A DNA stretch of 53,310 nucleotides, from NCBI GenBank assembly GCA_025462965.1, contig JAOAPQ010000434.1, forward strand, positions 1 through 53,310, written 5' to 3'. Position numbers and translations under genes: made by a program. Source of the DNA: Bryobacterales bacterium (lineage in GTDB: Bacteria; Acidobacteriota; Terriglobia; Bryobacterales; Bryobacteraceae). Below the pieces are notes generated by a model. The model did not search any database. It worked only from the letters and a program-made list of their open reading frames with translations, and was not told where the DNA came from. Shown here one piece after another: positions 1-53,310 of this stretch. Position 1 is the first letter of the stretch. The number at the start of each line of letters is the position of its first letter.

Positions 1-2285
1 CGATCAATGTGAATAACGTGGGCTCGGGCTCGACCACGGGCGCCGTGACCATGACCGACACGGTTCCCACCGGACTCACCGCAACCGCGTTGAGCGGCAC
101 CGGTTGGACCTGCGCGCTCACCCCCACGGTGAACTGCACCCGTTCCGATGCTCTGGCCGCAAATGCAAGTTATCCGGCCATCACGCTGGCGGTTAGTGTC
201 GCCGGCAATGCGCCTGCGACCGTGACCAACACGGCCTCCGTAGCGGGCGGCGGCGAGACCAACACGGCGAACGATTCGGCTAGCGATCCCACAACGATCA
301 GCGCCGCCGGGGTTCCCGATCTCACCGTCACCAAAACCCATACCGGTAACTTCACGCGAGGCGGGACGGGCAGCTACGCCATTACTGTGAATAACGCGGG
401 TTCCGCTGCAACCACAGGCACGGTGACCATGACCGACACGCTTCCCACTGGGCTCACCGCGACTGCGTTGAGCGGCACGGGCTGGACCTGCGCGCTCACC
501 CCCACCGTGAACTGTACCCGCAGCAATGCGCTAGCCGCAAATACAAGTTATCCAGCCATCACACTGTCGGTAAGCATCGCCAACAATGCTCCTGCAACCG
601 TGACCAACACGGCCACCGTAGCGGGCGGCGGTGAGACCAACACCGCGAATGATAACGCGAGCGATCCCACCAATATTGGTACGTCGAGCGGTCCAGTGTC
701 CGACAATTTCGATTCTACCTCGCTCAATACAAGCCTCTGGACCTTCGTTAACCCGCTGCAGGACGGAACGGTAAGTCTTAACGGCACCAATGCGCTGCTC
801 TCCGTGCCGGCTGGCCAGAACCATGACGCGTGGACAGGGGGAAATACCACCCCCCGCATCATGCAGTCCATCGCCAACGTCGATTTTGAGGTGGAAATCA
901 AGTTTCGATCGGTCGTGAGTTCCCAGTACCAGGATCAAGGCCTGATCGTCGAACAGGATTCCCAAACCTATCTGCGGTTCGACATTCTCCAGGCGGACTG
1001 TCAGACAACTGTTTTCGCTGCCAGCTTTGCAGGCGGTAATCCAACCGTCCAGTTGAACAGCCGGATCCGGAACGGTCCCAATAACTACATGCGACTAAAA
1101 CGGTCCGGAAATACGTGGAACTTCAGCTATTCCTACGATGGACAGCGGTGGACGCCGGCGGTGACGTTCAATTACACCCTCAGCACGAATCTAATTGGAC
1201 CATACGTCGGAAACAACGGCCCAAATGGCAATCCTGCACCCGCATTCACGGCCAGCATCGATTATTTCGTCAACCGGGCAGCGCTGCCGTCTACTGAAGA
1301 CGGGCAACCATTTGTCACTTCCACTGCTCCTCCCGTGATCAGTATCTGGTATGGCGATAACCAGACATTTGGCCAACACGGTCAACCCCAACAATGGGTG
1401 AACATACTCGGGAACGCGTCGGATTCGAACGGCATCAAGACCCTTACCTATTCGCTGAACGGCGGGCCGGCACAAAACCTTTGGGTGGGCGAAAACCAGT
1501 TCCGATTGGTTGCGCCGGGTGACTTCAACGCCGAGATTGACTATGCCAGCCTCAACCCGAGCGCCAACACGGTCGTTTTCACGGCTGTGGACAATCTGAA
1601 CAATCAGACAACGCATATGGTGACGCTCAATTACGTAGCCGGGCAGACATGGCCTCTTCCATACACCATTACTTGGTCATCTGTTTCGAACATTCAGTCG
1701 GTCGCTCAGATTGCAGACGGAATGTGGCAAATCCAGATGGATGGTACGCTGCGCAATACCCAGACGGGCTATGACCGCCTGATCACGCTCGGGGATAGGA
1801 GCAGCTGGAAAGACTACGAAGTCACGCTCGAAGCAACGCTGAATGCGCTCGACTGTCATGATTTTGCCGCGCCGGCCATAGTAGTGGGATGGCAGGGTCA
1901 CACCACGCTCCAATACGGTGTGCCGTTGCCAGATCAACCGCGCACGGGCCATCCGTTCCCGGGCCTCGGATGGTACAGCATGGAAAATGCGCCTTTCGCC
2001 CGACTCAACATCTGGGAAAACACACCGACCACGCCTGAACACGTGATGATCCAGAATACCAGCGGTTTCACGCTGAGCCTCGGAGTCAAGTACATGTTTA
2101 AGTTCCGTGTCCAGCACAACTCGATCGGAGGCTCTCATTACAGCTATAAGGTTTGGCCTTCGGGGACGTCCGAACCCGCCACGTACAATCTGGAGGTCGA
2201 CGGCGAACTGAGCCAGGGTTCCATCGTGCTTGGCGCGCATCGAGCCGACGTGAGTTTCGGTCAAGTTACAGTAATAGGTCTATAA
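1..2285 (+). CDS. Secreted modular repeat protein, 5' end cut by the window edge. Contains DUF11-type repeats, a ConA/LamG-like jelly-roll module, an Ig-like region and a second jelly-roll-like C-terminal domain.
   Basis: ORF track 9..2285, and the frame stays open to base 3. The first residues (INVNNVGSGSTTGAVTMTDTVPTGLTA) are the middle of the ~126-aa repeat seen complete in 2996..7735, so the gene starts upstream of the window. Repeat hallmarks are GWTCALTPTVNCTR and TVTNTA.VAGGGETNTAND. The ConA-like module SDNFDSTSLNTSLWTFVNP...FTASIDYF lies at ~700-1290. Confidence 0.85.
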   Translation, partial: INVNNVGSGSTTGAVTMTDTVPTGLTATALSGTGWTCALTPTVNCTRSDALAANASYPAITLAVSVAGNAPATVTNTASVAGGGETNTANDSASDPTTISAAGVPDLTVTKTHTGNFTRGGTGSYAITVNNAGSAATTGTVTMTDTLPTGLTATALSGTGWTCALTPTVNCTRSNALAANTSYPAITLSVSIANNAPATVTNTATVAGGGETNTANDNASDPTNIGTSSGPVSDNFDSTSLNTSLWTFVNPLQDGTVSLNGTNALLSVPAGQNHDAWTGGNTTPRIMQSIANVDFEVEIKFRSVVSSQYQDQGLIVEQDSQTYLRFDILQADCQTTVFAASFAGGNPTVQLNSRIRNGPNNYMRLKRSGNTWNFSYSYDGQRWTPAVTFNYTLSTNLIGPYVGNNGPNGNPAPAFTASIDYFVNRAALPSTEDGQPFVTSTAPPVISIWYGDNQTFGQHGQPQQWVNILGNASDSNGIKTLTYSLNGGPAQNLWVGENQFRLVAPGDFNAEIDYASLNPSANTVVFTAVDNLNNQTTHMVTLNYVAGQTWPLPYTITWSSVSNIQSVAQIADGMWQIQMDGTLRNTQTGYDRLITLGDRSSWKDYEVTLEATLNALDCHDFAAPAIVVGWQGHTTLQYGVPLPDQPRTGHPFPGLGWYSMENAPFARLNIWENTPTTPEHVMIQNTSGFTLSLGVKYMFKFRVQHNSIGGSHYSYKVWPSGTSEPATYNLEVDGELSQGSIVLGAHRADVSFGQVTVIGL

Positions 2286-2287
2286 AT

Positions 2288-2899
2288 ATGCTAAAACTGC
2301 CTTTTCTCTTCGTTTCCCTCGTAATTTCGGCGATGATTGCTCAACAGACGAATTCAGAGAGTAGCCGTCAGGCGCGCGAGGAGTACAGCCGTTTACTCCG
2401 CGATCCGATGCGCGACGCGTGGCAACTGCCGGACAATGTCGTTGCCGCTCTCGGGATCAAATCGAACGAGGACATTGCCTCGATCGAATCGGGCGACGGC
2501 TATTTCGCGAGACGGTTCGCCCGAAGCGCCCACACAGTCTATGTCATCGACGCGATCGCACCTCTGCTTCAGGCCTCCAAAAAAGAGGCCCCATCCAATG
2601 AGTTGGACGTGGAGGCCGGTGATGAAGATCACCGACTGCCTCCGAGCCAAGTAGACACGATCTTCTTGTACAACGTTTTGCCTTTAGTAGCAAATCGCCC
2701 ATTCTACTACTTGATGGTGCTTGCGTCCTTGAAGCCTCACGGCCGCGTAGTTATCATCGACTACCGCAAGCCGCCTCCTTCGTCCGTAGTTCCACTTACG
2801 GAGTCCCTTGTTACGGCCGAGATGCAACTAGCTGGTTTTAAGCTTGTAAACAGCTTCACCTTTCTTCCTGCACAGTTCTTTCTCGTCTTTTCACTGTGA
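2288..2899 (+). CDS. Class I SAM-dependent methyltransferase-like protein with an N-terminal hydrophobic signal/anchor
   Basis: ORF track gives 2153..2899. I place the start at ATG 2288 (MLKLPFLFVSLVISAMIAQQ), 2 nt after the upstream TAA. The earlier part of the ORF overlaps the upstream gene and is Arg-rich. The MTase-like core is IASIESGDGYFARRF...VYVIDA...VDTIFLYNVL...LKPHGRVVIIDY. Motif I is degenerate (ESGDG instead of GxGxG). Confidence 0.7.
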   Translation: MLKLPFLFVSLVISAMIAQQTNSESSRQAREEYSRLLRDPMRDAWQLPDNVVAALGIKSNEDIASIESGDGYFARRFARSAHTVYVIDAIAPLLQASKKEAPSNELDVEAGDEDHRLPPSQVDTIFLYNVLPLVANRPFYYLMVLASLKPHGRVVIIDYRKPPPSSVVPLTESLVTAEMQLAGFKLVNSFTFLPAQFFLVFSL

Positions 2900-2995
2900 T
2901 GATCATTGAGCGGTAGGCGTAAAAGGCGGAGATTCGTCACTTAACAACGTATTTGGCTTGAGCCTCGGAAGGCCCCTGTCTGCCCGGAGGAGACT

Positions 2996-5900
2996 ATGAA
3001 ACAGATTTTTTGTGTAAGTATCTTCGTTTGCCTCATTGGCCAGAAGGCTCATGGCGCTAACCCTATCCAGACGGAAAACGCGAACCCAGGAACCACCGCC
3101 TGGCAGTTGTCGAATCCGGCGCTGAATCGAGAGATTGAGGGCTATGCCTCGCTCACAAGCGTACCTGTCGGCGGACAGATCAGATTTTTCGTTAGTACTT
3201 CGGCTCCGACCTACACACTGGAAGTCTTTCGAATGGGTTGGTACGGTGGTTCCGGTGGACGGCAGATGATAAACGCCGTCACTCTGACGGGAGTCAATCA
3301 AACTATTCCATCTGCTGATCCAACAACGGGGTTGATCGAATGCAACTGGGTGAATCCCTACGTTCTAACGATTCCCAACTCGTGGATCAGCGGCATTTAC
3401 CTGACTAAGTTGACTGCCTCGGGATCTAATAAACAAAGCTACAGTCTTTTTGTTGTGCGGGAGGATGGCCGCCCTTCCACTTACCTCTACCAACAGAGCG
3501 CCAGCACATTTGAGGCTTACAATAACTGGCCGGGTCCCAGCGTAGGCGGCAAGTCCCTTTACTCATTTAACAGTCCCTCGGGCGAAGCGCGCAAAGTCTC
3601 GTTCAATCGGCCCTATTTCATAGACAGCAATTCAGTTTATGCGAATCAGGTCGGCTCCATGTTCTTCCTCCGATGGGAATACAATATGGTCCGGTGGCTG
3701 GAAATGCAGGGGTATGATGTCACGTACTGTGACAATATCGCCGTCCACGAAAATGCCAACCTCATTACGACCCATAAGGCTTTTCTATCGGTAGGACATG
3801 ACGAGTATTGGTCCTGGCAAATGAGAGCGAACGTGGAGGCGGCACGTGACCAAGGTGTTGGGCTTGGTTTCTTTTCCTCCAATACCTGCTATTGGCAGAT
3901 CCGCCTGGAATCCAGCCCTATCAACGGCGTTGCGGACCGCACTATCGTTGGCTATAAGGATCATGCGTCGGCGGAAGATCCCATGAGCAGTACCTGCTAC
4001 GTGACCAGCAGGTGGCGGGAGAACCCGTGCAAGCCTTCTGAAGAGGTGCTGCTGGGCGTAGAGTACATCGAAGACGGAGTCGGGTGCCCGCTTACCTCAC
4101 AGTGTCTGGACGTCGTGATCGCGGACGCTTCCAGCTGGGCTCTGGCAGGTTCGGGCCTTTCCAACGGCTCCCATCTCGTGGGTTTGGGGGGCTACGAAGT
4201 GGACGGCATGCTGGCCGGCAACTCACCCGCGGGGACGGCGGTGATTGGACACTCACCTATTCCAGTCAATAATGCCGACGCGAGTCATTATCCGTTCATG
4301 GACATGACGTCGTATACGGCTTCGAGCGGGGCGACCGTCTTTGCTACTGGCACGATGCAATGGCCCTGGGGACTTGACGACTTCAATGCTCCAAGCGAAC
4401 GCCCGGTGGTATCCAGTGCAGCCGCTCAAAAGATCACTCAGAACGTGCTCGCCCGTCTTGCCTCTGTGAGTTCTGGGCCACCCCCCGGCGGCCCGGTCGC
4501 CGACGAATTCAACAGTACGACGCTGAACACGTCTTTGTGGACATTCACCAATCCCGCAGGTGGCACCTTTTCGCTCAATGGCACGAACCTGCTGTTATCT
4601 ATGCCGGGCGGGGCTATTCACGATCCGACAGCAACGGGCACCGACAATGCCGTCCGAATGATGCAGGCGATCGGCAACGTGGACTTCGATGTGATTGTCA
4701 AATTCGATTCGATCCCCACGGCCCAGTACTCCAATGAAGGAATCATCGTAGAGCAGGATGGCAGTAACTTCGTGCGGTTCGAACTGTATTCGGATGGCAG
4801 CCATACGTACCTATACGGAGCTGCCATCATTGCTGGCAGTCAGACGCCACAGATCAATTCGCAGGTTGCGGCGGGGACGTCATCCTTCTGGTTGCGTGTC
4901 AAGCGAACAGGCAATAGCTGGACCGAAAGCTGGTCGACGGATGGAAGCAACTATACATCGACCGTCCCGTTTACTGCGACCCTGACTGTCGCGCGAATTG
5001 GTCCGTTTGGCGCCAACTGGGCGAGCCCGGCCAGCAACGCGCCCGCATTCACCGCGTCAATAGACTACTTCCGCAACGCCAGTTCGAGTCTCGTGCCTGA
5101 TCTGACGCTGACCAAGACCCACAGCGGCAACTTCATCCAGAGCGGAACGGGCAGCTACACGATTACTGTGAAAAACGTAGGTTCGGCCTCAACCACGGGC
5201 GCAGTGACCATGACCGACACGGTCCCCACCGGGCTCACCGCGACAGCGTTGAGCGGCACCGGCTGGACCTGCGCCCTTACCCCCACTGTAAACTGCACGC
5301 GCAGCGACCCCCTGGCCGCAAGCATCAGCTATCCGGCGATCACACTCGCGGTCAGCGTCGCCAGTAATGCGCCTGCGACCGTGACCAACACTGCCACCGT
5401 AGCCGGCGGCGGCGAGACCAACACCGCGAACGATACGGCGAGCGATGCCACAACGATCAGCGCCGCCGGGGTGCCCGACCTTACCGTCACCAAGACCCAT
5501 ACCGGTAACTTCACGCAAGGCGGCACGGGCAGCTACACGATCACAGTGAATAATGTTGGCTCGTCTGCAACCACAGGCACCGTGACCATGACCGACACGG
5601 TCCCCACCGGCCTGACCGCAACCGCGTTGAGCGGCACGGGCTGGACCTGTGCGCTCACACCGAGCGTGAACTGCACCCGCAGCAATACGCTAGCGGGAGG
5701 CACAAGCTATCCGGCCATCACACTGACGGTGAGCGTGGCCAGCAATGCGCCTGCGACCGTGACCAACACGGCCACCGTGGCGGGCGGCGGCGAGACCAAT
5801 ACCGCGAATGATACGGCGAGCGATCCTACAACGATCAGCGTCCCCGGGGTGCCGGATCTAACGGTCACCAAGAGCCACGCCGGCAACTTCACACAAGGCG

Positions 5901-7735
5901 GGACGGGCAGCTACACCATCACCGTCAATAATGTGGGCTCGGCTCCAACCACAGGCACCGTGACCATGACCGACACGGTCCCAACCGGGCTAACCGCAAC
6001 AGCGTTGAGCGGCACAGGCTGGACTTGCGCCCTCACTCCTACCGTGAACTGCACTCGAAGCGACGCGCTAGCCTCAAACGCGAGTTATCCGGTCATCACG
6101 TTTGGGGTGAGCGTCGCCAACAATGCGCCTGCGACTGTGACCAACACTGCTTCCGTGGCGGGCGGCGGGGAGACCAACACCTCGAACGATACCGCCACCG
6201 ACTCCACCACCGTTGCTGTCGGGAGCTCAGGCGGGCCCTTATCGGACGAATTCAACAGTACGACGCTCAACACGTCTTTGTGGACATTCACCAATCCCGC
6301 AGGGGGCAGCTTCTCGCTCAATGGCACGAACCTGCTGTTATCTATGCCGGGCGGGGCGATTCACGATCCGACAGCAACGGGCACCGACAACGCCGTCCGG
6401 ATGATGCAGGCGATCGGCAATGTGGACTTCGATGTGATTGTCAAATTCGATTCGATCCCCAGTGCCCAGTACTCCAATGAAGGAATCATCGTCGAGCAGG
6501 ATGGCAGTAACTTCCTGCGCTTCGAACTGTATTCGGATGGCAGCCACACGTACCTGTACGGAGCTGCCATTACGGGTGGCAGCCAGACGCAACAGATCAA
6601 TTCACAGGTTGCGGCCGGGGCGTCGTCATTCTGGTTGCGTGTCAAGCGCACGGGCAATAGCTGGACCGAAAGCTGGTCGACGGATGGAAGCAACTATACA
6701 TCGGCCGTCCCGTTTACTGCGGCCCTGACCGCCGCGCGCATCGGTCCATTTGGCGCCAATTGGGCGAACCCGGCCAGCAACGCGCCCGCATTCACCGCGT
6801 CGATAGACTACTTCCGCAACGCCGGTTCGACGTCAGGGACGCCGCCGGTTATCAGCAATGTGAGCTCGTCCCCGTCACAGAGCACGGCTACCATCACGTG
6901 GATAACCGATAAACAGGCCAGCAGTCGAGTGGATTACGGGACCTCGACGACCTATGGCGGCGTTACCAGTAACTCAAGCCTGGTGACAAGTCACAGCCTG
7001 AGCCTGTCGGGCCTGAGCTGCGGAACGCTATACAACTATAAGGTGACGTCCGCCGACTCCGGCGGCAACAGCGCCAGTTCGCCTAACGGGACATTTAACA
7101 CGGTTAGTTGCGGGGGAGCCGGCGTTCCACAATCCGACAACTTCGACTCGAGCTCGCTCAATACTTCGCTCTGGACGTTTGTCAACCCGGCAGGCGGCAG
7201 CTATTCACTCAGCGGCACGCATCTACTCCTATCGGTTCCTGCTGGTTCGATCCACGACCCGACAGCCACCGGAACAGACAATGCCGTGCGAATGATGCAA
7301 ACGATCGGCAACGTGGATTTCGACGTATTTGTCAAACTGGACTCGATTCCAGCAGCCCAGTACTCAAATGAAGGCATTCTTGTCGAACAGGACGGCAACA
7401 ACTTCCTGCGTTTCGAACTTTATTCGGATGGCGCTAGCACCTACCTATATGGGGCAGCCATCATTGCAGGCGCACAGACGACCCAGGTCAACACGCCGAT
7501 AGCGGCCGGTGCGGCGTCATTCTGGCTCCGGATTAAGCGCACGGGCAATAGCTGGACCGAGAGTTGGTCCACGGACGGAAACACTTATATCACGGGGGTG
7601 ACGTTCACGCAATCGTTGACGGCAGGGCGGATCGGTCCCTTTGTGGCGAACTTTGCCAATACTCCGAGCAGTTCGCCGGGCTTTACCGCCTCCATCGACT
7701 ACTTTTTCAACGCCGCGAATCCGCTGGCTCCTTAA
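2996..7735 (+). CDS. Giant secreted modular protein (1579 aa). Order of domains: signal peptide, N,N-dimethylformamidase large-subunit-like domain, ConA/LamG-like module, 3 DUF11-type repeats, ConA-like module, FN3, ConA-like module.
   Basis: ATG 2996 is preceded by GGAGGAG (2984-2990). The N-terminus MKQIFCVSIFVCLIGQKAHG is signal-like. The N-domain motifs ENANPGTTAWQL, IEGYAS, FRMGWYGG, GHDEYWS and CYWQIRLE fit the DMFase beta-subunit-like family as I recall it. Repeats start at 5093, 5471 and 5849 (378-nt period). FN3 (ATITWITDKQASSRVDYG...YNYKVTSADSGGN) lies at ~6841-7105. Confidence 0.9.
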   Translation: MKQIFCVSIFVCLIGQKAHGANPIQTENANPGTTAWQLSNPALNREIEGYASLTSVPVGGQIRFFVSTSAPTYTLEVFRMGWYGGSGGRQMINAVTLTGVNQTIPSADPTTGLIECNWVNPYVLTIPNSWISGIYLTKLTASGSNKQSYSLFVVREDGRPSTYLYQQSASTFEAYNNWPGPSVGGKSLYSFNSPSGEARKVSFNRPYFIDSNSVYANQVGSMFFLRWEYNMVRWLEMQGYDVTYCDNIAVHENANLITTHKAFLSVGHDEYWSWQMRANVEAARDQGVGLGFFSSNTCYWQIRLESSPINGVADRTIVGYKDHASAEDPMSSTCYVTSRWRENPCKPSEEVLLGVEYIEDGVGCPLTSQCLDVVIADASSWALAGSGLSNGSHLVGLGGYEVDGMLAGNSPAGTAVIGHSPIPVNNADASHYPFMDMTSYTASSGATVFATGTMQWPWGLDDFNAPSERPVVSSAAAQKITQNVLARLASVSSGPPPGGPVADEFNSTTLNTSLWTFTNPAGGTFSLNGTNLLLSMPGGAIHDPTATGTDNAVRMMQAIGNVDFDVIVKFDSIPTAQYSNEGIIVEQDGSNFVRFELYSDGSHTYLYGAAIIAGSQTPQINSQVAAGTSSFWLRVKRTGNSWTESWSTDGSNYTSTVPFTATLTVARIGPFGANWASPASNAPAFTASIDYFRNASSSLVPDLTLTKTHSGNFIQSGTGSYTITVKNVGSASTTGAVTMTDTVPTGLTATALSGTGWTCALTPTVNCTRSDPLAASISYPAITLAVSVASNAPATVTNTATVAGGGETNTANDTASDATTISAAGVPDLTVTKTHTGNFTQGGTGSYTITVNNVGSSATTGTVTMTDTVPTGLTATALSGTGWTCALTPSVNCTRSNTLAGGTSYPAITLTVSVASNAPATVTNTATVAGGGETNTANDTASDPTTISVPGVPDLTVTKSHAGNFTQGGTGSYTITVNNVGSAPTTGTVTMTDTVPTGLTATALSGTGWTCALTPTVNCTRSDALASNASYPVITFGVSVANNAPATVTNTASVAGGGETNTSNDTATDSTTVAVGSSGGPLSDEFNSTTLNTSLWTFTNPAGGSFSLNGTNLLLSMPGGAIHDPTATGTDNAVRMMQAIGNVDFDVIVKFDSIPSAQYSNEGIIVEQDGSNFLRFELYSDGSHTYLYGAAITGGSQTQQINSQVAAGASSFWLRVKRTGNSWTESWSTDGSNYTSAVPFTAALTAARIGPFGANWANPASNAPAFTASIDYFRNAGSTSGTPPVISNVSSSPSQSTATITWITDKQASSRVDYGTSTTYGGVTSNSSLVTSHSLSLSGLSCGTLYNYKVTSADSGGNSASSPNGTFNTVSCGGAGVPQSDNFDSSSLNTSLWTFVNPAGGSYSLSGTHLLLSVPAGSIHDPTATGTDNAVRMMQTIGNVDFDVFVKLDSIPAAQYSNEGILVEQDGNNFLRFELYSDGASTYLYGAAIIAGAQTTQVNTPIAAGAASFWLRIKRTGNSWTESWSTDGNTYITGVTFTQSLTAGRIGPFVANFANTPSSSPGFTASIDYFFNAANPLAP
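4502..5080 (+). repeat. ConA-like module cassette, copy A of a ~580-bp near-identical intragenic duplication (partner 6245-6823)
   Basis: The two copies align base-for-base at a 1743-nt offset. Identity is roughly 90-95% by eye, with identical runs of tens of nt. Confidence 0.85.
5093..6226 (+). repeat. Three tandem 378-bp coding repeats (DUF11-type, 126 aa each) inside 2996..7735
   Basis: The units begin at 5093, 5471 and 5849, each with VPDLT(L/V)TK(T/S)H. They show high nucleotide identity by eye. Confidence 0.9.
6245..6823 (+). repeat. ConA-like module cassette, copy B of the intragenic duplication (partner 4502-5080)
   Basis: Same evidence as for copy A. Confidence 0.85.
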
Positions 7736-7774
7736 TTGACGACCTTCGATAATGAGCCGGCCCGAGAGGGACAA

Positions 7775-8668
7775 ATGAGACCAGAAGCAGCAATAGAAAC
7801 TTTGATAAATCCATTCAAGCCCGTCGTGAGAGTGCTTGTACCACTCGAAATGCGATGGTACTTCCAACATCAGTTGGCCAAACAGAGATTTCACGACTAC
7901 ATTCGGAAGAAGGTTGGCCCACAGTGGTTTCGAGATTGCGAACCCGGTCCGGCCATGACCAGGCAGATCCGCCTCATGACAAAGACGCTTGATGAGCACG
8001 CCCTCGAAGCCCCGTACGCAGACAACAAGTTCTTTTACGAAGCGTACCACCAGATGCATCATCTTCTGCGTTTCCTGGAGCCGTGGTCGTTCAACCTGAG
8101 AACGATGGGGTCCGTTCTGGAATTCGGGTGCGGCTCCGCAAGGTTGTTGCGCCTTCTGCGGTGCATCGAGGAGGTGCGTCTGGTCGGTACCGACGCGAAC
8201 CCGACGTGCGTTGAGTGGTGTCAGAGCAACGTGCCCGGGCCGGAATTCTACCAAAACGAGCTAACTCCCCCCCTTTCCTGGGCCCGCGACAACGAGTTCG
8301 ATTTGATATTCGCTTCGTCCGTGTTCACACACATTCCGCTCGACCTCCAGACCAATTGGTTGAAAGAGCTATACCGGATCTCTCGGCCCGGCGCGATATT
8401 CATCTGCACCGTGCATGGCAAGCTTTTCCACGAAATCCAACTGGGCCCGCACGCCCGGGAGCAGATGCGGAAAGTTCGCGACTTCACCCTGACCGCAAAG
8501 GATCCGAATGCCTCCCTCTCGACCCGGGCAATCGGATCATGGGACGTGCACCAAACACGTGAGCGGATGATAGAGATCTTTGGATCCGTTTTTCAGTTGT
8601 TAGACTTCATACCCGATGTCGAGTCCCCCAACGGCCAGGACGTCCTAATCTTAAAAAGACCCCGGTAA
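7775..8668 (+). CDS. Class I SAM-dependent methyltransferase
   Basis: ORF track gives 7736..8668, with a TTG directly after the upstream TAA. I prefer ATG 7775, which is preceded by GAGAGGGA. Motif I is VLEFGCGSARLL, with downstream FDLIFASSVFTHIP and RPGAIFICTVHG. The start is uncertain (7736 or 7775). Confidence 0.8.
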   Translation: MRPEAAIETLINPFKPVVRVLVPLEMRWYFQHQLAKQRFHDYIRKKVGPQWFRDCEPGPAMTRQIRLMTKTLDEHALEAPYADNKFFYEAYHQMHHLLRFLEPWSFNLRTMGSVLEFGCGSARLLRLLRCIEEVRLVGTDANPTCVEWCQSNVPGPEFYQNELTPPLSWARDNEFDLIFASSVFTHIPLDLQTNWLKELYRISRPGAIFICTVHGKLFHEIQLGPHAREQMRKVRDFTLTAKDPNASLSTRAIGSWDVHQTRERMIEIFGSVFQLLDFIPDVESPNGQDVLILKRPR

Positions 8669-8883
8669 TCATCGGTCAAGGTTCCAGCGGGCTCGGCCAG
8701 TATATAGTTGCTTCCGTCCGCCATCGAGACCCCACACTCTGTGTTGCCCCGCACTAATGACAGCCCCTTATGACGTGAGGTCTTAATGCCATCTGGATAA
8801 AGTTCAATCGCGCGAAGTTGCCGTCGCCGTGCGCGGGCCCGCTGTCTTGGGGACGCGACTTCCGCGAACAAAGAGGTACTCAA

Positions 8884-11800
8884 ATGATCACGTATATGAA
8901 ATCGAGGCATCTTTCCGACTCACGTAAGGTCGGTGCTTTCTTGAAGGCGGCCATCAGTGTTCTAGCGGTGGGGATGCGCGTTTTGGCGGCTCCCGGAGCA
9001 CCCGTATCGGATGAATTCAATAGCACGGTGCTGAACACCTCGTTGTGGACGTTTACCAATCCCGCCGGCGGCACCTTTTCCCTCAACGGGATCAACCTGC
9101 TGTTGTCGGTGCCGGGTGGAGCGACCCACGACCCGACGGCATCCGGTTCCGACAATGCCGTCCGCATGATGCAGACGATCGCCAACGTTGACTTCGATGT
9201 AATTGCTAAGTTCGATTCGATTCCCACGGCTCAGTACACCAACGAGGGCGTCATAGTGGAGCAGAATGGGAGCAACTTCCTGCGTTTCGAATTGTATTCG
9301 GACGGCAGTCAAACGAGCCTATATGCCGCCACCATCGTTGCCGGCGCTGAGACAGCCCGGCTCAATAACGTAGTGGCAGCCGGTGCAGCCTCCTTCTGGC
9401 TACGAGTGAAGCGGGTGGGTAATACCTGGACTGAGAGCTGGTCGAAAGACGGAGTCACTTATACCACCGGCGTCACCTTTACACAGGCTCTCACAGCCGC
9501 CCGCATCGGGCCGTTCGGAGCGAATTATTTCGAGCCGGCCAGCAGCACGCCAGCGTTTACCGCCTCCGTGGATTACTTCCGCAATGCCGGTGGTCCCGAT
9601 CTGACACTCACCAAGACCCACACCGGCAACTTCACGCCGGGCGGAACCGGCAGCTACACGATCACTGTGAAGAACACGGGTTCGGCTGCAACTACAGGTA
9701 CCGTGACCATGACCGACACGGTTCCCACCGGGCTCACCGCAACCACGTTGAGCGGCACCGGTTGGACCTGCGCACTCACCCCCACGGTGAACTGCACCCG
9801 TTCCGATGCTCTGCCCGCAAATGCAAGTTATCCGGCCATCACGCTGGCGGTTAGTGTCGCCGGCAATGCGCCTGCGACCGTGACCAACACGGCCACCGTG
9901 GCGGGTGGCGGCGAGACCAACACGGCGAACGACTCGGCCAGTGATCCCACAACGATTAGCGCCGCCGGGGTGCCTGACATTACAATCACTAAGACCCACA
10001 GCGGCAACTTCACGCCAGGCGGAACGGGCACCTACACTATCACAGTAAATAACGTGGGCCCAGCTGCAACCACAGGTACCGTGACCATGACCGACACGGT
10101 CCCGACCGGGCTCACTGCGACAGCGTTGAGCGGCACGGGTTGGACCTGCGCGCTCACCCCAACTGTGAACTGCACCCGCAGCAACGCGCTGGCGGGAGGC
10201 ACAAGCTATCCGGCGATCACACTGACGGTGAGCGTGGCCAGCAATGCGCCTGCGACCGTGACCAACACGGCCACCGTAGCAGGCGGCGGCGAGACCAATA
10301 CCGCGAACGATACCGCCACCGATCCCACAACAACCAACGCCACCGGCCCGGCCCTCCAACTCACTAAGACTCATAGTGGCAACTTCACCCAAGGCGGCAC
10401 GGGCAGCTATACGATCACAGCTCGTAACGTCGGAACAGCCGCCACGACCGGCGCGTTGACTATGACGGATACACTCCCCAACGGACTAACCGCGACAGCC
10501 GTAAGCGGCTCGGGCTGGACCTGCGCGTTGACGCCCACGGTAAATTGCACGCGTAGCGACACACTAGCCTCGGGTGTGAGCCATCCGGCGATCACGTTGG
10601 CGGCGAGTGTGGCTAACAACGCGCCCTCCAGTGTCACTAACTCGGCGACTCTCTCCGGCGGAGGTGCTCCAACTAATGCCACGGCCAGCGATCCCACTAC
10701 AGTTACTGGAGCGGGTCCGGCCATCACCTCCGTGGCGGTCAACCCCAGCAACACAACGGCGGTTGTCACTTGGACCACTGACAAACCGTCCACGAGCCGC
10801 GTCGATGACGGGACCACGACGGGCTACGGGCAGACTGTGACACAAGCAACTTTGGTGACGAGCCACAGGCTTAGCCTGACGGGGCTGCAATGTGCCCAAT
10901 TGTACGATTTTAAGGTGACCTCAACCGATGCAAACGGCAACACGGCAAGCTCACCGAATGGCACCTTCACAACCAGTTCCTGTCCGGCAGGCGGCCCGAT
11001 TTCCGATAGCTTCGATGCCCCAACGATCAACACGTCGCTGTGGACCGCCTTCAATCCTCTGGGAGATGGCTTTGTCACCTCCAACGGAAACAATGCAGTA
11101 ATAACAGTTCCCGCCCACACTTCCCATGATCCCGCTGCTGGTGGTGCCGATAATTCCTTGCGCATCATGCAGAACATTTCCAACGTCGATTTCGGAATCG
11201 AGGTGAAGTTCGTGTCGGCAGTGATGTGGGCCTATCAGCAGCAGGGAATCATTGTGGAGCAGGACGGTACCAACTTCCTCCGGTTCCAGATCTATCATGA
11301 TGGCAACACGCCGCGTTTGTACGCGAGCAGCATTATCGCCGGCCAGGAGACGCCTCAAGTCGACACGCCCATCCCGGTGAACCCGACGGTCTGGTTGCGG
11401 GTGACCCGCGCCGGCAACACCTGGACCAATACTTGGTCGCTCGACGGGAACACCTTCACAACCGGTATCGTCTTCAGCCAGGCGCTCACGACGAACCGAA
11501 TCGGACCATTTGCCGCGAATTACGTCGGCCCGTCCTCTGACACGCCGGCCTTTACCGCCTCTGTGGACTATTTTTTCAACTCAAGCAGTCCCCTTCCGAA
11601 TCAGACTGGTCCCCTGCCCTTCGATCGCATTGTCATCGACCCGGTACCGGGAGGCACCGTGGTTGAGAAAGCCATGGCCGATCTGGACGGAGACGGCCGT
11701 CCGGATGCGATTATCGGCATTACGGATCCTCAAAATATCGGTATCCACTGGTACGAAAATCCCCATTCCGGCGTCCTGACGGATCCATGGCTAAAACACA

Positions 11801-12768
11801 CGATTGTGGCCAGCGGGAACGCCTATGAGGATATGCTCGCGTTCGATGTGAATGGTGACGGAGCCATCGACGTGATCGCCAGCATCGACGGTCAAATCAA
11901 ATGGTTCGAGAACCCAAGAGGGAGCGGAGGGAATGCCGCGACCAATCCATGGCCTGTTCATACCATCGGAGCCGGGGGCCCGGGAGAGAACAACATGGTT
12001 TTGGCCGACCTGGATGGCGATGGAAAGATGGATATAGCCACTGAGGACTTCGTTTACTTCCAAAATAGCCCGACTTCCTGGACCAGGGTTCAGTACAACA
12101 ATGCAAATCGTGGAGTCGCTTTACTGGACCTCGGGTCCGGTAATGGAAGCATCAACCTCCTGAGCACCGGTCCGGCGCCATACAATGCAGTGTGGTTTGA
12201 GAATCCGCGTGAACATGGCGGCAATCCACGCACTGATCCGTGGGTGATGCATACGATCGGGCCCACCTATACATGCGGGTCTAACAACTGTCCGGATGGC
12301 CCATATGTGGCTGTTTACGGCGCGGCGGACCTGAACGGGGATGGACGGATGGACGTAGTAGTTTCCCAATCTGAGGGAGTGACATCGCCGCCCCCACCCC
12401 CCGGCGGACTAATTTGGTATGAGGCGCCTGCCGACCGCCGGAACGGACAATGGATCAAGCACACCATCGACTCCACTTTTCAAGACGCTCACAACGTGCG
12501 AATAGCGGATATCAATGGGGATGGAACGTTGGATCTCGTGGAGGCCGAGCAGGAACAGTCCCCGCAACGACGCGTTTCGGTGTTTTACAATGACGGCCGC
12601 GGGAATTTTACGCAGCAGGTATTATCCAACACCAGCGGGCACAATCCCGTCGTGATCGACATGGGAGGCGATGGCGATTTGGACATCTTAAACTCCCCAC
12701 ACGGGTTCTTCGCGGCGCCGAATCCGCTTGAGATTTACGTGAACAAGCGAGTCCCAGGCCCACGGTAA
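8884..12768 (+). CDS. Giant secreted modular protein. Order of domains: signal peptide, ConA/LamG-like module, 3 DUF11-type repeats, FN3, ConA-like module, FG-GAP/VCBS beta-propeller.
   Basis: ORF track gives 8818..12768. ATG 8884 is preceded by AAGAGG, and ATG 8896 is an alternative start. A signal-like segment is KVGAFLKAAISVLAVGMRVLAAPGAP. FG-GAP/VCBS motifs recur: DLDGDGRPDAIIG, FDVNGDGAIDVIAS, ADLDGDGKMDIAT, ADLNGDGRMDVVVS, ADINGDGTLDLVEA, IDMGGDGDLDILNS. Confidence 0.9.
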   Translation: MITYMKSRHLSDSRKVGAFLKAAISVLAVGMRVLAAPGAPVSDEFNSTVLNTSLWTFTNPAGGTFSLNGINLLLSVPGGATHDPTASGSDNAVRMMQTIANVDFDVIAKFDSIPTAQYTNEGVIVEQNGSNFLRFELYSDGSQTSLYAATIVAGAETARLNNVVAAGAASFWLRVKRVGNTWTESWSKDGVTYTTGVTFTQALTAARIGPFGANYFEPASSTPAFTASVDYFRNAGGPDLTLTKTHTGNFTPGGTGSYTITVKNTGSAATTGTVTMTDTVPTGLTATTLSGTGWTCALTPTVNCTRSDALPANASYPAITLAVSVAGNAPATVTNTATVAGGGETNTANDSASDPTTISAAGVPDITITKTHSGNFTPGGTGTYTITVNNVGPAATTGTVTMTDTVPTGLTATALSGTGWTCALTPTVNCTRSNALAGGTSYPAITLTVSVASNAPATVTNTATVAGGGETNTANDTATDPTTTNATGPALQLTKTHSGNFTQGGTGSYTITARNVGTAATTGALTMTDTLPNGLTATAVSGSGWTCALTPTVNCTRSDTLASGVSHPAITLAASVANNAPSSVTNSATLSGGGAPTNATASDPTTVTGAGPAITSVAVNPSNTTAVVTWTTDKPSTSRVDDGTTTGYGQTVTQATLVTSHRLSLTGLQCAQLYDFKVTSTDANGNTASSPNGTFTTSSCPAGGPISDSFDAPTINTSLWTAFNPLGDGFVTSNGNNAVITVPAHTSHDPAAGGADNSLRIMQNISNVDFGIEVKFVSAVMWAYQQQGIIVEQDGTNFLRFQIYHDGNTPRLYASSIIAGQETPQVDTPIPVNPTVWLRVTRAGNTWTNTWSLDGNTFTTGIVFSQALTTNRIGPFAANYVGPSSDTPAFTASVDYFFNSSSPLPNQTGPLPFDRIVIDPVPGGTVVEKAMADLDGDGRPDAIIGITDPQNIGIHWYENPHSGVLTDPWLKHTIVASGNAYEDMLAFDVNGDGAIDVIASIDGQIKWFENPRGSGGNAATNPWPVHTIGAGGPGENNMVLADLDGDGKMDIATEDFVYFQNSPTSWTRVQYNNANRGVALLDLGSGNGSINLLSTGPAPYNAVWFENPREHGGNPRTDPWVMHTIGPTYTCGSNNCPDGPYVAVYGAADLNGDGRMDVVVSQSEGVTSPPPPPGGLIWYEAPADRRNGQWIKHTIDSTFQDAHNVRIADINGDGTLDLVEAEQEQSPQRRVSVFYNDGRGNFTQQVLSNTSGHNPVVIDMGGDGDLDILNSPHGFFAAPNPLEIYVNKRVPGPR
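9592..10720 (+). repeat. Three tandem ~378-bp coding repeats (DUF11-type) inside 8884..12768; the third unit is more diverged
   Basis: The units begin at 9592, 9970 and 10348. The third unit has GGGAPTNATASD in place of GGGETNTANDTASD. Confidence 0.85.
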
Positions 12769-12798
12769 TTCCGGTCAAACCGCGGTGATTCGTCCGAC

Positions 12799-14883
12799 TC
12801 ACGGAACCAGCGGACTCGCTGCGTTGAAAAAGTAGTCGATCGAGGCGGTGAACGGCGGCGTCATCGCAGGGACATCCAAATAGTTTGAGGCAAAGGGTCC
12901 AATCCGCGCCGCTGTCATGGGCTGGCTAAAAGTCATCGCCGGAGTATAGTTGGTTCCGTCCGTTGACGAACTACCGATCCAGGTATTACCGGTGCGCGCG
13001 AGCCGCAACCAGAACGACGGGCCGCCGACGGCCACGCGCATGTTGATTTTGGGGATTTCATAACCCGCAACGATAGTAGCCGCGAATACGTAGGTCTGAT
13101 TACCGTCCGAATACAGCTCGAAACGCACGAAGTTGCTACCGTCCTGCTCGACAATAATTCCCTCGTCGGTGTACCGGCTCTTTGGAATCGAGTCGAATTT
13201 GACCATCACGTCGAAGTCTCCATTAGCGATAGTCTGCATCATTCGCACGGCATTGTTGGCGCCGCCGCCCGCGGGATCGTGAGTCGAACCCCCTGGGGCT
13301 GATAAAAGGAGATTGGCGCCTGTGAGGGAGTAACTGCCGCCCGCCGGATTGACGAACGTCCAAAGCGAAGTGTTCAGGGAGTTTAGGTTGAAGTTATCGG
13401 ACTGCGGCCCGCCGCCGCCAGCGCAGTCACCGGTGGAAAATCTTGCGTTTGGCGAACTGGCACTGTTTCCGCCCGAATCGATAGAGGTCACCTTAAAGTC
13501 GTATGGCGTTCCGCAGTTCAATCCGAATAGGCTGAGTATGTGACTTGTCACCAGACCGGAACTGTCGGCAGCCCGGCCATAGTTCGGGGCACTCCCATAG
13601 TCAACGTGGCTGGTGGCCGCTTTATCAGTGGTCCACAGGATCGTAGCCGTACTTAGGGCAGGTACCGCGACGACACCGCTGATGACAGGCGGAACCCCTG
13701 CGGCGGTACCCAGATTCCTCCACAGTTCGAGGGGATTCGGGGCGCCGTAGAACCCGTGGTTCGCAGACAGGACACTGGGGTAGCTGTCATTACCAACAAT
13801 GCCGGCCTTCAAGTTGTGTCCACCCGTGGCGGCCAGAAGTTGCATGTTCCATGAGGAGGCGGCCTGGCTGCTGAAGTAGACGCCGATGCGCTTGCCGGCA
13901 GATTGCTCCTGCTCGGCAAATGCAATGTCCGGCCTGCCATCGCCGTCGAAATCGGCGATTTGCAACGATCCCTGGTGGACATAACTCATCGGACCGATGA
14001 TATGCTTGACCCAGGCTCCTGTGCGCGGGTCGGCGGGAGATTCATACCACACCAGGTTGCCGTCGTTGTACATAGGAGTCATGGCAACGTCCACGCGACC
14101 GTCCCCGTTAAAGTCCGTGGCGGCGCTCGTCATGTCGCCGCTGAAGCCGGGAAATGCGTCAATCACGTGCACTGCCCAGACGTCAGTCGCGGGATTTCCG
14201 CCCCGATGCGCCGGATTCTCAAACCATGCGAATTGTGTACCATTCTGATACGGAGCGACGATGTCCAGAAAGCCGTCGCCCAGTATATTCGCGAGACTTG
14301 TACCCTCGAAGCTTCGACCGATCTGCTGAGGACCTATGAGGGTCCAACTGTCCGGCGTTGTGCCCTGCAGGTAGATTCCACTTTCCGTGGCGACGTCAAC
14401 CTTTCCATCCCGGTTGATGTCGCCAACAACGATATCGTGGGAGGGGGGGCCGCTGTTAATGAGGTGAACATTCCACGTGCTGGTGTAGGGGTCTGCCCCG
14501 TGCTTCAGAGGATTTTCGAGCCAATATGTATAACCGCTGAGTCCGCCGACCACTATATCCAGTGCGCCGTCGCCGTTAATGTCCACTGCCTGCGCATCCT
14601 CATCTCCGCCGGCGTGGGAATAGTTGGTTATCAACTGGGAGGTCCAATTGGGGTACTTGTAAAGCCTGAACCCCTGGGAGCCGGACAGTGCGCCGAATCC
14701 CGCATGACCGTCATTCGCAAAGTCACCGATCACCTTAGGCTTATGACCATTGGGGATCAGGTTGAAATCGACTATGAGATGCGATAATGACACCGCGGCG
14801 GCGGCACTCGCCGCAAGGGCCAGAATTGCGAATGCAAGTGTCGAGTTCTTTACTACTGGCGTTTGCAGGATCAACTTAATCAT
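12799..14883 (-). CDS. Secreted FG-GAP/VCBS propeller, FN3 and ConA/LamG-like module protein (694 aa)
   Basis: The N-terminus is signal-like (TLAFAILALAASAAAAVS). FG-GAP motifs are VDINGDGALDIVVG, GDINRDGKVDVAT, TDFNGDGRVDVAM and ADFDGDGRPDIAF. FN3 reads ATILWTTDKAATSHVDYG...YDFKVTSIDSGGN. The C-terminal module SDNFNLNSLNTSLWTFVNPAGG...FTASIDYFFN belongs to the same family as in 2996..7735. Confidence 0.9.
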   Translation of the reverse strand: MIKLILQTPVVKNSTLAFAILALAASAAAAVSLSHLIVDFNLIPNGHKPKVIGDFANDGHAGFGALSGSQGFRLYKYPNWTSQLITNYSHAGGDEDAQAVDINGDGALDIVVGGLSGYTYWLENPLKHGADPYTSTWNVHLINSGPPSHDIVVGDINRDGKVDVATESGIYLQGTTPDSWTLIGPQQIGRSFEGTSLANILGDGFLDIVAPYQNGTQFAWFENPAHRGGNPATDVWAVHVIDAFPGFSGDMTSAATDFNGDGRVDVAMTPMYNDGNLVWYESPADPRTGAWVKHIIGPMSYVHQGSLQIADFDGDGRPDIAFAEQEQSAGKRIGVYFSSQAASSWNMQLLAATGGHNLKAGIVGNDSYPSVLSANHGFYGAPNPLELWRNLGTAAGVPPVISGVVAVPALSTATILWTTDKAATSHVDYGSAPNYGRAADSSGLVTSHILSLFGLNCGTPYDFKVTSIDSGGNSASSPNARFSTGDCAGGGGPQSDNFNLNSLNTSLWTFVNPAGGSYSLTGANLLLSAPGGSTHDPAGGGANNAVRMMQTIANGDFDVMVKFDSIPKSRYTDEGIIVEQDGSNFVRFELYSDGNQTYVFAATIVAGYEIPKINMRVAVGGPSFWLRLARTGNTWIGSSSTDGTNYTPAMTFSQPMTAARIGPFASNYLDVPAMTPPFTASIDYFFNAASPLVP

Positions 14884-16053
14884 CTAATCTCCTTCACTTA
14901 TGGCCTTAAGGACAAAGGGCAGCGTTAGTAACTTGCCGGACCGTTTGAGTTGTATCCACGCTTTGTATTTACCCGGCTTTGGGAATCGCACCTGAAAAGA
15001 AAGTAGTCCTTCGTTGACGGCCTGGCCGTCACGCGGTTCCGGATGCGAATGGATGAAGGTTGTGGCATCCTGCTCCACCAGGACCATATGGGCGGGCGCG
15101 CCGAGCCACGGCTCGAGGTCCATGGGCGCATTTCCAGAAGAATCCCGCATTCGAAAGCTCAAAATCATCGAGCGCCGGGCCGCTATGTACGATGGCTGCA
15201 TAGTCAACGTCAGCCCGTCCTGGGACGCGACGGACGTGACCGCCGGTAAGGGTGTTCGAGTCCGAAGCGGACGTCCACCGACGATCATAGAGCCGAGCGC
15301 CACCTGCTCACCGGACCCACGCGGCGCTGTGTCGGCGAAGAACACCCACGTCCCGGCGCTCGGAAACCGAAAGACCTCGGAGAAAGAACCATCGGGTTGT
15401 AATACCGGGTGCTCGTGGGAAAAAGAACCCAAATCCTCGCTGACAACGATCAGGTGCATTTTCTTTTCGTGGAGGGTTTCGAACTCGGTAACCGCCCGGC
15501 CCATTTCCCGCGACCAAACGGAAAGAGACAGCGTGACGGGCTTACCCGCGTCCAAGCGCTCGGGTTCGTGGTCAATTTTGAGCCAGTACGGCTTCGGGAG
15601 CGCCGGCGCGTTCATGTTTTCGTCCAGCACCTCAACCAGGTAAGTGACGGACACCAACTGAGCGGCCAGCGATGGCACAAAGCCGACACTGACTCGATAA
15701 AATCCGGCGTGTGGGAAGGCGGTCTTCAGACCGTAAGAACCTGGGTAACCGAGCCAACGCACGTCCGGCATGATGACTGGCATGCCGGGCATCGAGGGCA
15801 TCGCAATCTGACTGGAAAGCCGTTCACAGCTAACGCCGGATGGCGCGACGTCACCCGAACCTGCGAAATTCGAAATTCGCAGGAACAACTCCAGTCGTTC
15901 GCCAGCTCGAATACCTTCCGGCGGGACGTTCAGATCGACTGTGTACTGACCGTTCTGCTCACGAAGAACCGTGACGTGTCCACCGGCGAACGCCGCCGAC
16001 AGAAGAAACGTCGTTAGGCACCGTGCGACCTGCACTAGCGATTCCACCTGCAA
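14884..16053 (-). CDS. Putative secreted metal-binding protein with a Met-rich motif and two HxHP Ig-like (YtkA/FixH-like) domains
   Basis: The start is TTG at 16053, with an alternative GTG at 16035 that shares 1 nt with the upstream TAG. The stop abuts the downstream ATG with no gap. Motifs are IAMPSMPGMPVIMPD (aa 85-96), MHLIVVSEDLGSFSHEHP and AHMVLVEQDATTFIHSHP. The functional call is pattern-based only. Confidence 0.45.
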   Translation of the reverse strand: MQVESLVQVARCLTTFLLSAAFAGGHVTVLREQNGQYTVDLNVPPEGIRAGERLELFLRISNFAGSGDVAPSGVSCERLSSQIAMPSMPGMPVIMPDVRWLGYPGSYGLKTAFPHAGFYRVSVGFVPSLAAQLVSVTYLVEVLDENMNAPALPKPYWLKIDHEPERLDAGKPVTLSLSVWSREMGRAVTEFETLHEKKMHLIVVSEDLGSFSHEHPVLQPDGSFSEVFRFPSAGTWVFFADTAPRGSGEQVALGSMIVGGRPLRTRTPLPAVTSVASQDGLTLTMQPSYIAARRSMILSFRMRDSSGNAPMDLEPWLGAPAHMVLVEQDATTFIHSHPEPRDGQAVNEGLLSFQVRFPKPGKYKAWIQLKRSGKLLTLPFVLKAISEGD

Positions 16054-17153
16054 TCCGATAACAATCCGCTAAAGAGGGCGCGTGTAGCTAAGAAGCTTCC
16101 ACGAACCCAGCCGCCCGGGTTGTGGAGACCGTCGGGCATGGCGGTTGCCGCGCGCCCCTTCGGCCGGCGTATCGCAGCAAGGATAGTAACGCCGAGCAGA
16201 CCGAAGCCCACAAGCGACAATGAGGAGGCCTCGGGCACGAACTCCAGCGGCGCAGCTACGAAACCGTGAAAGTGATCGACACTTTCCATTGAGTAACCGA
16301 CTATGTAGCCTGCGTCGTTTATGCCTCTCGCGTAGCTATCTCCTGCAGGTACCCCGGGGTCGAAGAATACCACGTAGGCTGTTCCGTCGGCGCTTCGTAA
16401 GAAATTGTGAATGCCTGTCTGTCCGTAAAACACCCCCACGGTTTGCCCCATGTCGTTGATACCTGACACGTTTGTGCCGAGAGTGGCGTCCGGTGCATCA
16501 AATATAAAGTAGTCAACGGCTCCAGAACTGCGTATGAACGAATGGGCGCCTGAATCGGAAACGAAGTAACCCACCGTCGTTCCGCTGTTATTAATGCCGG
16601 TAACATGTGTCTCGGAGTTGGCTATCGGAGCATCGATAATCGTGTAAGAACTACCGTCGGCACTGCGCAAAAAACCGTGGAACTTCCTGCTGGCGTCTTG
16701 GAACGTCCCCACGATCTCTCCCTCAGCATCAATGCCAAACGCAGTCGTGCTTCCCTGGAGCGCACTCGGCACATCGAAGCTATCGTAAGCGGTTCCATCA
16801 GGACTCCTTACAAACCCGTGACTTTTTTGGCTCTCATCGGTAAACATGCCGACAATCGCCCCTGTGTCGCTAATGCCCGTTACGACGGATCCAAGAGCAT
16901 TGAAGGGGAAGTCGATCGCTACAAAGTTGGTATCAGAATTGCGCAGGAACCCATGCACCACGCCATGAATGTCACGGTAAGAGCCGACGATCTGCCCTTT
17001 ATTGTTAATACCAAGGGCTAGCGTCGTCCCGCCTTGGGAGTCCGGTACGACCAACGACGTGAAACTGAACGTACTGGCCCATCCAGGCGAAGCGGTGCTA
17101 AACATTGAGAGTATGCAACCCGCGCGGAGTAACGTCCGCAACCAAGCAGTCAT
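16035..17153 (-). CDS. HAF-family extracellular repeat protein with a PEP-CTERM-like sorting signal
   Basis: The signal-like N-terminus is LLRAGCILSMFSTASPGWA. There are about 6-7 repeats of ~46 aa of the form HGF(L/V)R..DG......D.P......GIN..G.IVG. Near the C-terminus, VPEASSLSLVGFGLLGVTILAAIRR (aa ~304-330) fits a PEP-CTERM signal (PEx, TM helix, RR). It is followed by an atypical 42-aa tail. Confidence 0.75.
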   Translation of the reverse strand: MTAWLRTLLRAGCILSMFSTASPGWASTFSFTSLVVPDSQGGTTLALGINNKGQIVGSYRDIHGVVHGFLRNSDTNFVAIDFPFNALGSVVTGISDTGAIVGMFTDESQKSHGFVRSPDGTAYDSFDVPSALQGSTTAFGIDAEGEIVGTFQDASRKFHGFLRSADGSSYTIIDAPIANSETHVTGINNSGTTVGYFVSDSGAHSFIRSSGAVDYFIFDAPDATLGTNVSGINDMGQTVGVFYGQTGIHNFLRSADGTAYVVFFDPGVPAGDSYARGINDAGYIVGYSMESVDHFHGFVAAPLEFVPEASSLSLVGFGLLGVTILAAIRRPKGRAATAMPDGLHNPGGWVRGSFLATRALFSGLLSDCRWNR

Positions 17154-17329
17154 AAGTAGCTCTTCGACAGTGTTGCTTCGATCCTTGTGTCGGCAACCGG
17201 GCTTAAACCCACAGCGACACAGTAACTATTTATCTTCCTCCCGTTTGATAGAACCGTAAACCTAGGTGTTTTACTAGCCGGGTTGGAATCTTCTCAATAG
17301 TGTCAACGGCTCGACGGAGGCGAGAATCG

Positions 17330-18178
17330 TTACCCGGCGGCGAACGTGCGGGGTGGAATCCGGCTGTCGCGGACAATTCGGATCTCTGCGCGCTCGTAGA
17401 CGCACCTCACTTCAGTTACGACCAGTGAGATCAGCCGGGCGATATAACTGGTTTGGTCGTGGAGCCCAGAGAACCACGGATCGTTCATCTCGAGCAAGCC
17501 AATCGAAATCCACTCTCCCCGCGCGGCCAACAGCGCGGTCACCTTACAGCGAAGAATCGAGGGCCATGGGTCTGAATCAATCACGTCTTTAAGCAAGCGC
17601 CTATTCTGTTTCCTCACCTGCTCCAGACTCACATTGAATTCGCTCGCGATCTTTCCCAGACTCGATTGCGCCAGTTCAGGGAGCAGCCGGTTCCGGAGGA
17701 TTGCCCTTGGCAAGGGCTCGAGCCTGGACAGGGTGTCATTCACGCATGTTACTAGAGGCGTGAAGTGATAGGTCTGCCGATCCTGGCTGGCAGGGTCTTC
17801 GAGCGGGGTATCAGGACTGTCGCCTTCGATAACCTTACGCACCGCAAGCGCCAGTTCGCGTCCGCTTCCGACGCCGAACCCGTACCATGACCGAAGTTCC
17901 CGTAGAGTGTGGGCCCGCAGGTCATTGACTTTGTAGATGCCGTGACGTGCGAGCACATCTCGGCTTCTGGCTGCAATTGGAAGCGCCGTGATCCGGAGGT
18001 TCAGAGCAGACCGCGGAGCGATTCCGGCTATCTGAACCGGGTCGGTCGGATCGATCAGGGAGAGCAATGCTCGGTACCACTGGTCATCCGCGAGGTAGGG
18101 CGGCTTGCCTATATTGGCCTCAATGCGTGTTCGACGGGCGGTTGTGGGCGCTAGGTGGGCTCGCACTTGGGGCGTCAC
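17330..18178 (-). CDS. Hypothetical DNA-binding protein with an RpoA-CTD-like helix-hairpin-helix and a sigma-70 region-4-like HTH
   Basis: The start is GTG and is uncertain. LPIAARSRDVLARHGIYKVNDLRAHTLRELRSWYGFGVGSGRELALAV resembles the RNAP alpha CTD HhH pattern. SLGKIASEFNVSLEQVRKQNRRLLKDV resembles a sigma region-4 HTH. Coding status is supported by length and by 176-bp gaps on both sides. Confidence 0.5.
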   Translation of the reverse strand: MTPQVRAHLAPTTARRTRIEANIGKPPYLADDQWYRALLSLIDPTDPVQIAGIAPRSALNLRITALPIAARSRDVLARHGIYKVNDLRAHTLRELRSWYGFGVGSGRELALAVRKVIEGDSPDTPLEDPASQDRQTYHFTPLVTCVNDTLSRLEPLPRAILRNRLLPELAQSSLGKIASEFNVSLEQVRKQNRRLLKDVIDSDPWPSILRCKVTALLAARGEWISIGLLEMNDPWFSGLHDQTSYIARLISLVVTEVRCVYERAEIRIVRDSRIPPRTFAAG

Positions 18179-18354
18179 TATTTAGCTAGGTCGACCTCAG
18201 CGGAACCCAGGCCCGCCGGTCTTTGCGACTATGAATTGTATGCCAAAGTTATGATCCCTGGGACGCCGCAGTTCTGCCCGGACATGGTGGAGCGGTTAGC
18301 TACTGAATCCACTTCGTTGGCCCAAGTGTCGATGCTCCGCGCAGCCCAGAAACA

Positions 18355-19542
18355 TCAGCAGAGAACGCCCGCGAGCGGCCGACCGACGCGTAGGGAGGCG
18401 TATATAGAATTCGTCATCCTGTAGTTCGCGGCGGCCGTATACTTGGCCTCGTATTCCAAACGGGCAGCCACGCGCATCCTCGACCTGCAATCCGGGTCAC
18501 TCCATAAATAGCAGACCCGCTGGGAGAGGTCGTCCGCATTTCCGGGACGGAAGTGAAGGCCCGTAGAACCGTGGTTAATCATGGACGCTAAACCACCGAG
18601 GTTCGATGCAATGACGGGAGTTCCCCTGGCAAACGCTTCGAGAACGGCCATTGGGGCGCCTTCGTACCATTCGGAGGGAATAACCACGAAGACAGCGCGT
18701 CCCAGCAACGCACATGCCTCGGAGGAGGAAACTTGACCCAAGTACTCCACACCGGGAATCTGAGTTGCGGCACTGGCCACGTCCGGCGCCAACGGTCCGG
18801 TCCCTGCAATCTTTAGAGGTATCCTCCCAGACAGCGATGTCCATGCCCGCAAAAGGGTGCCGATCCCTTTTTCTGGAGTCAGCCTGCCTATGAACAGGGC
18901 GTATCCACCGTTACCGCTGCCGGCTCCCGGGTCTTCCGACAGGAAGTTGGGCTTAACTACAATCTTCCTGGCCGGCAGCCCACCCTGAATAAATTTGTCG
19001 CGCGCAAATGGCGTCAGTGCGATATACTGGCTGACGATTTCAGTCCAGGTGCCTGCCGCGCGATGAATTGCCAGCATGGCGCCTACAGTCCCCGTAACTA
19101 ATCTGCTGTCGCGGTAACAGGCGTGAAGCAGCCCGTCCCATGGGAAACTGCGTCCGAGACATTCCTCGCAGGTTCCGCCGTCCCGGAACATGGTCGCACT
19201 TGGGCACATGAGCCGAAAATTGTGGAGAGTCTGTACGATAGGAGTCCTCTCGTGTGAGCCAGCATAGTACGCAGAAGGAGACATGAGAGGGAATGTGTTA
19301 TGGAAGTGACACACATCCACTTTCTCTTCCCGGATCAGTTTACGGAGGGCGCGGTACACGCCCTGGTTCCAGATGGTGGATGCCCCTAGGCGAACGAGGC
19401 CCATAGTCTTCACGACGTCGTTTGTCAGACTGTATCGAATCACCCGATGGCCGTTCGCCTCCAGCATGCCGACTTCACTTCGATAGACTACGTCCTCCCC
19501 ACCTGGGTATTGATAGTAGTTATGTCCGAGCAGAATCGTCAC
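18355..19542 (-). CDS. Glycosyltransferase family 4 (GT-B, RfaG-like)
   Basis: The typical GT4 C-terminal motif is EWYEGAPMAVLEAFARGTPVIASNLGGLASMINHGSTGLHFRPGN. The N-terminus reads ILLGHNYYQYPGGED. Confidence 0.85.
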   Translation of the reverse strand: MTILLGHNYYQYPGGEDVVYRSEVGMLEANGHRVIRYSLTNDVVKTMGLVRLGASTIWNQGVYRALRKLIREEKVDVCHFHNTFPLMSPSAYYAGSHERTPIVQTLHNFRLMCPSATMFRDGGTCEECLGRSFPWDGLLHACYRDSRLVTGTVGAMLAIHRAAGTWTEIVSQYIALTPFARDKFIQGGLPARKIVVKPNFLSEDPGAGSGNGGYALFIGRLTPEKGIGTLLRAWTSLSGRIPLKIAGTGPLAPDVASAATQIPGVEYLGQVSSSEACALLGRAVFVVIPSEWYEGAPMAVLEAFARGTPVIASNLGGLASMINHGSTGLHFRPGNADDLSQRVCYLWSDPDCRSRMRVAARLEYEAKYTAAANYRMTNSIYASLRVGRPLAGVLC

Positions 19543-19563
19543 TGGTTAGCCGCTAGGCTGCCT

Positions 19564-20568
19564 TCAATAGGACGCTGCGGTCATTTGTCGGACAGGAATT
19601 CTCCCCTCCGCGCGCAATCGCCCGCAAATCCACTCATAGGTCCATGCCAGTCCTTCTTCGAGCGAGATGGAAGGTTGCCATCCGAGGGTCTTGCAGAGAA
19701 GAGTGTTGTCGCTGTTACGACCACGAACACCCTGCGGCTTCGTTACGTCGTGTCTCTTCCTGATCGTCTTCCCGGCGATCCCAGCTATCATGTCAACGAG
19801 CTCGTTAATGGAGAGCATACGGTCCTGACCCAAATTGATCGGCGCTGAATGGTCAGATCGCATCAGGCGGAAGATTCCCTCTACGCAGTCGTCGATGTAG
19901 CAGTAAGACCGTGTTTGACATCCGTCGCCCCACACTTCGATTTCATCGTCATCTTCTGCCAGGGCCACCTTTCGGCATATTGCCGCAGGCGACTTCTCAC
20001 GGCCCCCGTCGTATGTCCCGAGCGGGCCAAAGATGTTGTGGAATCGGACAACTCGCGTCTCGAGTCCAAAATCCTCGCTGTAGTGACGGCAGAGCCGCTC
20101 GGTGTAGAGCTTCTCCCAGCCGTATCCGTCTTCGGCGTCCGCCGGGTACGCGTCTTCCTCCTTCAGCGGCACCACATCCGTCTGCCCCTGACGATAGCCG
20201 GGATAGATACAGGCGCTGGACGTATAGAGCACTCGTTGAACATCATTGATGCGCGCCGCCTCCAGCGTGTGGATGTTGATCATCGTGTTGTTGCGCGAGA
20301 TCAGGGCCTTATTGCTCTCAATGAAGCCGATCCCCCCCATATCCGCCGCCAGGGTATAGACTTCGCTGACCCCTCGGGTCGCCTGCAGGCACGAGTCGTA
20401 TCGCCTGAGATCGAGGATTTCGAATTCGTGCGCCGGGGTGCATTCGTACTTTGGATGCTCTAGATCTACTCCCCTTACCCAATAACCCTGGTCGACCAGG
20501 TACCTGGTCAAGTGATGGCCGATAAAACCACCGGCCCCGGTGACAAGTACACGCTTCGGTTGTGTCAC
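19564..20568 (-). CDS. GDP-mannose 3,5-epimerase homolog (extended SDR)
   Basis: The Rossmann motif is VLVTGAGGFIGHHL. There are long colinear matches to plant GME as I recall it: AADMGGIGFIESN, NNTMIN, EAARIN, SSACIYP, RFHNIFGPLGTYDGGREKSPAAICRK, WGDGCQTRSYCYIDDCVEG and GVRGRNSDNTL. Confidence 0.8.
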   Translation of the reverse strand: MTQPKRVLVTGAGGFIGHHLTRYLVDQGYWVRGVDLEHPKYECTPAHEFEILDLRRYDSCLQATRGVSEVYTLAADMGGIGFIESNKALISRNNTMINIHTLEAARINDVQRVLYTSSACIYPGYRQGQTDVVPLKEEDAYPADAEDGYGWEKLYTERLCRHYSEDFGLETRVVRFHNIFGPLGTYDGGREKSPAAICRKVALAEDDDEIEVWGDGCQTRSYCYIDDCVEGIFRLMRSDHSAPINLGQDRMLSINELVDMIAGIAGKTIRKRHDVTKPQGVRGRNSDNTLLCKTLGWQPSISLEEGLAWTYEWICGRLRAEGRIPVRQMTAASY

Positions 20569-20586
20569 AACATACCTCCTGCTAGA

Positions 20587-21621
20587 TTAAAGAACAGTTA
20601 ACTGAGACGATTCGGAAACGCGAGGGTCAGGAGCAAGCCTTCCAGAACCAACGTCGGGACTGATCTCGAACAGGCTGCGCAGGTATTCCGGAACGGCAAG
20701 CCCGGACGAGAGTGCCTTTTGCTCCAGAACGGTTCTTTCAGACTTAGACAGCCACACATTGAGTGCTCCCAACTCGTCGGATTCTACATTTTGTTCGAAG
20801 GCCAGCATACGAAGCTTCTGTAGAGCCCACAAGGGGAGAAAGAGAGGAGTAACCAGCACGTACCGTTTCCACAGCCGTCTCGGCTCGCGCGTGAGGCGGA
20901 AAAACCACTCAAGCCCGGAACGCTGCATCCATGGAGGTGCTTGACTTACTTTTCCGGCGTGGAAGTCGAATGCGGCGCCCACGCCGACCATAACCGAACC
21001 GCGAAAATCGAATCGGTGTTCCCACATCCATACTTCCTGCTTAGGTGTACTGATCCCGACGAAGATCAGGTCAGGGTCCACCGCCGAGATGGCCTTCTTA
21101 ACCTGCAGATCCTCAGCGATTGTCAGAGGCCGGAACGGCGGCGCGTACCTCCCTACCAGTCTGAGCCCCGGACAGCGCTCCTTTAGTCTTCTCTCCAGGC
21201 TTGCGAGGGTCTCCTCAGTTCCCCCGTACAGGAAAACGCGATGCTGGCACAACGCGGCCTGTTCGCACAGTCTTATCATCAGGTTAGGACCGTAGACTCT
21301 CTGCTGATTAGGCAGCCCGAATGACCGGAGGGCCCACACCACGGGCATTCCGTCAGGGGTCGCGATGTCGGCCGCGTTGAGGATCGCCCTTACAAAGGGA
21401 TCGTGTCGCGCGGTCATAATCCCATGAACCGAGGTGACGCAAATGTATCGTGACGGAAGGTTGTGGTGATTACCGTTTGCCGAATGCCCGGTATGTCGAA
21501 TAGCAACCCAGTCCCTACAGATTGATAACACGTCCTCATATTTTGTGTTGCTGATGGATACACCAACGACGGTGTGTTTCCTGGGCAACACAGGAAATTG
21601 ATGGAGGTCCTCAGTAGTCAT
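20587..21621 (-). CDS. WecB/TagA/CpsF-family glycosyltransferase (GT26) with a ~90-aa C-terminal extension
   Basis: GT26 hallmarks are VSISNTKYEDVL, ATPDGMPVVWALR, RVYGPNLM, RVFLYGG, ISTPKQEVWM and GVGAAFDFHAGKV. The tail contains NVWLSKSERTVLEQKALSSGLAVPEYLRSLF. Confidence 0.85.
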   Translation of the reverse strand: MTTEDLHQFPVLPRKHTVVGVSISNTKYEDVLSICRDWVAIRHTGHSANGNHHNLPSRYICVTSVHGIMTARHDPFVRAILNAADIATPDGMPVVWALRSFGLPNQQRVYGPNLMIRLCEQAALCQHRVFLYGGTEETLASLERRLKERCPGLRLVGRYAPPFRPLTIAEDLQVKKAISAVDPDLIFVGISTPKQEVWMWEHRFDFRGSVMVGVGAAFDFHAGKVSQAPPWMQRSGLEWFFRLTREPRRLWKRYVLVTPLFLPLWALQKLRMLAFEQNVESDELGALNVWLSKSERTVLEQKALSSGLAVPEYLRSLFEISPDVGSGRLAPDPRVSESSQLTVL

Positions 21622-21634
21622 GTAACCCTCATAC

Positions 21635-23185
21635 TCAGTAAGCTCCCCGACCGCTAAGCACAGCGAAAGGCGTCGCCAGGAGAATCTTCAGGTCCAGCCA
21701 GAGGGACCAGTTCCGGATGTACTCCACATCCAGGGCGATCATTTCCTCGAAGGATAATTCGCTCCGCCCCCGAATCTGCCAAAGGCCGGTGATGCCGGGA
21801 GGAACCAGAGCCCTTTGGTGGGCCCAGAACTCGAATTCGTTGCTCATTCCGTCCGGATCGAGGTCTTCGGCGGGAAGCGGACGTGGACCGAGCAAGCTCA
21901 TCTCACCGCTTATCACGTTTAGCAGTTGGGGCAGTTCATCTATGCTGTAGCGGCGCAACAGGCGCCCGAGTGGTGTCACCCTGGGATCCTGCCTCAACTT
22001 GAACAGGTGACCCGTTTTCTCGTTCTTCAAATCGGCTCGTTGAGGCGCGGTTTCACCAACGCGCATTGTTCTGAACTTAAGGAAGACAAAGTATCGACCG
22101 CCCCTTCCCACACGCCTCGAGCGATAGAACACCGGTCCCTTCGAAGTGAGCTTGATAAGAACGGCCACGAGCACCAAGAGGGGAGAAAGAATGGTCAGCA
22201 GCGCCACGGATAGTGTCAGGTCGAGTGCTGTCTTGATGAGTTCCTGGGCCCGCGTAAATCGGACGGGCGTCATGTCGAGGGTCGGAATGCCGAAATCAGT
22301 GCTGACGCGCATAGCCGCAGACGACGCTGAAAGAGGGAACGCCAAAGTAAAGACAATTCCCATGCGTTGAGCGATCCTACTGCAACCCTCAATCGCCAAG
22401 TCATCAAGGGTGCCGTTTAACACCACAATTCGATCCAGGCGCTCGCGGTTTATCACCTCTCCGAGTTGGCCGATACCGCCTAGGACCGGGACCGGGGAGG
22501 GTGCGTCACCGGCAACGTCTCGCGATGCCAGAATGACGCCGACCAGCTTCACATGAGTGGGCTTCCTGCGGCCAAGTTGGCCCGCCATCGACCTCGCCTG
22601 GGATGCACCACCCAATATCGCTATTCGCTCGAACGGCGGGAGCCTCGATGCAAAAAGGGCCCACACGAGCTGCTCTAGTCCCCGCGCCATCAGCAGCACA
22701 AGGTAGGCAACTACGGCGAACACGATAACAAATGAGCGCGAAATTGACGCCCCTATTCCTTGCGAAAAAAATGCGACGGAAACCGCAATGGTAGTGAACA
22801 CAATGCTGGAGTCCACCAGTTGGAGATATTCCGGAATTCGCAGCGCAGTGGGCGAACGAGAGCCATAAACACTGAGCCAGAATGAGGTTAGGGTCCAAAG
22901 GAGGAGAATCCCGGGGAGGCTTGGGGCAGCCATATGTAGTTCCGGGCGAGTCATCCGATGAACGCTAACGAGAGGATTCAGAAGCAGACGCAGTTCAAAG
23001 GTTATGAACCACGCCGCGAGGAGCGCGAGCAGATCCAAACCGAGTTGGAAAACTTGCAAAACCCTCGATCTGCCGACGAACTGCCGATGGAAACCGTCAA
23101 CGATTCGGAACTGGCTCCAGCCCACAGGCTGGCGCAAAGATCCGGTGTAACCATCAGACATGAAGTGAGCTCCTCCTTGGAACAC
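21635..23185 (-). CDS. Polyprenyl-phosphate glycosylphosphotransferase (WbaP/EpsB-type priming sugar transferase)
   Basis: Several N-terminal TM segments are present, and the C-terminal Bac_transf motifs are PVFYRSRRVGRGGRYFVFLKFRTM and DELPQLLNVISGEMSLLGPRP. An alternative start is M9 at 23161. Confidence 0.9.
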   Translation of the reverse strand: MFQGGAHFMSDGYTGSLRQPVGWSQFRIVDGFHRQFVGRSRVLQVFQLGLDLLALLAAWFITFELRLLLNPLVSVHRMTRPELHMAAPSLPGILLLWTLTSFWLSVYGSRSPTALRIPEYLQLVDSSIVFTTIAVSVAFFSQGIGASISRSFVIVFAVVAYLVLLMARGLEQLVWALFASRLPPFERIAILGGASQARSMAGQLGRRKPTHVKLVGVILASRDVAGDAPSPVPVLGGIGQLGEVINRERLDRIVVLNGTLDDLAIEGCSRIAQRMGIVFTLAFPLSASSAAMRVSTDFGIPTLDMTPVRFTRAQELIKTALDLTLSVALLTILSPLLVLVAVLIKLTSKGPVFYRSRRVGRGGRYFVFLKFRTMRVGETAPQRADLKNEKTGHLFKLRQDPRVTPLGRLLRRYSIDELPQLLNVISGEMSLLGPRPLPAEDLDPDGMSNEFEFWAHQRALVPPGITGLWQIRGRSELSFEEMIALDVEYIRNWSLWLDLKILLATPFAVLSGRGAY

Positions 23186-23242
23186 AAGGCTGACGGCGGG
23201 CCGAGGCGGCGTCCGTCCTTGGCCGAAGATGTGGACAGAAAT

Positions 23243-23827
23243 CTACAGGGACGGATGATTTGCCGGCATGTGAGGCGGGCCGCTCATCGCCGATGGCTTG
23301 ATCCCCGAGCCGTGGTAAGGTGACTTTTCAAGGCTCTCGATCGCGTCCTCGTACATTTCCACCGCGACGGATCTCAACAGCAACTCGATCGAGACCACCA
23401 GTTTTCGCTGACTCCTGACATCGAGCAGAATTCCCTCCATGCCGGCGAACGGGCCTTCGATAATCCTGACCGACTGACCGGTTCGCAGGTATGGACAAGC
23501 GCCGACGGGCCGACCCGAACGAAGCACGGTCTTGAGAGAATCGACCTCCTCATCGGGGATAGGAACCGGCGTTTTTCCGACCCCGGCAATGCAGTTCATT
23601 CCGGGAATCGTAAGGATGGGCAGCCGGTGGCACACGTCAAAGCGGGCGAAGACATAGCCCGGAAACAGGGGCGTCCCCACGATCTTGTTGCGATCGCACC
23701 AATGCCGCACTTGGTTCTCAAGCGGAAGGTAAGCCTCGTAGCCCCTCTGCTCAAGTGACAAAAGAACCGCCCTCTCAAAGCGGGTACGGACCCGCAAAGC
23801 AAACCAAGCAACCTGTCCGGTGATCAT
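23243..23827 (-). CDS. Specialized NusG paralog (RfaH/UpxY-like transcription antiterminator)
   Basis: The NGN-like N-terminus is WFALRVRTRFERAV...LEQRGYEAYLPL...PLFPGYVFARFD. The KOW-like motif is GQSVRIIEGPFAGMEGILLD. GGAGGA lies 10 nt upstream of the ATG. It is the first gene of the minus-strand polysaccharide arm. Confidence 0.8.
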   Translation of the reverse strand: MITGQVAWFALRVRTRFERAVLLSLEQRGYEAYLPLENQVRHWCDRNKIVGTPLFPGYVFARFDVCHRLPILTIPGMNCIAGVGKTPVPIPDEEVDSLKTVLRSGRPVGACPYLRTGQSVRIIEGPFAGMEGILLDVRSQRKLVVSIELLLRSVAVEMYEDAIESLEKSPYHGSGIKPSAMSGPPHMPANHPSL

Positions 23828-24061
23828 AAATACAGTTCCTCCGTTCGTCCCTACTCAGGCTGGAAATGCTCAGAGACCACAGAAAGAAAATCGACCGTCA
23901 CGTGACTGTGACTGGCGATCCTGAACCCGAAGAGTGGTCACAGGCATGCTCCCGCCAATTCAGACCCGACGTCTTGGTGGATCTGTTCTTGTTGCCCTCG
24001 CACACGGGTATCCAGACCATTGACGGCTACGAGCCGCTCTTTTTTGGAACCTGTGATAGCG

Positions 24062-24089
24062 ATCATATACGGCTGGGGAAAGAGTGCAA
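24062..24089 (-). promoter_or_regulatory. Candidate sigma70-type promoter for the NusG-paralog operon (TTGCAC, 16 nt, TATGAT on the minus strand)
   Basis: The plus strand reads ATCATA at 24062-24067 and GTGCAA at 24084-24089, with a 16-nt spacer. This is a by-eye motif match only. It implies a ~230-nt leader. Confidence 0.25.
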
Positions 24090-24105
24090 CTAGGAGAACT
24101 CCTAG
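24090..24105. promoter_or_regulatory. Perfect 7-bp inverted repeat CTAGGAG-AA-CTCCTAG between the two divergent -35 candidates (possible operator)
   Basis: Read directly from the sequence. The arms at 24090-24096 and 24099-24105 are exact reverse complements. Confidence 0.3.
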
Positions 24106-24117
24106 GACCGCTTGGCC

Positions 24118-24145
24118 TTGACAATTTTTCAATCGGCTTGATACT
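24118..24145 (+). promoter_or_regulatory. Candidate sigma70-type promoter for the wza-wzc operon (TTGACA, 16 nt, GATACT)
   Basis: A perfect -35 TTGACA lies at 24118-24123. After a 16-nt spacer, GATACT lies at 24140-24145 (4/6 matches including A2 and T6). Confidence 0.35.
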
Positions 24146-24216
24146 TAGCAGGTATCGGTGAGTGTCCTTCCCGATCACGTCTTTTCCGCCGGGCGACTGC
24201 GTTTCGGGAGAGAGTT

Positions 24217-24228
24217 GGCGGTAGCGTG
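24217..24228 (+). promoter_or_regulatory. ops-type element GGCGGTAGCGTG in the wza-operon leader (putative NusG-paralog recruitment/pause site)
   Basis: This is an exact 12-mer on the coding-sense strand, 48 nt upstream of ATG 24276. It is identical to the enterobacterial ops/JUMPStart 3' end as I recall it. A NusG paralog is encoded divergently. Confidence 0.55.
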
Positions 24229-24275
24229 TTTAGGCCCAAACTTATGGGCTGGGGTCACGACCTTTTCTTGCAGAT

Positions 24276-25259
24276 ATGACTATAGGCAACATGCACGCCA
24301 CACACTTGTTGTTGCTTGTGCTTACTGGGTCATCGTTGCTCGCCCAACTTCCGGTGGCGTCCATCCCGTCTGCTGTAACAGATACAATCCGCGGAACATA
24401 TATTCTCGGGCCGGACGACCAGGTAACGATTCGGGCCTTGGAGGCCGAGGAAATCTCCGAAAAGCCGATGCACATCGACGCAGGAGGATTCATCAGTGTC
24501 CCCATGATTGGGCGCGTGTTTGCTGGAGGGCTTACCGCGGAGCAGCTTGAGGCAAGCATCGCCCGGAAACTGAGCCACTACCTGACACATCCTGAGGTTG
24601 CCGTCAGCATTACAGAATACCGTAGTCAACCGGTGTCGGTCATAGGAGAAGTGAACAATGCAGGCATCGTGCAGCTTCGGGGTTCTAAGAGTCTGATTGA
24701 GGTGCTGTCGCTCGCCGGCGGGCTCAAAGCTGACGCCGGTCACTGGATCGAAATTACGCGACACATAGAATGGGGTCGAATCCCACTCGCAAACGCCAGG
24801 GATGACGCAACCGCGAAGTTTAGCGTTGCCCGAGTGAGCTACCAGGCAATAGTCAATTCCTTAAGCCCCGTGGAGAACATCCTGATTTGCCCGAATGATG
24901 TCATCTCAGTTCCCCGCGGCAATCTGGTCTATGTGGCCGGCCAAGTGCGCAAGTCCGGCGGATTCCTGCTTCGCGAAAAAGAGAGTCTGTCTGTGCTTCA
25001 GGCGCTATCGCTCGCGGAGGGCCCGGCTCCCACAGCAGCACTTAGCAATGCGCGAATTCTGCGAGGCGGTACTGGCACACCAAGCCGGACCGAGATTCCG
25101 GTTGACGTGAAAAAAATATATGACGGCCGAAAACCGGACATTCCGATGCAAGCCGAGGATATCCTCTTCATTCCGAACAGTACCAGTAGGGCCATTGGAT
25201 TACGAACAATGGACGCAGTAATTCAAATTGGAACCGGCGTAGCGGTTTACCGGCGGTAG
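24276..25259 (+). CDS. Polysaccharide export protein (Wza/EpsE-like; Poly_export plus SLBB domains)
   Basis: The signal-like N-terminus is THLLLLVLTGSSLLAQ. The Poly_export motif is YILGPDDQVTIRALEAEEISEKPMHIDAGGFISVPMIGRVFAGGLTAEQLEASIARKL. The SLBB-like motif is GNLVYVAGQVRKSGGF. Confidence 0.88.
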   Translation: MTIGNMHATHLLLLVLTGSSLLAQLPVASIPSAVTDTIRGTYILGPDDQVTIRALEAEEISEKPMHIDAGGFISVPMIGRVFAGGLTAEQLEASIARKLSHYLTHPEVAVSITEYRSQPVSVIGEVNNAGIVQLRGSKSLIEVLSLAGGLKADAGHWIEITRHIEWGRIPLANARDDATAKFSVARVSYQAIVNSLSPVENILICPNDVISVPRGNLVYVAGQVRKSGGFLLREKESLSVLQALSLAEGPAPTAALSNARILRGGTGTPSRTEIPVDVKKIYDGRKPDIPMQAEDILFIPNSTSRAIGLRTMDAVIQIGTGVAVYRR

Positions 25260-25292
25260 CCTCCACCCTCCGATTGTGTTTGAGACGCGCTC

Positions 25293-27644
25293 ATGAGCGA
25301 AACGTTCCTTTTCAACCCCACCCAAGACGACATCAAGACGTTCGATGGGCTTCGGGTTCAGCCCGGGCGGTTCGGTCAGTTCGCGAACATCCCGCCAGGA
25401 ACCTCGGAGCCGGGCGGCGTGCTCATGGCAGCCAAGTTGATGCGCCGGCATTTCTGGCTGGTCGCGCTAACTGGATTGGCCGGTGCAGGTATCGCCGTGG
25501 TACTAGCGCTATCTCAAGAGAAAACTTACCAAGCCCGGGTATCCTTGGAGATCCAGAGCGTAAACGAGAATTACTTAAACCTTAACACTCTTGCGCCGGG
25601 AGTCTCAGGGGAATCGACCGGACAGGGATATCTTCAGACTGAAGTCAAACTGTTGAAGAGCATGTCGTTGTTGAAACGCGTGGAAGAGAAGTTGAGGTTG
25701 AGAGACCGCGCGGCGTTCGCGTACAGGCCAGGCCGGTTTGCTGCCTGGCTGATCGACCGCGGGCTGATGACCCCGCAGCGGGTGGACCCGCGGGCGTTCG
25801 CAATAGATCAACTGGTGCGAAACCTGAAGGTTGTACCTCCGACTGAAAGTAGACTGGTGGATGTCTCATTTGAATCCACGGATCCTGTCAGTGCCGCGGA
25901 GGTTGCGAATACTTTGGCGCTGGAGTTCATCGAGCAGAATCTTGAAGTTCGCTGGGCGGCCGCCCAGAGCAGCAGCCAGTGGTTGGAACCGAAGATCGAC
26001 GAACTCAAGAAGAAACTAGAACAGTCAGAAGCCGAACTGCAGGCTTACGCTCTAGCCACAGGCTTAATGATTTCCTCCACGGATGTAAATGTCGCGGAAG
26101 AAAATCTGTCTCAAATACAAAAGAATCTGTCGACCGCCCAGGCGGATCTCGCTATCAAACAGTCTCAAAACGAACTCGCTGGTTCCAGTGCGCCCGATAT
26201 TTTACCAAAGACGATTGACGACGGGCCGTCAAAGGACTACCAGGCAAAGTTGACCGATTTGCAAAGACAAATGGCTGAGTTGCGGACATCATACACTCCC
26301 GAACACTACAAGGTGCGGCACCTTGCGGCACAAATAACGGAGTTGGAGGCTGCACTTGCGCGGGAGCGCAGCAACATCGGTAAGAGAGCCTCGATCGACT
26401 ACGAGACCGCGAAGCGCCGTGTCGACCTTTTGGCCCGCGCTTACGGGACCCAGGTAAAGGCGGTAGCAGAGCAGGCCGCGAGAAGTGTCCGTTACAACAG
26501 TTTGAAGAATGAAGTGAAAACAAATCAGGACATCTATGCGGCCATGCTTCGCGAGTTGAAGCAGGCGGGCGTCGCCTCGGCGATACGAGCGAACAATATG
26601 AGGGTCGTCGACCCGGCGGAAGTACCGGGGCGTCCCAATAACGCGGTAAAAGGTTGGGCGCCTGCAATTGGGCTCGTTTCCGGCTGCTTCATGGGAATCA
26701 TATTTGCCTTTGCGCGGGACAACATGGATCAGCGTATACGGGATCCAGGAGAATCGGAAGCGTATCTGTCTGTGCCGGAATTGGGTGTGATTCCATCAGC
26801 CAGGATAGATCCTGGTCCCAGACGTGTCAAGCCGAGAGCAAAGCATAACGGCGGCGGCAACGGCCGTTCGCCCTTGAATATTAACCCAGAGCAGAACGGA
26901 ACGAATGCTGAACGAGAGACGGGCGCTGGTGGCAATCAACCGCGGAGTCCTGAACTCGTCAGCTGGGAGCGCAAGCCGTCGATCCTGGCCGAATCCTATC
27001 GGGCCGCCATGACGTCTCTTCAATTTGCGGGAACACAGGACAGCGCCCCCCGGGTCATTGTCTTCACGAGCGCGGGGCCTTCCGAAGGCAAGACGACCTC
27101 CGTATGTAACATGGGTATCGCGCTGGCTGACATTGGCAAACGTGTTCTCTTGATAGACGCGGATGACCTCAGACCACGTCTGGATGTCATCTTCGGGATG
27201 GGCAATGAGTGTGGCCTAACCAGCGTCCTGGCCGACTCGACGCCGGTCGCTTCCTACTCGTTGGAAGAGATTGCGCGCCCGACGAGAGTGCCCGGCTTAT
27301 CAATCCTTACCAACGGTCCCGACACAACCTGCATGGCACAGCTGCTCAATAAAACGAGGACCAGGGAACTGCTAACGCGGCTGAGGAACGACTACGATTT
27401 CGTTCTCATTGATACTCCTCCTGTGTCCCAGATCAACGCCAGGGTGCTCGGCAAGGTAGTTGATGGCGTAGTCCTGGTATGTCGCGCAAATCATACGGAC
27501 CGCGGGTCCGTAATGGCAGCGCGAAAACGGCTTCTTGAGGATGGCACTGCAGTATTAGGTACAATTTTGAACGACTTCTACCAGAAGCGCGGTTCCCCCG
27601 GTTATCAGTACGCTAATGCATACCGCAAGCGAGATTACGTCTAA
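25293..27644 (+). CDS. Polysaccharide co-polymerase / BY-kinase (Wzc/GumC-like chain-length determinant fused to a tyrosine autokinase)
   Basis: A TM helix is followed by the Wzz-like region YQARVSLEI, a long coiled-coil and a second TM. The kinase has Walker A SAGPSEGKTTSVCNMG, Walker A' LLIDADDLRP and Walker B DFVLIDTPPV. The Tyr-rich tail is FYQKRGSPGYQYANAYRKRDYV. Confidence 0.9.
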   Translation: MSETFLFNPTQDDIKTFDGLRVQPGRFGQFANIPPGTSEPGGVLMAAKLMRRHFWLVALTGLAGAGIAVVLALSQEKTYQARVSLEIQSVNENYLNLNTLAPGVSGESTGQGYLQTEVKLLKSMSLLKRVEEKLRLRDRAAFAYRPGRFAAWLIDRGLMTPQRVDPRAFAIDQLVRNLKVVPPTESRLVDVSFESTDPVSAAEVANTLALEFIEQNLEVRWAAAQSSSQWLEPKIDELKKKLEQSEAELQAYALATGLMISSTDVNVAEENLSQIQKNLSTAQADLAIKQSQNELAGSSAPDILPKTIDDGPSKDYQAKLTDLQRQMAELRTSYTPEHYKVRHLAAQITELEAALARERSNIGKRASIDYETAKRRVDLLARAYGTQVKAVAEQAARSVRYNSLKNEVKTNQDIYAAMLRELKQAGVASAIRANNMRVVDPAEVPGRPNNAVKGWAPAIGLVSGCFMGIIFAFARDNMDQRIRDPGESEAYLSVPELGVIPSARIDPGPRRVKPRAKHNGGGNGRSPLNINPEQNGTNAERETGAGGNQPRSPELVSWERKPSILAESYRAAMTSLQFAGTQDSAPRVIVFTSAGPSEGKTTSVCNMGIALADIGKRVLLIDADDLRPRLDVIFGMGNECGLTSVLADSTPVASYSLEEIARPTRVPGLSILTNGPDTTCMAQLLNKTRTRELLTRLRNDYDFVLIDTPPVSQINARVLGKVVDGVVLVCRANHTDRGSVMAARKRLLEDGTAVLGTILNDFYQKRGSPGYQYANAYRKRDYV

Positions 27645-27651
27645 ACCGCAG

Positions 27652-28737
27652 ATGCCGAGGCGGCTCGCCCCGATGCAACTCGAGCCGATGGTGGCGGAGC
27701 CGGTCGCTTCCGTGCTGATGTCGAACTATAACTACGCTCGTTACATAGGCGAGGCAATTCAGAGCGTGTTGGATCAAACGTACGGGGTGTTTGAACTCCT
27801 TATCTGCGACGATGGCTCTACCGACAACTCCTGTGAGGTTATAGAGTCATACGCCAATCGCGACTCACGTGTGAGGCTCTTCCGTAAAGGGAACGGGGGC
27901 CAGGCGTCGGGCTACAACATAGCGTTCGAGAACAGCCGGGGCCAAATTATCTGCCTTAGCGACTCCGACGATATATGGCTGCCGACAAAGTTGGAGGCCG
28001 TGATCCGCGCCTTCAGGCGGAATCCGTGCGCCGGCATGGTTGCGCATCCCCTTTGGAGAGTGACCGAGCACCGCAGGCGCCGGGGCGTCTCGCCGTTGTT
28101 GGCGAAGATTCCCTCGGGATGGCAGGGAGATAATGTGCTTCTTACCGGGGGAATCCTTGACGACCTCCCGCCGGGGGGCGGATTGTGTGTGAGGCGCGAG
28201 GTTGCCACACGGATTTTTCCCTTTCCAGAGAAGGGCCCGTTAGGAAGGTGTGGGGATCTGCCGTTCATGCGCCTCGGTCCCTTACTGACTTCGATCGCCG
28301 TGGTGAACGAGCCCCTGATCGAGTGGCGCCAACACGGAAAGAATGGATTCAACTCATCTCAGGTGACTGCGTCGGATATCGAACGCGACCTGGACCGCTA
28401 CGAGCATGAGTGGCGCTTGCAGTTCGATTTCCTTGAAGGCTTAGAGGCCGGGCTGTGCGCCGGTCTCAGGCCGCTTGACGTCAGTCCGCATGTCGTAACT
28501 ATGAAATACCTCCTCGCTCGGTTGCGTCATGATGACGCCTCAGCAAAGCATCACCACGAACGCATGCGAACCGGGTCTGCTGTACCGGTACGGAGTCTCT
28601 TTTGGCGTCTTTCGATCTATTTGCCGGGGCCTGTCTTTCACTTCTGTGTGCGCCTGTTTATCAGGCAAAATGTCATCAAAGCCTTCATCGCGCGGCTTCG
28701 AACGCTTATCCTCGTGCGTTCGCCGGCTCGCGTGTGA
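27652..28737 (+). CDS. Glycosyltransferase family 2
   Basis: ORF track gives 27616..28737. ATG 27652 lies just past the wzc stop, and 27616 would overlap it by 29 nt. GT2 motifs are VSVLMSNYNYARYIGEAIQSVLDQTY, ELLICDDGSTDNS and LSDSDDIW. Confidence 0.85.
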   Translation: MPRRLAPMQLEPMVAEPVASVLMSNYNYARYIGEAIQSVLDQTYGVFELLICDDGSTDNSCEVIESYANRDSRVRLFRKGNGGQASGYNIAFENSRGQIICLSDSDDIWLPTKLEAVIRAFRRNPCAGMVAHPLWRVTEHRRRRGVSPLLAKIPSGWQGDNVLLTGGILDDLPPGGGLCVRREVATRIFPFPEKGPLGRCGDLPFMRLGPLLTSIAVVNEPLIEWRQHGKNGFNSSQVTASDIERDLDRYEHEWRLQFDFLEGLEAGLCAGLRPLDVSPHVVTMKYLLARLRHDDASAKHHHERMRTGSAVPVRSLFWRLSIYLPGPVFHFCVRLFIRQNVIKAFIARLRTLILVRSPARV

Positions 28738-28749
28738 TCTGGAGAACTC

Positions 28750-29724
28750 ATGGAAACTCATCAGTGTCGAGTAAGTATCGGAGTGCCCGTATATAACGGG
28801 GAGAGATTCCTCGCAGGGGCGCTGGAATCACTTGTCAATCAGACTTTTACAGACCTTGAGATCGTGATTTCGGACAATGCCTCAACCGACCGCACCTCTG
28901 AGATCTGCACAGAGTTCGCTGCCCGTGATTCGAGGATACGATACCACCGGAGTGCGGTGAACCGTGGTGCCGGCTGGAACCACAACAACGTGGTAAATCT
29001 GTCCACGGGTAAGTATTTCAAATGGGCCTGCCATGACGACGTGTGTGCTCCTACCCTAATATCGAGGTGTGTTGAGGTCCTGGAGAGCGACGCTTCGGTT
29101 GTGGTCGCCTATGCAATGACGTCGATTATTGACGAAAACGGCGCGCTGATTGAGAACCCCTACAAGCGGCGGCTCCAGGACTATTCACCATCTCCTTCAA
29201 GGCGGTTTCGGGAGTTGATGTGGTACGAGCACCAGTGTTTTCCAATATATGGGCTGATCCGGGCAGACGTCCTCAAGAATCGCACACCTCTCTTGGGATG
29301 TCATATAGGCGGCGACAACGTGCTCCTGGCACGCTTGGCGCTGCTTGGGCGATTTCACGAGGTTCCTGAGTTCCTGTTCTTCAATCGAGATCACGGTATG
29401 AGATCGACGCGGGCTCTTCCCGCGCGGCTGCTCGAGAGTCGCCGGCGGCTAGCTCCAATCGTAGCGTGGCGTCCAGCGAGCGACTGGTGGGACACCTCCA
29501 AGAAGGGAAAGCCAGACCTCCCCTACCTGACTATGTTCTGGGAGTACTTTAACTCAATTGCCCCGGCTCACCTCAGCCTTGCTGAGCGGTGTGCGTGTTA
29601 TGCATACTTGGTCCCCTGGCTCGGGAAGTACGGTACGAGAATAGGAACTGACCTGATTGTTGCGGCGGACTTATTGGCTGCACCGCTACTGCGCAAGCTG
29701 CCGAAGGCAGAGACACACGGATAA
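28750..29724 (+). CDS. Glycosyltransferase family 2
   Basis: GT2 motifs are VSIGVPVYNGERFLAGALESLVNQTFTDLEIVISDNASTDRTSEI and WACHDDV. Confidence 0.85.
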   Translation: METHQCRVSIGVPVYNGERFLAGALESLVNQTFTDLEIVISDNASTDRTSEICTEFAARDSRIRYHRSAVNRGAGWNHNNVVNLSTGKYFKWACHDDVCAPTLISRCVEVLESDASVVVAYAMTSIIDENGALIENPYKRRLQDYSPSPSRRFRELMWYEHQCFPIYGLIRADVLKNRTPLLGCHIGGDNVLLARLALLGRFHEVPEFLFFNRDHGMRSTRALPARLLESRRRLAPIVAWRPASDWWDTSKKGKPDLPYLTMFWEYFNSIAPAHLSLAERCACYAYLVPWLGKYGTRIGTDLIVAADLLAAPLLRKLPKAETHG

Positions 29725-29741
29725 GTCGAAAGGAGCATGAT

Positions 29742-30611
29742 ATGAAGGTCCTGATTCTGGCCGGGGGCGTAGGTTCACGCTTGTCTGAGGAAACAACTCT
29801 TAAGCCGAAACCGATGGTGGAGATCGGAGGGCGTCCGATACTCTGGCACATCATGATGCACTACGCTCACTTTGGATTTAAGGATTTCTGTATCGGCCTC
29901 GGTTATAAGGGCGAGCTCATTAAGAAGTATATGCTCGACTTCTGCTCGCTGAATAGCGATCTGCGGGTAACGCTCAGGACCGGAGAGGTCAGCAGAAGCA
30001 GGGGTTGTGAGTTGGACTGGAATGTTGACTTGGTGGATACCGGCCTGAACACCCAGACAGGAGGACGCATAAAACGGCTCGCCCCTTATGTCGACGACGG
30101 CACGTTTATGCTCACTTGGGGGGACGGAGTGTCGGACATCAACCTTCATGAGCTGTTGGCATTTCATAGGGCGCACGGCAAGTTGGCTACTCTGACTGCG
30201 GTCCGCCCGACAGCGCGCTTCGGTCACCTCGAGTTAGTAGGAGACAAGGTCGTTGAGTTCTCCGAAAAGCGGCAGACCAAGGAGGGCTGGATTAATGGCG
30301 CATTCTTCGTCCTCGAGCCGGGAGTCTTTGACTACGTCGCTTCGGATGCGACGCACTGGGAGAAGGAGCCCCTCGAAGGATTGGCGAAGGACGGTCAACT
30401 TATGGCGTATCACCACACGTCTTTTTGGCAGTGCATGGACACCTTGCGGGACAAAGTCGTTCTGGAGGAGTTATGGGAAAGTGGCGAAGCACCTTGGAAA
30501 ACATGGGAGGATCAGGATGCGAATTCTAGTGACGGGAAACAGGGGCTACATTGGAACAGTAATGGTGCCGATGATGCTCGCGGCGGGACACGACCTAACG
30601 GGGTTGGATAA
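29742..30611 (+). CDS. rfbF: Glucose-1-phosphate cytidylyltransferase with a 32-aa C-terminal extension
   Basis: AAAGGAG lies 7 nt upstream of the ATG. The protein is colinear with Salmonella RfbF as I recall it, from [38 protein letters not shown] through [24 protein letters not shown]. RfbF ends there, but this ORF runs on to 30611. Confidence 0.9.
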
Positions 30612-31584
30612 GGACCTCTACTCACGGTGCACGTTCGGCCCGGAACCGGACAGTATACCTACCCTCAACAGGGACATTCGGGATATTGAGACAGACGACT
30701 TGGTAGGGTTTGACGCGATCGTGCATTTGGCGGGTCTGTCGAACGATCCGCTTGGCGACCTCGACCCGGAGTTGACCTATGAGATCAATCACCTGGCCTC
30801 TGTGAAGCTGGCTAAAGCAGCCAAGGCGGCCAATGTGTCCAGATTTGTCTTCTCATCGTCCTGCAGCAATTACGGCGCTGGAGGGGAAGCGCTCCTTGAC
30901 GAGCACGCTCCCTTCAATCCCGTCACTCCGTACGGTGTCTCGAAAGTACGAGTAGAGCAGGACGTCGTGGAGCTGGCGGATTCGAGTTTTAGTCCTACTT
31001 TCTTGCGTAGTGCGACCGCGTATGGAGTGTCGCCGCGGCTTCGGTTTGACCTGGTGCTCAATAATCTGGTCGCGTGGGCCTTCGCGACCGGCCTGATCTA
31101 CATCAAGAGTGACGGTACACCGTGGAGACCCATCGTGCACATCGAAGACATCTCCCGCGCATTCCTTGCCGTCGTCGAAGCGCCACGTGAACTGGTTCAC
31201 AATGAGTGCTTTAACGTCGGACGGACGGCGGACAACTACCGTGTCAGTGAATTGGCGGAAATAGTTCGGGATACCGTACCGGGCTGCAAGATTGAGTACG
31301 CGGCGGAAAACGGACCCGACAAGCGTTGCTATCGCGTGAATTGTGACAAGCTTCCGAACACCTTGCCCAACTTCAAACCAAGGTGGGACGCACGGATGGG
31401 TGCCAATGAACTCTACGCGGCCTATCAACGTGTTGGGCTGGTGATGGACGACTTTGAAGGATCACGGTACAAGCGAGTTGCGCATATCAAGTACTTGCAG
31501 CAAAGCGGAGTCCTGGATTCTGCCCTGCGCTGGAAAGACGAGACGGCCGACCCGACCCGGCGGACAGCTCTAGCGGCGGCTTAA
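30517..31584 (+). CDS. NAD-dependent epimerase/dehydratase (extended SDR)
   Basis: ORF track gives 30253..31584. The real start is ATG 30517 ([16 protein letters not shown]), preceded by GGGAGGA. The catalytic motif is YGVSK. The region before 30517 overlaps rfbF and is Arg/Ser-rich. Confidence 0.85.
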
Positions 31585-31608
31585 GACGATCGAGATCCAG
31601 GGAGAACT

Positions 31609-32841
31609 ATGAACTACACAGATTACAGGTGCCGTTCTTGCAGCAGTGCGGATCTCGCGCCGTTGTTGTCCTTTGGCCAGACGCCGTTGGCTGACAACCT
31701 CTTGACGGAGGATCAACTCACGTTGCCGGAACCCACGGCACCCCTAAGTCTGGCCTTCTGTCCGTCTTGTACATTAGTTCAGATTTGCGAGAGTGTTGCA
31801 CCGGAGATACTCTTCGGCAGAGACTATCCTTACTTCTCTTCCGTGTCAAAGGTGCTTCTGCAGCACTTCGGCGATAGTGCGCGGGACCTGATCCGCACAC
31901 GTAACCTGAACGGCACTTCTCTCGTCATGGAAGCCGCCAGCAATGACGGATACATGCTCAAGGTCTTTGCTGAGCACGGCATACCGGTCTTGGGATTCGA
32001 CCCGGCCAAAGGTCCGGCAGAGGCCGCGCAGCGCTCCGGAATTGCTACCCTGAATACGTTCTTCACGAAGAATTTGGCCCTCGACCTCCGGTACAGCCGC
32101 GGTCTGGCGGCGGACGTCTTCCTGGCCAACAACGTTCTGGCGCATGTTCCGGACCTGAATGGCTTTGTCGAAGGGATTCGTACGGTTCTCAAACCGGGCG
32201 GAGTCGCGGTCGTGGAAGCGCCTTATCTGATGGACCTGATCCGGCACTGCGAATTTGACACGATTTACCACCAGCATCTCTGCTACTTCTCTGTTACCGC
32301 GCTGGACAGCCTGTTTAAAAGGCACTCGCTTTCGCTCAACAGAGTAGAGAGAACGGCAGTACACGGTGGTTCGCTCCGTCTGTCCATCGGGGCGCAAGTG
32401 TCCGTTGAAGACTCGGTGCGGTCGTTGCTGCAGGATGAAGCGGAACAAGGAGTGCACCGCCTGGCCTTCTACACCGGCTTCCGGGAAAGGGTGGAGAGCG
32501 TGAGGCGAAATCTCATGCAATTACTGAATGAGCTGAAGTCGAACGGTAAACGCGTTGCCGCTTACGGAGCCGCGGCAAAGGCAACCACGTTGATGTCTTA
32601 CTGCGGAATTAACAAAGATCATGTCGATTACGTCGTGGATCTGAACGCGTTCAAACACGGGAGGTATATGGGCGGCAACCACCTTCCAATTTTTCCGCCG
32701 GCCAAATTGCTTGAAGAAATGCCTGACTATGTGCTCCTTCTCAGCTGGAACTTCGCCGACGAGATTCTGGGGCAGCAGGACGCCTATCGCCAACGAGGTG
32801 GGAAATTCATCATTCCTATCCCACAGTTGACCGTCGTATAA
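31609..32841 (+). CDS. NDP-hexose C-methyltransferase-type enzyme (Zn-ribbon, class I SAM MTase and C-terminal C-methyltransferase domain; TylC3-like)
   Basis: GGGAGA lies upstream of the ATG. The Cys4 ribbon is CRSC...CPSC. The SAM motif is [12 protein letters not shown]. The C-terminal domain reads [20 protein letters not shown]...[21 protein letters not shown]. Confidence 0.8.
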
Positions 32842-32868
32842 CACTTTCATAACAAAGGACTCTGTGAC

Positions 32869-33783
32869 ATGACAAACACCATTTATTTTGACCAACCGAT
32901 AGATGACACCAGCAGACGCGGTCATCTCTATGAAGGACAGATCTTTGTATTCTCTCCCAGGCCAAGTACCCTGGCTCTATGTAAACTGGCGGATGACATG
33001 CTTTGCGAAGCCTTCTCCCCTGTGGAGCCCGTTGAGGCGCAGTATCACATGCCTGTCGAGGACTTTGTAGCGATTCTGGCGCCTCTCAAGCCAAAATTCA
33101 TCCACCATCCGGAGTCCAAGCGTCTGATACAGAATATCTTGAGGGATCTTGGCTGCGACATGGACCGGACCTATTTGGACGTGCCTAGGCTCCGGGCCGT
33201 TACCAGCGATGCCTATTTAACATCTGGAGTGGGATACGCGCACCACTTGCACCGCGACACATGGTACTCTGCGCCCCTATGCCAGCTAAACTGGTGGATT
33301 CCGATCTATAGATTTGGTTCGGAAAGCTCGATGGCATTCCATCCGAGATACTGGAATCAACCGGTCAAGAACGGCTCCAGCGGTTTTAGCTATCAGGAAT
33401 GGAACAACAACGGGAGAAAGAATGCTGCGCAACACATAAAGGCGGATACCCGCAGCCAACCTAAGGCCGAGGAAGAGTTGACATTGGCCCCCCAGGTTCG
33501 TGTCGTGTGCGAACCCGGGGGCATTATTCTGTTTTCCGCCGCCCAAATGCACTCGACCGTGCCGAACACTTCCGGAGCTACGCGCTTCAGTATCGATTTC
33601 CGGACCTTCAATTTCGACGACCTGGTACATTCTACGGGCGCCCCGAATGTTGATTCGGCGCCCCAGGATACGTCACTACGTGACTTCATGCGCGGCAGTG
33701 ATCTGACGAGACTTCCCGAAGAAGTGTTAAATTCATTCGGCGACGGTCAGCCCGCGGCCGAACCATTCGTCTTGCAGTCCTAG
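32869..33783 (+). CDS. Hypothetical protein, possible cupin / Fe(II)-2OG-oxygenase-like enzyme
   Basis: A candidate facial triad plus Arg is present: HHLHRD (HxD), QMHSTVP (distal His) and TRFSIDFR. The call is pattern-level only, with no confident family assignment. Confidence 0.35.
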   Translation: MTNTIYFDQPIDDTSRRGHLYEGQIFVFSPRPSTLALCKLADDMLCEAFSPVEPVEAQYHMPVEDFVAILAPLKPKFIHHPESKRLIQNILRDLGCDMDRTYLDVPRLRAVTSDAYLTSGVGYAHHLHRDTWYSAPLCQLNWWIPIYRFGSESSMAFHPRYWNQPVKNGSSGFSYQEWNNNGRKNAAQHIKADTRSQPKAEEELTLAPQVRVVCEPGGIILFSAAQMHSTVPNTSGATRFSIDFRTFNFDDLVHSTGAPNVDSAPQDTSLRDFMRGSDLTRLPEEVLNSFGDGQPAAEPFVLQS

Positions 33784-33798
33784 CGGCCACATAACAAT

Positions 33799-35058
33799 AT
33801 GTCAGATCGAGTGTGTCCAAATTGCGGCGCTGGAAACGTCGATGTGTTCTACCAGGTCGATGCCGTACCGGCGCATAGCGTCTTGCAGATGCCGTCCCGC
33901 GAGATAGCTGTTCACTATCCGAAGGGCCGGATTGCACTTGGCTTCTGCTCCCGCTGTGGATTCATCTTCAACACCGCCTTCGACCCGGGGCTAAACGAGT
34001 ACTCGACGAACTATGAAGAAACCCAGGGTTACTCCGGAACATTTAACGTCTTTCACCGCGACCTGGCCGCAGAACTGATCGAACGCCACAATCTTCGCAG
34101 CAAGACCATCATCGAAATAGGATGCGGCAAGGGGGATTTTCTCTCCCTGATCTGCAGCCTCGGCTCCAACAGAGGAATCGGGTTCGATCCGGCATTCGTC
34201 CCGGAGAGGCGGCGCGATCAGGCGGGCGATGTGACTTTCATTCAGGACTTCTATTCGGAAAAATACGCAGAGTACCAGGGCGACCTGATTTGCTGCAAGA
34301 TGACGCTTGAGCATATTCCGGAGACCGCCACATTCGTTAGCATGGTTCGGCGTTCGCTTGGTGGCTTTCGCGACGTAACGGTCTTTTTCCAGGTACCCGA
34401 CACGGTTCGCGTACTCTCCGAGTCGGCGTTCTGGGATATTTACTATGAACATTGTTCGTACTTTAGCGCTGCTTCCCTCTCCTGGCTGTTTCGGGATTGC
34501 GGGTTCAGCGTAACCCGTGTCGCGACCGGCTACGACGGCCAGTATCTGATGATTGAGGGCCAGCCGATTAGTAGCGAAGCTCCCCGGTCCTCGGTAATCG
34601 CGGAGAGCGCTATTTCTGAGTTGCGGAGTCTGGTGGACGCGTTCTCCTCGCAGGTACGGGAGACACGAAGTCGGTGGCACGATACCCTCCGGGAGATGCA
34701 CGCGGCAGGAAAACGTGTGGTCCTGTGGGGTGGGGGATCCAAAGCCGTGGCTTTCTTAACGACCATCGGTATCGAGAAGGAAATTGAGTATACGGTAGAT
34801 ATCAATCCATTCCGGCAAGGCATGTTCATGGCGGGCACAGGGCAGGAGATCGTCGCTCCGGAATTTCTGCGGGACTATCGCCCGGACGCAGTCGTTTTGA
34901 TGAACCCCATCTACGAACAGGAAGTGCGCGCGAACCTCTGCAAGCTCGCGCTGAAACCGGAACTCATGATGATCACGGCTTTTTCCGGGCCGTCGCGGTC
35001 TTGCCTGCCGATGCCGGCAGGAGTGCTTATTGCAGCGCACGGAGAGATGTCGATCTGA
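33799..35058 (+). CDS. C-methyltransferase-type class I SAM methyltransferase, paralog 2
   Basis: The Zn-ribbon is CPNC...CSRC. The SAM motif is IIEIGCGKGDFL. The C-terminal domain reads RVVLWGGGSKAVAFLTTIG...TVDINPFRQGMFMAGTGQEIVAPEFL. It is clearly paralogous to 36487..37695. Confidence 0.8.
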   Translation: MSDRVCPNCGAGNVDVFYQVDAVPAHSVLQMPSREIAVHYPKGRIALGFCSRCGFIFNTAFDPGLNEYSTNYEETQGYSGTFNVFHRDLAAELIERHNLRSKTIIEIGCGKGDFLSLICSLGSNRGIGFDPAFVPERRRDQAGDVTFIQDFYSEKYAEYQGDLICCKMTLEHIPETATFVSMVRRSLGGFRDVTVFFQVPDTVRVLSESAFWDIYYEHCSYFSAASLSWLFRDCGFSVTRVATGYDGQYLMIEGQPISSEAPRSSVIAESAISELRSLVDAFSSQVRETRSRWHDTLREMHAAGKRVVLWGGGSKAVAFLTTIGIEKEIEYTVDINPFRQGMFMAGTGQEIVAPEFLRDYRPDAVVLMNPIYEQEVRANLCKLALKPELMMITAFSGPSRSCLPMPAGVLIAAHGEMSI

Positions 35059-35175
35059 TATCGGTTCGCGTACCGATTCTCCTCACTCAGGACAATCCTG
35101 AAAATATCCACGCAAGTCTTTCAACAGCGATTGCCTCGACCCTTTGCCCGTGCCTGAGCTATTTCCCGCGAAAAC

Positions 35176-36408
35176 ATGAAGCACTCGATAGCGGTTTTTG
35201 ATTATCAGGTGCGGGCCACGAATCCCATTGGGAGCTGTCATTTGCAAGTGCTGCTAGAACTCTCGCAGGAATTCACCTTTACGGTCTTCGCCGTCGACTT
35301 CGACAATCCCTGCCCCGACAGAATTCGGTTCGTCCGGATTCCAGTGCCGCGACGCCCCTTGGTGCTCCTGTTCTTGAGTTATCACCTGCTTGCTCCTCTC
35401 TGGTACCTGGCGCACCGCTGGAAGCAGAAGGCGCGTTTTGATCTCATCCAAATGGTGGAGAGCAACCTCAGTTTTGGGACGATCTCGTACGCGCATTTTT
35501 GCCACAGGAATTACTTGAAGGCACATTGGCCAGTTTCCCGGCCCAGCGGACTTCGTCGCTTCTTTCGCTGGCTCGATCATGAGTGTCATGCGATCCTGGA
35601 ACCCTTTGTCTACCGTCGCATTCGGCGCATCGTTGTTCCCTGTAATGGCCTCGCCCGAGAGCTGGCGGCCGAGTATAGCTTCACTGATAAAAAGGTGCAC
35701 GTCCTCCCAAATCCGGTTGACAACAATCGCATGAAGCGGCCTGCCGGTTTTGAGCGCACCAAACACCGTGAAGGTCTTGGAGTTTTTGGGGCAGATACCG
35801 TATTGCTGTTTGTGGCGCTCGGGCATTTCGAGCGCAAGGGCCTGCCGCTTATTCTCGGATCTCTGCAAAAACTCGGCCGGCGAGATTTGAAGCTACTCGT
35901 CGTAGGAGGCTCTCCCGGTCTTGTTAAGGATTACGAAAGGCGCTCTCATACTCTCGGGTTAGAGCGACAGGTAACGTTCCTGGGGATGCAGCCGGATGTT
36001 CGGCCGTTCCTTTGGATGGCAGACGCGCTTGTTTTCCCAACGGCATACGAAGTGTTCTCCCTCGCTTCTCTTGAGTGTGCCGCTGCGGGCGTGCCGATGA
36101 TCCTGACAAAAGTGAATGGTATTGAGGAGTTCGTAGAACATGGGCGGAATGGCATATTGATCGAGCGCAGTGTCGAGGGTATTGTGGCTGGGATCGAGAT
36201 GTTCCTCTTGCTCCTTCCCGAGGCGCGCAGGGAACTGGGGAATGCAGCCCAGCGCGACGTAGAGCGGTACGCAGTAAAAGAGTTCGTTGCCGGTTGGCGA
36301 AAGTTCTATCAAGCTACCCTCAGCGGCTGCTCCCCTGAAGAACTACGCACTTCTAGTGTTGATGGCAGTTCTCCGCGGGTCGACCGGGTTGGGCAGCCGG
36401 CTTCCTAG
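35176..36408 (+). CDS. Glycosyltransferase family 4
   Basis: The GT4 motif is PTAYEVFSLASLECAAAGVPMILTKVNGIEEFVEHGRNGILIE. Confidence 0.85.
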   Translation: MKHSIAVFDYQVRATNPIGSCHLQVLLELSQEFTFTVFAVDFDNPCPDRIRFVRIPVPRRPLVLLFLSYHLLAPLWYLAHRWKQKARFDLIQMVESNLSFGTISYAHFCHRNYLKAHWPVSRPSGLRRFFRWLDHECHAILEPFVYRRIRRIVVPCNGLARELAAEYSFTDKKVHVLPNPVDNNRMKRPAGFERTKHREGLGVFGADTVLLFVALGHFERKGLPLILGSLQKLGRRDLKLLVVGGSPGLVKDYERRSHTLGLERQVTFLGMQPDVRPFLWMADALVFPTAYEVFSLASLECAAAGVPMILTKVNGIEEFVEHGRNGILIERSVEGIVAGIEMFLLLLPEARRELGNAAQRDVERYAVKEFVAGWRKFYQATLSGCSPEELRTSSVDGSSPRVDRVGQPAS

Positions 36409-36486
36409 CTTGAACCGTGGGAGCGCAACGGTTTCACAACGCTCCGGTCTTTTGAAGGTATCTTCGTCCAAAAACGTTAGGGGCAG

Positions 36487-37695
36487 ATGAGCACTGTATT
36501 TATAAAGTCCTGTCCCGTCTGCACAGGCACATCTGTCCACACTTTCGTTACGATATCCGGCGTACCCGTCAACTGTTCGGGGCTGCGGTTGAGTGCCGAG
36601 GAGGCGGTCCGGGTCTCCCGGGGAGACGTGGTCCTTGGCTTCTGCGCGGACTGCGGGATGATTTACAACGTCGAGTTCGATCCTGCTCTGCTTGAGTACG
36701 ACGACTCCTATGACAATTCTCTCCATTTCTCCGCGACCTTCCAGGAGTATGCTGAGGGCCTAGCCCACAGGTTGATCAACACCTACGACCTCCGAAATAG
36801 GGATATCGTTGAGATCGGATCCGGGGATGGCCACTTCCTTAATCTGCTCAGTGAGCTGGGCGGCAACAGATGCGTCGGATTCGATCCCAGTTATCGAGCC
36901 GATGGCACGACCCCGACAGGTAGATCAGTCGCTATCATTCCCGACCTTTATCGCGAGGCCTATGCAGGGTATCCGGCTGATCTGATCTGTTGTCGCCACG
37001 TGCTGGAACACATGGCAACCCCTCGGGAGTTACTCGGGAGCTTGCGGCGGATCGCCGGCTCGCGAGAGGCGCCTGTTCTCTATTTTGAGGTCCCGGACGC
37101 CCGGGCCGTGCTCAACGCTTCGCTCTGGGATGTTATCTACCCGCACTGTTCATATTTCACGCCTGTCGCGTTGCGCCGCCTGTTTCTCGAAAGCGGGTAC
37201 GTGATACTTGGGCTAGGGACGGCTTATGGGGACCAGTTTCTGTATATTGAGGCGGCACCGCGTGCCGGAGCGCGAGTGTCCGTGGAACAGGAAGAGGCTG
37301 AACTGGAGAAGGTCGCGCGGCTTGTTGCTCGCTTCGAGAAGCACTTTAGCGATTGTGTGGAACGATGGAACGGCCATCTTGATCGTCTGTCTGCGGCTGG
37401 CAATCGGACCGTACTCTGGGGAGCTGGAGCCAAAGGCGTAACGTTCTTAAATGTTGTGCCGGCAGGGAGGAAGGTTCGAGCGGTAGTCGATCTCAATCCG
37501 CGGAAGCAGGGAATGTATGTTCCAGGTACTGGACAAGCCATCCTCGCTCCGCAGGGCTTGACGCAACTCCAGCCGGATGTTGTCGTGCTTCTCAACCCTT
37601 TGTACAAAGCGGAAGTCCAGGCTTGTCTGGACCAAATGGGACTTGCGGCGGAGGTCCTCACTGAACCCTTCTCCACAAGGGGCGCGACAGTGTGA
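36487..37695 (+). CDS. C-methyltransferase-type class I SAM methyltransferase, paralog 3
   Basis: The Zn-ribbon is CPVC...CADC. The SAM motif is IVEIGSGDGHFL. The C-terminal domain reads RTVLWGAGAKGVTFLNVV...VVDLNPRKQGMYVPGTGQAILAPQGL. Confidence 0.8.
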   Translation: MSTVFIKSCPVCTGTSVHTFVTISGVPVNCSGLRLSAEEAVRVSRGDVVLGFCADCGMIYNVEFDPALLEYDDSYDNSLHFSATFQEYAEGLAHRLINTYDLRNRDIVEIGSGDGHFLNLLSELGGNRCVGFDPSYRADGTTPTGRSVAIIPDLYREAYAGYPADLICCRHVLEHMATPRELLGSLRRIAGSREAPVLYFEVPDARAVLNASLWDVIYPHCSYFTPVALRRLFLESGYVILGLGTAYGDQFLYIEAAPRAGARVSVEQEEAELEKVARLVARFEKHFSDCVERWNGHLDRLSAAGNRTVLWGAGAKGVTFLNVVPAGRKVRAVVDLNPRKQGMYVPGTGQAILAPQGLTQLQPDVVVLLNPLYKAEVQACLDQMGLAAEVLTEPFSTRGATV

Positions 37696-37783
37696 ATCGT
37701 CAGGTGACGGTGGGTTAGAAACACTCGTGTATCCAAAAGAGCTTCGCCGGGTCGAGTAGGCGTTGTGCACATCGGGAAACGTT

Positions 37784-39097
37784 ATGTGGCGTAAGGTCAT
37801 TCTGGTGCTGGTTGTCGGCTACGTCACCTTGGGCAGGTCGTTCGCTTATATAGGAATCCCCCCGCTGAAGATCTTCATAGGAGAACTGTTCCTGGTCGCA
37901 TTTCTTCTATTCCGATCGCGGGCTGTAATAGCCGAATGGTTTGAGGGGTTGTTAAATCCCTATCGCACAACGCACAACTTTTCGTGGGCGCTACTCTTGT
38001 TCTTTCAGTATGGAGTCTTCGAGGCACTACGCGGGATCAGCTTAGGGTACAGCGTCCTTATCGCACTGCAAAACCTTGTATTTAACATATACCCGATCTA
38101 TTTCTTCGTGGGTCTTTGGGCGTCGCGAGATTCTGAGTTCCTGTCCCGCCTGGTCCGTATTCAGCTGTGGATAACAGCCATTTACGGACCCGCCTATGTT
38201 CTCTTCCTGAGTCAGGTCCCGGCGGTACTTCCCTCAAGCAACGTTCCGCTCTTCGGTTACAACGGCGCCTTGCTAGGGATTCTTGGCGCGATCTGCCTTG
38301 AGCGCAATCTGGCCCGTGTCTGGCTGCCACTTGTGTTGAACACTTTTGTAATGCTCTCCGCCCAGGTCAGGTCGGAATGGCTGTCATGTTTTTTGAGCGT
38401 AGGGTTGTGGTCAATCATCACTGGGCGGACGAAACGATTTGCAGGGGGCTTGATGCTCGTGGCAGCCCTCCTCGCGATCGGCTATTTGGCGGATCTCCGC
38501 CTTCCGTCTCCCCGGGGCAGAGGGGGAGAACTGTCCTCGCGGGAGATCGTGGTGCGAGCAGCCGCCATCATCGACCCGGCCTGGGCGATCGAGCATAGCA
38601 GAAGCGGGGGGATGTATGCTGGGACCATTTCGTGGAGAAAGGCCTGGTGGAGCGCGATCTGGGATTCCGTACACGCCGCGCCATTAACCGCGATGGTAGG
38701 CCAGGCGTATGGCTTCCGACTCGCGGACGTTGTTCCATACCTGCGCGGAGATGATATTCGAACTCCCCACAACATACTTTTCTATGTTCTGGGTCACACT
38801 GGGTGGCTTGGTGTTGCGTTGTTTGCAATCTTCCTTGCCAGCCTTTTGCATCTGATGTGGCGCACCTATCGTCTCACCGGTCAGCTGTTTGGAGTTCTCC
38901 TCTGGGTTGCAGGAGTGTCCTCCGGCTGCTTTGGAAATCTGTTCGAGTCCCCGTCCGGCGCGATCCCCTTCTATTTGTTTATGGGTATGGCCGCCGCACC
39001 GGTCGTGCATCGCAAGATGGGCCGCGCTGAGGAAGAAGTAGTTACCAGTAGGCCCGTACCGGCACTATTGCGGGTTCGTGACGCAAACTTTACCTAA
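37784..39097 (+). CDS. O-antigen ligase/polymerase-like (Wzy-type) integral membrane protein
   Basis: ORF track gives 37763..39097, and I use ATG 37784 (MWRKVILVLVVGY). The protein has about 10 or more hydrophobic segments. A Wzy_C-like loop reads WRKAWWSAIWDSV...GQAYGF...PHNILFYVLGHTGWLG. Confidence 0.8.
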   Translation: MWRKVILVLVVGYVTLGRSFAYIGIPPLKIFIGELFLVAFLLFRSRAVIAEWFEGLLNPYRTTHNFSWALLLFFQYGVFEALRGISLGYSVLIALQNLVFNIYPIYFFVGLWASRDSEFLSRLVRIQLWITAIYGPAYVLFLSQVPAVLPSSNVPLFGYNGALLGILGAICLERNLARVWLPLVLNTFVMLSAQVRSEWLSCFLSVGLWSIITGRTKRFAGGLMLVAALLAIGYLADLRLPSPRGRGGELSSREIVVRAAAIIDPAWAIEHSRSGGMYAGTISWRKAWWSAIWDSVHAAPLTAMVGQAYGFRLADVVPYLRGDDIRTPHNILFYVLGHTGWLGVALFAIFLASLLHLMWRTYRLTGQLFGVLLWVAGVSSGCFGNLFESPSGAIPFYLFMGMAAAPVVHRKMGRAEEEVVTSRPVPALLRVRDANFT

Positions 39098-39245
39098 TTA
39101 TCGTATAGAACCGTAGGTTTTCTCATGCTTTTCTGCCCAGCGAGCAAACGCGCGCCGGACCTTCGGCACGATGGGCTGCTTGTACCGGTCGTTGCCGGTG
39201 CAGTCCGGATGTCGGGCGGCTGACGCCCGATCAACATTAAGGACA

Positions 39246-40052
39246 ATGATAAAGGAGCAAGAAGTGGGAATGGGCCAGCATATCCGCGAAATCACCAGGA
39301 CGCCATATTATCGTCGGAGTCCTCTGGAAACGCTCCGGTACACGTATGCGAAGTTTTGTTTTTCCAGGTACAGGTTAGATAGCCCCGAGCAGTTCCTGAA
39401 GTCCCTCGGCTTAGAACCGGAGCTGGCACTGTCAGGTTTTGAGAAATGGCGCTCCCTCTTAGAAGGAGTTGTCCACTCAGTCCGGACGCGGGACGCCGAG
39501 GGCGCGCACGGGGGAGTGAGCATGGAGGATGGAACCATCCTTTATGGCATCACCCGCGCGATCCGGCCACAGCATGTGATTGAAACGGGCGTCGCCGCGG
39601 GTGTTTCGAACGCATTTCTCAGTGCTGCTTTGATTGAGAATGGTACCGGCTTTCTTCATTCGATCGAGCTGCCCCCGGTTCTGACGGCCCATACGGTCAT
39701 GCAGGACGGATCAAGTTACAAGTGGGACGCGACTGGAGTTGGTTGGGCGATCCCGCCTCAGATTCGAGAGGCGATCGCGCCTCGACATTCCCTGATCCTG
39801 GAAGATGTAAAGACGGCACTTCCCCGACTACTGGACAGCTTGCCGATGGTGGACCTCTTCTTCCACGACGATCTGCACACGCCGGATCACATGCTCTGGG
39901 AGTACGAACTAGTTTGGCCCCGGCTCCGCCCCGGAGGAGTCCTTTTGTCGGACGATGCCGATTACGGATGGCTGCGCTTCTGCAGACACTTTTCACTGGG
40001 GAGGGATCGGTTTCAAAACATTCAGCGGCTCACGGGGGCACGAAAGCCTTAA
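39246..40052 (+). CDS. Class I SAM-dependent methyltransferase (Methyltransf_24 / O-MT family-3-like)
   Basis: ORF track gives 39171..40052. Candidate starts are ATG 39246, GTG 39264 or ATG 39270, with AGGAG at 39253-39257. Motifs are HVIETGVAAGVSNAFL, FFHDDLHT and PGGVLLSDD. Confidence 0.7.
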   Translation: MIKEQEVGMGQHIREITRTPYYRRSPLETLRYTYAKFCFSRYRLDSPEQFLKSLGLEPELALSGFEKWRSLLEGVVHSVRTRDAEGAHGGVSMEDGTILYGITRAIRPQHVIETGVAAGVSNAFLSAALIENGTGFLHSIELPPVLTAHTVMQDGSSYKWDATGVGWAIPPQIREAIAPRHSLILEDVKTALPRLLDSLPMVDLFFHDDLHTPDHMLWEYELVWPRLRPGGVLLSDDADYGWLRFCRHFSLGRDRFQNIQRLTGARKP

Positions 40053-40458
40053 AAGCGGTCACTTCGACAGGGACGTAGTCTAAACCAGCATTCCAATTTG
40101 GCTGCGTGAGCGCGATTGACCATACATCCGATCTCCTCCGTTGGATCCGATCTTCTCATCCTTTTCCACTCCGATCGCCTTCGGCGCCCCTGGAGGGGCC
40201 ATAAGAGTATTTTTTCAGGGGCACAGGAACGACGAAGTATTGGGCGCGAAACTGCGATGGTCCGGCTTTGCTGCGAATCGCAGACCTACCGCTACCGAAG
40301 GGGATTTTTAGTTTCTCTCGGCAGTATCGGGCCTCAGGACATTTCCTGGGCCGTAGCACCCAGTTATAGCTGCTGAATGGTTCTATCCGGACTCATCTAT
40401 GTTTCTGTTCACCCTTTACATCTCCTGTGGTTGAGCGCACTATGAGCGCGGTAACGCT

Positions 40459-41238
40459 ATGTTTGTGTTTTCACGCCTCCGGGAAGCGTCCCGGGTTCTC
40501 GGTCTCAAGACCGCAATGCTGCTGCGCGTTGCGCACTGGGTTAACTATGCCATCCGCACATTGAGGATCAGGTATCGACACCCGTCGGTCTTGATTCGAA
40601 TGAAGGGCTACCAGCATCCGGTGCACGCGCGGTTGGGGTCGAGTGACTCGCTCGTCCTCGACCAGATCTTCGTCCAGCGCGAATACTCGACCCTCGACAA
40701 CCTGACGCCTGCGCCAAGAATCATGATCGACTGTGGCGCCAACGTGGGATATTCGAGCATTTACTTTCTGAATCGTTATCCCGATTTGAAGGTGATCCTG
40801 TTAGAGCCAGACCACAGGAATGTAGAAATGTGCCGGCGTAACCTAATTCCTTACGCCGATCGCGCGCGAGTCATTCATGCCGGCGTGTGGAGCCGTTCAG
40901 TGGGACTGGTGATTTCTGGAGCCGACTGGGCAGCGAGAGTGAGGGAGGCGAGGCCGCAAGAGAAGCCGGATGTTCATTCGATGGATATCCTCTCCCTGAT
41001 TTCGCTGACGCCAGACGGCGAAGTAGATCTGCTGAAGGTCGATATCGAGTGGAGCGAAATCGTCGTATTTGGCGAGGGGGCAGAAGGCTGGCTTCCAAAC
41101 GTTCACAACATCGCAATCGAACTCCACGGGACGGAGTGTGAAACTGTGTTTTTTAAGGCCCTTGAGTCTTGCCACTACGAGTCTTCCAGATCCGGCGAAC
41201 TCACATTTTGTCTGAATATGCGTCCTAAGTGCAGCTGA
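40459..41238 (+). CDS. FkbM-family methyltransferase
   Basis: Motifs are IMIDCGANVGYSSIYFLNRYPDLKVILLEPDHRNVEMCRRNL and LLKVDIEWSE. Confidence 0.8.
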   Translation: MFVFSRLREASRVLGLKTAMLLRVAHWVNYAIRTLRIRYRHPSVLIRMKGYQHPVHARLGSSDSLVLDQIFVQREYSTLDNLTPAPRIMIDCGANVGYSSIYFLNRYPDLKVILLEPDHRNVEMCRRNLIPYADRARVIHAGVWSRSVGLVISGADWAARVREARPQEKPDVHSMDILSLISLTPDGEVDLLKVDIEWSEIVVFGEGAEGWLPNVHNIAIELHGTECETVFFKALESCHYESSRSGELTFCLNMRPKCS

Positions 41239-41318
41239 TGCCTAGGAGCGGCCTCGGACCGATGCACCTAGTTACGGGAGTATCCCACGACTAGAATCGG
41301 TCGATTGAGCCTTTGGTT

Positions 41319-42338
41319 ATGACTGATGTCAACCCCGAACTTGTGGTAATCATCTGTTCGGCTAACCGCGCAGTGATTCTGCACGAGACGCTCGTGTCTC
41401 TGGCACGTCAGACCCACTCACCGGAACACATCGTCGTCTGCGTGCCAGATGAGACATCCGTACTGGCGAGTACGCGCGAGTTACCGCGGACTCGGATCAT
41501 TATTGGGCCGAGAGGGCTCACGGCTCAGCGGAATTTTGCAGTCAGCCAGGTGGCGTCCGGCTCTGAGCTTATTCTGTTCCTGGATGATGATGTGGAGCTT
41601 GTAGACCGCTTCATAGCCCGGATCAGGTCCACGTTCGCCCGTTGTCCGGACGTAGTGTTAGCTGGGGGGGTCGACATCGGCCACGGCGAGTCGGCCGCTT
41701 CCCTCACGCGCGAGGCGGCACGACATCTGCTCGATATAACCCCGAGGAAACAGGGCCGTGACCAAACCTCGTTTCAGAACCTGTCCCGCCGCGGGCAATT
41801 CTGGCGTTGGCATCTGAAACACTCGACGAGGAATTCCGGTTGTGCGCTCTGCGTTGCGAAGCGGCTCGCGTTGGAACCTTCAACAGGCGATTCTGTACTC
41901 ATCAACGTTCCAAACATCGTGGGATGTGCGATGTGCGTCAGGAGGTCGCTCCTATTCAAGGTTCGGTTCGACGAGCGCCTGGTGAGATACGGATATCTCG
42001 AGGACCTCGATTTCAGCTCGCAATGCCGCCGCCACGGCGGGGTGGTGGTAGACACCCGGGCGATTCTTGTCCACCTCACAGTTCCAAGCGGCCGCAGTTC
42101 GGAACTCAGGCGAGGCTTTTCGGAAGTCATGAACCCTCTGTACATCTGGAGCAAGGGGAATGCTTCTTTTTTTCGGACCCTGCTGTTCAGTCACCTGATC
42201 AGGCGGCCCCTGGAAAATCTTGTGCGGTCCGGCTGGAGTCACGCCGCACGAGAGCGTCTAAAAGGCAACCTTGTCGCTTTCTCACGCTTGCTACGGGGAG
42301 CGCTGGAACCGGATTACGTTCTGAACCTTCGCGATTGA
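41319..42338 (+). CDS. Glycosyltransferase family 2-like
   Basis: ORF track gives 41313 (TTG), and I prefer ATG 41319. Motifs are VVIICSANRAVILHETLVSLARQT and ILFLDDDVEL. Confidence 0.75.
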   Translation: MTDVNPELVVIICSANRAVILHETLVSLARQTHSPEHIVVCVPDETSVLASTRELPRTRIIIGPRGLTAQRNFAVSQVASGSELILFLDDDVELVDRFIARIRSTFARCPDVVLAGGVDIGHGESAASLTREAARHLLDITPRKQGRDQTSFQNLSRRGQFWRWHLKHSTRNSGCALCVAKRLALEPSTGDSVLINVPNIVGCAMCVRRSLLFKVRFDERLVRYGYLEDLDFSSQCRRHGGVVVDTRAILVHLTVPSGRSSELRRGFSEVMNPLYIWSKGNASFFRTLLFSHLIRRPLENLVRSGWSHAARERLKGNLVAFSRLLRGALEPDYVLNLRD

Positions 42339-42408
42339 ACAGGCTAAGGGCCAAATATATGCGACGTCGACCCGACTCGGTCTTCCGTCGTCTCGGTCCA
42401 AAGGTCCA

Positions 42409-44046
42409 GTGATCATGCTTATAGACGCGTGTTCTACCCGGAGAGCAGCCATTGGGAGGTTGTTCCTTCAGGTGACCATTCTCCCTGTGCTTACTGCAAG
42501 TCTGGGGCAAATCGACAAACATGCGAGTTCGGCGCGGTTCTTCGCACGTAACGGACCGGATTACACGATCGGAATCGCGAATAAGCAGGAGTTCTACGAT
42601 CTTTACGCAAAGAGCTCGCTCGGGGTCGTGCTAAATCAAACAGGGCGAAACGGGTTTGTGGGAACCTCGATCTGCGATGCTGACGGAATTCCGCCCGGAG
42701 TTCTCTCGTCTTTCCTGCCCGCAGGCGTCACGGGTACAGGAACCACAGTACTCAGCTTGACTTCGGGTCCGCTGCGGGTCGGGGGCACTTTTGAGATCAA
42801 AATAAAATGCAGAGTTTCGGGCTATCCGGTTCGGGAGGATCAAGCCCTTATTCACCTTCAGGCCCGAAATGCTCCAGACGATACGACCGCCGTTCAGGGA
42901 AAGATCAACGCGTGTCCTCCGAAAGGAACGGTTGTGTTCCAGGGAAGCTACTATATCTCCTCGCCTCTGGTGATCAAGCCGGACTGCACCTATGAGGGTC
43001 GAGCATCACAAAGTCAACCGAAGCCCGTACTCTACGGGTACCGGGGCGGAAGAGGCGCAGGCGGCTACCCCATCCTGCAGATTACCTCGGGGATCCAAAA
43101 CATTGCCTTCCACAACATTATCTTTGACGGCGGAGGTTTGGTGTTTACGGCCGATGATACCAATGCTTCGCGCGTGACGGTAAACCTCTGTGTCTTTCAA
43201 AACATAAATAATACCGGCCCATTGGGATATGGCCCGGGACACCTTGGCCTGCTATTCAACGGCGCTAACATCTTCAGCGGCCTCGACATTACCCGTAACA
43301 GCTTCTACAGCATCACTTATGGAAACAACATCACCTACGGTACTGCCGATTTCAACTCTACGCTATGCAGCCAGGATCCCATGTGTGGGAACGAGTGGAG
43401 TCCGGGAGCTCTGCAGGTGTTTGCCGCGACTGACTACAACATAACTGACAACCGGTTCGAGATCATAGGCATGGATGCCATAAAGCAGGTGCAGAACTTG
43501 CGTGATTATCGGCATTTTGGTCCATACCATATCGACCGGAATACTTTCTATCAGATTCATCGTATTGCCATTGAGGACCAGGATGGACATAGCAATGGAT
43601 CTTCTTTGTACTGCGTTAACAACCTGACCGTCAACAATAATTACGTAGGTTCTTTCATCGCTCCCTATTACAGCTCGATGGGGCTCTCTATCCCCTTATG
43701 GTGCGGAGTCAACACAGAGTCGAACGAAAACACGATTCTCCTCGTACCAGACGGGCAATCACCGATTAACAAACGGTACAACTTTGCCTATGCGATTGAA
43801 ATGGGTGTGAATCGGGTGAACAACAATGTTATCAAGTCTGTAAACGGAGCCACCGGACCGGCGTACCACATTTCGGTGATGGTGGACCATGGAGAACTGC
43901 GCGGCAACAAAATCTGCGGGCCGAGTGTGACGACCACAGGCGGGGGGCTCTTCTACGGTATAAACAACAGCAACCACCGCCTGCAATTGCCCACTATCGG
44001 ACTGACTCAGTATTCTCCGACTTGTCTGTCTCCTGCGATCCAATAG
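42409..44046 (+). CDS. Right-handed parallel beta-helix (pectate-lyase-fold) protein, candidate polysaccharide lyase/hydrolase
   Basis: The start is GTG 42409 or ATG 42415. The N-terminus STRRAAIGRLFLQVTILPVLTASLG could be a Tat/Sec signal. Repetitive N.I....N segments are present. It is about 40% identical by eye to the N-terminal half of 44169..46562 (for example NACPPKGTVVF.G.Y, CTYEG, FDGGGL, RN.FYQIHR.AIE). Confidence 0.65.
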   Translation: MIMLIDACSTRRAAIGRLFLQVTILPVLTASLGQIDKHASSARFFARNGPDYTIGIANKQEFYDLYAKSSLGVVLNQTGRNGFVGTSICDADGIPPGVLSSFLPAGVTGTGTTVLSLTSGPLRVGGTFEIKIKCRVSGYPVREDQALIHLQARNAPDDTTAVQGKINACPPKGTVVFQGSYYISSPLVIKPDCTYEGRASQSQPKPVLYGYRGGRGAGGYPILQITSGIQNIAFHNIIFDGGGLVFTADDTNASRVTVNLCVFQNINNTGPLGYGPGHLGLLFNGANIFSGLDITRNSFYSITYGNNITYGTADFNSTLCSQDPMCGNEWSPGALQVFAATDYNITDNRFEIIGMDAIKQVQNLRDYRHFGPYHIDRNTFYQIHRIAIEDQDGHSNGSSLYCVNNLTVNNNYVGSFIAPYYSSMGLSIPLWCGVNTESNENTILLVPDGQSPINKRYNFAYAIEMGVNRVNNNVIKSVNGATGPAYHISVMVDHGELRGNKICGPSVTTTGGGLFYGINNSNHRLQLPTIGLTQYSPTCLSPAIQ

Positions 44047-44078
44047 GATTGGACGCTTCGTTCTCCCCAGCACTGCGT

Positions 44079-44114
44079 GACGAAAGGGGACTCAACCGCT
44101 GTCCCCCTTGCGTC
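44079..44114. terminator. Imperfect GC-rich hairpin between convergent genes (terminator-like, no U-tract)
   Basis: GACGAAAGGGGAC (44079-44091) pairs with GTCCCCCTTGCGTC (44101-44114) to give 12 bp with one mismatch and one bulge, and a 9-nt loop. No flanking T-run is present, so function is unproven. Confidence 0.3.
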
Positions 44115-44168
44115 ATGCCCATCCCCTAAAGACGGAAGATCACTGACTGTCGGCGACCGAACCTGCTA

Positions 44169-46562
44169 TTAGGGAAGACGTCGAAAGAAATCTACCGTCG
44201 CCACATTCGATGGCGTTGCCGCCGCCGTTGTAGCGTAGTTCGTCACGTAGGGTCCGGTCTTAGCTGTGGAGATGGCTTGCGTGAATGTGCCCGAGGTCGT
44301 GTAGTTAACCCCGTCTGTTGACCAGCTCTCGGTCCACACGTTCCCGGCTCTGCCGACACGAAGATAAAACGACCCGGCGGTAACCGGAAGAGCTGCGTTG
44401 ATAAACGGATTCCCCTGAACACTCGCCGCCGTTGATGAAGCATAAATCTGGTAGCCCGAGGTCTGATTTGAGTACACTTCAAAACGCAAGAAGTTGGAGG
44501 CGTCACTGGAAACCATGATGCCTTCTCCGTTATAAGAGTTCGCGGCCACTGACGGCAAGGAATTGAATTTTGCAACCACGTTGAAATCGACATTGCTGAT
44601 GCTCTGCTCAAGCCGTACGGCGTTGTTCGTGGTCGAATCGTTGGGATCATGAGTGGAGCCTCCCGGTGCCACCAACTGCACCGCTGTTCCTGTGGTGGAT
44701 TGGCTTCCACCGGCAGGTGCAACCAGCGCCCACAACGAGCTGTTGATCGGCGTTGTGTTGAATTCGTCACTTATCACCCCGCCGCCGCTCGGAACGCTGA
44801 CCGTAATATTGATGGTCTTGGTTGCGGTGGCCGCAACGTGATCTGTCGCTCGGAGGACGAAACTGAATGTCCCAGCCGCCGTAGGCGTCCCGCTGATCAC
44901 GCCGGCCGCGGAAAGCGATAGTCCCGGCGGCAATGTGCCGCTGCTCACGGCCCATGCGTAGGGAGCGGTGCCACCAGCCGCCGTCAGGCTGTCCGAATAG
45001 GGAACAGTCATTGACCCGCCCGGCAAGGGCGACGTAGTACCGATAGTTAACGGCGCGGCCGCTGCTGTAGGCACAGTCAAACTAAATGCACCAGTGACTG
45101 TTTGCGAGCTGGAGTCCGTAAGCTTGACAGTAAAATTCCACGTTCCCGCCGCCGTCGGAGTGCCCGATAACGCTCCCGCAGGGCTCAGTGCTAACCCGGG
45201 TGGCAAAGAGCCGCCTGTCTGATACCACGTGTAAGGTGTCGTGCCGCCTGATCCCGCGAACACTTGAGAATAGGCAGTACCCACTACGCCGGCCGGCAAT
45301 GCAGAAGCAGTCGTAATCGACGGGCCTGTGCTCGACGCGCAAGTGGCCGTGTACGTGTTGTTGGTAAAGGTGGCAGGCTGCTTCGCACCGCCGCCCGAGT
45401 CGTAGCCGTACCAAGGCGAGTTCTTGGTCGGACCGCAGATCGCGTTGTTTGAGATCACCGCTCCAGAGATGGCAATCGACATGAACCAGGCTGGACCAGG
45501 GTCTCCCACCATCGATTGTATGATGTTTCCATCCGCCCGGTTGAGGCCCATCTCAATTCCTATCGCGTAGTTGTAGTCCCCGCTGCCGTGGTTTTCGGGA
45601 ACCGCAGGACCAATGGGACTCAAGTAAATTTGGTTCTGACTGACCTCCGAATTAACCGCACACCAGGGCATGACCGAAATTCCCATCGTGTCCCAATATG
45701 GCGAAACGAAGGAATGCAGCACGTTGTTATCGACCTTAAGGCTGTTTACGCAAAACCCGCTGTATCCTTCCTGATTCTCAATGGCCATGCGATGAATCTG
45801 ATAGAAGTTATTGCGCAAAATGTTGTAGGGTCCGGGGTGGGGGGTGAGGCTGGAATTTGGAGGCATCTTAATCGCGTTCGATCCCATGTTCCGGAAAGTG
45901 TTGTCGTTTATGTCATAGCTGTCGGCCATCTCGACAGAAAGCGCGCTAGACACCCAATCTCCGTTTATCGCAGCTATCCAATCAGTATTATAATTATTGT
46001 TCCCATACGTAATATCCTGGAACACGTTGTTTGTGATGGTCACGTGCCCAAACCCCCATCCAACCAAATAGATCCCCATATGCGCCACATCGTTCCAGCC
46101 ATTCGTATTCTGAATATGCCGGAAGGTGCTGTTCGTGATAGTGACATTGCCTCCCTTTTGGTCATTCGCGTCGAAGAACAATCCGCCTCCGTCGAAGGTA
46201 ATGCCCGTGATAACGATATTTTGGATCTGTTGGTGAATTTGGGCGATCACATACCCCCCGGAGCCGTTGCCCTGGTAGCCCAGGAAAACCGGGTTTCCTT
46301 GACCCTGGTACGTACAGTTCGCTTTCAGGGTCAAGGTTGAGCCGATATTGTACGTCCCCGCCGGGAAAGTCACTGTTCCGCCGTTGGGGCAGTTATTAAT
46401 CGCAGCCTGCACTGCAGCTGTGTCATCTGCTGACGCCTGATGGACAGCCACGAAGGAGATGGCGAGCGGCACAAGAAGCCGAATCCAGCGCAAGGTCCGG
46501 GTACACGCTCCCCCGGAGGCGCAAAAACGCGTCGAGAAAAAGTTATCGAAATTTATATTCAT
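44169..46562 (-). CDS. Secreted beta-helix protein fused to Ig-like repeats and a C-terminal ConA/LamG-like module (797 aa)
   Basis: The signal-like segment is LRWIRLLVPLAISFVAVHQASA. The beta-helix half is paralogous to 42409..44046. Ig-like repeats contain PPGL(A/S)LS.AG..SGTPTAAGT(W/F).F. The C-terminal module ISDEFNTTPINSSLWALVAPAGG...VATVDFF belongs to the same family as in the giant proteins. Confidence 0.85.
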   Translation of the reverse strand: MNINFDNFFSTRFCASGGACTRTLRWIRLLVPLAISFVAVHQASADDTAAVQAAINNCPNGGTVTFPAGTYNIGSTLTLKANCTYQGQGNPVFLGYQGNGSGGYVIAQIHQQIQNIVITGITFDGGGLFFDANDQKGGNVTITNSTFRHIQNTNGWNDVAHMGIYLVGWGFGHVTITNNVFQDITYGNNNYNTDWIAAINGDWVSSALSVEMADSYDINDNTFRNMGSNAIKMPPNSSLTPHPGPYNILRNNFYQIHRMAIENQEGYSGFCVNSLKVDNNVLHSFVSPYWDTMGISVMPWCAVNSEVSQNQIYLSPIGPAVPENHGSGDYNYAIGIEMGLNRADGNIIQSMVGDPGPAWFMSIAISGAVISNNAICGPTKNSPWYGYDSGGGAKQPATFTNNTYTATCASSTGPSITTASALPAGVVGTAYSQVFAGSGGTTPYTWYQTGGSLPPGLALSPAGALSGTPTAAGTWNFTVKLTDSSSQTVTGAFSLTVPTAAAAPLTIGTTSPLPGGSMTVPYSDSLTAAGGTAPYAWAVSSGTLPPGLSLSAAGVISGTPTAAGTFSFVLRATDHVAATATKTINITVSVPSGGGVISDEFNTTPINSSLWALVAPAGGSQSTTGTAVQLVAPGGSTHDPNDSTTNNAVRLEQSISNVDFNVVAKFNSLPSVAANSYNGEGIMVSSDASNFLRFEVYSNQTSGYQIYASSTAASVQGNPFINAALPVTAGSFYLRVGRAGNVWTESWSTDGVNYTTSGTFTQAISTAKTGPYVTNYATTAAATPSNVATVDFFRRLP

Positions 46563-47260
46563 TATGATGTATTTCTTTTGTGGTAAATCGGCTATTTCTA
46601 TTGCGAGCTGCGTAATTCAACTTCGGCACACGCTGGCCTGTGAGCGCAAAGGTTCGCCGGCCTGCCGCCAGAACCGATGACGGCGGCGCGGAGTGCTGCC
46701 TACGGAAAACTTGAAGCGGGGTCGCGACCACCGAAAATGCGCACGCGCCGTTACGCCAAGTCGATTCGCGGCCTGCGGCCCACTTCGTTTTAAGCCAGTA
46801 GTGGATGGGGCGCAGCCCTAACCGCTGACTCCTTAGGTATCTTCAGTGCTTTCGGATGGGTATATCTAGAGTGAAATCGCGCTTGCGCTCCCGCGGATGA
46901 TCCCCTGATTGCGGGAAGCGGGTCCGCCTGCGAACAACCCTAGACTAGAGTCCTTGTATCTATTCTATGGTGACGCCTCGGAAAGCTTCTGAGGCTGGGA
47001 TGCCCTCTCATCACCGTGTAACCTCGATCGCATAACCTGAATGAATCTGCTCGGCTGAGCGACAAAGACCGGGGAAAAGAGGCAGCAATGCCAAGGGAGG
47101 CAAAATGAGATTGTCCCAACCTATCGCTTGATTGGCTTACGGCTTCGCTAGGCTGGCAACTCTTAAAAAATAGCTGTATGAAGAGTAATAACGGATTGGT
47201 TGGCATTGTTGATGACTCCGTACATCGGACATTAAGATCTTTAAATAATCTAATTCAACT

Positions 47261-47288
47261 AGAAGGAAAACGCAAGAAGGAAAACGCA
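47261..47288. repeat. Perfect tandem duplication of the 14-mer AGAAGGAAAACGCA inside an AT-rich non-coding stretch
   Basis: Read directly from the sequence: 47261-47274 equals 47275-47288. Confidence 0.9.
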
Positions 47289-47841
47289 ATCTACAGTGAC
47301 CACTATTTAAACTTTTTCGTGACTCCCCGGGTCCATGACTGGTCCCGGACGTTAACTTCTCCAGGAACGGCGATTCGACCAAAGAGAAAGAGTGATGCGC
47401 GAGCGCTCAGATACCGGCGCCGCTACTGGCGCGAAACAGTCCAATTGCGAGCAATCGCTCTGCCAATACAGGAGCCCATATATATCACTGTGTTAGGGAC
47501 GGTAAAGTGCAATAAACGCTCGGGAAGGCGACCGGCCGAGTAAAAACTTGCCTGTCGGGCCGCTGAGGCCAAACTCAATGGAGGCTGTCTGGTTCGTGTT
47601 CTTTGGACTCGGATCAGTGCGACCGCCGAGATAGGCAAGCACAAGAACGTGACACTACGTCGAAAGCCACAGAGTGCGGGAGCGCGATGCTAAATCAAAA
47701 CTGCAGCCGGCGACAGAGATCCGGCGGGGGGATTTGAGACGGCCTGAGCCGGCACTACCGTTGCGCTTTGCCGCCACTAGGCACACGATAGGCGCAATAC
47801 TCGGATTACAGGGAGGAAACAGTCTCGACAGTTATCAATTT

Positions 47842-47889
47842 TGGGGTGGTTAGTGGGGATTGAACTCACGACATCCGGAACCACAATCC
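47842..47889 (-). pseudogene. 3' fragment (~48 nt) of a tRNA-His gene; not a complete tRNA
   Basis: The minus strand reads GGATTGTGGTTCCGGATGTCGTGAGTTCAATCCCCACTAACCACCCCA. This gives an anticodon loop TTGTGGT (GTG), a variable loop ATGTC, a T-loop TTCAATC, the acceptor 3' strand, discriminator C and CCA. It closely parallels the E. coli tRNA-His 3' half as I recall it. No D-arm or 5' acceptor strand (GTGGTTA) lies upstream. Confidence 0.6.
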
Positions 47890-48189
47890 TCAGAATGGAG
47901 CAACTTCTATTGTCCTGCAATGACAGATAGGGCGCTTTAAGTGGAGTGATTTCGCGTCGTTTCGCATGGCTTTGGGCACAGGAATAGGTACACACCACTG
48001 GGGTGACCCCCCCCATTGAGACTAAAACGCAGTTGCCACACTCGCCGTTCGTGACCGTTGCGCCATCAGGCGGTACATGTTCGTTCATTATGCAGGACGA
48101 CAAGGGGGTGCGGCTCTTGGCGTACACAACAGCGCTGGTGAACCATCGCGTGCTTCTACAGTGCAAATACCCGGCCGCAAAGAATCGAA

Positions 48190-48787
48190 TACTGCGTTCG
48201 TACCTTCCAGCGCGGCTCCGGCTCTCTGACCTCGAGTAGTCCACTCTGGCCGAGATTGGCAAGCGATCGGCCGTAAGTACCTTGCTGAAGTGGCCTGTGT
48301 AGCCGAGCCCAGATACCATTCTCGGTTGGTACCGGCGGGCTGATTTGCCCGCAAGCTCGATGGGTCCAAGAGCCGCTCATATCCCGGTCGGCCCCGCATC
48401 GACGAGACATCCGGCTGCCTGCGTCCCCACCGCTACCGTGCTCCACCATCGCGATGCAAAGTTCTGCGCCGCCTTCGACGATCTGTTGCTGTGCGGCGGC
48501 GCCCATTATCTGACTCTCCCTCCGCGGAGCCCGAACTGAGCGCATTCGCCGAGAGTTGGGTGCGTACCGTCAAGGACGAATCCCTTTCCAAGCTGATCCG
48601 GTTCGGCGAATCTTCGCTCCGCCGAGCTTTGCACGAGTTCATCGCCCACTTTCATTCCGAGCGGAACCATCAAGACAAGAGGAACCTCCTACTATTCCCT
48701 TCTCCAGCGAGGACAACGACTCGCCGAAGCGTTTGCTGCCGCGAACGCCTCGGCGGTTTACTTCGATACTTCTCACGGGCGGGTTGA
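48190..48787 (+). pseudogene. Decayed DDE transposase (rve integrase-core, IS481/IS3-like) with frameshifts and an internal deletion
   Basis: Pieces lie in three frames. They include STLAEIGKRSAVSTLLKW (HTH-like); TILGWYRR / LI / ARKLDGSKSRSYPGRPRIDE; and HHRDAKFCAAFDDLL...LPPRSPN. After a frameshift near 48535 come LSAFAESWVRTVKDESLSKLIRFGESSLRRALHEFIAHFHSERNHQ...CCRERLGGLLRYFSRAG and a stop at 48787. Only ~0.6 kb of an expected ~1.1 kb remains. The left boundary is approximate. Confidence 0.7.
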
Positions 48788-48883
48788 TTCTTTGACTACA
48801 CGGGTATCCGCGCGATGCAGGATGAACAATTTGCCATGTTTTCAACATAAACGAGGAGTAGTGGGTTCTTAGCGTAGGGATAT

Positions 48884-50143
48884 CTACCAGAAATAAGAAC
48901 CCACAACTTTCGGCGATGCGGCTGCGCCGCCGATGACCTTCACGGAGAGCACCAGTTGCAGGTTCCTCTTCTGCCATCCCGGCGGCCCGTCATGCAACGC
49001 TTCCGCCAACAAATCCGCGTTCGTAACCAGATCGGCAGCTGCATCTGTTCCATAGGATGTAACGCCCGCGAGTTCCACGAGCATTGCGTGAGTATCGGAA
49101 TGGAAAACACGGGAGACGATCGCGTAATCCCTATCTGTCTTACGGTCGCGCGGCAGATCAGGCAAAGTCCATTTTGTCGGTAGGCCATTGTCGGTGATGC
49201 CAACGGGGCGGCGCGCACCATCAATGAAATAACGCATCTGACTGCTAATCTCTTTCCAGCGCGTATAAGAGTACCCAATCAGGATAGCGGGGCCAGTGCG
49301 GAGGTCGTGAAACGATACATCGTTGCCCACCTTGAGGAAATATGGGCGCTGTTGCCGGGTGAACATCGCGGACAGCCGCATGGAAGCCATCAGATCGCCG
49401 CCGCCGACGAACTGATCTTTTAATTGGACGAACTCATCCGCTTGCACCGGCGCTGCCGCAGTCCCCTCCCGGTCCAGGCCATATACAGGAACGTAGGCTA
49501 CACACAGCGAAATGGGCGTGTTGTCTTTGAAAACAGGTGCCCAAAACTGCTCCAGAACCGTCGGGTTATGGCCTCCGTACATCCAAACGAACGATGCGGC
49601 GATGAGCCCAACCGCAAGACCTGGAAGCGCGAGCCAACGATATCGCCATAGTGTCTTCTGCCCCAACACGGGTTGCGTCACGGCAGCGTGCACGGCGGGC
49701 GCCGTGGGGGAGACTTCAGGTATCCCCACATCCGGCTTTGCCCGCCTGAAGGCCGGCACATAGGTACCCAAAGGTAACTCAATCCGGATGGAATTCCGAA
49801 CGCCTCCGGTGGCATAGTAAAGACCCAGCCGCTTGCGCACCTCGCCGGCCTTCACGCGAACAGTCGCGTCCTCCCCAGGGTCGTAACCAGGCGATCGATG
49901 GAATACGTCGACGCCAATCGTACGCTCCTTAAGGACGTCCGTCGACCCTTTCAGCGTGTGCTCGACTACAAATGCAAGAAACTCCTGGCTTCGCTTGCTT
50001 GCCCGGAACTCTTCTGAATGCAAAACTCGGTCAAGTTCTTCGCGCACCAACTCCGGGGGAATCTGACCGCCATGCGCATCGTCGCGGATACTTCCATCGA
50101 TATTACCTCCCGGGAATTCGGCTGACGCTGCGAACCTTTCCAT
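48884..50143 (-). CDS. Membrane-anchored winged-helix (CadC/OmpR-type) transcriptional regulator with a periplasmic domain
   Basis: ORF track gives 48884..50629. I start at ATG 50143 (MERFAASAEF). The wHTH-like region is FRASKRSQEFLAFVVEHTLKGSTDVLKERTIGVDVF...VRVKAGEVRKRLGLYY...IELPLGTYVP. The TM helix is WLALPGLAVGLIAASFVWMY. The upstream 162 codons overlap the divergent gene region and look non-coding. Confidence 0.65.
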   Translation of the reverse strand: MERFAASAEFPGGNIDGSIRDDAHGGQIPPELVREELDRVLHSEEFRASKRSQEFLAFVVEHTLKGSTDVLKERTIGVDVFHRSPGYDPGEDATVRVKAGEVRKRLGLYYATGGVRNSIRIELPLGTYVPAFRRAKPDVGIPEVSPTAPAVHAAVTQPVLGQKTLWRYRWLALPGLAVGLIAASFVWMYGGHNPTVLEQFWAPVFKDNTPISLCVAYVPVYGLDREGTAAAPVQADEFVQLKDQFVGGGDLMASMRLSAMFTRQQRPYFLKVGNDVSFHDLRTGPAILIGYSYTRWKEISSQMRYFIDGARRPVGITDNGLPTKWTLPDLPRDRKTDRDYAIVSRVFHSDTHAMLVELAGVTSYGTDAAADLVTNADLLAEALHDGPPGWQKRNLQLVLSVKVIGGAAASPKVVGSYFW

Positions 50144-50296
50144 TTGCGATTTGGTCAATCTTAACACGTTCGAAACTACGCCAACACATTGAAAACAGAT
50201 TCGTTCGATGGCTGTTACGAACGTCCTCATAACAGTTATGAACCACATGCCCAGCACGAGTCCGCGGCACCCTTGTGGTCTAATTGCTATTCCTAT

Positions 50297-51256
50297 ATGT
50301 GGCGGATGTGTCTGGTGGGCATGGTCGGCGGATTTAGCTTTGCAGCCGCCGGGCAGGACTCTCCGGCGCAAAGAGGCGTCGACCTTGCGATCAGCGGCCG
50401 CTGCACGGAAGCGATACTGTTGCTCGATCAGGCAATGCGTGACGAGCACATTAAGACCGCGGAAAAACGCACGGTCAGCACAGCCGGGATCCGCTGTTCG
50501 ATGCTGCTCAACCAGCAGAACGACGTGATGAGCTTCCTTGCCTGGCTGCAACAGCAGTATCCACGTGACCCTGAAATCCTGTTTCTTGCGGTTCATGTGT
50601 TCTCGGACCTCAGCCAACGCAATGCTCACGAATTGATGAGTTCGTCGCCGGAATCACCGCTGGTGATTCAACTGAATGCCGAGAGTTTCGAGAAGCGGCG
50701 TGACGTGGCGAGAGCGATCGCGGAGTACCGGATCCTGTTGCGGCAGGTACCAGACAAACAGGGGATACATTATCGGATCGGCGGGCTGCTGATGTCGCAG
50801 TCGTCGATGGCCGACGCTCCCGAAGAGGCGAAGAAGGAGTTTCAGGAGGAAATCAAATTGAACCCGCAGAACGCGAGCGCGGAGTTCTATTTGGGCGAGT
50901 TGGAACTTCAGGAGAATAATTTGTCGCAAGCGATCGAGCACTACAAGCGCGCCACAATCATTTACCCTGGCTTCGCGGAAGCATATGGCAGACTGGGCGG
51001 TGCATTGCTCGATTCCGGGAGGACCGCCGACGCTGTGGCGCCGCTTGAGCAAGCAGTCATTTTAAAGCCGGATGATCCCGCCTTCCACCTCTCCCTCGCG
51101 ACGGTTTACCTACGGTCGGGGCGAAAGGCCGACGCGGAACGCGAGTACGCTTTGCAAAAGAGCACGTCGGAAAAAATCAACCAGAACATCAAAACCTTGC
51201 GAAAGACGGTTTCCGGCGAGCCTGCGGCGGCTGCAGATCCAGCGAAGCAGCGGTGA
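50297..51256 (+). CDS. Secreted TPR-repeat protein
   Basis: ORF track gives 50189..51256, and I start at ATG 50297 (MWRMCLVGMVGGFSFAAAGQ, signal-like). TPR-like repeats include AEFYLGELELQENNLSQAIEHYKRATIIYPGFAEAYGRLGGALLDSGRTADAVAPLEQAVILKPDDPAFHLSLATVY. Confidence 0.75.
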   Translation: MWRMCLVGMVGGFSFAAAGQDSPAQRGVDLAISGRCTEAILLLDQAMRDEHIKTAEKRTVSTAGIRCSMLLNQQNDVMSFLAWLQQQYPRDPEILFLAVHVFSDLSQRNAHELMSSSPESPLVIQLNAESFEKRRDVARAIAEYRILLRQVPDKQGIHYRIGGLLMSQSSMADAPEEAKKEFQEEIKLNPQNASAEFYLGELELQENNLSQAIEHYKRATIIYPGFAEAYGRLGGALLDSGRTADAVAPLEQAVILKPDDPAFHLSLATVYLRSGRKADAEREYALQKSTSEKINQNIKTLRKTVSGEPAAAADPAKQR

Positions 51257-52905
51257 GGCGACTGCTGGCGGCGGCTCTGCTGCTAGGCGCGGCTTTCGCC
51301 CAGCAGAAGCACCCGCACTTCACGGATGTCGCTCCGCATTCCAGGTTTTCCTACGTCACGAATAATGATCTTTCGCCGCGAAAGTACTTCGCGCAACCGA
51401 TGTGCGGCGGAGTCGCCATGTTCGATTTCGATAACGATGGCCGCATGGACATCTTTTTCACCAACGGCGCGAAACTGCCTGAGCTGAAGAAGACCGGGGC
51501 ACGATTTCATAACTGCCTGTTGCGGAATAAAGGCGGCGGCGAATTCGAGGATGTGGCCGGCACAGCCGGTCTGGCCGGCGAAGAGCTCGACTACAACTTT
51601 GGCGTGGCTGCCGGAGATTTCGATAACGATGGTCACGAAGATCTATTCATTTGCAGCGCCGGACGAAACGCGCTGTATCGAAACAACGGCAACGGCACTT
51701 TCAGTGACATCACGGCACGATCCGGTCTGACGAAGCCCCCGGACACAATGAGCATCGGCGCCGCCTGGTTCGACTACGACAACGACGGACTTCTCGATCT
51801 GGTGGTCGCCAACTATACGACCTGGAGCCCTCAGACGGACAAGCGGTGCGCGGCGGCGGGCCTCGAGTACTATTGCGATCCCCGGTTGTTCTATGACGCT
51901 GTGCCCGCGCGTCTCTACCATAACCTGGGTCACGGCAGGTTTGAGGACGTGACGGAGAAATCCGGATTTGGCCGTGCCACGGGGAAAGGCATGGGGATCT
52001 CCATTGCGGATTTCAACGACGACGGATATCAGGATGTATTCATCGCGAACGATACGGAGCCGAATAGGCTCTTCCTCAATAAGGGCGATGGCATATTTGA
52101 GGAACAAGGGCTGCCCATGGGTGTCGCGTATAACGACACCTCGAACGCGGTTTCGTCCATGGGGAGCGACGCGAAGGACTACGACAACGATGGGAAGGTC
52201 GACATTTTCTACAACGATTTGATGGGTCAATTCTTCGCGCTGTTCCGGAATCAAGGTGATTCGTTCCGTTACGTCTCCCAGCAGACCAGGCTGGCGCGCC
52301 TGAGCAGGCCGTTTTCCGGCTGGAGCGCCGCTTTCATCGACTATGACAACGATGGCTGGAAGGATCTGTACAGCGCTAACGGCGATGTAGACGACAATAA
52401 ACCCAACGCGCGGCAACACGACACAATGTTTCAGAACCTCGGCGGCAAACAGTTCCAGGATGTTTCCGAAGAGATGGGTGAAGGATTTCTGCGCACCGGA
52501 TTTCAACGTGGGTCGGCGATCGGCGACTTGAATAACGACGGATTCGAAGACATCGTCGTGACGTCGCTCAACGAGCGGCCGCGCATTCTGATGAATTCGG
52601 CCGACAGCGGCAATCACTGGCTGGCGCTCGAGCTGGTGGGAAGGTACAGCAATCGCGACGCGATCGGAGCGAAGGTCAAGGTTATGACGGAATCGGGCCG
52701 GACGCTCTACAACCATGTGTCGGTGAGCGTCGGGTTCATGTCATCGAGCGATAAACGCGTTCACTTTGGACTGGGCGCCGAAAAACAGGTCACGTCGGTT
52801 GAGATCCGGTGGCCCCGCGGAGCGAAACAGACGCTCGCCGACTTGAAAACGGACCAATACATAAAGATTGAAGAACCTCTTCCGCGGCAGACGCCCCGTC
52901 CCTAA
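51253..52905 (+). CDS. CRTAC1-family protein (FG-GAP/VCBS repeats plus a C-terminal ASPIC/UnbV domain)
   Basis: GTG 51253 overlaps the TPR stop by 4 nt. The signal is MRRLLAAALLLGAAFAQQ. Repeats are FDFDNDGRMDIFFTNG, GDFDNDGHEDLFI, FDYDNDGLLDLVV, ADFNDDGYQDVFI, KDYDNDGKVDIF, IDYDNDGWKDLY and GDLNNDGFEDIVV. The UnbV-like end reads GNHWLALELVGRYSNRDAIGAKVKV...VEIRWPRG. Confidence 0.88.
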   Translation: MRRLLAAALLLGAAFAQQKHPHFTDVAPHSRFSYVTNNDLSPRKYFAQPMCGGVAMFDFDNDGRMDIFFTNGAKLPELKKTGARFHNCLLRNKGGGEFEDVAGTAGLAGEELDYNFGVAAGDFDNDGHEDLFICSAGRNALYRNNGNGTFSDITARSGLTKPPDTMSIGAAWFDYDNDGLLDLVVANYTTWSPQTDKRCAAAGLEYYCDPRLFYDAVPARLYHNLGHGRFEDVTEKSGFGRATGKGMGISIADFNDDGYQDVFIANDTEPNRLFLNKGDGIFEEQGLPMGVAYNDTSNAVSSMGSDAKDYDNDGKVDIFYNDLMGQFFALFRNQGDSFRYVSQQTRLARLSRPFSGWSAAFIDYDNDGWKDLYSANGDVDDNKPNARQHDTMFQNLGGKQFQDVSEEMGEGFLRTGFQRGSAIGDLNNDGFEDIVVTSLNERPRILMNSADSGNHWLALELVGRYSNRDAIGAKVKVMTESGRTLYNHVSVSVGFMSSSDKRVHFGLGAEKQVTSVEIRWPRGAKQTLADLKTDQYIKIEEPLPRQTPRP

Positions 52906-53022
52906 GTCATTCACCCGCATAACGTTCGACCGGTAACGAACGCATTCCTAACAATTTCACAACCGTTCGAAACTGGACGCTATTGTGCGCCGGGCGCACT
53001 ATGGCTTCACAGGGGAACGACT

Positions 53023-53310
53023 TTGAGAATCATTTGCATCGGCGCGCATCCTGACGATTGTGAGCTTAAGTTTGGCGGTACCGCCGCGAAACTTGCCATC
53101 GCCCGTCAGCATGAGAAGTTCGGGCCGCCGCTTGTCGAGATTCGCCGGCGGGAAACCGAGCAGGCGGCGCAACGCCTGGGGATCGCGGAAGCTCAGGTTC
53201 TGAACGCTCCGGACGGGGCCCTACAGCCTGACGGTGAAACACGCGGCGAGATCATCCGGCAGATTCGAAACTGCCAAGCCGAGGTGGTCCTTTCACATCG
53301 CGGGTGCGAC
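53023..53310 (+). CDS. PIG-L/LmbE-family deacetylase, 3' end cut by the window edge
   Basis: This ORF is not in the track because it is open at the window end. My translation from TTG 53023, with AGGGGA 6-7 nt upstream, reads RIICIGAHPDDCELKFGGTAAKLA...RRRETEQAAQRLGI. The AHPDD.E...GG signature is typical of PIG-L. Confidence 0.55.
   Translation, partial: MRIICIGAHPDDCELKFGGTAAKLAIARQHEKFGPPLVEIRRRETEQAAQRLGIAEAQVLNAPDGALQPDGETRGEIIRQIRNCQAEVVLSHRGCD

Follow-up and report, generated by a model that had tools for sequence, protein, structure and literature searches.

In E. coli, the 12-base ops signal allows the NusG paralog RfaH to keep RNA polymerase transcribing through long operons for surface polysaccharides; ops/JUMPStart leaders precede LPS, capsule, hly and tra operons. 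Two other specialised paralogs, LoaP of Bacillus and TaA of Myxococcus, are found beside long biosynthetic operons; for LoaP, the use of an RNA hairpin has been proposed.

The side chains with which RfaH reads ops are K10, R16, H20, R23 and R73, and the loop base at position 6 of the element is read specifically in E. coli (bioRxiv 10.1101/324400); the roles of residues in RfaH and NusG, including that of F56 in tight RNAP binding, have been described (PMC7593976, bioRxiv 10.1101/324400), and the recognition of the ops sequence is held to have arisen late, within proteobacterial RfaH (PMC7593976, PMC7819879). In Bacteroides, the UpxY proteins (YX) are recruited at leader pause sites via GCG..AGC non-template hairpins and upstream duplex DNA, and their sites, called opsX, which are longer than ops and differ from it, have been defined by Saba et al. 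2024 (PMC11685472); the statement of an earlier, sequence-only reading of the locus described here, that paralogs outside the Proteobacteria mostly lack a defined site, is therefore partly outdated. Within the library that was searched, nothing relevant was found that links ops, RfaH or UpxY with Acidobacteria, and a literature search for the raw 8-mer returned primers only.

Two divergent operons and the region between them

The window (the whole stretch of 53,310 nucleotides of Bryobacterales DNA that was analysed) contains two polysaccharide operons that diverge from an intergenic region of 448 bp (23828-24275); their features are listed in Table 1.

Table 1. Positions of the features of the two divergent operons and of their intergenic region.
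Feature	Position	Strand	Details
Composite ops-type element, wza-wzc leader	24204..24232	+	TCGGGAGAGAGTT-GGCGGTAGCGTG-TTTA; exact 12/12 ops match
Presumed non-template hairpin GCGGTAGC	24218-24225	+	inside the 12-nt core 24217-24228
Presumed pause position, T	24227	+	within the core of the wza leader
Sigma-70-like promoter TTGACA-16-GATACT, wza operon	24118..24145	+	promoter scan, 10/12 positions
Presumed target operon	24276..44046	+	about 19.8 kb, 16 ORFs, starts with a wza-like ORF
Perfect palindrome CTAGGAG-aa-CTCCTAG, candidate operator	24090..24105		between the divergent -35 boxes
Candidate promoter TTGCAC-16-TATGAT, paralog operon	24062..24089	-	read from the sequence
Variant ops-like element, paralog's own leader	23941..23969	-	TCGGGTCTGAATT-GGCGGGAGCATG-CCTG; core from 23956 down to 23945
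Specialised NusG paralog gene, UpxY family	23243..23827	-	194 aa, NGN and KOW; first gene of the minus-strand operon
Genes 3' of the paralog	18355..23185	-	WbaP/WcaJ-type priming phosphotransferase, WecG/TagA-family transferase, NAD epimerase, GT4

The wza-like ORF (ATG at 24276) encodes Poly_export and SLBB domains, and the operon that it opens also contains genes for a Wzc-like tyrosine autokinase, three GT2 and one GT4 proteins, NDP-sugar enzymes, several methyltransferases, a Wzy-like polymerase and an unknown 545-aa protein. The length of about 20 kb that the sequence-only reading had given for this operon stands, but its gene number, given as 17, becomes 16 in our ORF count; promoter-like or terminator-like sites inside the operon occur at background frequency, with no excess. 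On the minus strand, the ORF that lies 57 nt downstream of the paralog gene encodes a 516-aa WbaP/WcaJ-type transferase, with no small ORF in between and no adjacent gene for a UpxZ inhibitor; the gene order of this unit, which may extend to 12799, is the same in the syntenic relatives L081 and L083. The paralog had been described only as the divergent neighbour of the wza operon; it is that neighbour, but it also heads an operon of its own, which is preceded by a second element.

The exact 12-nt ops match that the sequence-only reading had reported, GGCGGTAGCGTG, has been confirmed by reading the sequence, and it is the sole exact match in the window, where 0.013 are expected on both strands from the base composition. 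It is identical to ops (GGCGGTAGnnTG) at 12/12 positions and is located on the non-template strand of the wza leader, downstream of the predicted promoter: the element begins 72 nt after TTGACA-16-GATACT, which the promoter scan recovered as claimed, and its G12 is followed 48 nt later by the wza-like ATG. Against a PWM built solely from other genomes, the element scores 12.7 bits, and the 13-mer TGGCGGTAGCGTG is invariant in all three syntenic relatives (L081, L082 and L083, protein identity 76-88%), compared with an identity of 76% for the intergenic region as a whole.

Other counts within the window are not enriched: there are 8 ops matches with at most two mismatches, where 5.9 are expected, and 3 copies of the bare 8-mer GGCGGTAG, where about 1.5-2.6 are expected, and thus, the significance is carried by the exact leader copy and its conservation. 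These background counts are what an accidental 12/12 identity has in its favour, but the expectation of 0.013, the invariance in the relatives and the recurrence across the phylum leave chance with practically no probability, and the conservation refutes it. Two plus-strand copies of GGCGGTAG, at 25252 and 26459, have been considered as downstream re-loading sites; they are located in coding sequence and drift in the relatives, so this role has been rejected. Judged by its sequence and conservation, the plus-strand element is a true leader signal of the ops type that has been conserved.

Exactly two PWM matches occur in the window, both in the 448-bp region and each co-oriented with its operon, while simulated windows contain 0.13 matches on average and at least two in 0.5% of cases. 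The second match, located 129 nt upstream of the ATG of the paralog gene, carries a T6-to-G change in its core GGCGGGAGCATG, scores 17.4 bits and is nearly invariant in the syntenic relatives. This minus-strand element (23956-23945) was absent from the sequence-only reading.

Both hexamers of the wza promoter are conserved in L081 and L083, and the transcription start that is predicted near 24152 implies that G1 of the ops element would be placed at about +66. The evidence for the promoter of the paralog operon is weak, because the candidate falls under the -35 threshold of the scan; the relatives retain its blocks GCAACT and GATAGCGAT-ATA, and a start tentatively predicted near 24055 would place G1 of the ops-like element at about +100. 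L081 has the palindrome in identical form, whereas that of L083 is degenerate.

The NusG paralog

The 194-aa product of the divergent gene, which has a Shine-Dalgarno sequence GGAGG at 23842-23838, includes the two segments that had led to its recognition as a NusG paralog, PLFPGYVFARF and IIEGPFAGMEG, and matches the Pfam NusG (NGN) and KOW domains. It passes the UpxY model NF033644 with 115.1 bits against a cut-off of 100 (protein residues 8-161, profile positions 1-162 of 164), and stays under the cut-offs of the RfaH equivalog models TIGR01955 and NF006534 (61.8 against 144.5 and 42.5 against 124 bits), of the LoaP model NF033641 (53.4 against 125 bits) and of the housekeeping NusG model TIGR00922 (46 against 135.7 bits). 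An acidobacterial homologue (P0103) is named UpxY family by NCBI, and the gene is surrounded by polysaccharide genes rather than by secE/rplK. By these profile scores, the paralog belongs with the UpxY family and is distinct from RfaH, LoaP and housekeeping NusG; the earlier claim that it is not the housekeeping protein holds, and of its RfaH-type framing, the specialised paralog is retained, but the RfaH family is not. No second NusG paralog is encoded within the 53-kb window.

In residue alignments with E. coli RfaH and NusG as the references, the ops-reading K10, R16, H20, R23 and R73 of RfaH correspond to R, A, S, Q and P in the window protein. The members of the paralog family have K or R at position 10; about a quarter of them have H at position 20, and at least 90% have P at position 73, as in NusG. 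The RfaH-like F56 and the basic residue at the position of K10 are kept in the window protein; the equivalent of E48 is T (L in most family members), those of I93 and F130 are the conservative replacements V and L, and the Rho-binding I-F-G loop of NusG is replaced by L-L-L (L-L-Q in the family). R16, H20, R23 and R73, with which RfaH reads T6 and G5, are not conserved, and as only the equivalent of K10 is kept among the reading residues, the paralog would read this DNA signal in another way than RfaH does. In RfaH, E48, I93 and F130 are tied to the autoinhibited alpha-helical C-terminal domain, which refolds on recruitment; the AlphaFold2 model of this domain in the window protein has low confidence (pLDDT about 50) and contains short strands, while a helical hairpin is absent from it.

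Recurrence of the element in Acidobacteriota

The comparison of acidobacterial leaders has revealed a 27-nt consensus, TGGGACTsAAAG-GGCGGTAGC-nTG-yCC, in more than 150 distinct leaders; NusG-paralog genes follow about half of them, and genes for Wzc, Wza, priming transferases and other polysaccharide proteins follow the rest. When loci were anchored on the protein, a PWM match of more than 12 bits was present on the same strand within 600 nt upstream in 39 of the 80 acidobacterial loci, about half of the paralog genes having no scoring upstream element; all sequence scanned around those loci contains 59 matches on both strands, compared with 1 in shuffled sequence. The density of GCGGTAGC is 0.89/kb in the windows upstream of paralog genes and 0.030/kb elsewhere. 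When metagenomes were scanned with the motif as the anchor, at least 120 stretches were returned, yielding 76 usable sites; 35 of these precede a NusG paralog, while the others precede Wzc (12), Bac_transf (7), Wza (4), RHH proteins, GT2 and ABC-2 genes. In Acidobacteriota, the element is thus statistically associated with specialised NusG paralogs, a link that the sequence-only reading had anticipated and that the PWM matches, the densities and the metagenome sites now bear out; that many elements have no adjacent paralog gene suggests action in trans.

Positions that were outside the search pattern are also conserved: T-12 in 134 of 152 elements, G-11 in 152, a pyrimidine at position 11 in 150 and a purine at position 12 in 149, while outside -12..+15 no conservation was found in these 152 elements. 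Of the 12-nt element as first described, the core therefore stands, but the functional unit, as far as conservation delimits it, is about 27 nt long and includes the conserved upstream block. Sigma-70-like sites occur upstream of 39 of 141 elements and downstream of 9 of 141, with a peak at 68-107 nt before G1, which places the elements in transcribed leaders.

The motif is asymmetric and always co-oriented with the downstream gene. Its left half loosely resembles the -24/-12 spacing of sigma-54 promoters (TGG-N10-GC), a reading that we have judged unlikely. If the GG-N10-GC spacing and the ribbon-helix-helix (RHH) genes that are often located downstream were given weight, the motif could be a sigma-54-like promoter (TGGGAC-N5-GGGC, compared with TGGCAC-N5-TTGC) or be bound by a regulator, e.g. 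an RHH protein; we attach a very small probability to this, because the top-conserved GGTAGC, T11 and G12 fall where sigma-54 promoters are unconserved, the -12 box is GGGC instead of TTGC, the -24 sequences of the window copies are CGGGAG and CGGGTC, sigma-70-like promoters are located 60-110 nt upstream of the elements, and the strict orientation of an asymmetric motif does not suit such a site.

A signal in the RNA, either linear or hairpin and bound by the KOW domain of the paralog, as proposed for LoaP, or acting as some other leader riboregulator, would agree with the transcription of the element and with the pairing of the GGGAC block with upstream RNA (3.56 of 5 nt, compared with 3.06 in controls, p about 1e-5). 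We consider it decidedly improbable: the pairing effect is small and the hairpin end is too far from the pause in the 152 elements, the right arm is too variable for a GGGAC/GUCCC stem, conservation ends at -12..+15, and the two window leaders show no significant fold against shuffles (z = -0.26 and -1.05). Rfam gave no match for six canonical loci (E <= 1) or for the region 23000-25500 (E <= 10), including JUMPstart RF01707 (a 39-bp element with a stem-loop), and a DNA hairpin whose function is known has the same sequence as the element.

At the sequence level, positions G2, Y11 and R12 of the element fit the pause consensus, and GGCGGTAGCGTG fits the elemental form G-10 / Y-1 / G+1, which ops matches perfectly (PMC7819879). 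Together with the conservation of Y11 and R12 and the absence of the RfaH reading residues, this would be compatible with a motif that is only a strong consensus pause, e.g. for transcription-translation or Rho/NusG synchrony, with no sequence-specific recruitment of a paralog; such a role is improbable, as neither the invariant G4-G5-T6-A7-G8-C9 nor the upstream block of 12 nt is required by a pause consensus, and the 30-fold enrichment beside paralog genes would be left unexplained.

Proposed mechanism

We consider it probable that a NusG paralog of the UpxY family uses a composite recruitment and pause signal in transcribed DNA, with the 12-mer as its core; the site is best read as a combination of an E. 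coli-type non-template hairpin GCGGTAGC, a consensus pause and a Bacteroides-style upstream-duplex module. From the observed sequence, conservation, leader enrichment and orientation of the element, its association with paralog and polysaccharide genes, and the family of the protein, we infer pausing, hairpin formation, binding, antitermination and the pairing of paralog and site. RNA polymerase would start at the TTGACA/GATACT promoter, transcribe about 75 nt and pause at T11 of GGCGGTAGCGTG; during the pause, the non-template strand would display the GCGGTAGC mini-hairpin, to which the NGN domain of the paralog would bind, probably also contacting the conserved 12 bp of upstream duplex (consensus TGGGACTsAAAG). 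Housekeeping NusG would then be displaced, and the paralog, travelling with RNAP, would suppress Rho-dependent polarity along the wza-wzc operon, over roughly 20 kb. The variant element would do likewise for the divergent operon that the paralog gene heads, so that recruitment at its own leader would result in positive autoregulation.

Whether one protein would read both window sites is a question on which the evidence is divided. Both elements share C-12 and TT at -2/-1, flanks that are rare in the family, as expected if there is one local reader; they differ at loop position 6 (T and G), the base that is read specifically in E. coli (bioRxiv 10.1101/324400), so reading by one protein is not assured. 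It is possible, though rather unlikely, that the ops element of the wza leader is read by another, canonical-type paralog that is encoded elsewhere in the genome and acts in trans, as RfaH does, with the local paralog reading only its own GCGGGAGC site and controlling only the minus-strand operon. Besides the difference at position 6, this would be consistent with the two or more paralog loci of some acidobacterial genomes (L050/L057, L010/L073), with the frequent location of canonical elements before Wzc, Wza or transferase genes where the next 1.2 kb downstream contains no paralog, and with the several loop variants that exist in paralog leaders. The shared clade-specific flanks argue against it, as do the presence of one paralog only in the 53-kb window and the locus L022, where the same divergent layout of paralog and ops-led operon is repeated and the paralog gene lacks its own element. 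Covariation between protein and loop showed no clear pattern among the variant sites (n=10). Our preferred reading is still that of the local paralog acting at the composite site.

Comparison with described systems

The acidobacterial element shares with E. coli ops the identical 12-nt core and 8-nt hairpin, the location in a leader that is transcribed ahead of long polysaccharide operons, the non-template strand and the positions of the pause consensus. It differs in that it reaches about 12 bp further upstream and leaves the Rfam JUMPstart model unmatched. Like RfaH, the paralog has F56 and a basic residue 10 and lacks the Rho-binding loop, and many sites are located away from any paralog gene; unlike RfaH, the window protein lacks R16, H20, R23, R73 and E48, scores far under the RfaH cut-off (61.8 against 144.5 bits), is encoded at the head of a polysaccharide operon instead of by a stand-alone gene, and belongs to Acidobacteriota instead of Proteobacteria.

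With Bacteroides UpxY, the paralog shares the profile-HMM family, the position as first gene of a polysaccharide operon and, at the sequence level, an element in its own leader; the composite site resembles opsX in its GCG..AGC non-template hairpin and conserved upstream duplex, and loop variants among paralogs suggest specificity classes in both cases. The differences are that the hairpin has the 8-nt sequence found in E. coli, GCGGTAGC, not YGCGNAGCR, that no clear pause hairpin accompanies the acidobacterial element, that the next gene is a priming transferase in place of a UpxZ partner, that no invertible promoter was seen, and that the element also heads paralog-free operons (wza, wzc, transferases), as in an RfaH-like regulon. 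The placement of a specialised paralog beside long biosynthetic operons is common to LoaP and TaA; LoaP is set apart by its profile (53.4 against 125 bits), and no supporting RNA structure was found here.

Implications

Acidobacteriota are a dominant soil phylum that is genetically intractable, and their exopolysaccharide has a role in soil aggregation and desiccation tolerance. The near invariance of the E. coli hairpin in more than 150 acidobacterial leaders, beside UpxY-type proteins, connects two known systems, and our findings suggest that polysaccharide genes of this phylum belong to an antitermination regulon that is as yet undescribed. We give about even chances to the wider proposition of a phylum-wide antitermination regulon for polysaccharide operons in which a composite site would recruit UpxY-type paralogs, its hairpin being identical to that of E. 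coli ops but read without the late-evolved R16/H20/R23/R73 head of RfaH. If this is true, either the recognition of the ops hairpin would be far older than RfaH, and would possibly go back to an ancestor of the UpxY and RfaH lineages, or three phyla would have converged independently on one 8-mer, driven by RNAP pausing and hairpin geometry; the loop variants would then be a specificity code among co-resident paralogs. The 27-nt motif may serve as a practical marker for the leaders and regulons of exopolysaccharide loci in Acidobacteriota.

The divergent polysaccharide locus

The specialised NusG paralog leads a minus-strand operon, in which it is followed by genes for a WbaP/WcaJ-type priming phosphotransferase, a WecG/TagA-family transferase, an epimerase and a GT4, and the wza operon is located opposite; the 448-bp intergenic region therefore consists of two back-to-back leaders (see the table). 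In the plus-strand cluster, the Wza-type exporter is followed by a Wzc-type tyrosine autokinase, and the cluster as a whole encodes exporter, co-polymerase/kinase, four glycosyltransferases, nucleotide-sugar enzymes, several methyltransferases and a Wzy-like polymerase. The sequence-only reading had described an operon of about 20 kb and 17 genes behind a candidate promoter: the promoter-like site is present and the length stands, but the gene number does not, and, because of a 407-nt non-coding gap ahead of the FkbM-type methyltransferase gene, the operon may comprise two transcription units.

Several further features have been observed. The wza-like start resembles the first genes of RfaH-dependent operons, which are devoid of a ribosome-binding site. 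The palindrome that separates the two -35 boxes is preserved exactly in L081, is degenerate in L083 (both syntenic relatives) and could be the operator of a dimeric regulator of both operons. The terminator-like hairpin could prevent read-through transcripts antisense to the paralog. The flank proteins are very large and of secreted type, and the 12-mer that two of their genes share suggests paralogous segments.

Features of the window and their coordinates
Feature	Coordinates	Strand	Basis or remark
Large flank proteins	9-12768, 12799-14883, 51253-52905		DUF1349 (concanavalin-like), FG-GAP and DMFA2_C domains
Identical 12-mer GGCGGTATCGTT	6185 and 10306	-	in flank genes
282-aa ORF, downstream in paralog operon	17330-18178	-	sub-threshold RNA polymerase alpha C-terminal domain match (22.4 vs 23.8 bits)
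WecG/TagA-family protein	20587-21621	-	C-terminal extension of about 85 aa; weak NikA-like (RHH) match, residues 287-316
Paralog ORF, 194 aa, NGN and KOW	23243-23827	-	domain matches, both quoted motifs
Paralog ribosome-binding site GGAGG	within 23828-23845	-	sequence reading; 10 nt before ATG
ops-like element CGGGTCTGAATTGGCGGGAGCATG (T6 to G), core	23956-23945	-	nearly invariant block in the relatives' alignment
Terminator-like hairpin CGGCTACGAGCCG and T-run	24024-24046	+	within paralog leader; kept in L081
Candidate promoter TTGCAC-16-TATGAT	24089-24062	-	sequence reading
Perfect 7-bp palindrome CTAGGAGaaCTCCTAG (CTAGGAG-aa-CTCCTAG)	24090-24105		exactly between the divergent -35 boxes
Sigma-70-like promoter TTGACA-16-GATACT	24118-24145	+	promoter scan
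ops-type core GGCGGTAGCGTG	24217-24228	+	sequence reading
Stretch before wza-like start	24250-24276	+	no Shine-Dalgarno recognisable in the nearest 20 nt or so; varies in relatives
Wza-type exporter, first ORF	ATG 24276	+	Poly_export and SLBB domains
Polysaccharide cluster	24276-44046	+	about 19.8 kb, 16 ORFs
Coding copies of GGCGGTAG	25252-25259, 26459-26466	+	at wza stop codon; within wzc
Non-coding gap in cluster	40053-40458		407 nt

Two elements, one in each leader

The exact ops 12-mer that had been reported in the wza-wzc leader is confirmed by reading, and a pattern search finds it as the single exact copy in the window, where base composition predicts 0.013 copies on both strands; ops matches with mismatches allowed show no enrichment there. 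The hairpin 8-mer GGCGGTAG occurs three times, always on the plus strand, with roughly 1.5-2.6 copies expected. The two coding copies, considered as re-loading sites, look like chance and are changed in the close relatives L081 and L083; the leader copy alone is of consequence.

The divergent gene order is shared by two soil-metagenome lineages, whose paralogs have 88% (on two contigs that are almost identical) and 76% identity to the window protein. Across the intergenic alignment (76% mean identity), TGGCGGTAGCGTG is unchanged and both promoter hexamers are retained; the alignment also contains the minus-strand ops-like element, 129 nt upstream of the paralog ATG, which the sequence-only reading had missed. 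Both elements share rare deviations from the family consensus, namely C at -12 and TT at -2/-1 (counting from G1, the first base of the core), which fits a single local reader of both; they differ at loop position 6 (T or G), which leaves room for a canonical-type second paralog that is encoded at another genomic location and acts on the wza leader.

A position weight matrix, built from the copies in protein-anchored loci with the window left out (threshold 12 bits), gives just two matches in the whole 53-kb window, the plus-strand element (12.7 bits) and the minus-strand element (17.4 bits), both intergenic and each oriented into its own operon. Simulated windows contain 0.13 matches on average, with at least two in 0.5%; chance occurrence is a less likely explanation.

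Recurrence of the element in Acidobacteriota

With one genome scanned for each species, at least 588 paralog relatives have been returned, and the best 80 have been used as loci: almost all are acidobacterial (Terriglobia, Bryobacterales, Solibacteraceae, Vicinamibacteraceae, subdivisions 5 and 13), and each of these 80 is at most 52% identical to the window protein. In these loci, GGCGGTAG repeatedly lies on the strand of the paralog gene, 50-150 nt ahead of it, within the longer consensus TGGGACTsAAAG-GGCGGTAGC-nTG-yCC. The matrix gives 59 matches above 12 bits in all sequence scanned, against 1 in shuffled sequence, and a match lies at most 600 nt upstream of the paralog in 39 of the 80 loci; the density of GCGGTAGC is 0.89/kb in paralog-upstream windows, against 0.030/kb elsewhere in the same loci (30x). 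In locus L022, a counterpart of the window layout, the sole element is directed away from the paralog, into an operon led by a ribbon-helix-helix (RHH) gene.

The loop varies between kept flanks in several paralog leaders (L012, L033, L040, L042, L048, L049, L051, L053, L058, L063, L076 and L079), as GCGGGAGC, GCGATAGC, GCGAAGC (7 nt, Bacteroides-like), GCGGAAGC, GCGGCAGC or GCGTAAGC, which suggests specificity classes among the paralogs, as in Bacteroides; with few variants at hand, no matching protein changes are demonstrable. In L012, the element occurs three times in tandem, at intervals of about 70 nt.

Metagenome contigs searched for GGGACNNAAAGGGCGGTAGC have yielded at least 120 stretches. 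Among the matches listed, a NusG paralog lies downstream of 35 of the 76 sites with enough downstream sequence; at the remaining sites, the first ORF is a Wzc-type co-polymerase (12), a Bac_transf priming transferase (7), a Wza exporter (4) or, in other cases, a product such as a small RHH protein, a GT2, an ABC-2 transporter or a sugar oxidoreductase. The element therefore marks polysaccharide operon leaders in general, as would be expected of an ops regulon with cis-encoded and trans-acting use.

In many acidobacterial loci, the element precedes an RHH ORF whose product has about 115 aa (Pfam NikA-like), with wzc next [L022 3157-3611 (-); L094, L126, L146, L160; L085, L100, L101, L102, L108, L144], at a constant element-to-wzc-start distance of 410-426 nt. 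This RHH protein may have a regulatory role or stand in functionally for UpxZ, and the RHH match of the WecG/TagA-family protein may be related to it.

The NusG paralog

The gene had been read as a 194-aa NusG paralog with NGN and KOW motifs, and domain searches agree. Among the NCBIfam models, it scores above the cut-off for the UpxY family (115.1 bits, cut-off 100) and below it for RfaH (61.8, 144.5), LoaP (53.4, 125) and housekeeping NusG (46, 135.7). No UpxZ-like gene is found behind it among the window ORFs. AlphaFold2 predicts the NGN domain with confidence and the C-terminal domain with low confidence, as weakly beta.

The family has been aligned to E. coli RfaH and NusG, with residue roles taken from PMC7593976 and bioRxiv 10.1101/324400. 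By this alignment, the family retains F56, by which the beta-prime clamp helices are bound tightly, and a basic residue at the K10 equivalent; the Rho-binding I-F-G loop of NusG is absent, as are E48 of the autoinhibition interface and the equivalents of R16, H20, R23 and R73, which read G5 and T6 in RfaH (position 73 is a NusG-like P). Family-specific basic positions occur at the equivalents of RfaH 8, 10, 12 and 24.

Consensus and proposed mechanism

In 152 distinct elements, conservation is limited to -12 to +15. Outside the search pattern, T occurs at -12 in 134, G at -11 in all 152, a pyrimidine at 11 in 150 and a purine at 12 in 149, while position 10 is unconstrained; E. coli ops has the same pattern, including the free position 10. 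In ops, G2, Y11 and G12 correspond to the elemental pause consensus G-10/Y-1/G+1 (PMC7819879), and the non-template hairpin read by RfaH is GCGGTAGC (bioRxiv 10.1101/324400). Should RNAP pause at position 11, the block from -12 to -1 would be duplex DNA directly upstream of the bubble, the same module that Bacteroides UpxY uses besides its GCG..AGC hairpin (PMC11685472); a generic pause is a less likely reading.

Sigma-70-like sites lie upstream of 39 of 141 elements and downstream of 9 of 141, with the end of the -10 box 68-107 nt before G1 (interquartile range; 72 nt in the window); the elements therefore lie in transcribed leaders, and a sigma-54 promoter or an operator is less likely. An RNA signal is also less likely: the window leaders fold no better than shuffles, the family-wide upstream pairing tendency of the GGGAC block is small and Rfam holds no matching family, so that an RNA structure is not supported.

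Proteobacteria and Bacteroidota are already known to combine a NusG paralog with a recruitment site in the transcribed DNA of polysaccharide leaders, and since acidobacterial homologues carry the UpxY-family label at NCBI, the protein annotation is not new. In neither Rfam nor the searched literature is there a record of the exact hairpin of E. coli occurring across Acidobacteriota, of its fusion to an upstream-duplex module or of its pairing with proteins that lack the RfaH reading head; what appears to be new is the DNA element and its putative regulon. The evidence best fits a composite ops site, at which the UpxY-family paralog would be recruited to RNAP paused in each divergent leader; the result would be antitermination along the 20-kb operon for export and assembly and, in the paralog's own leader, positive feedback on its operon.
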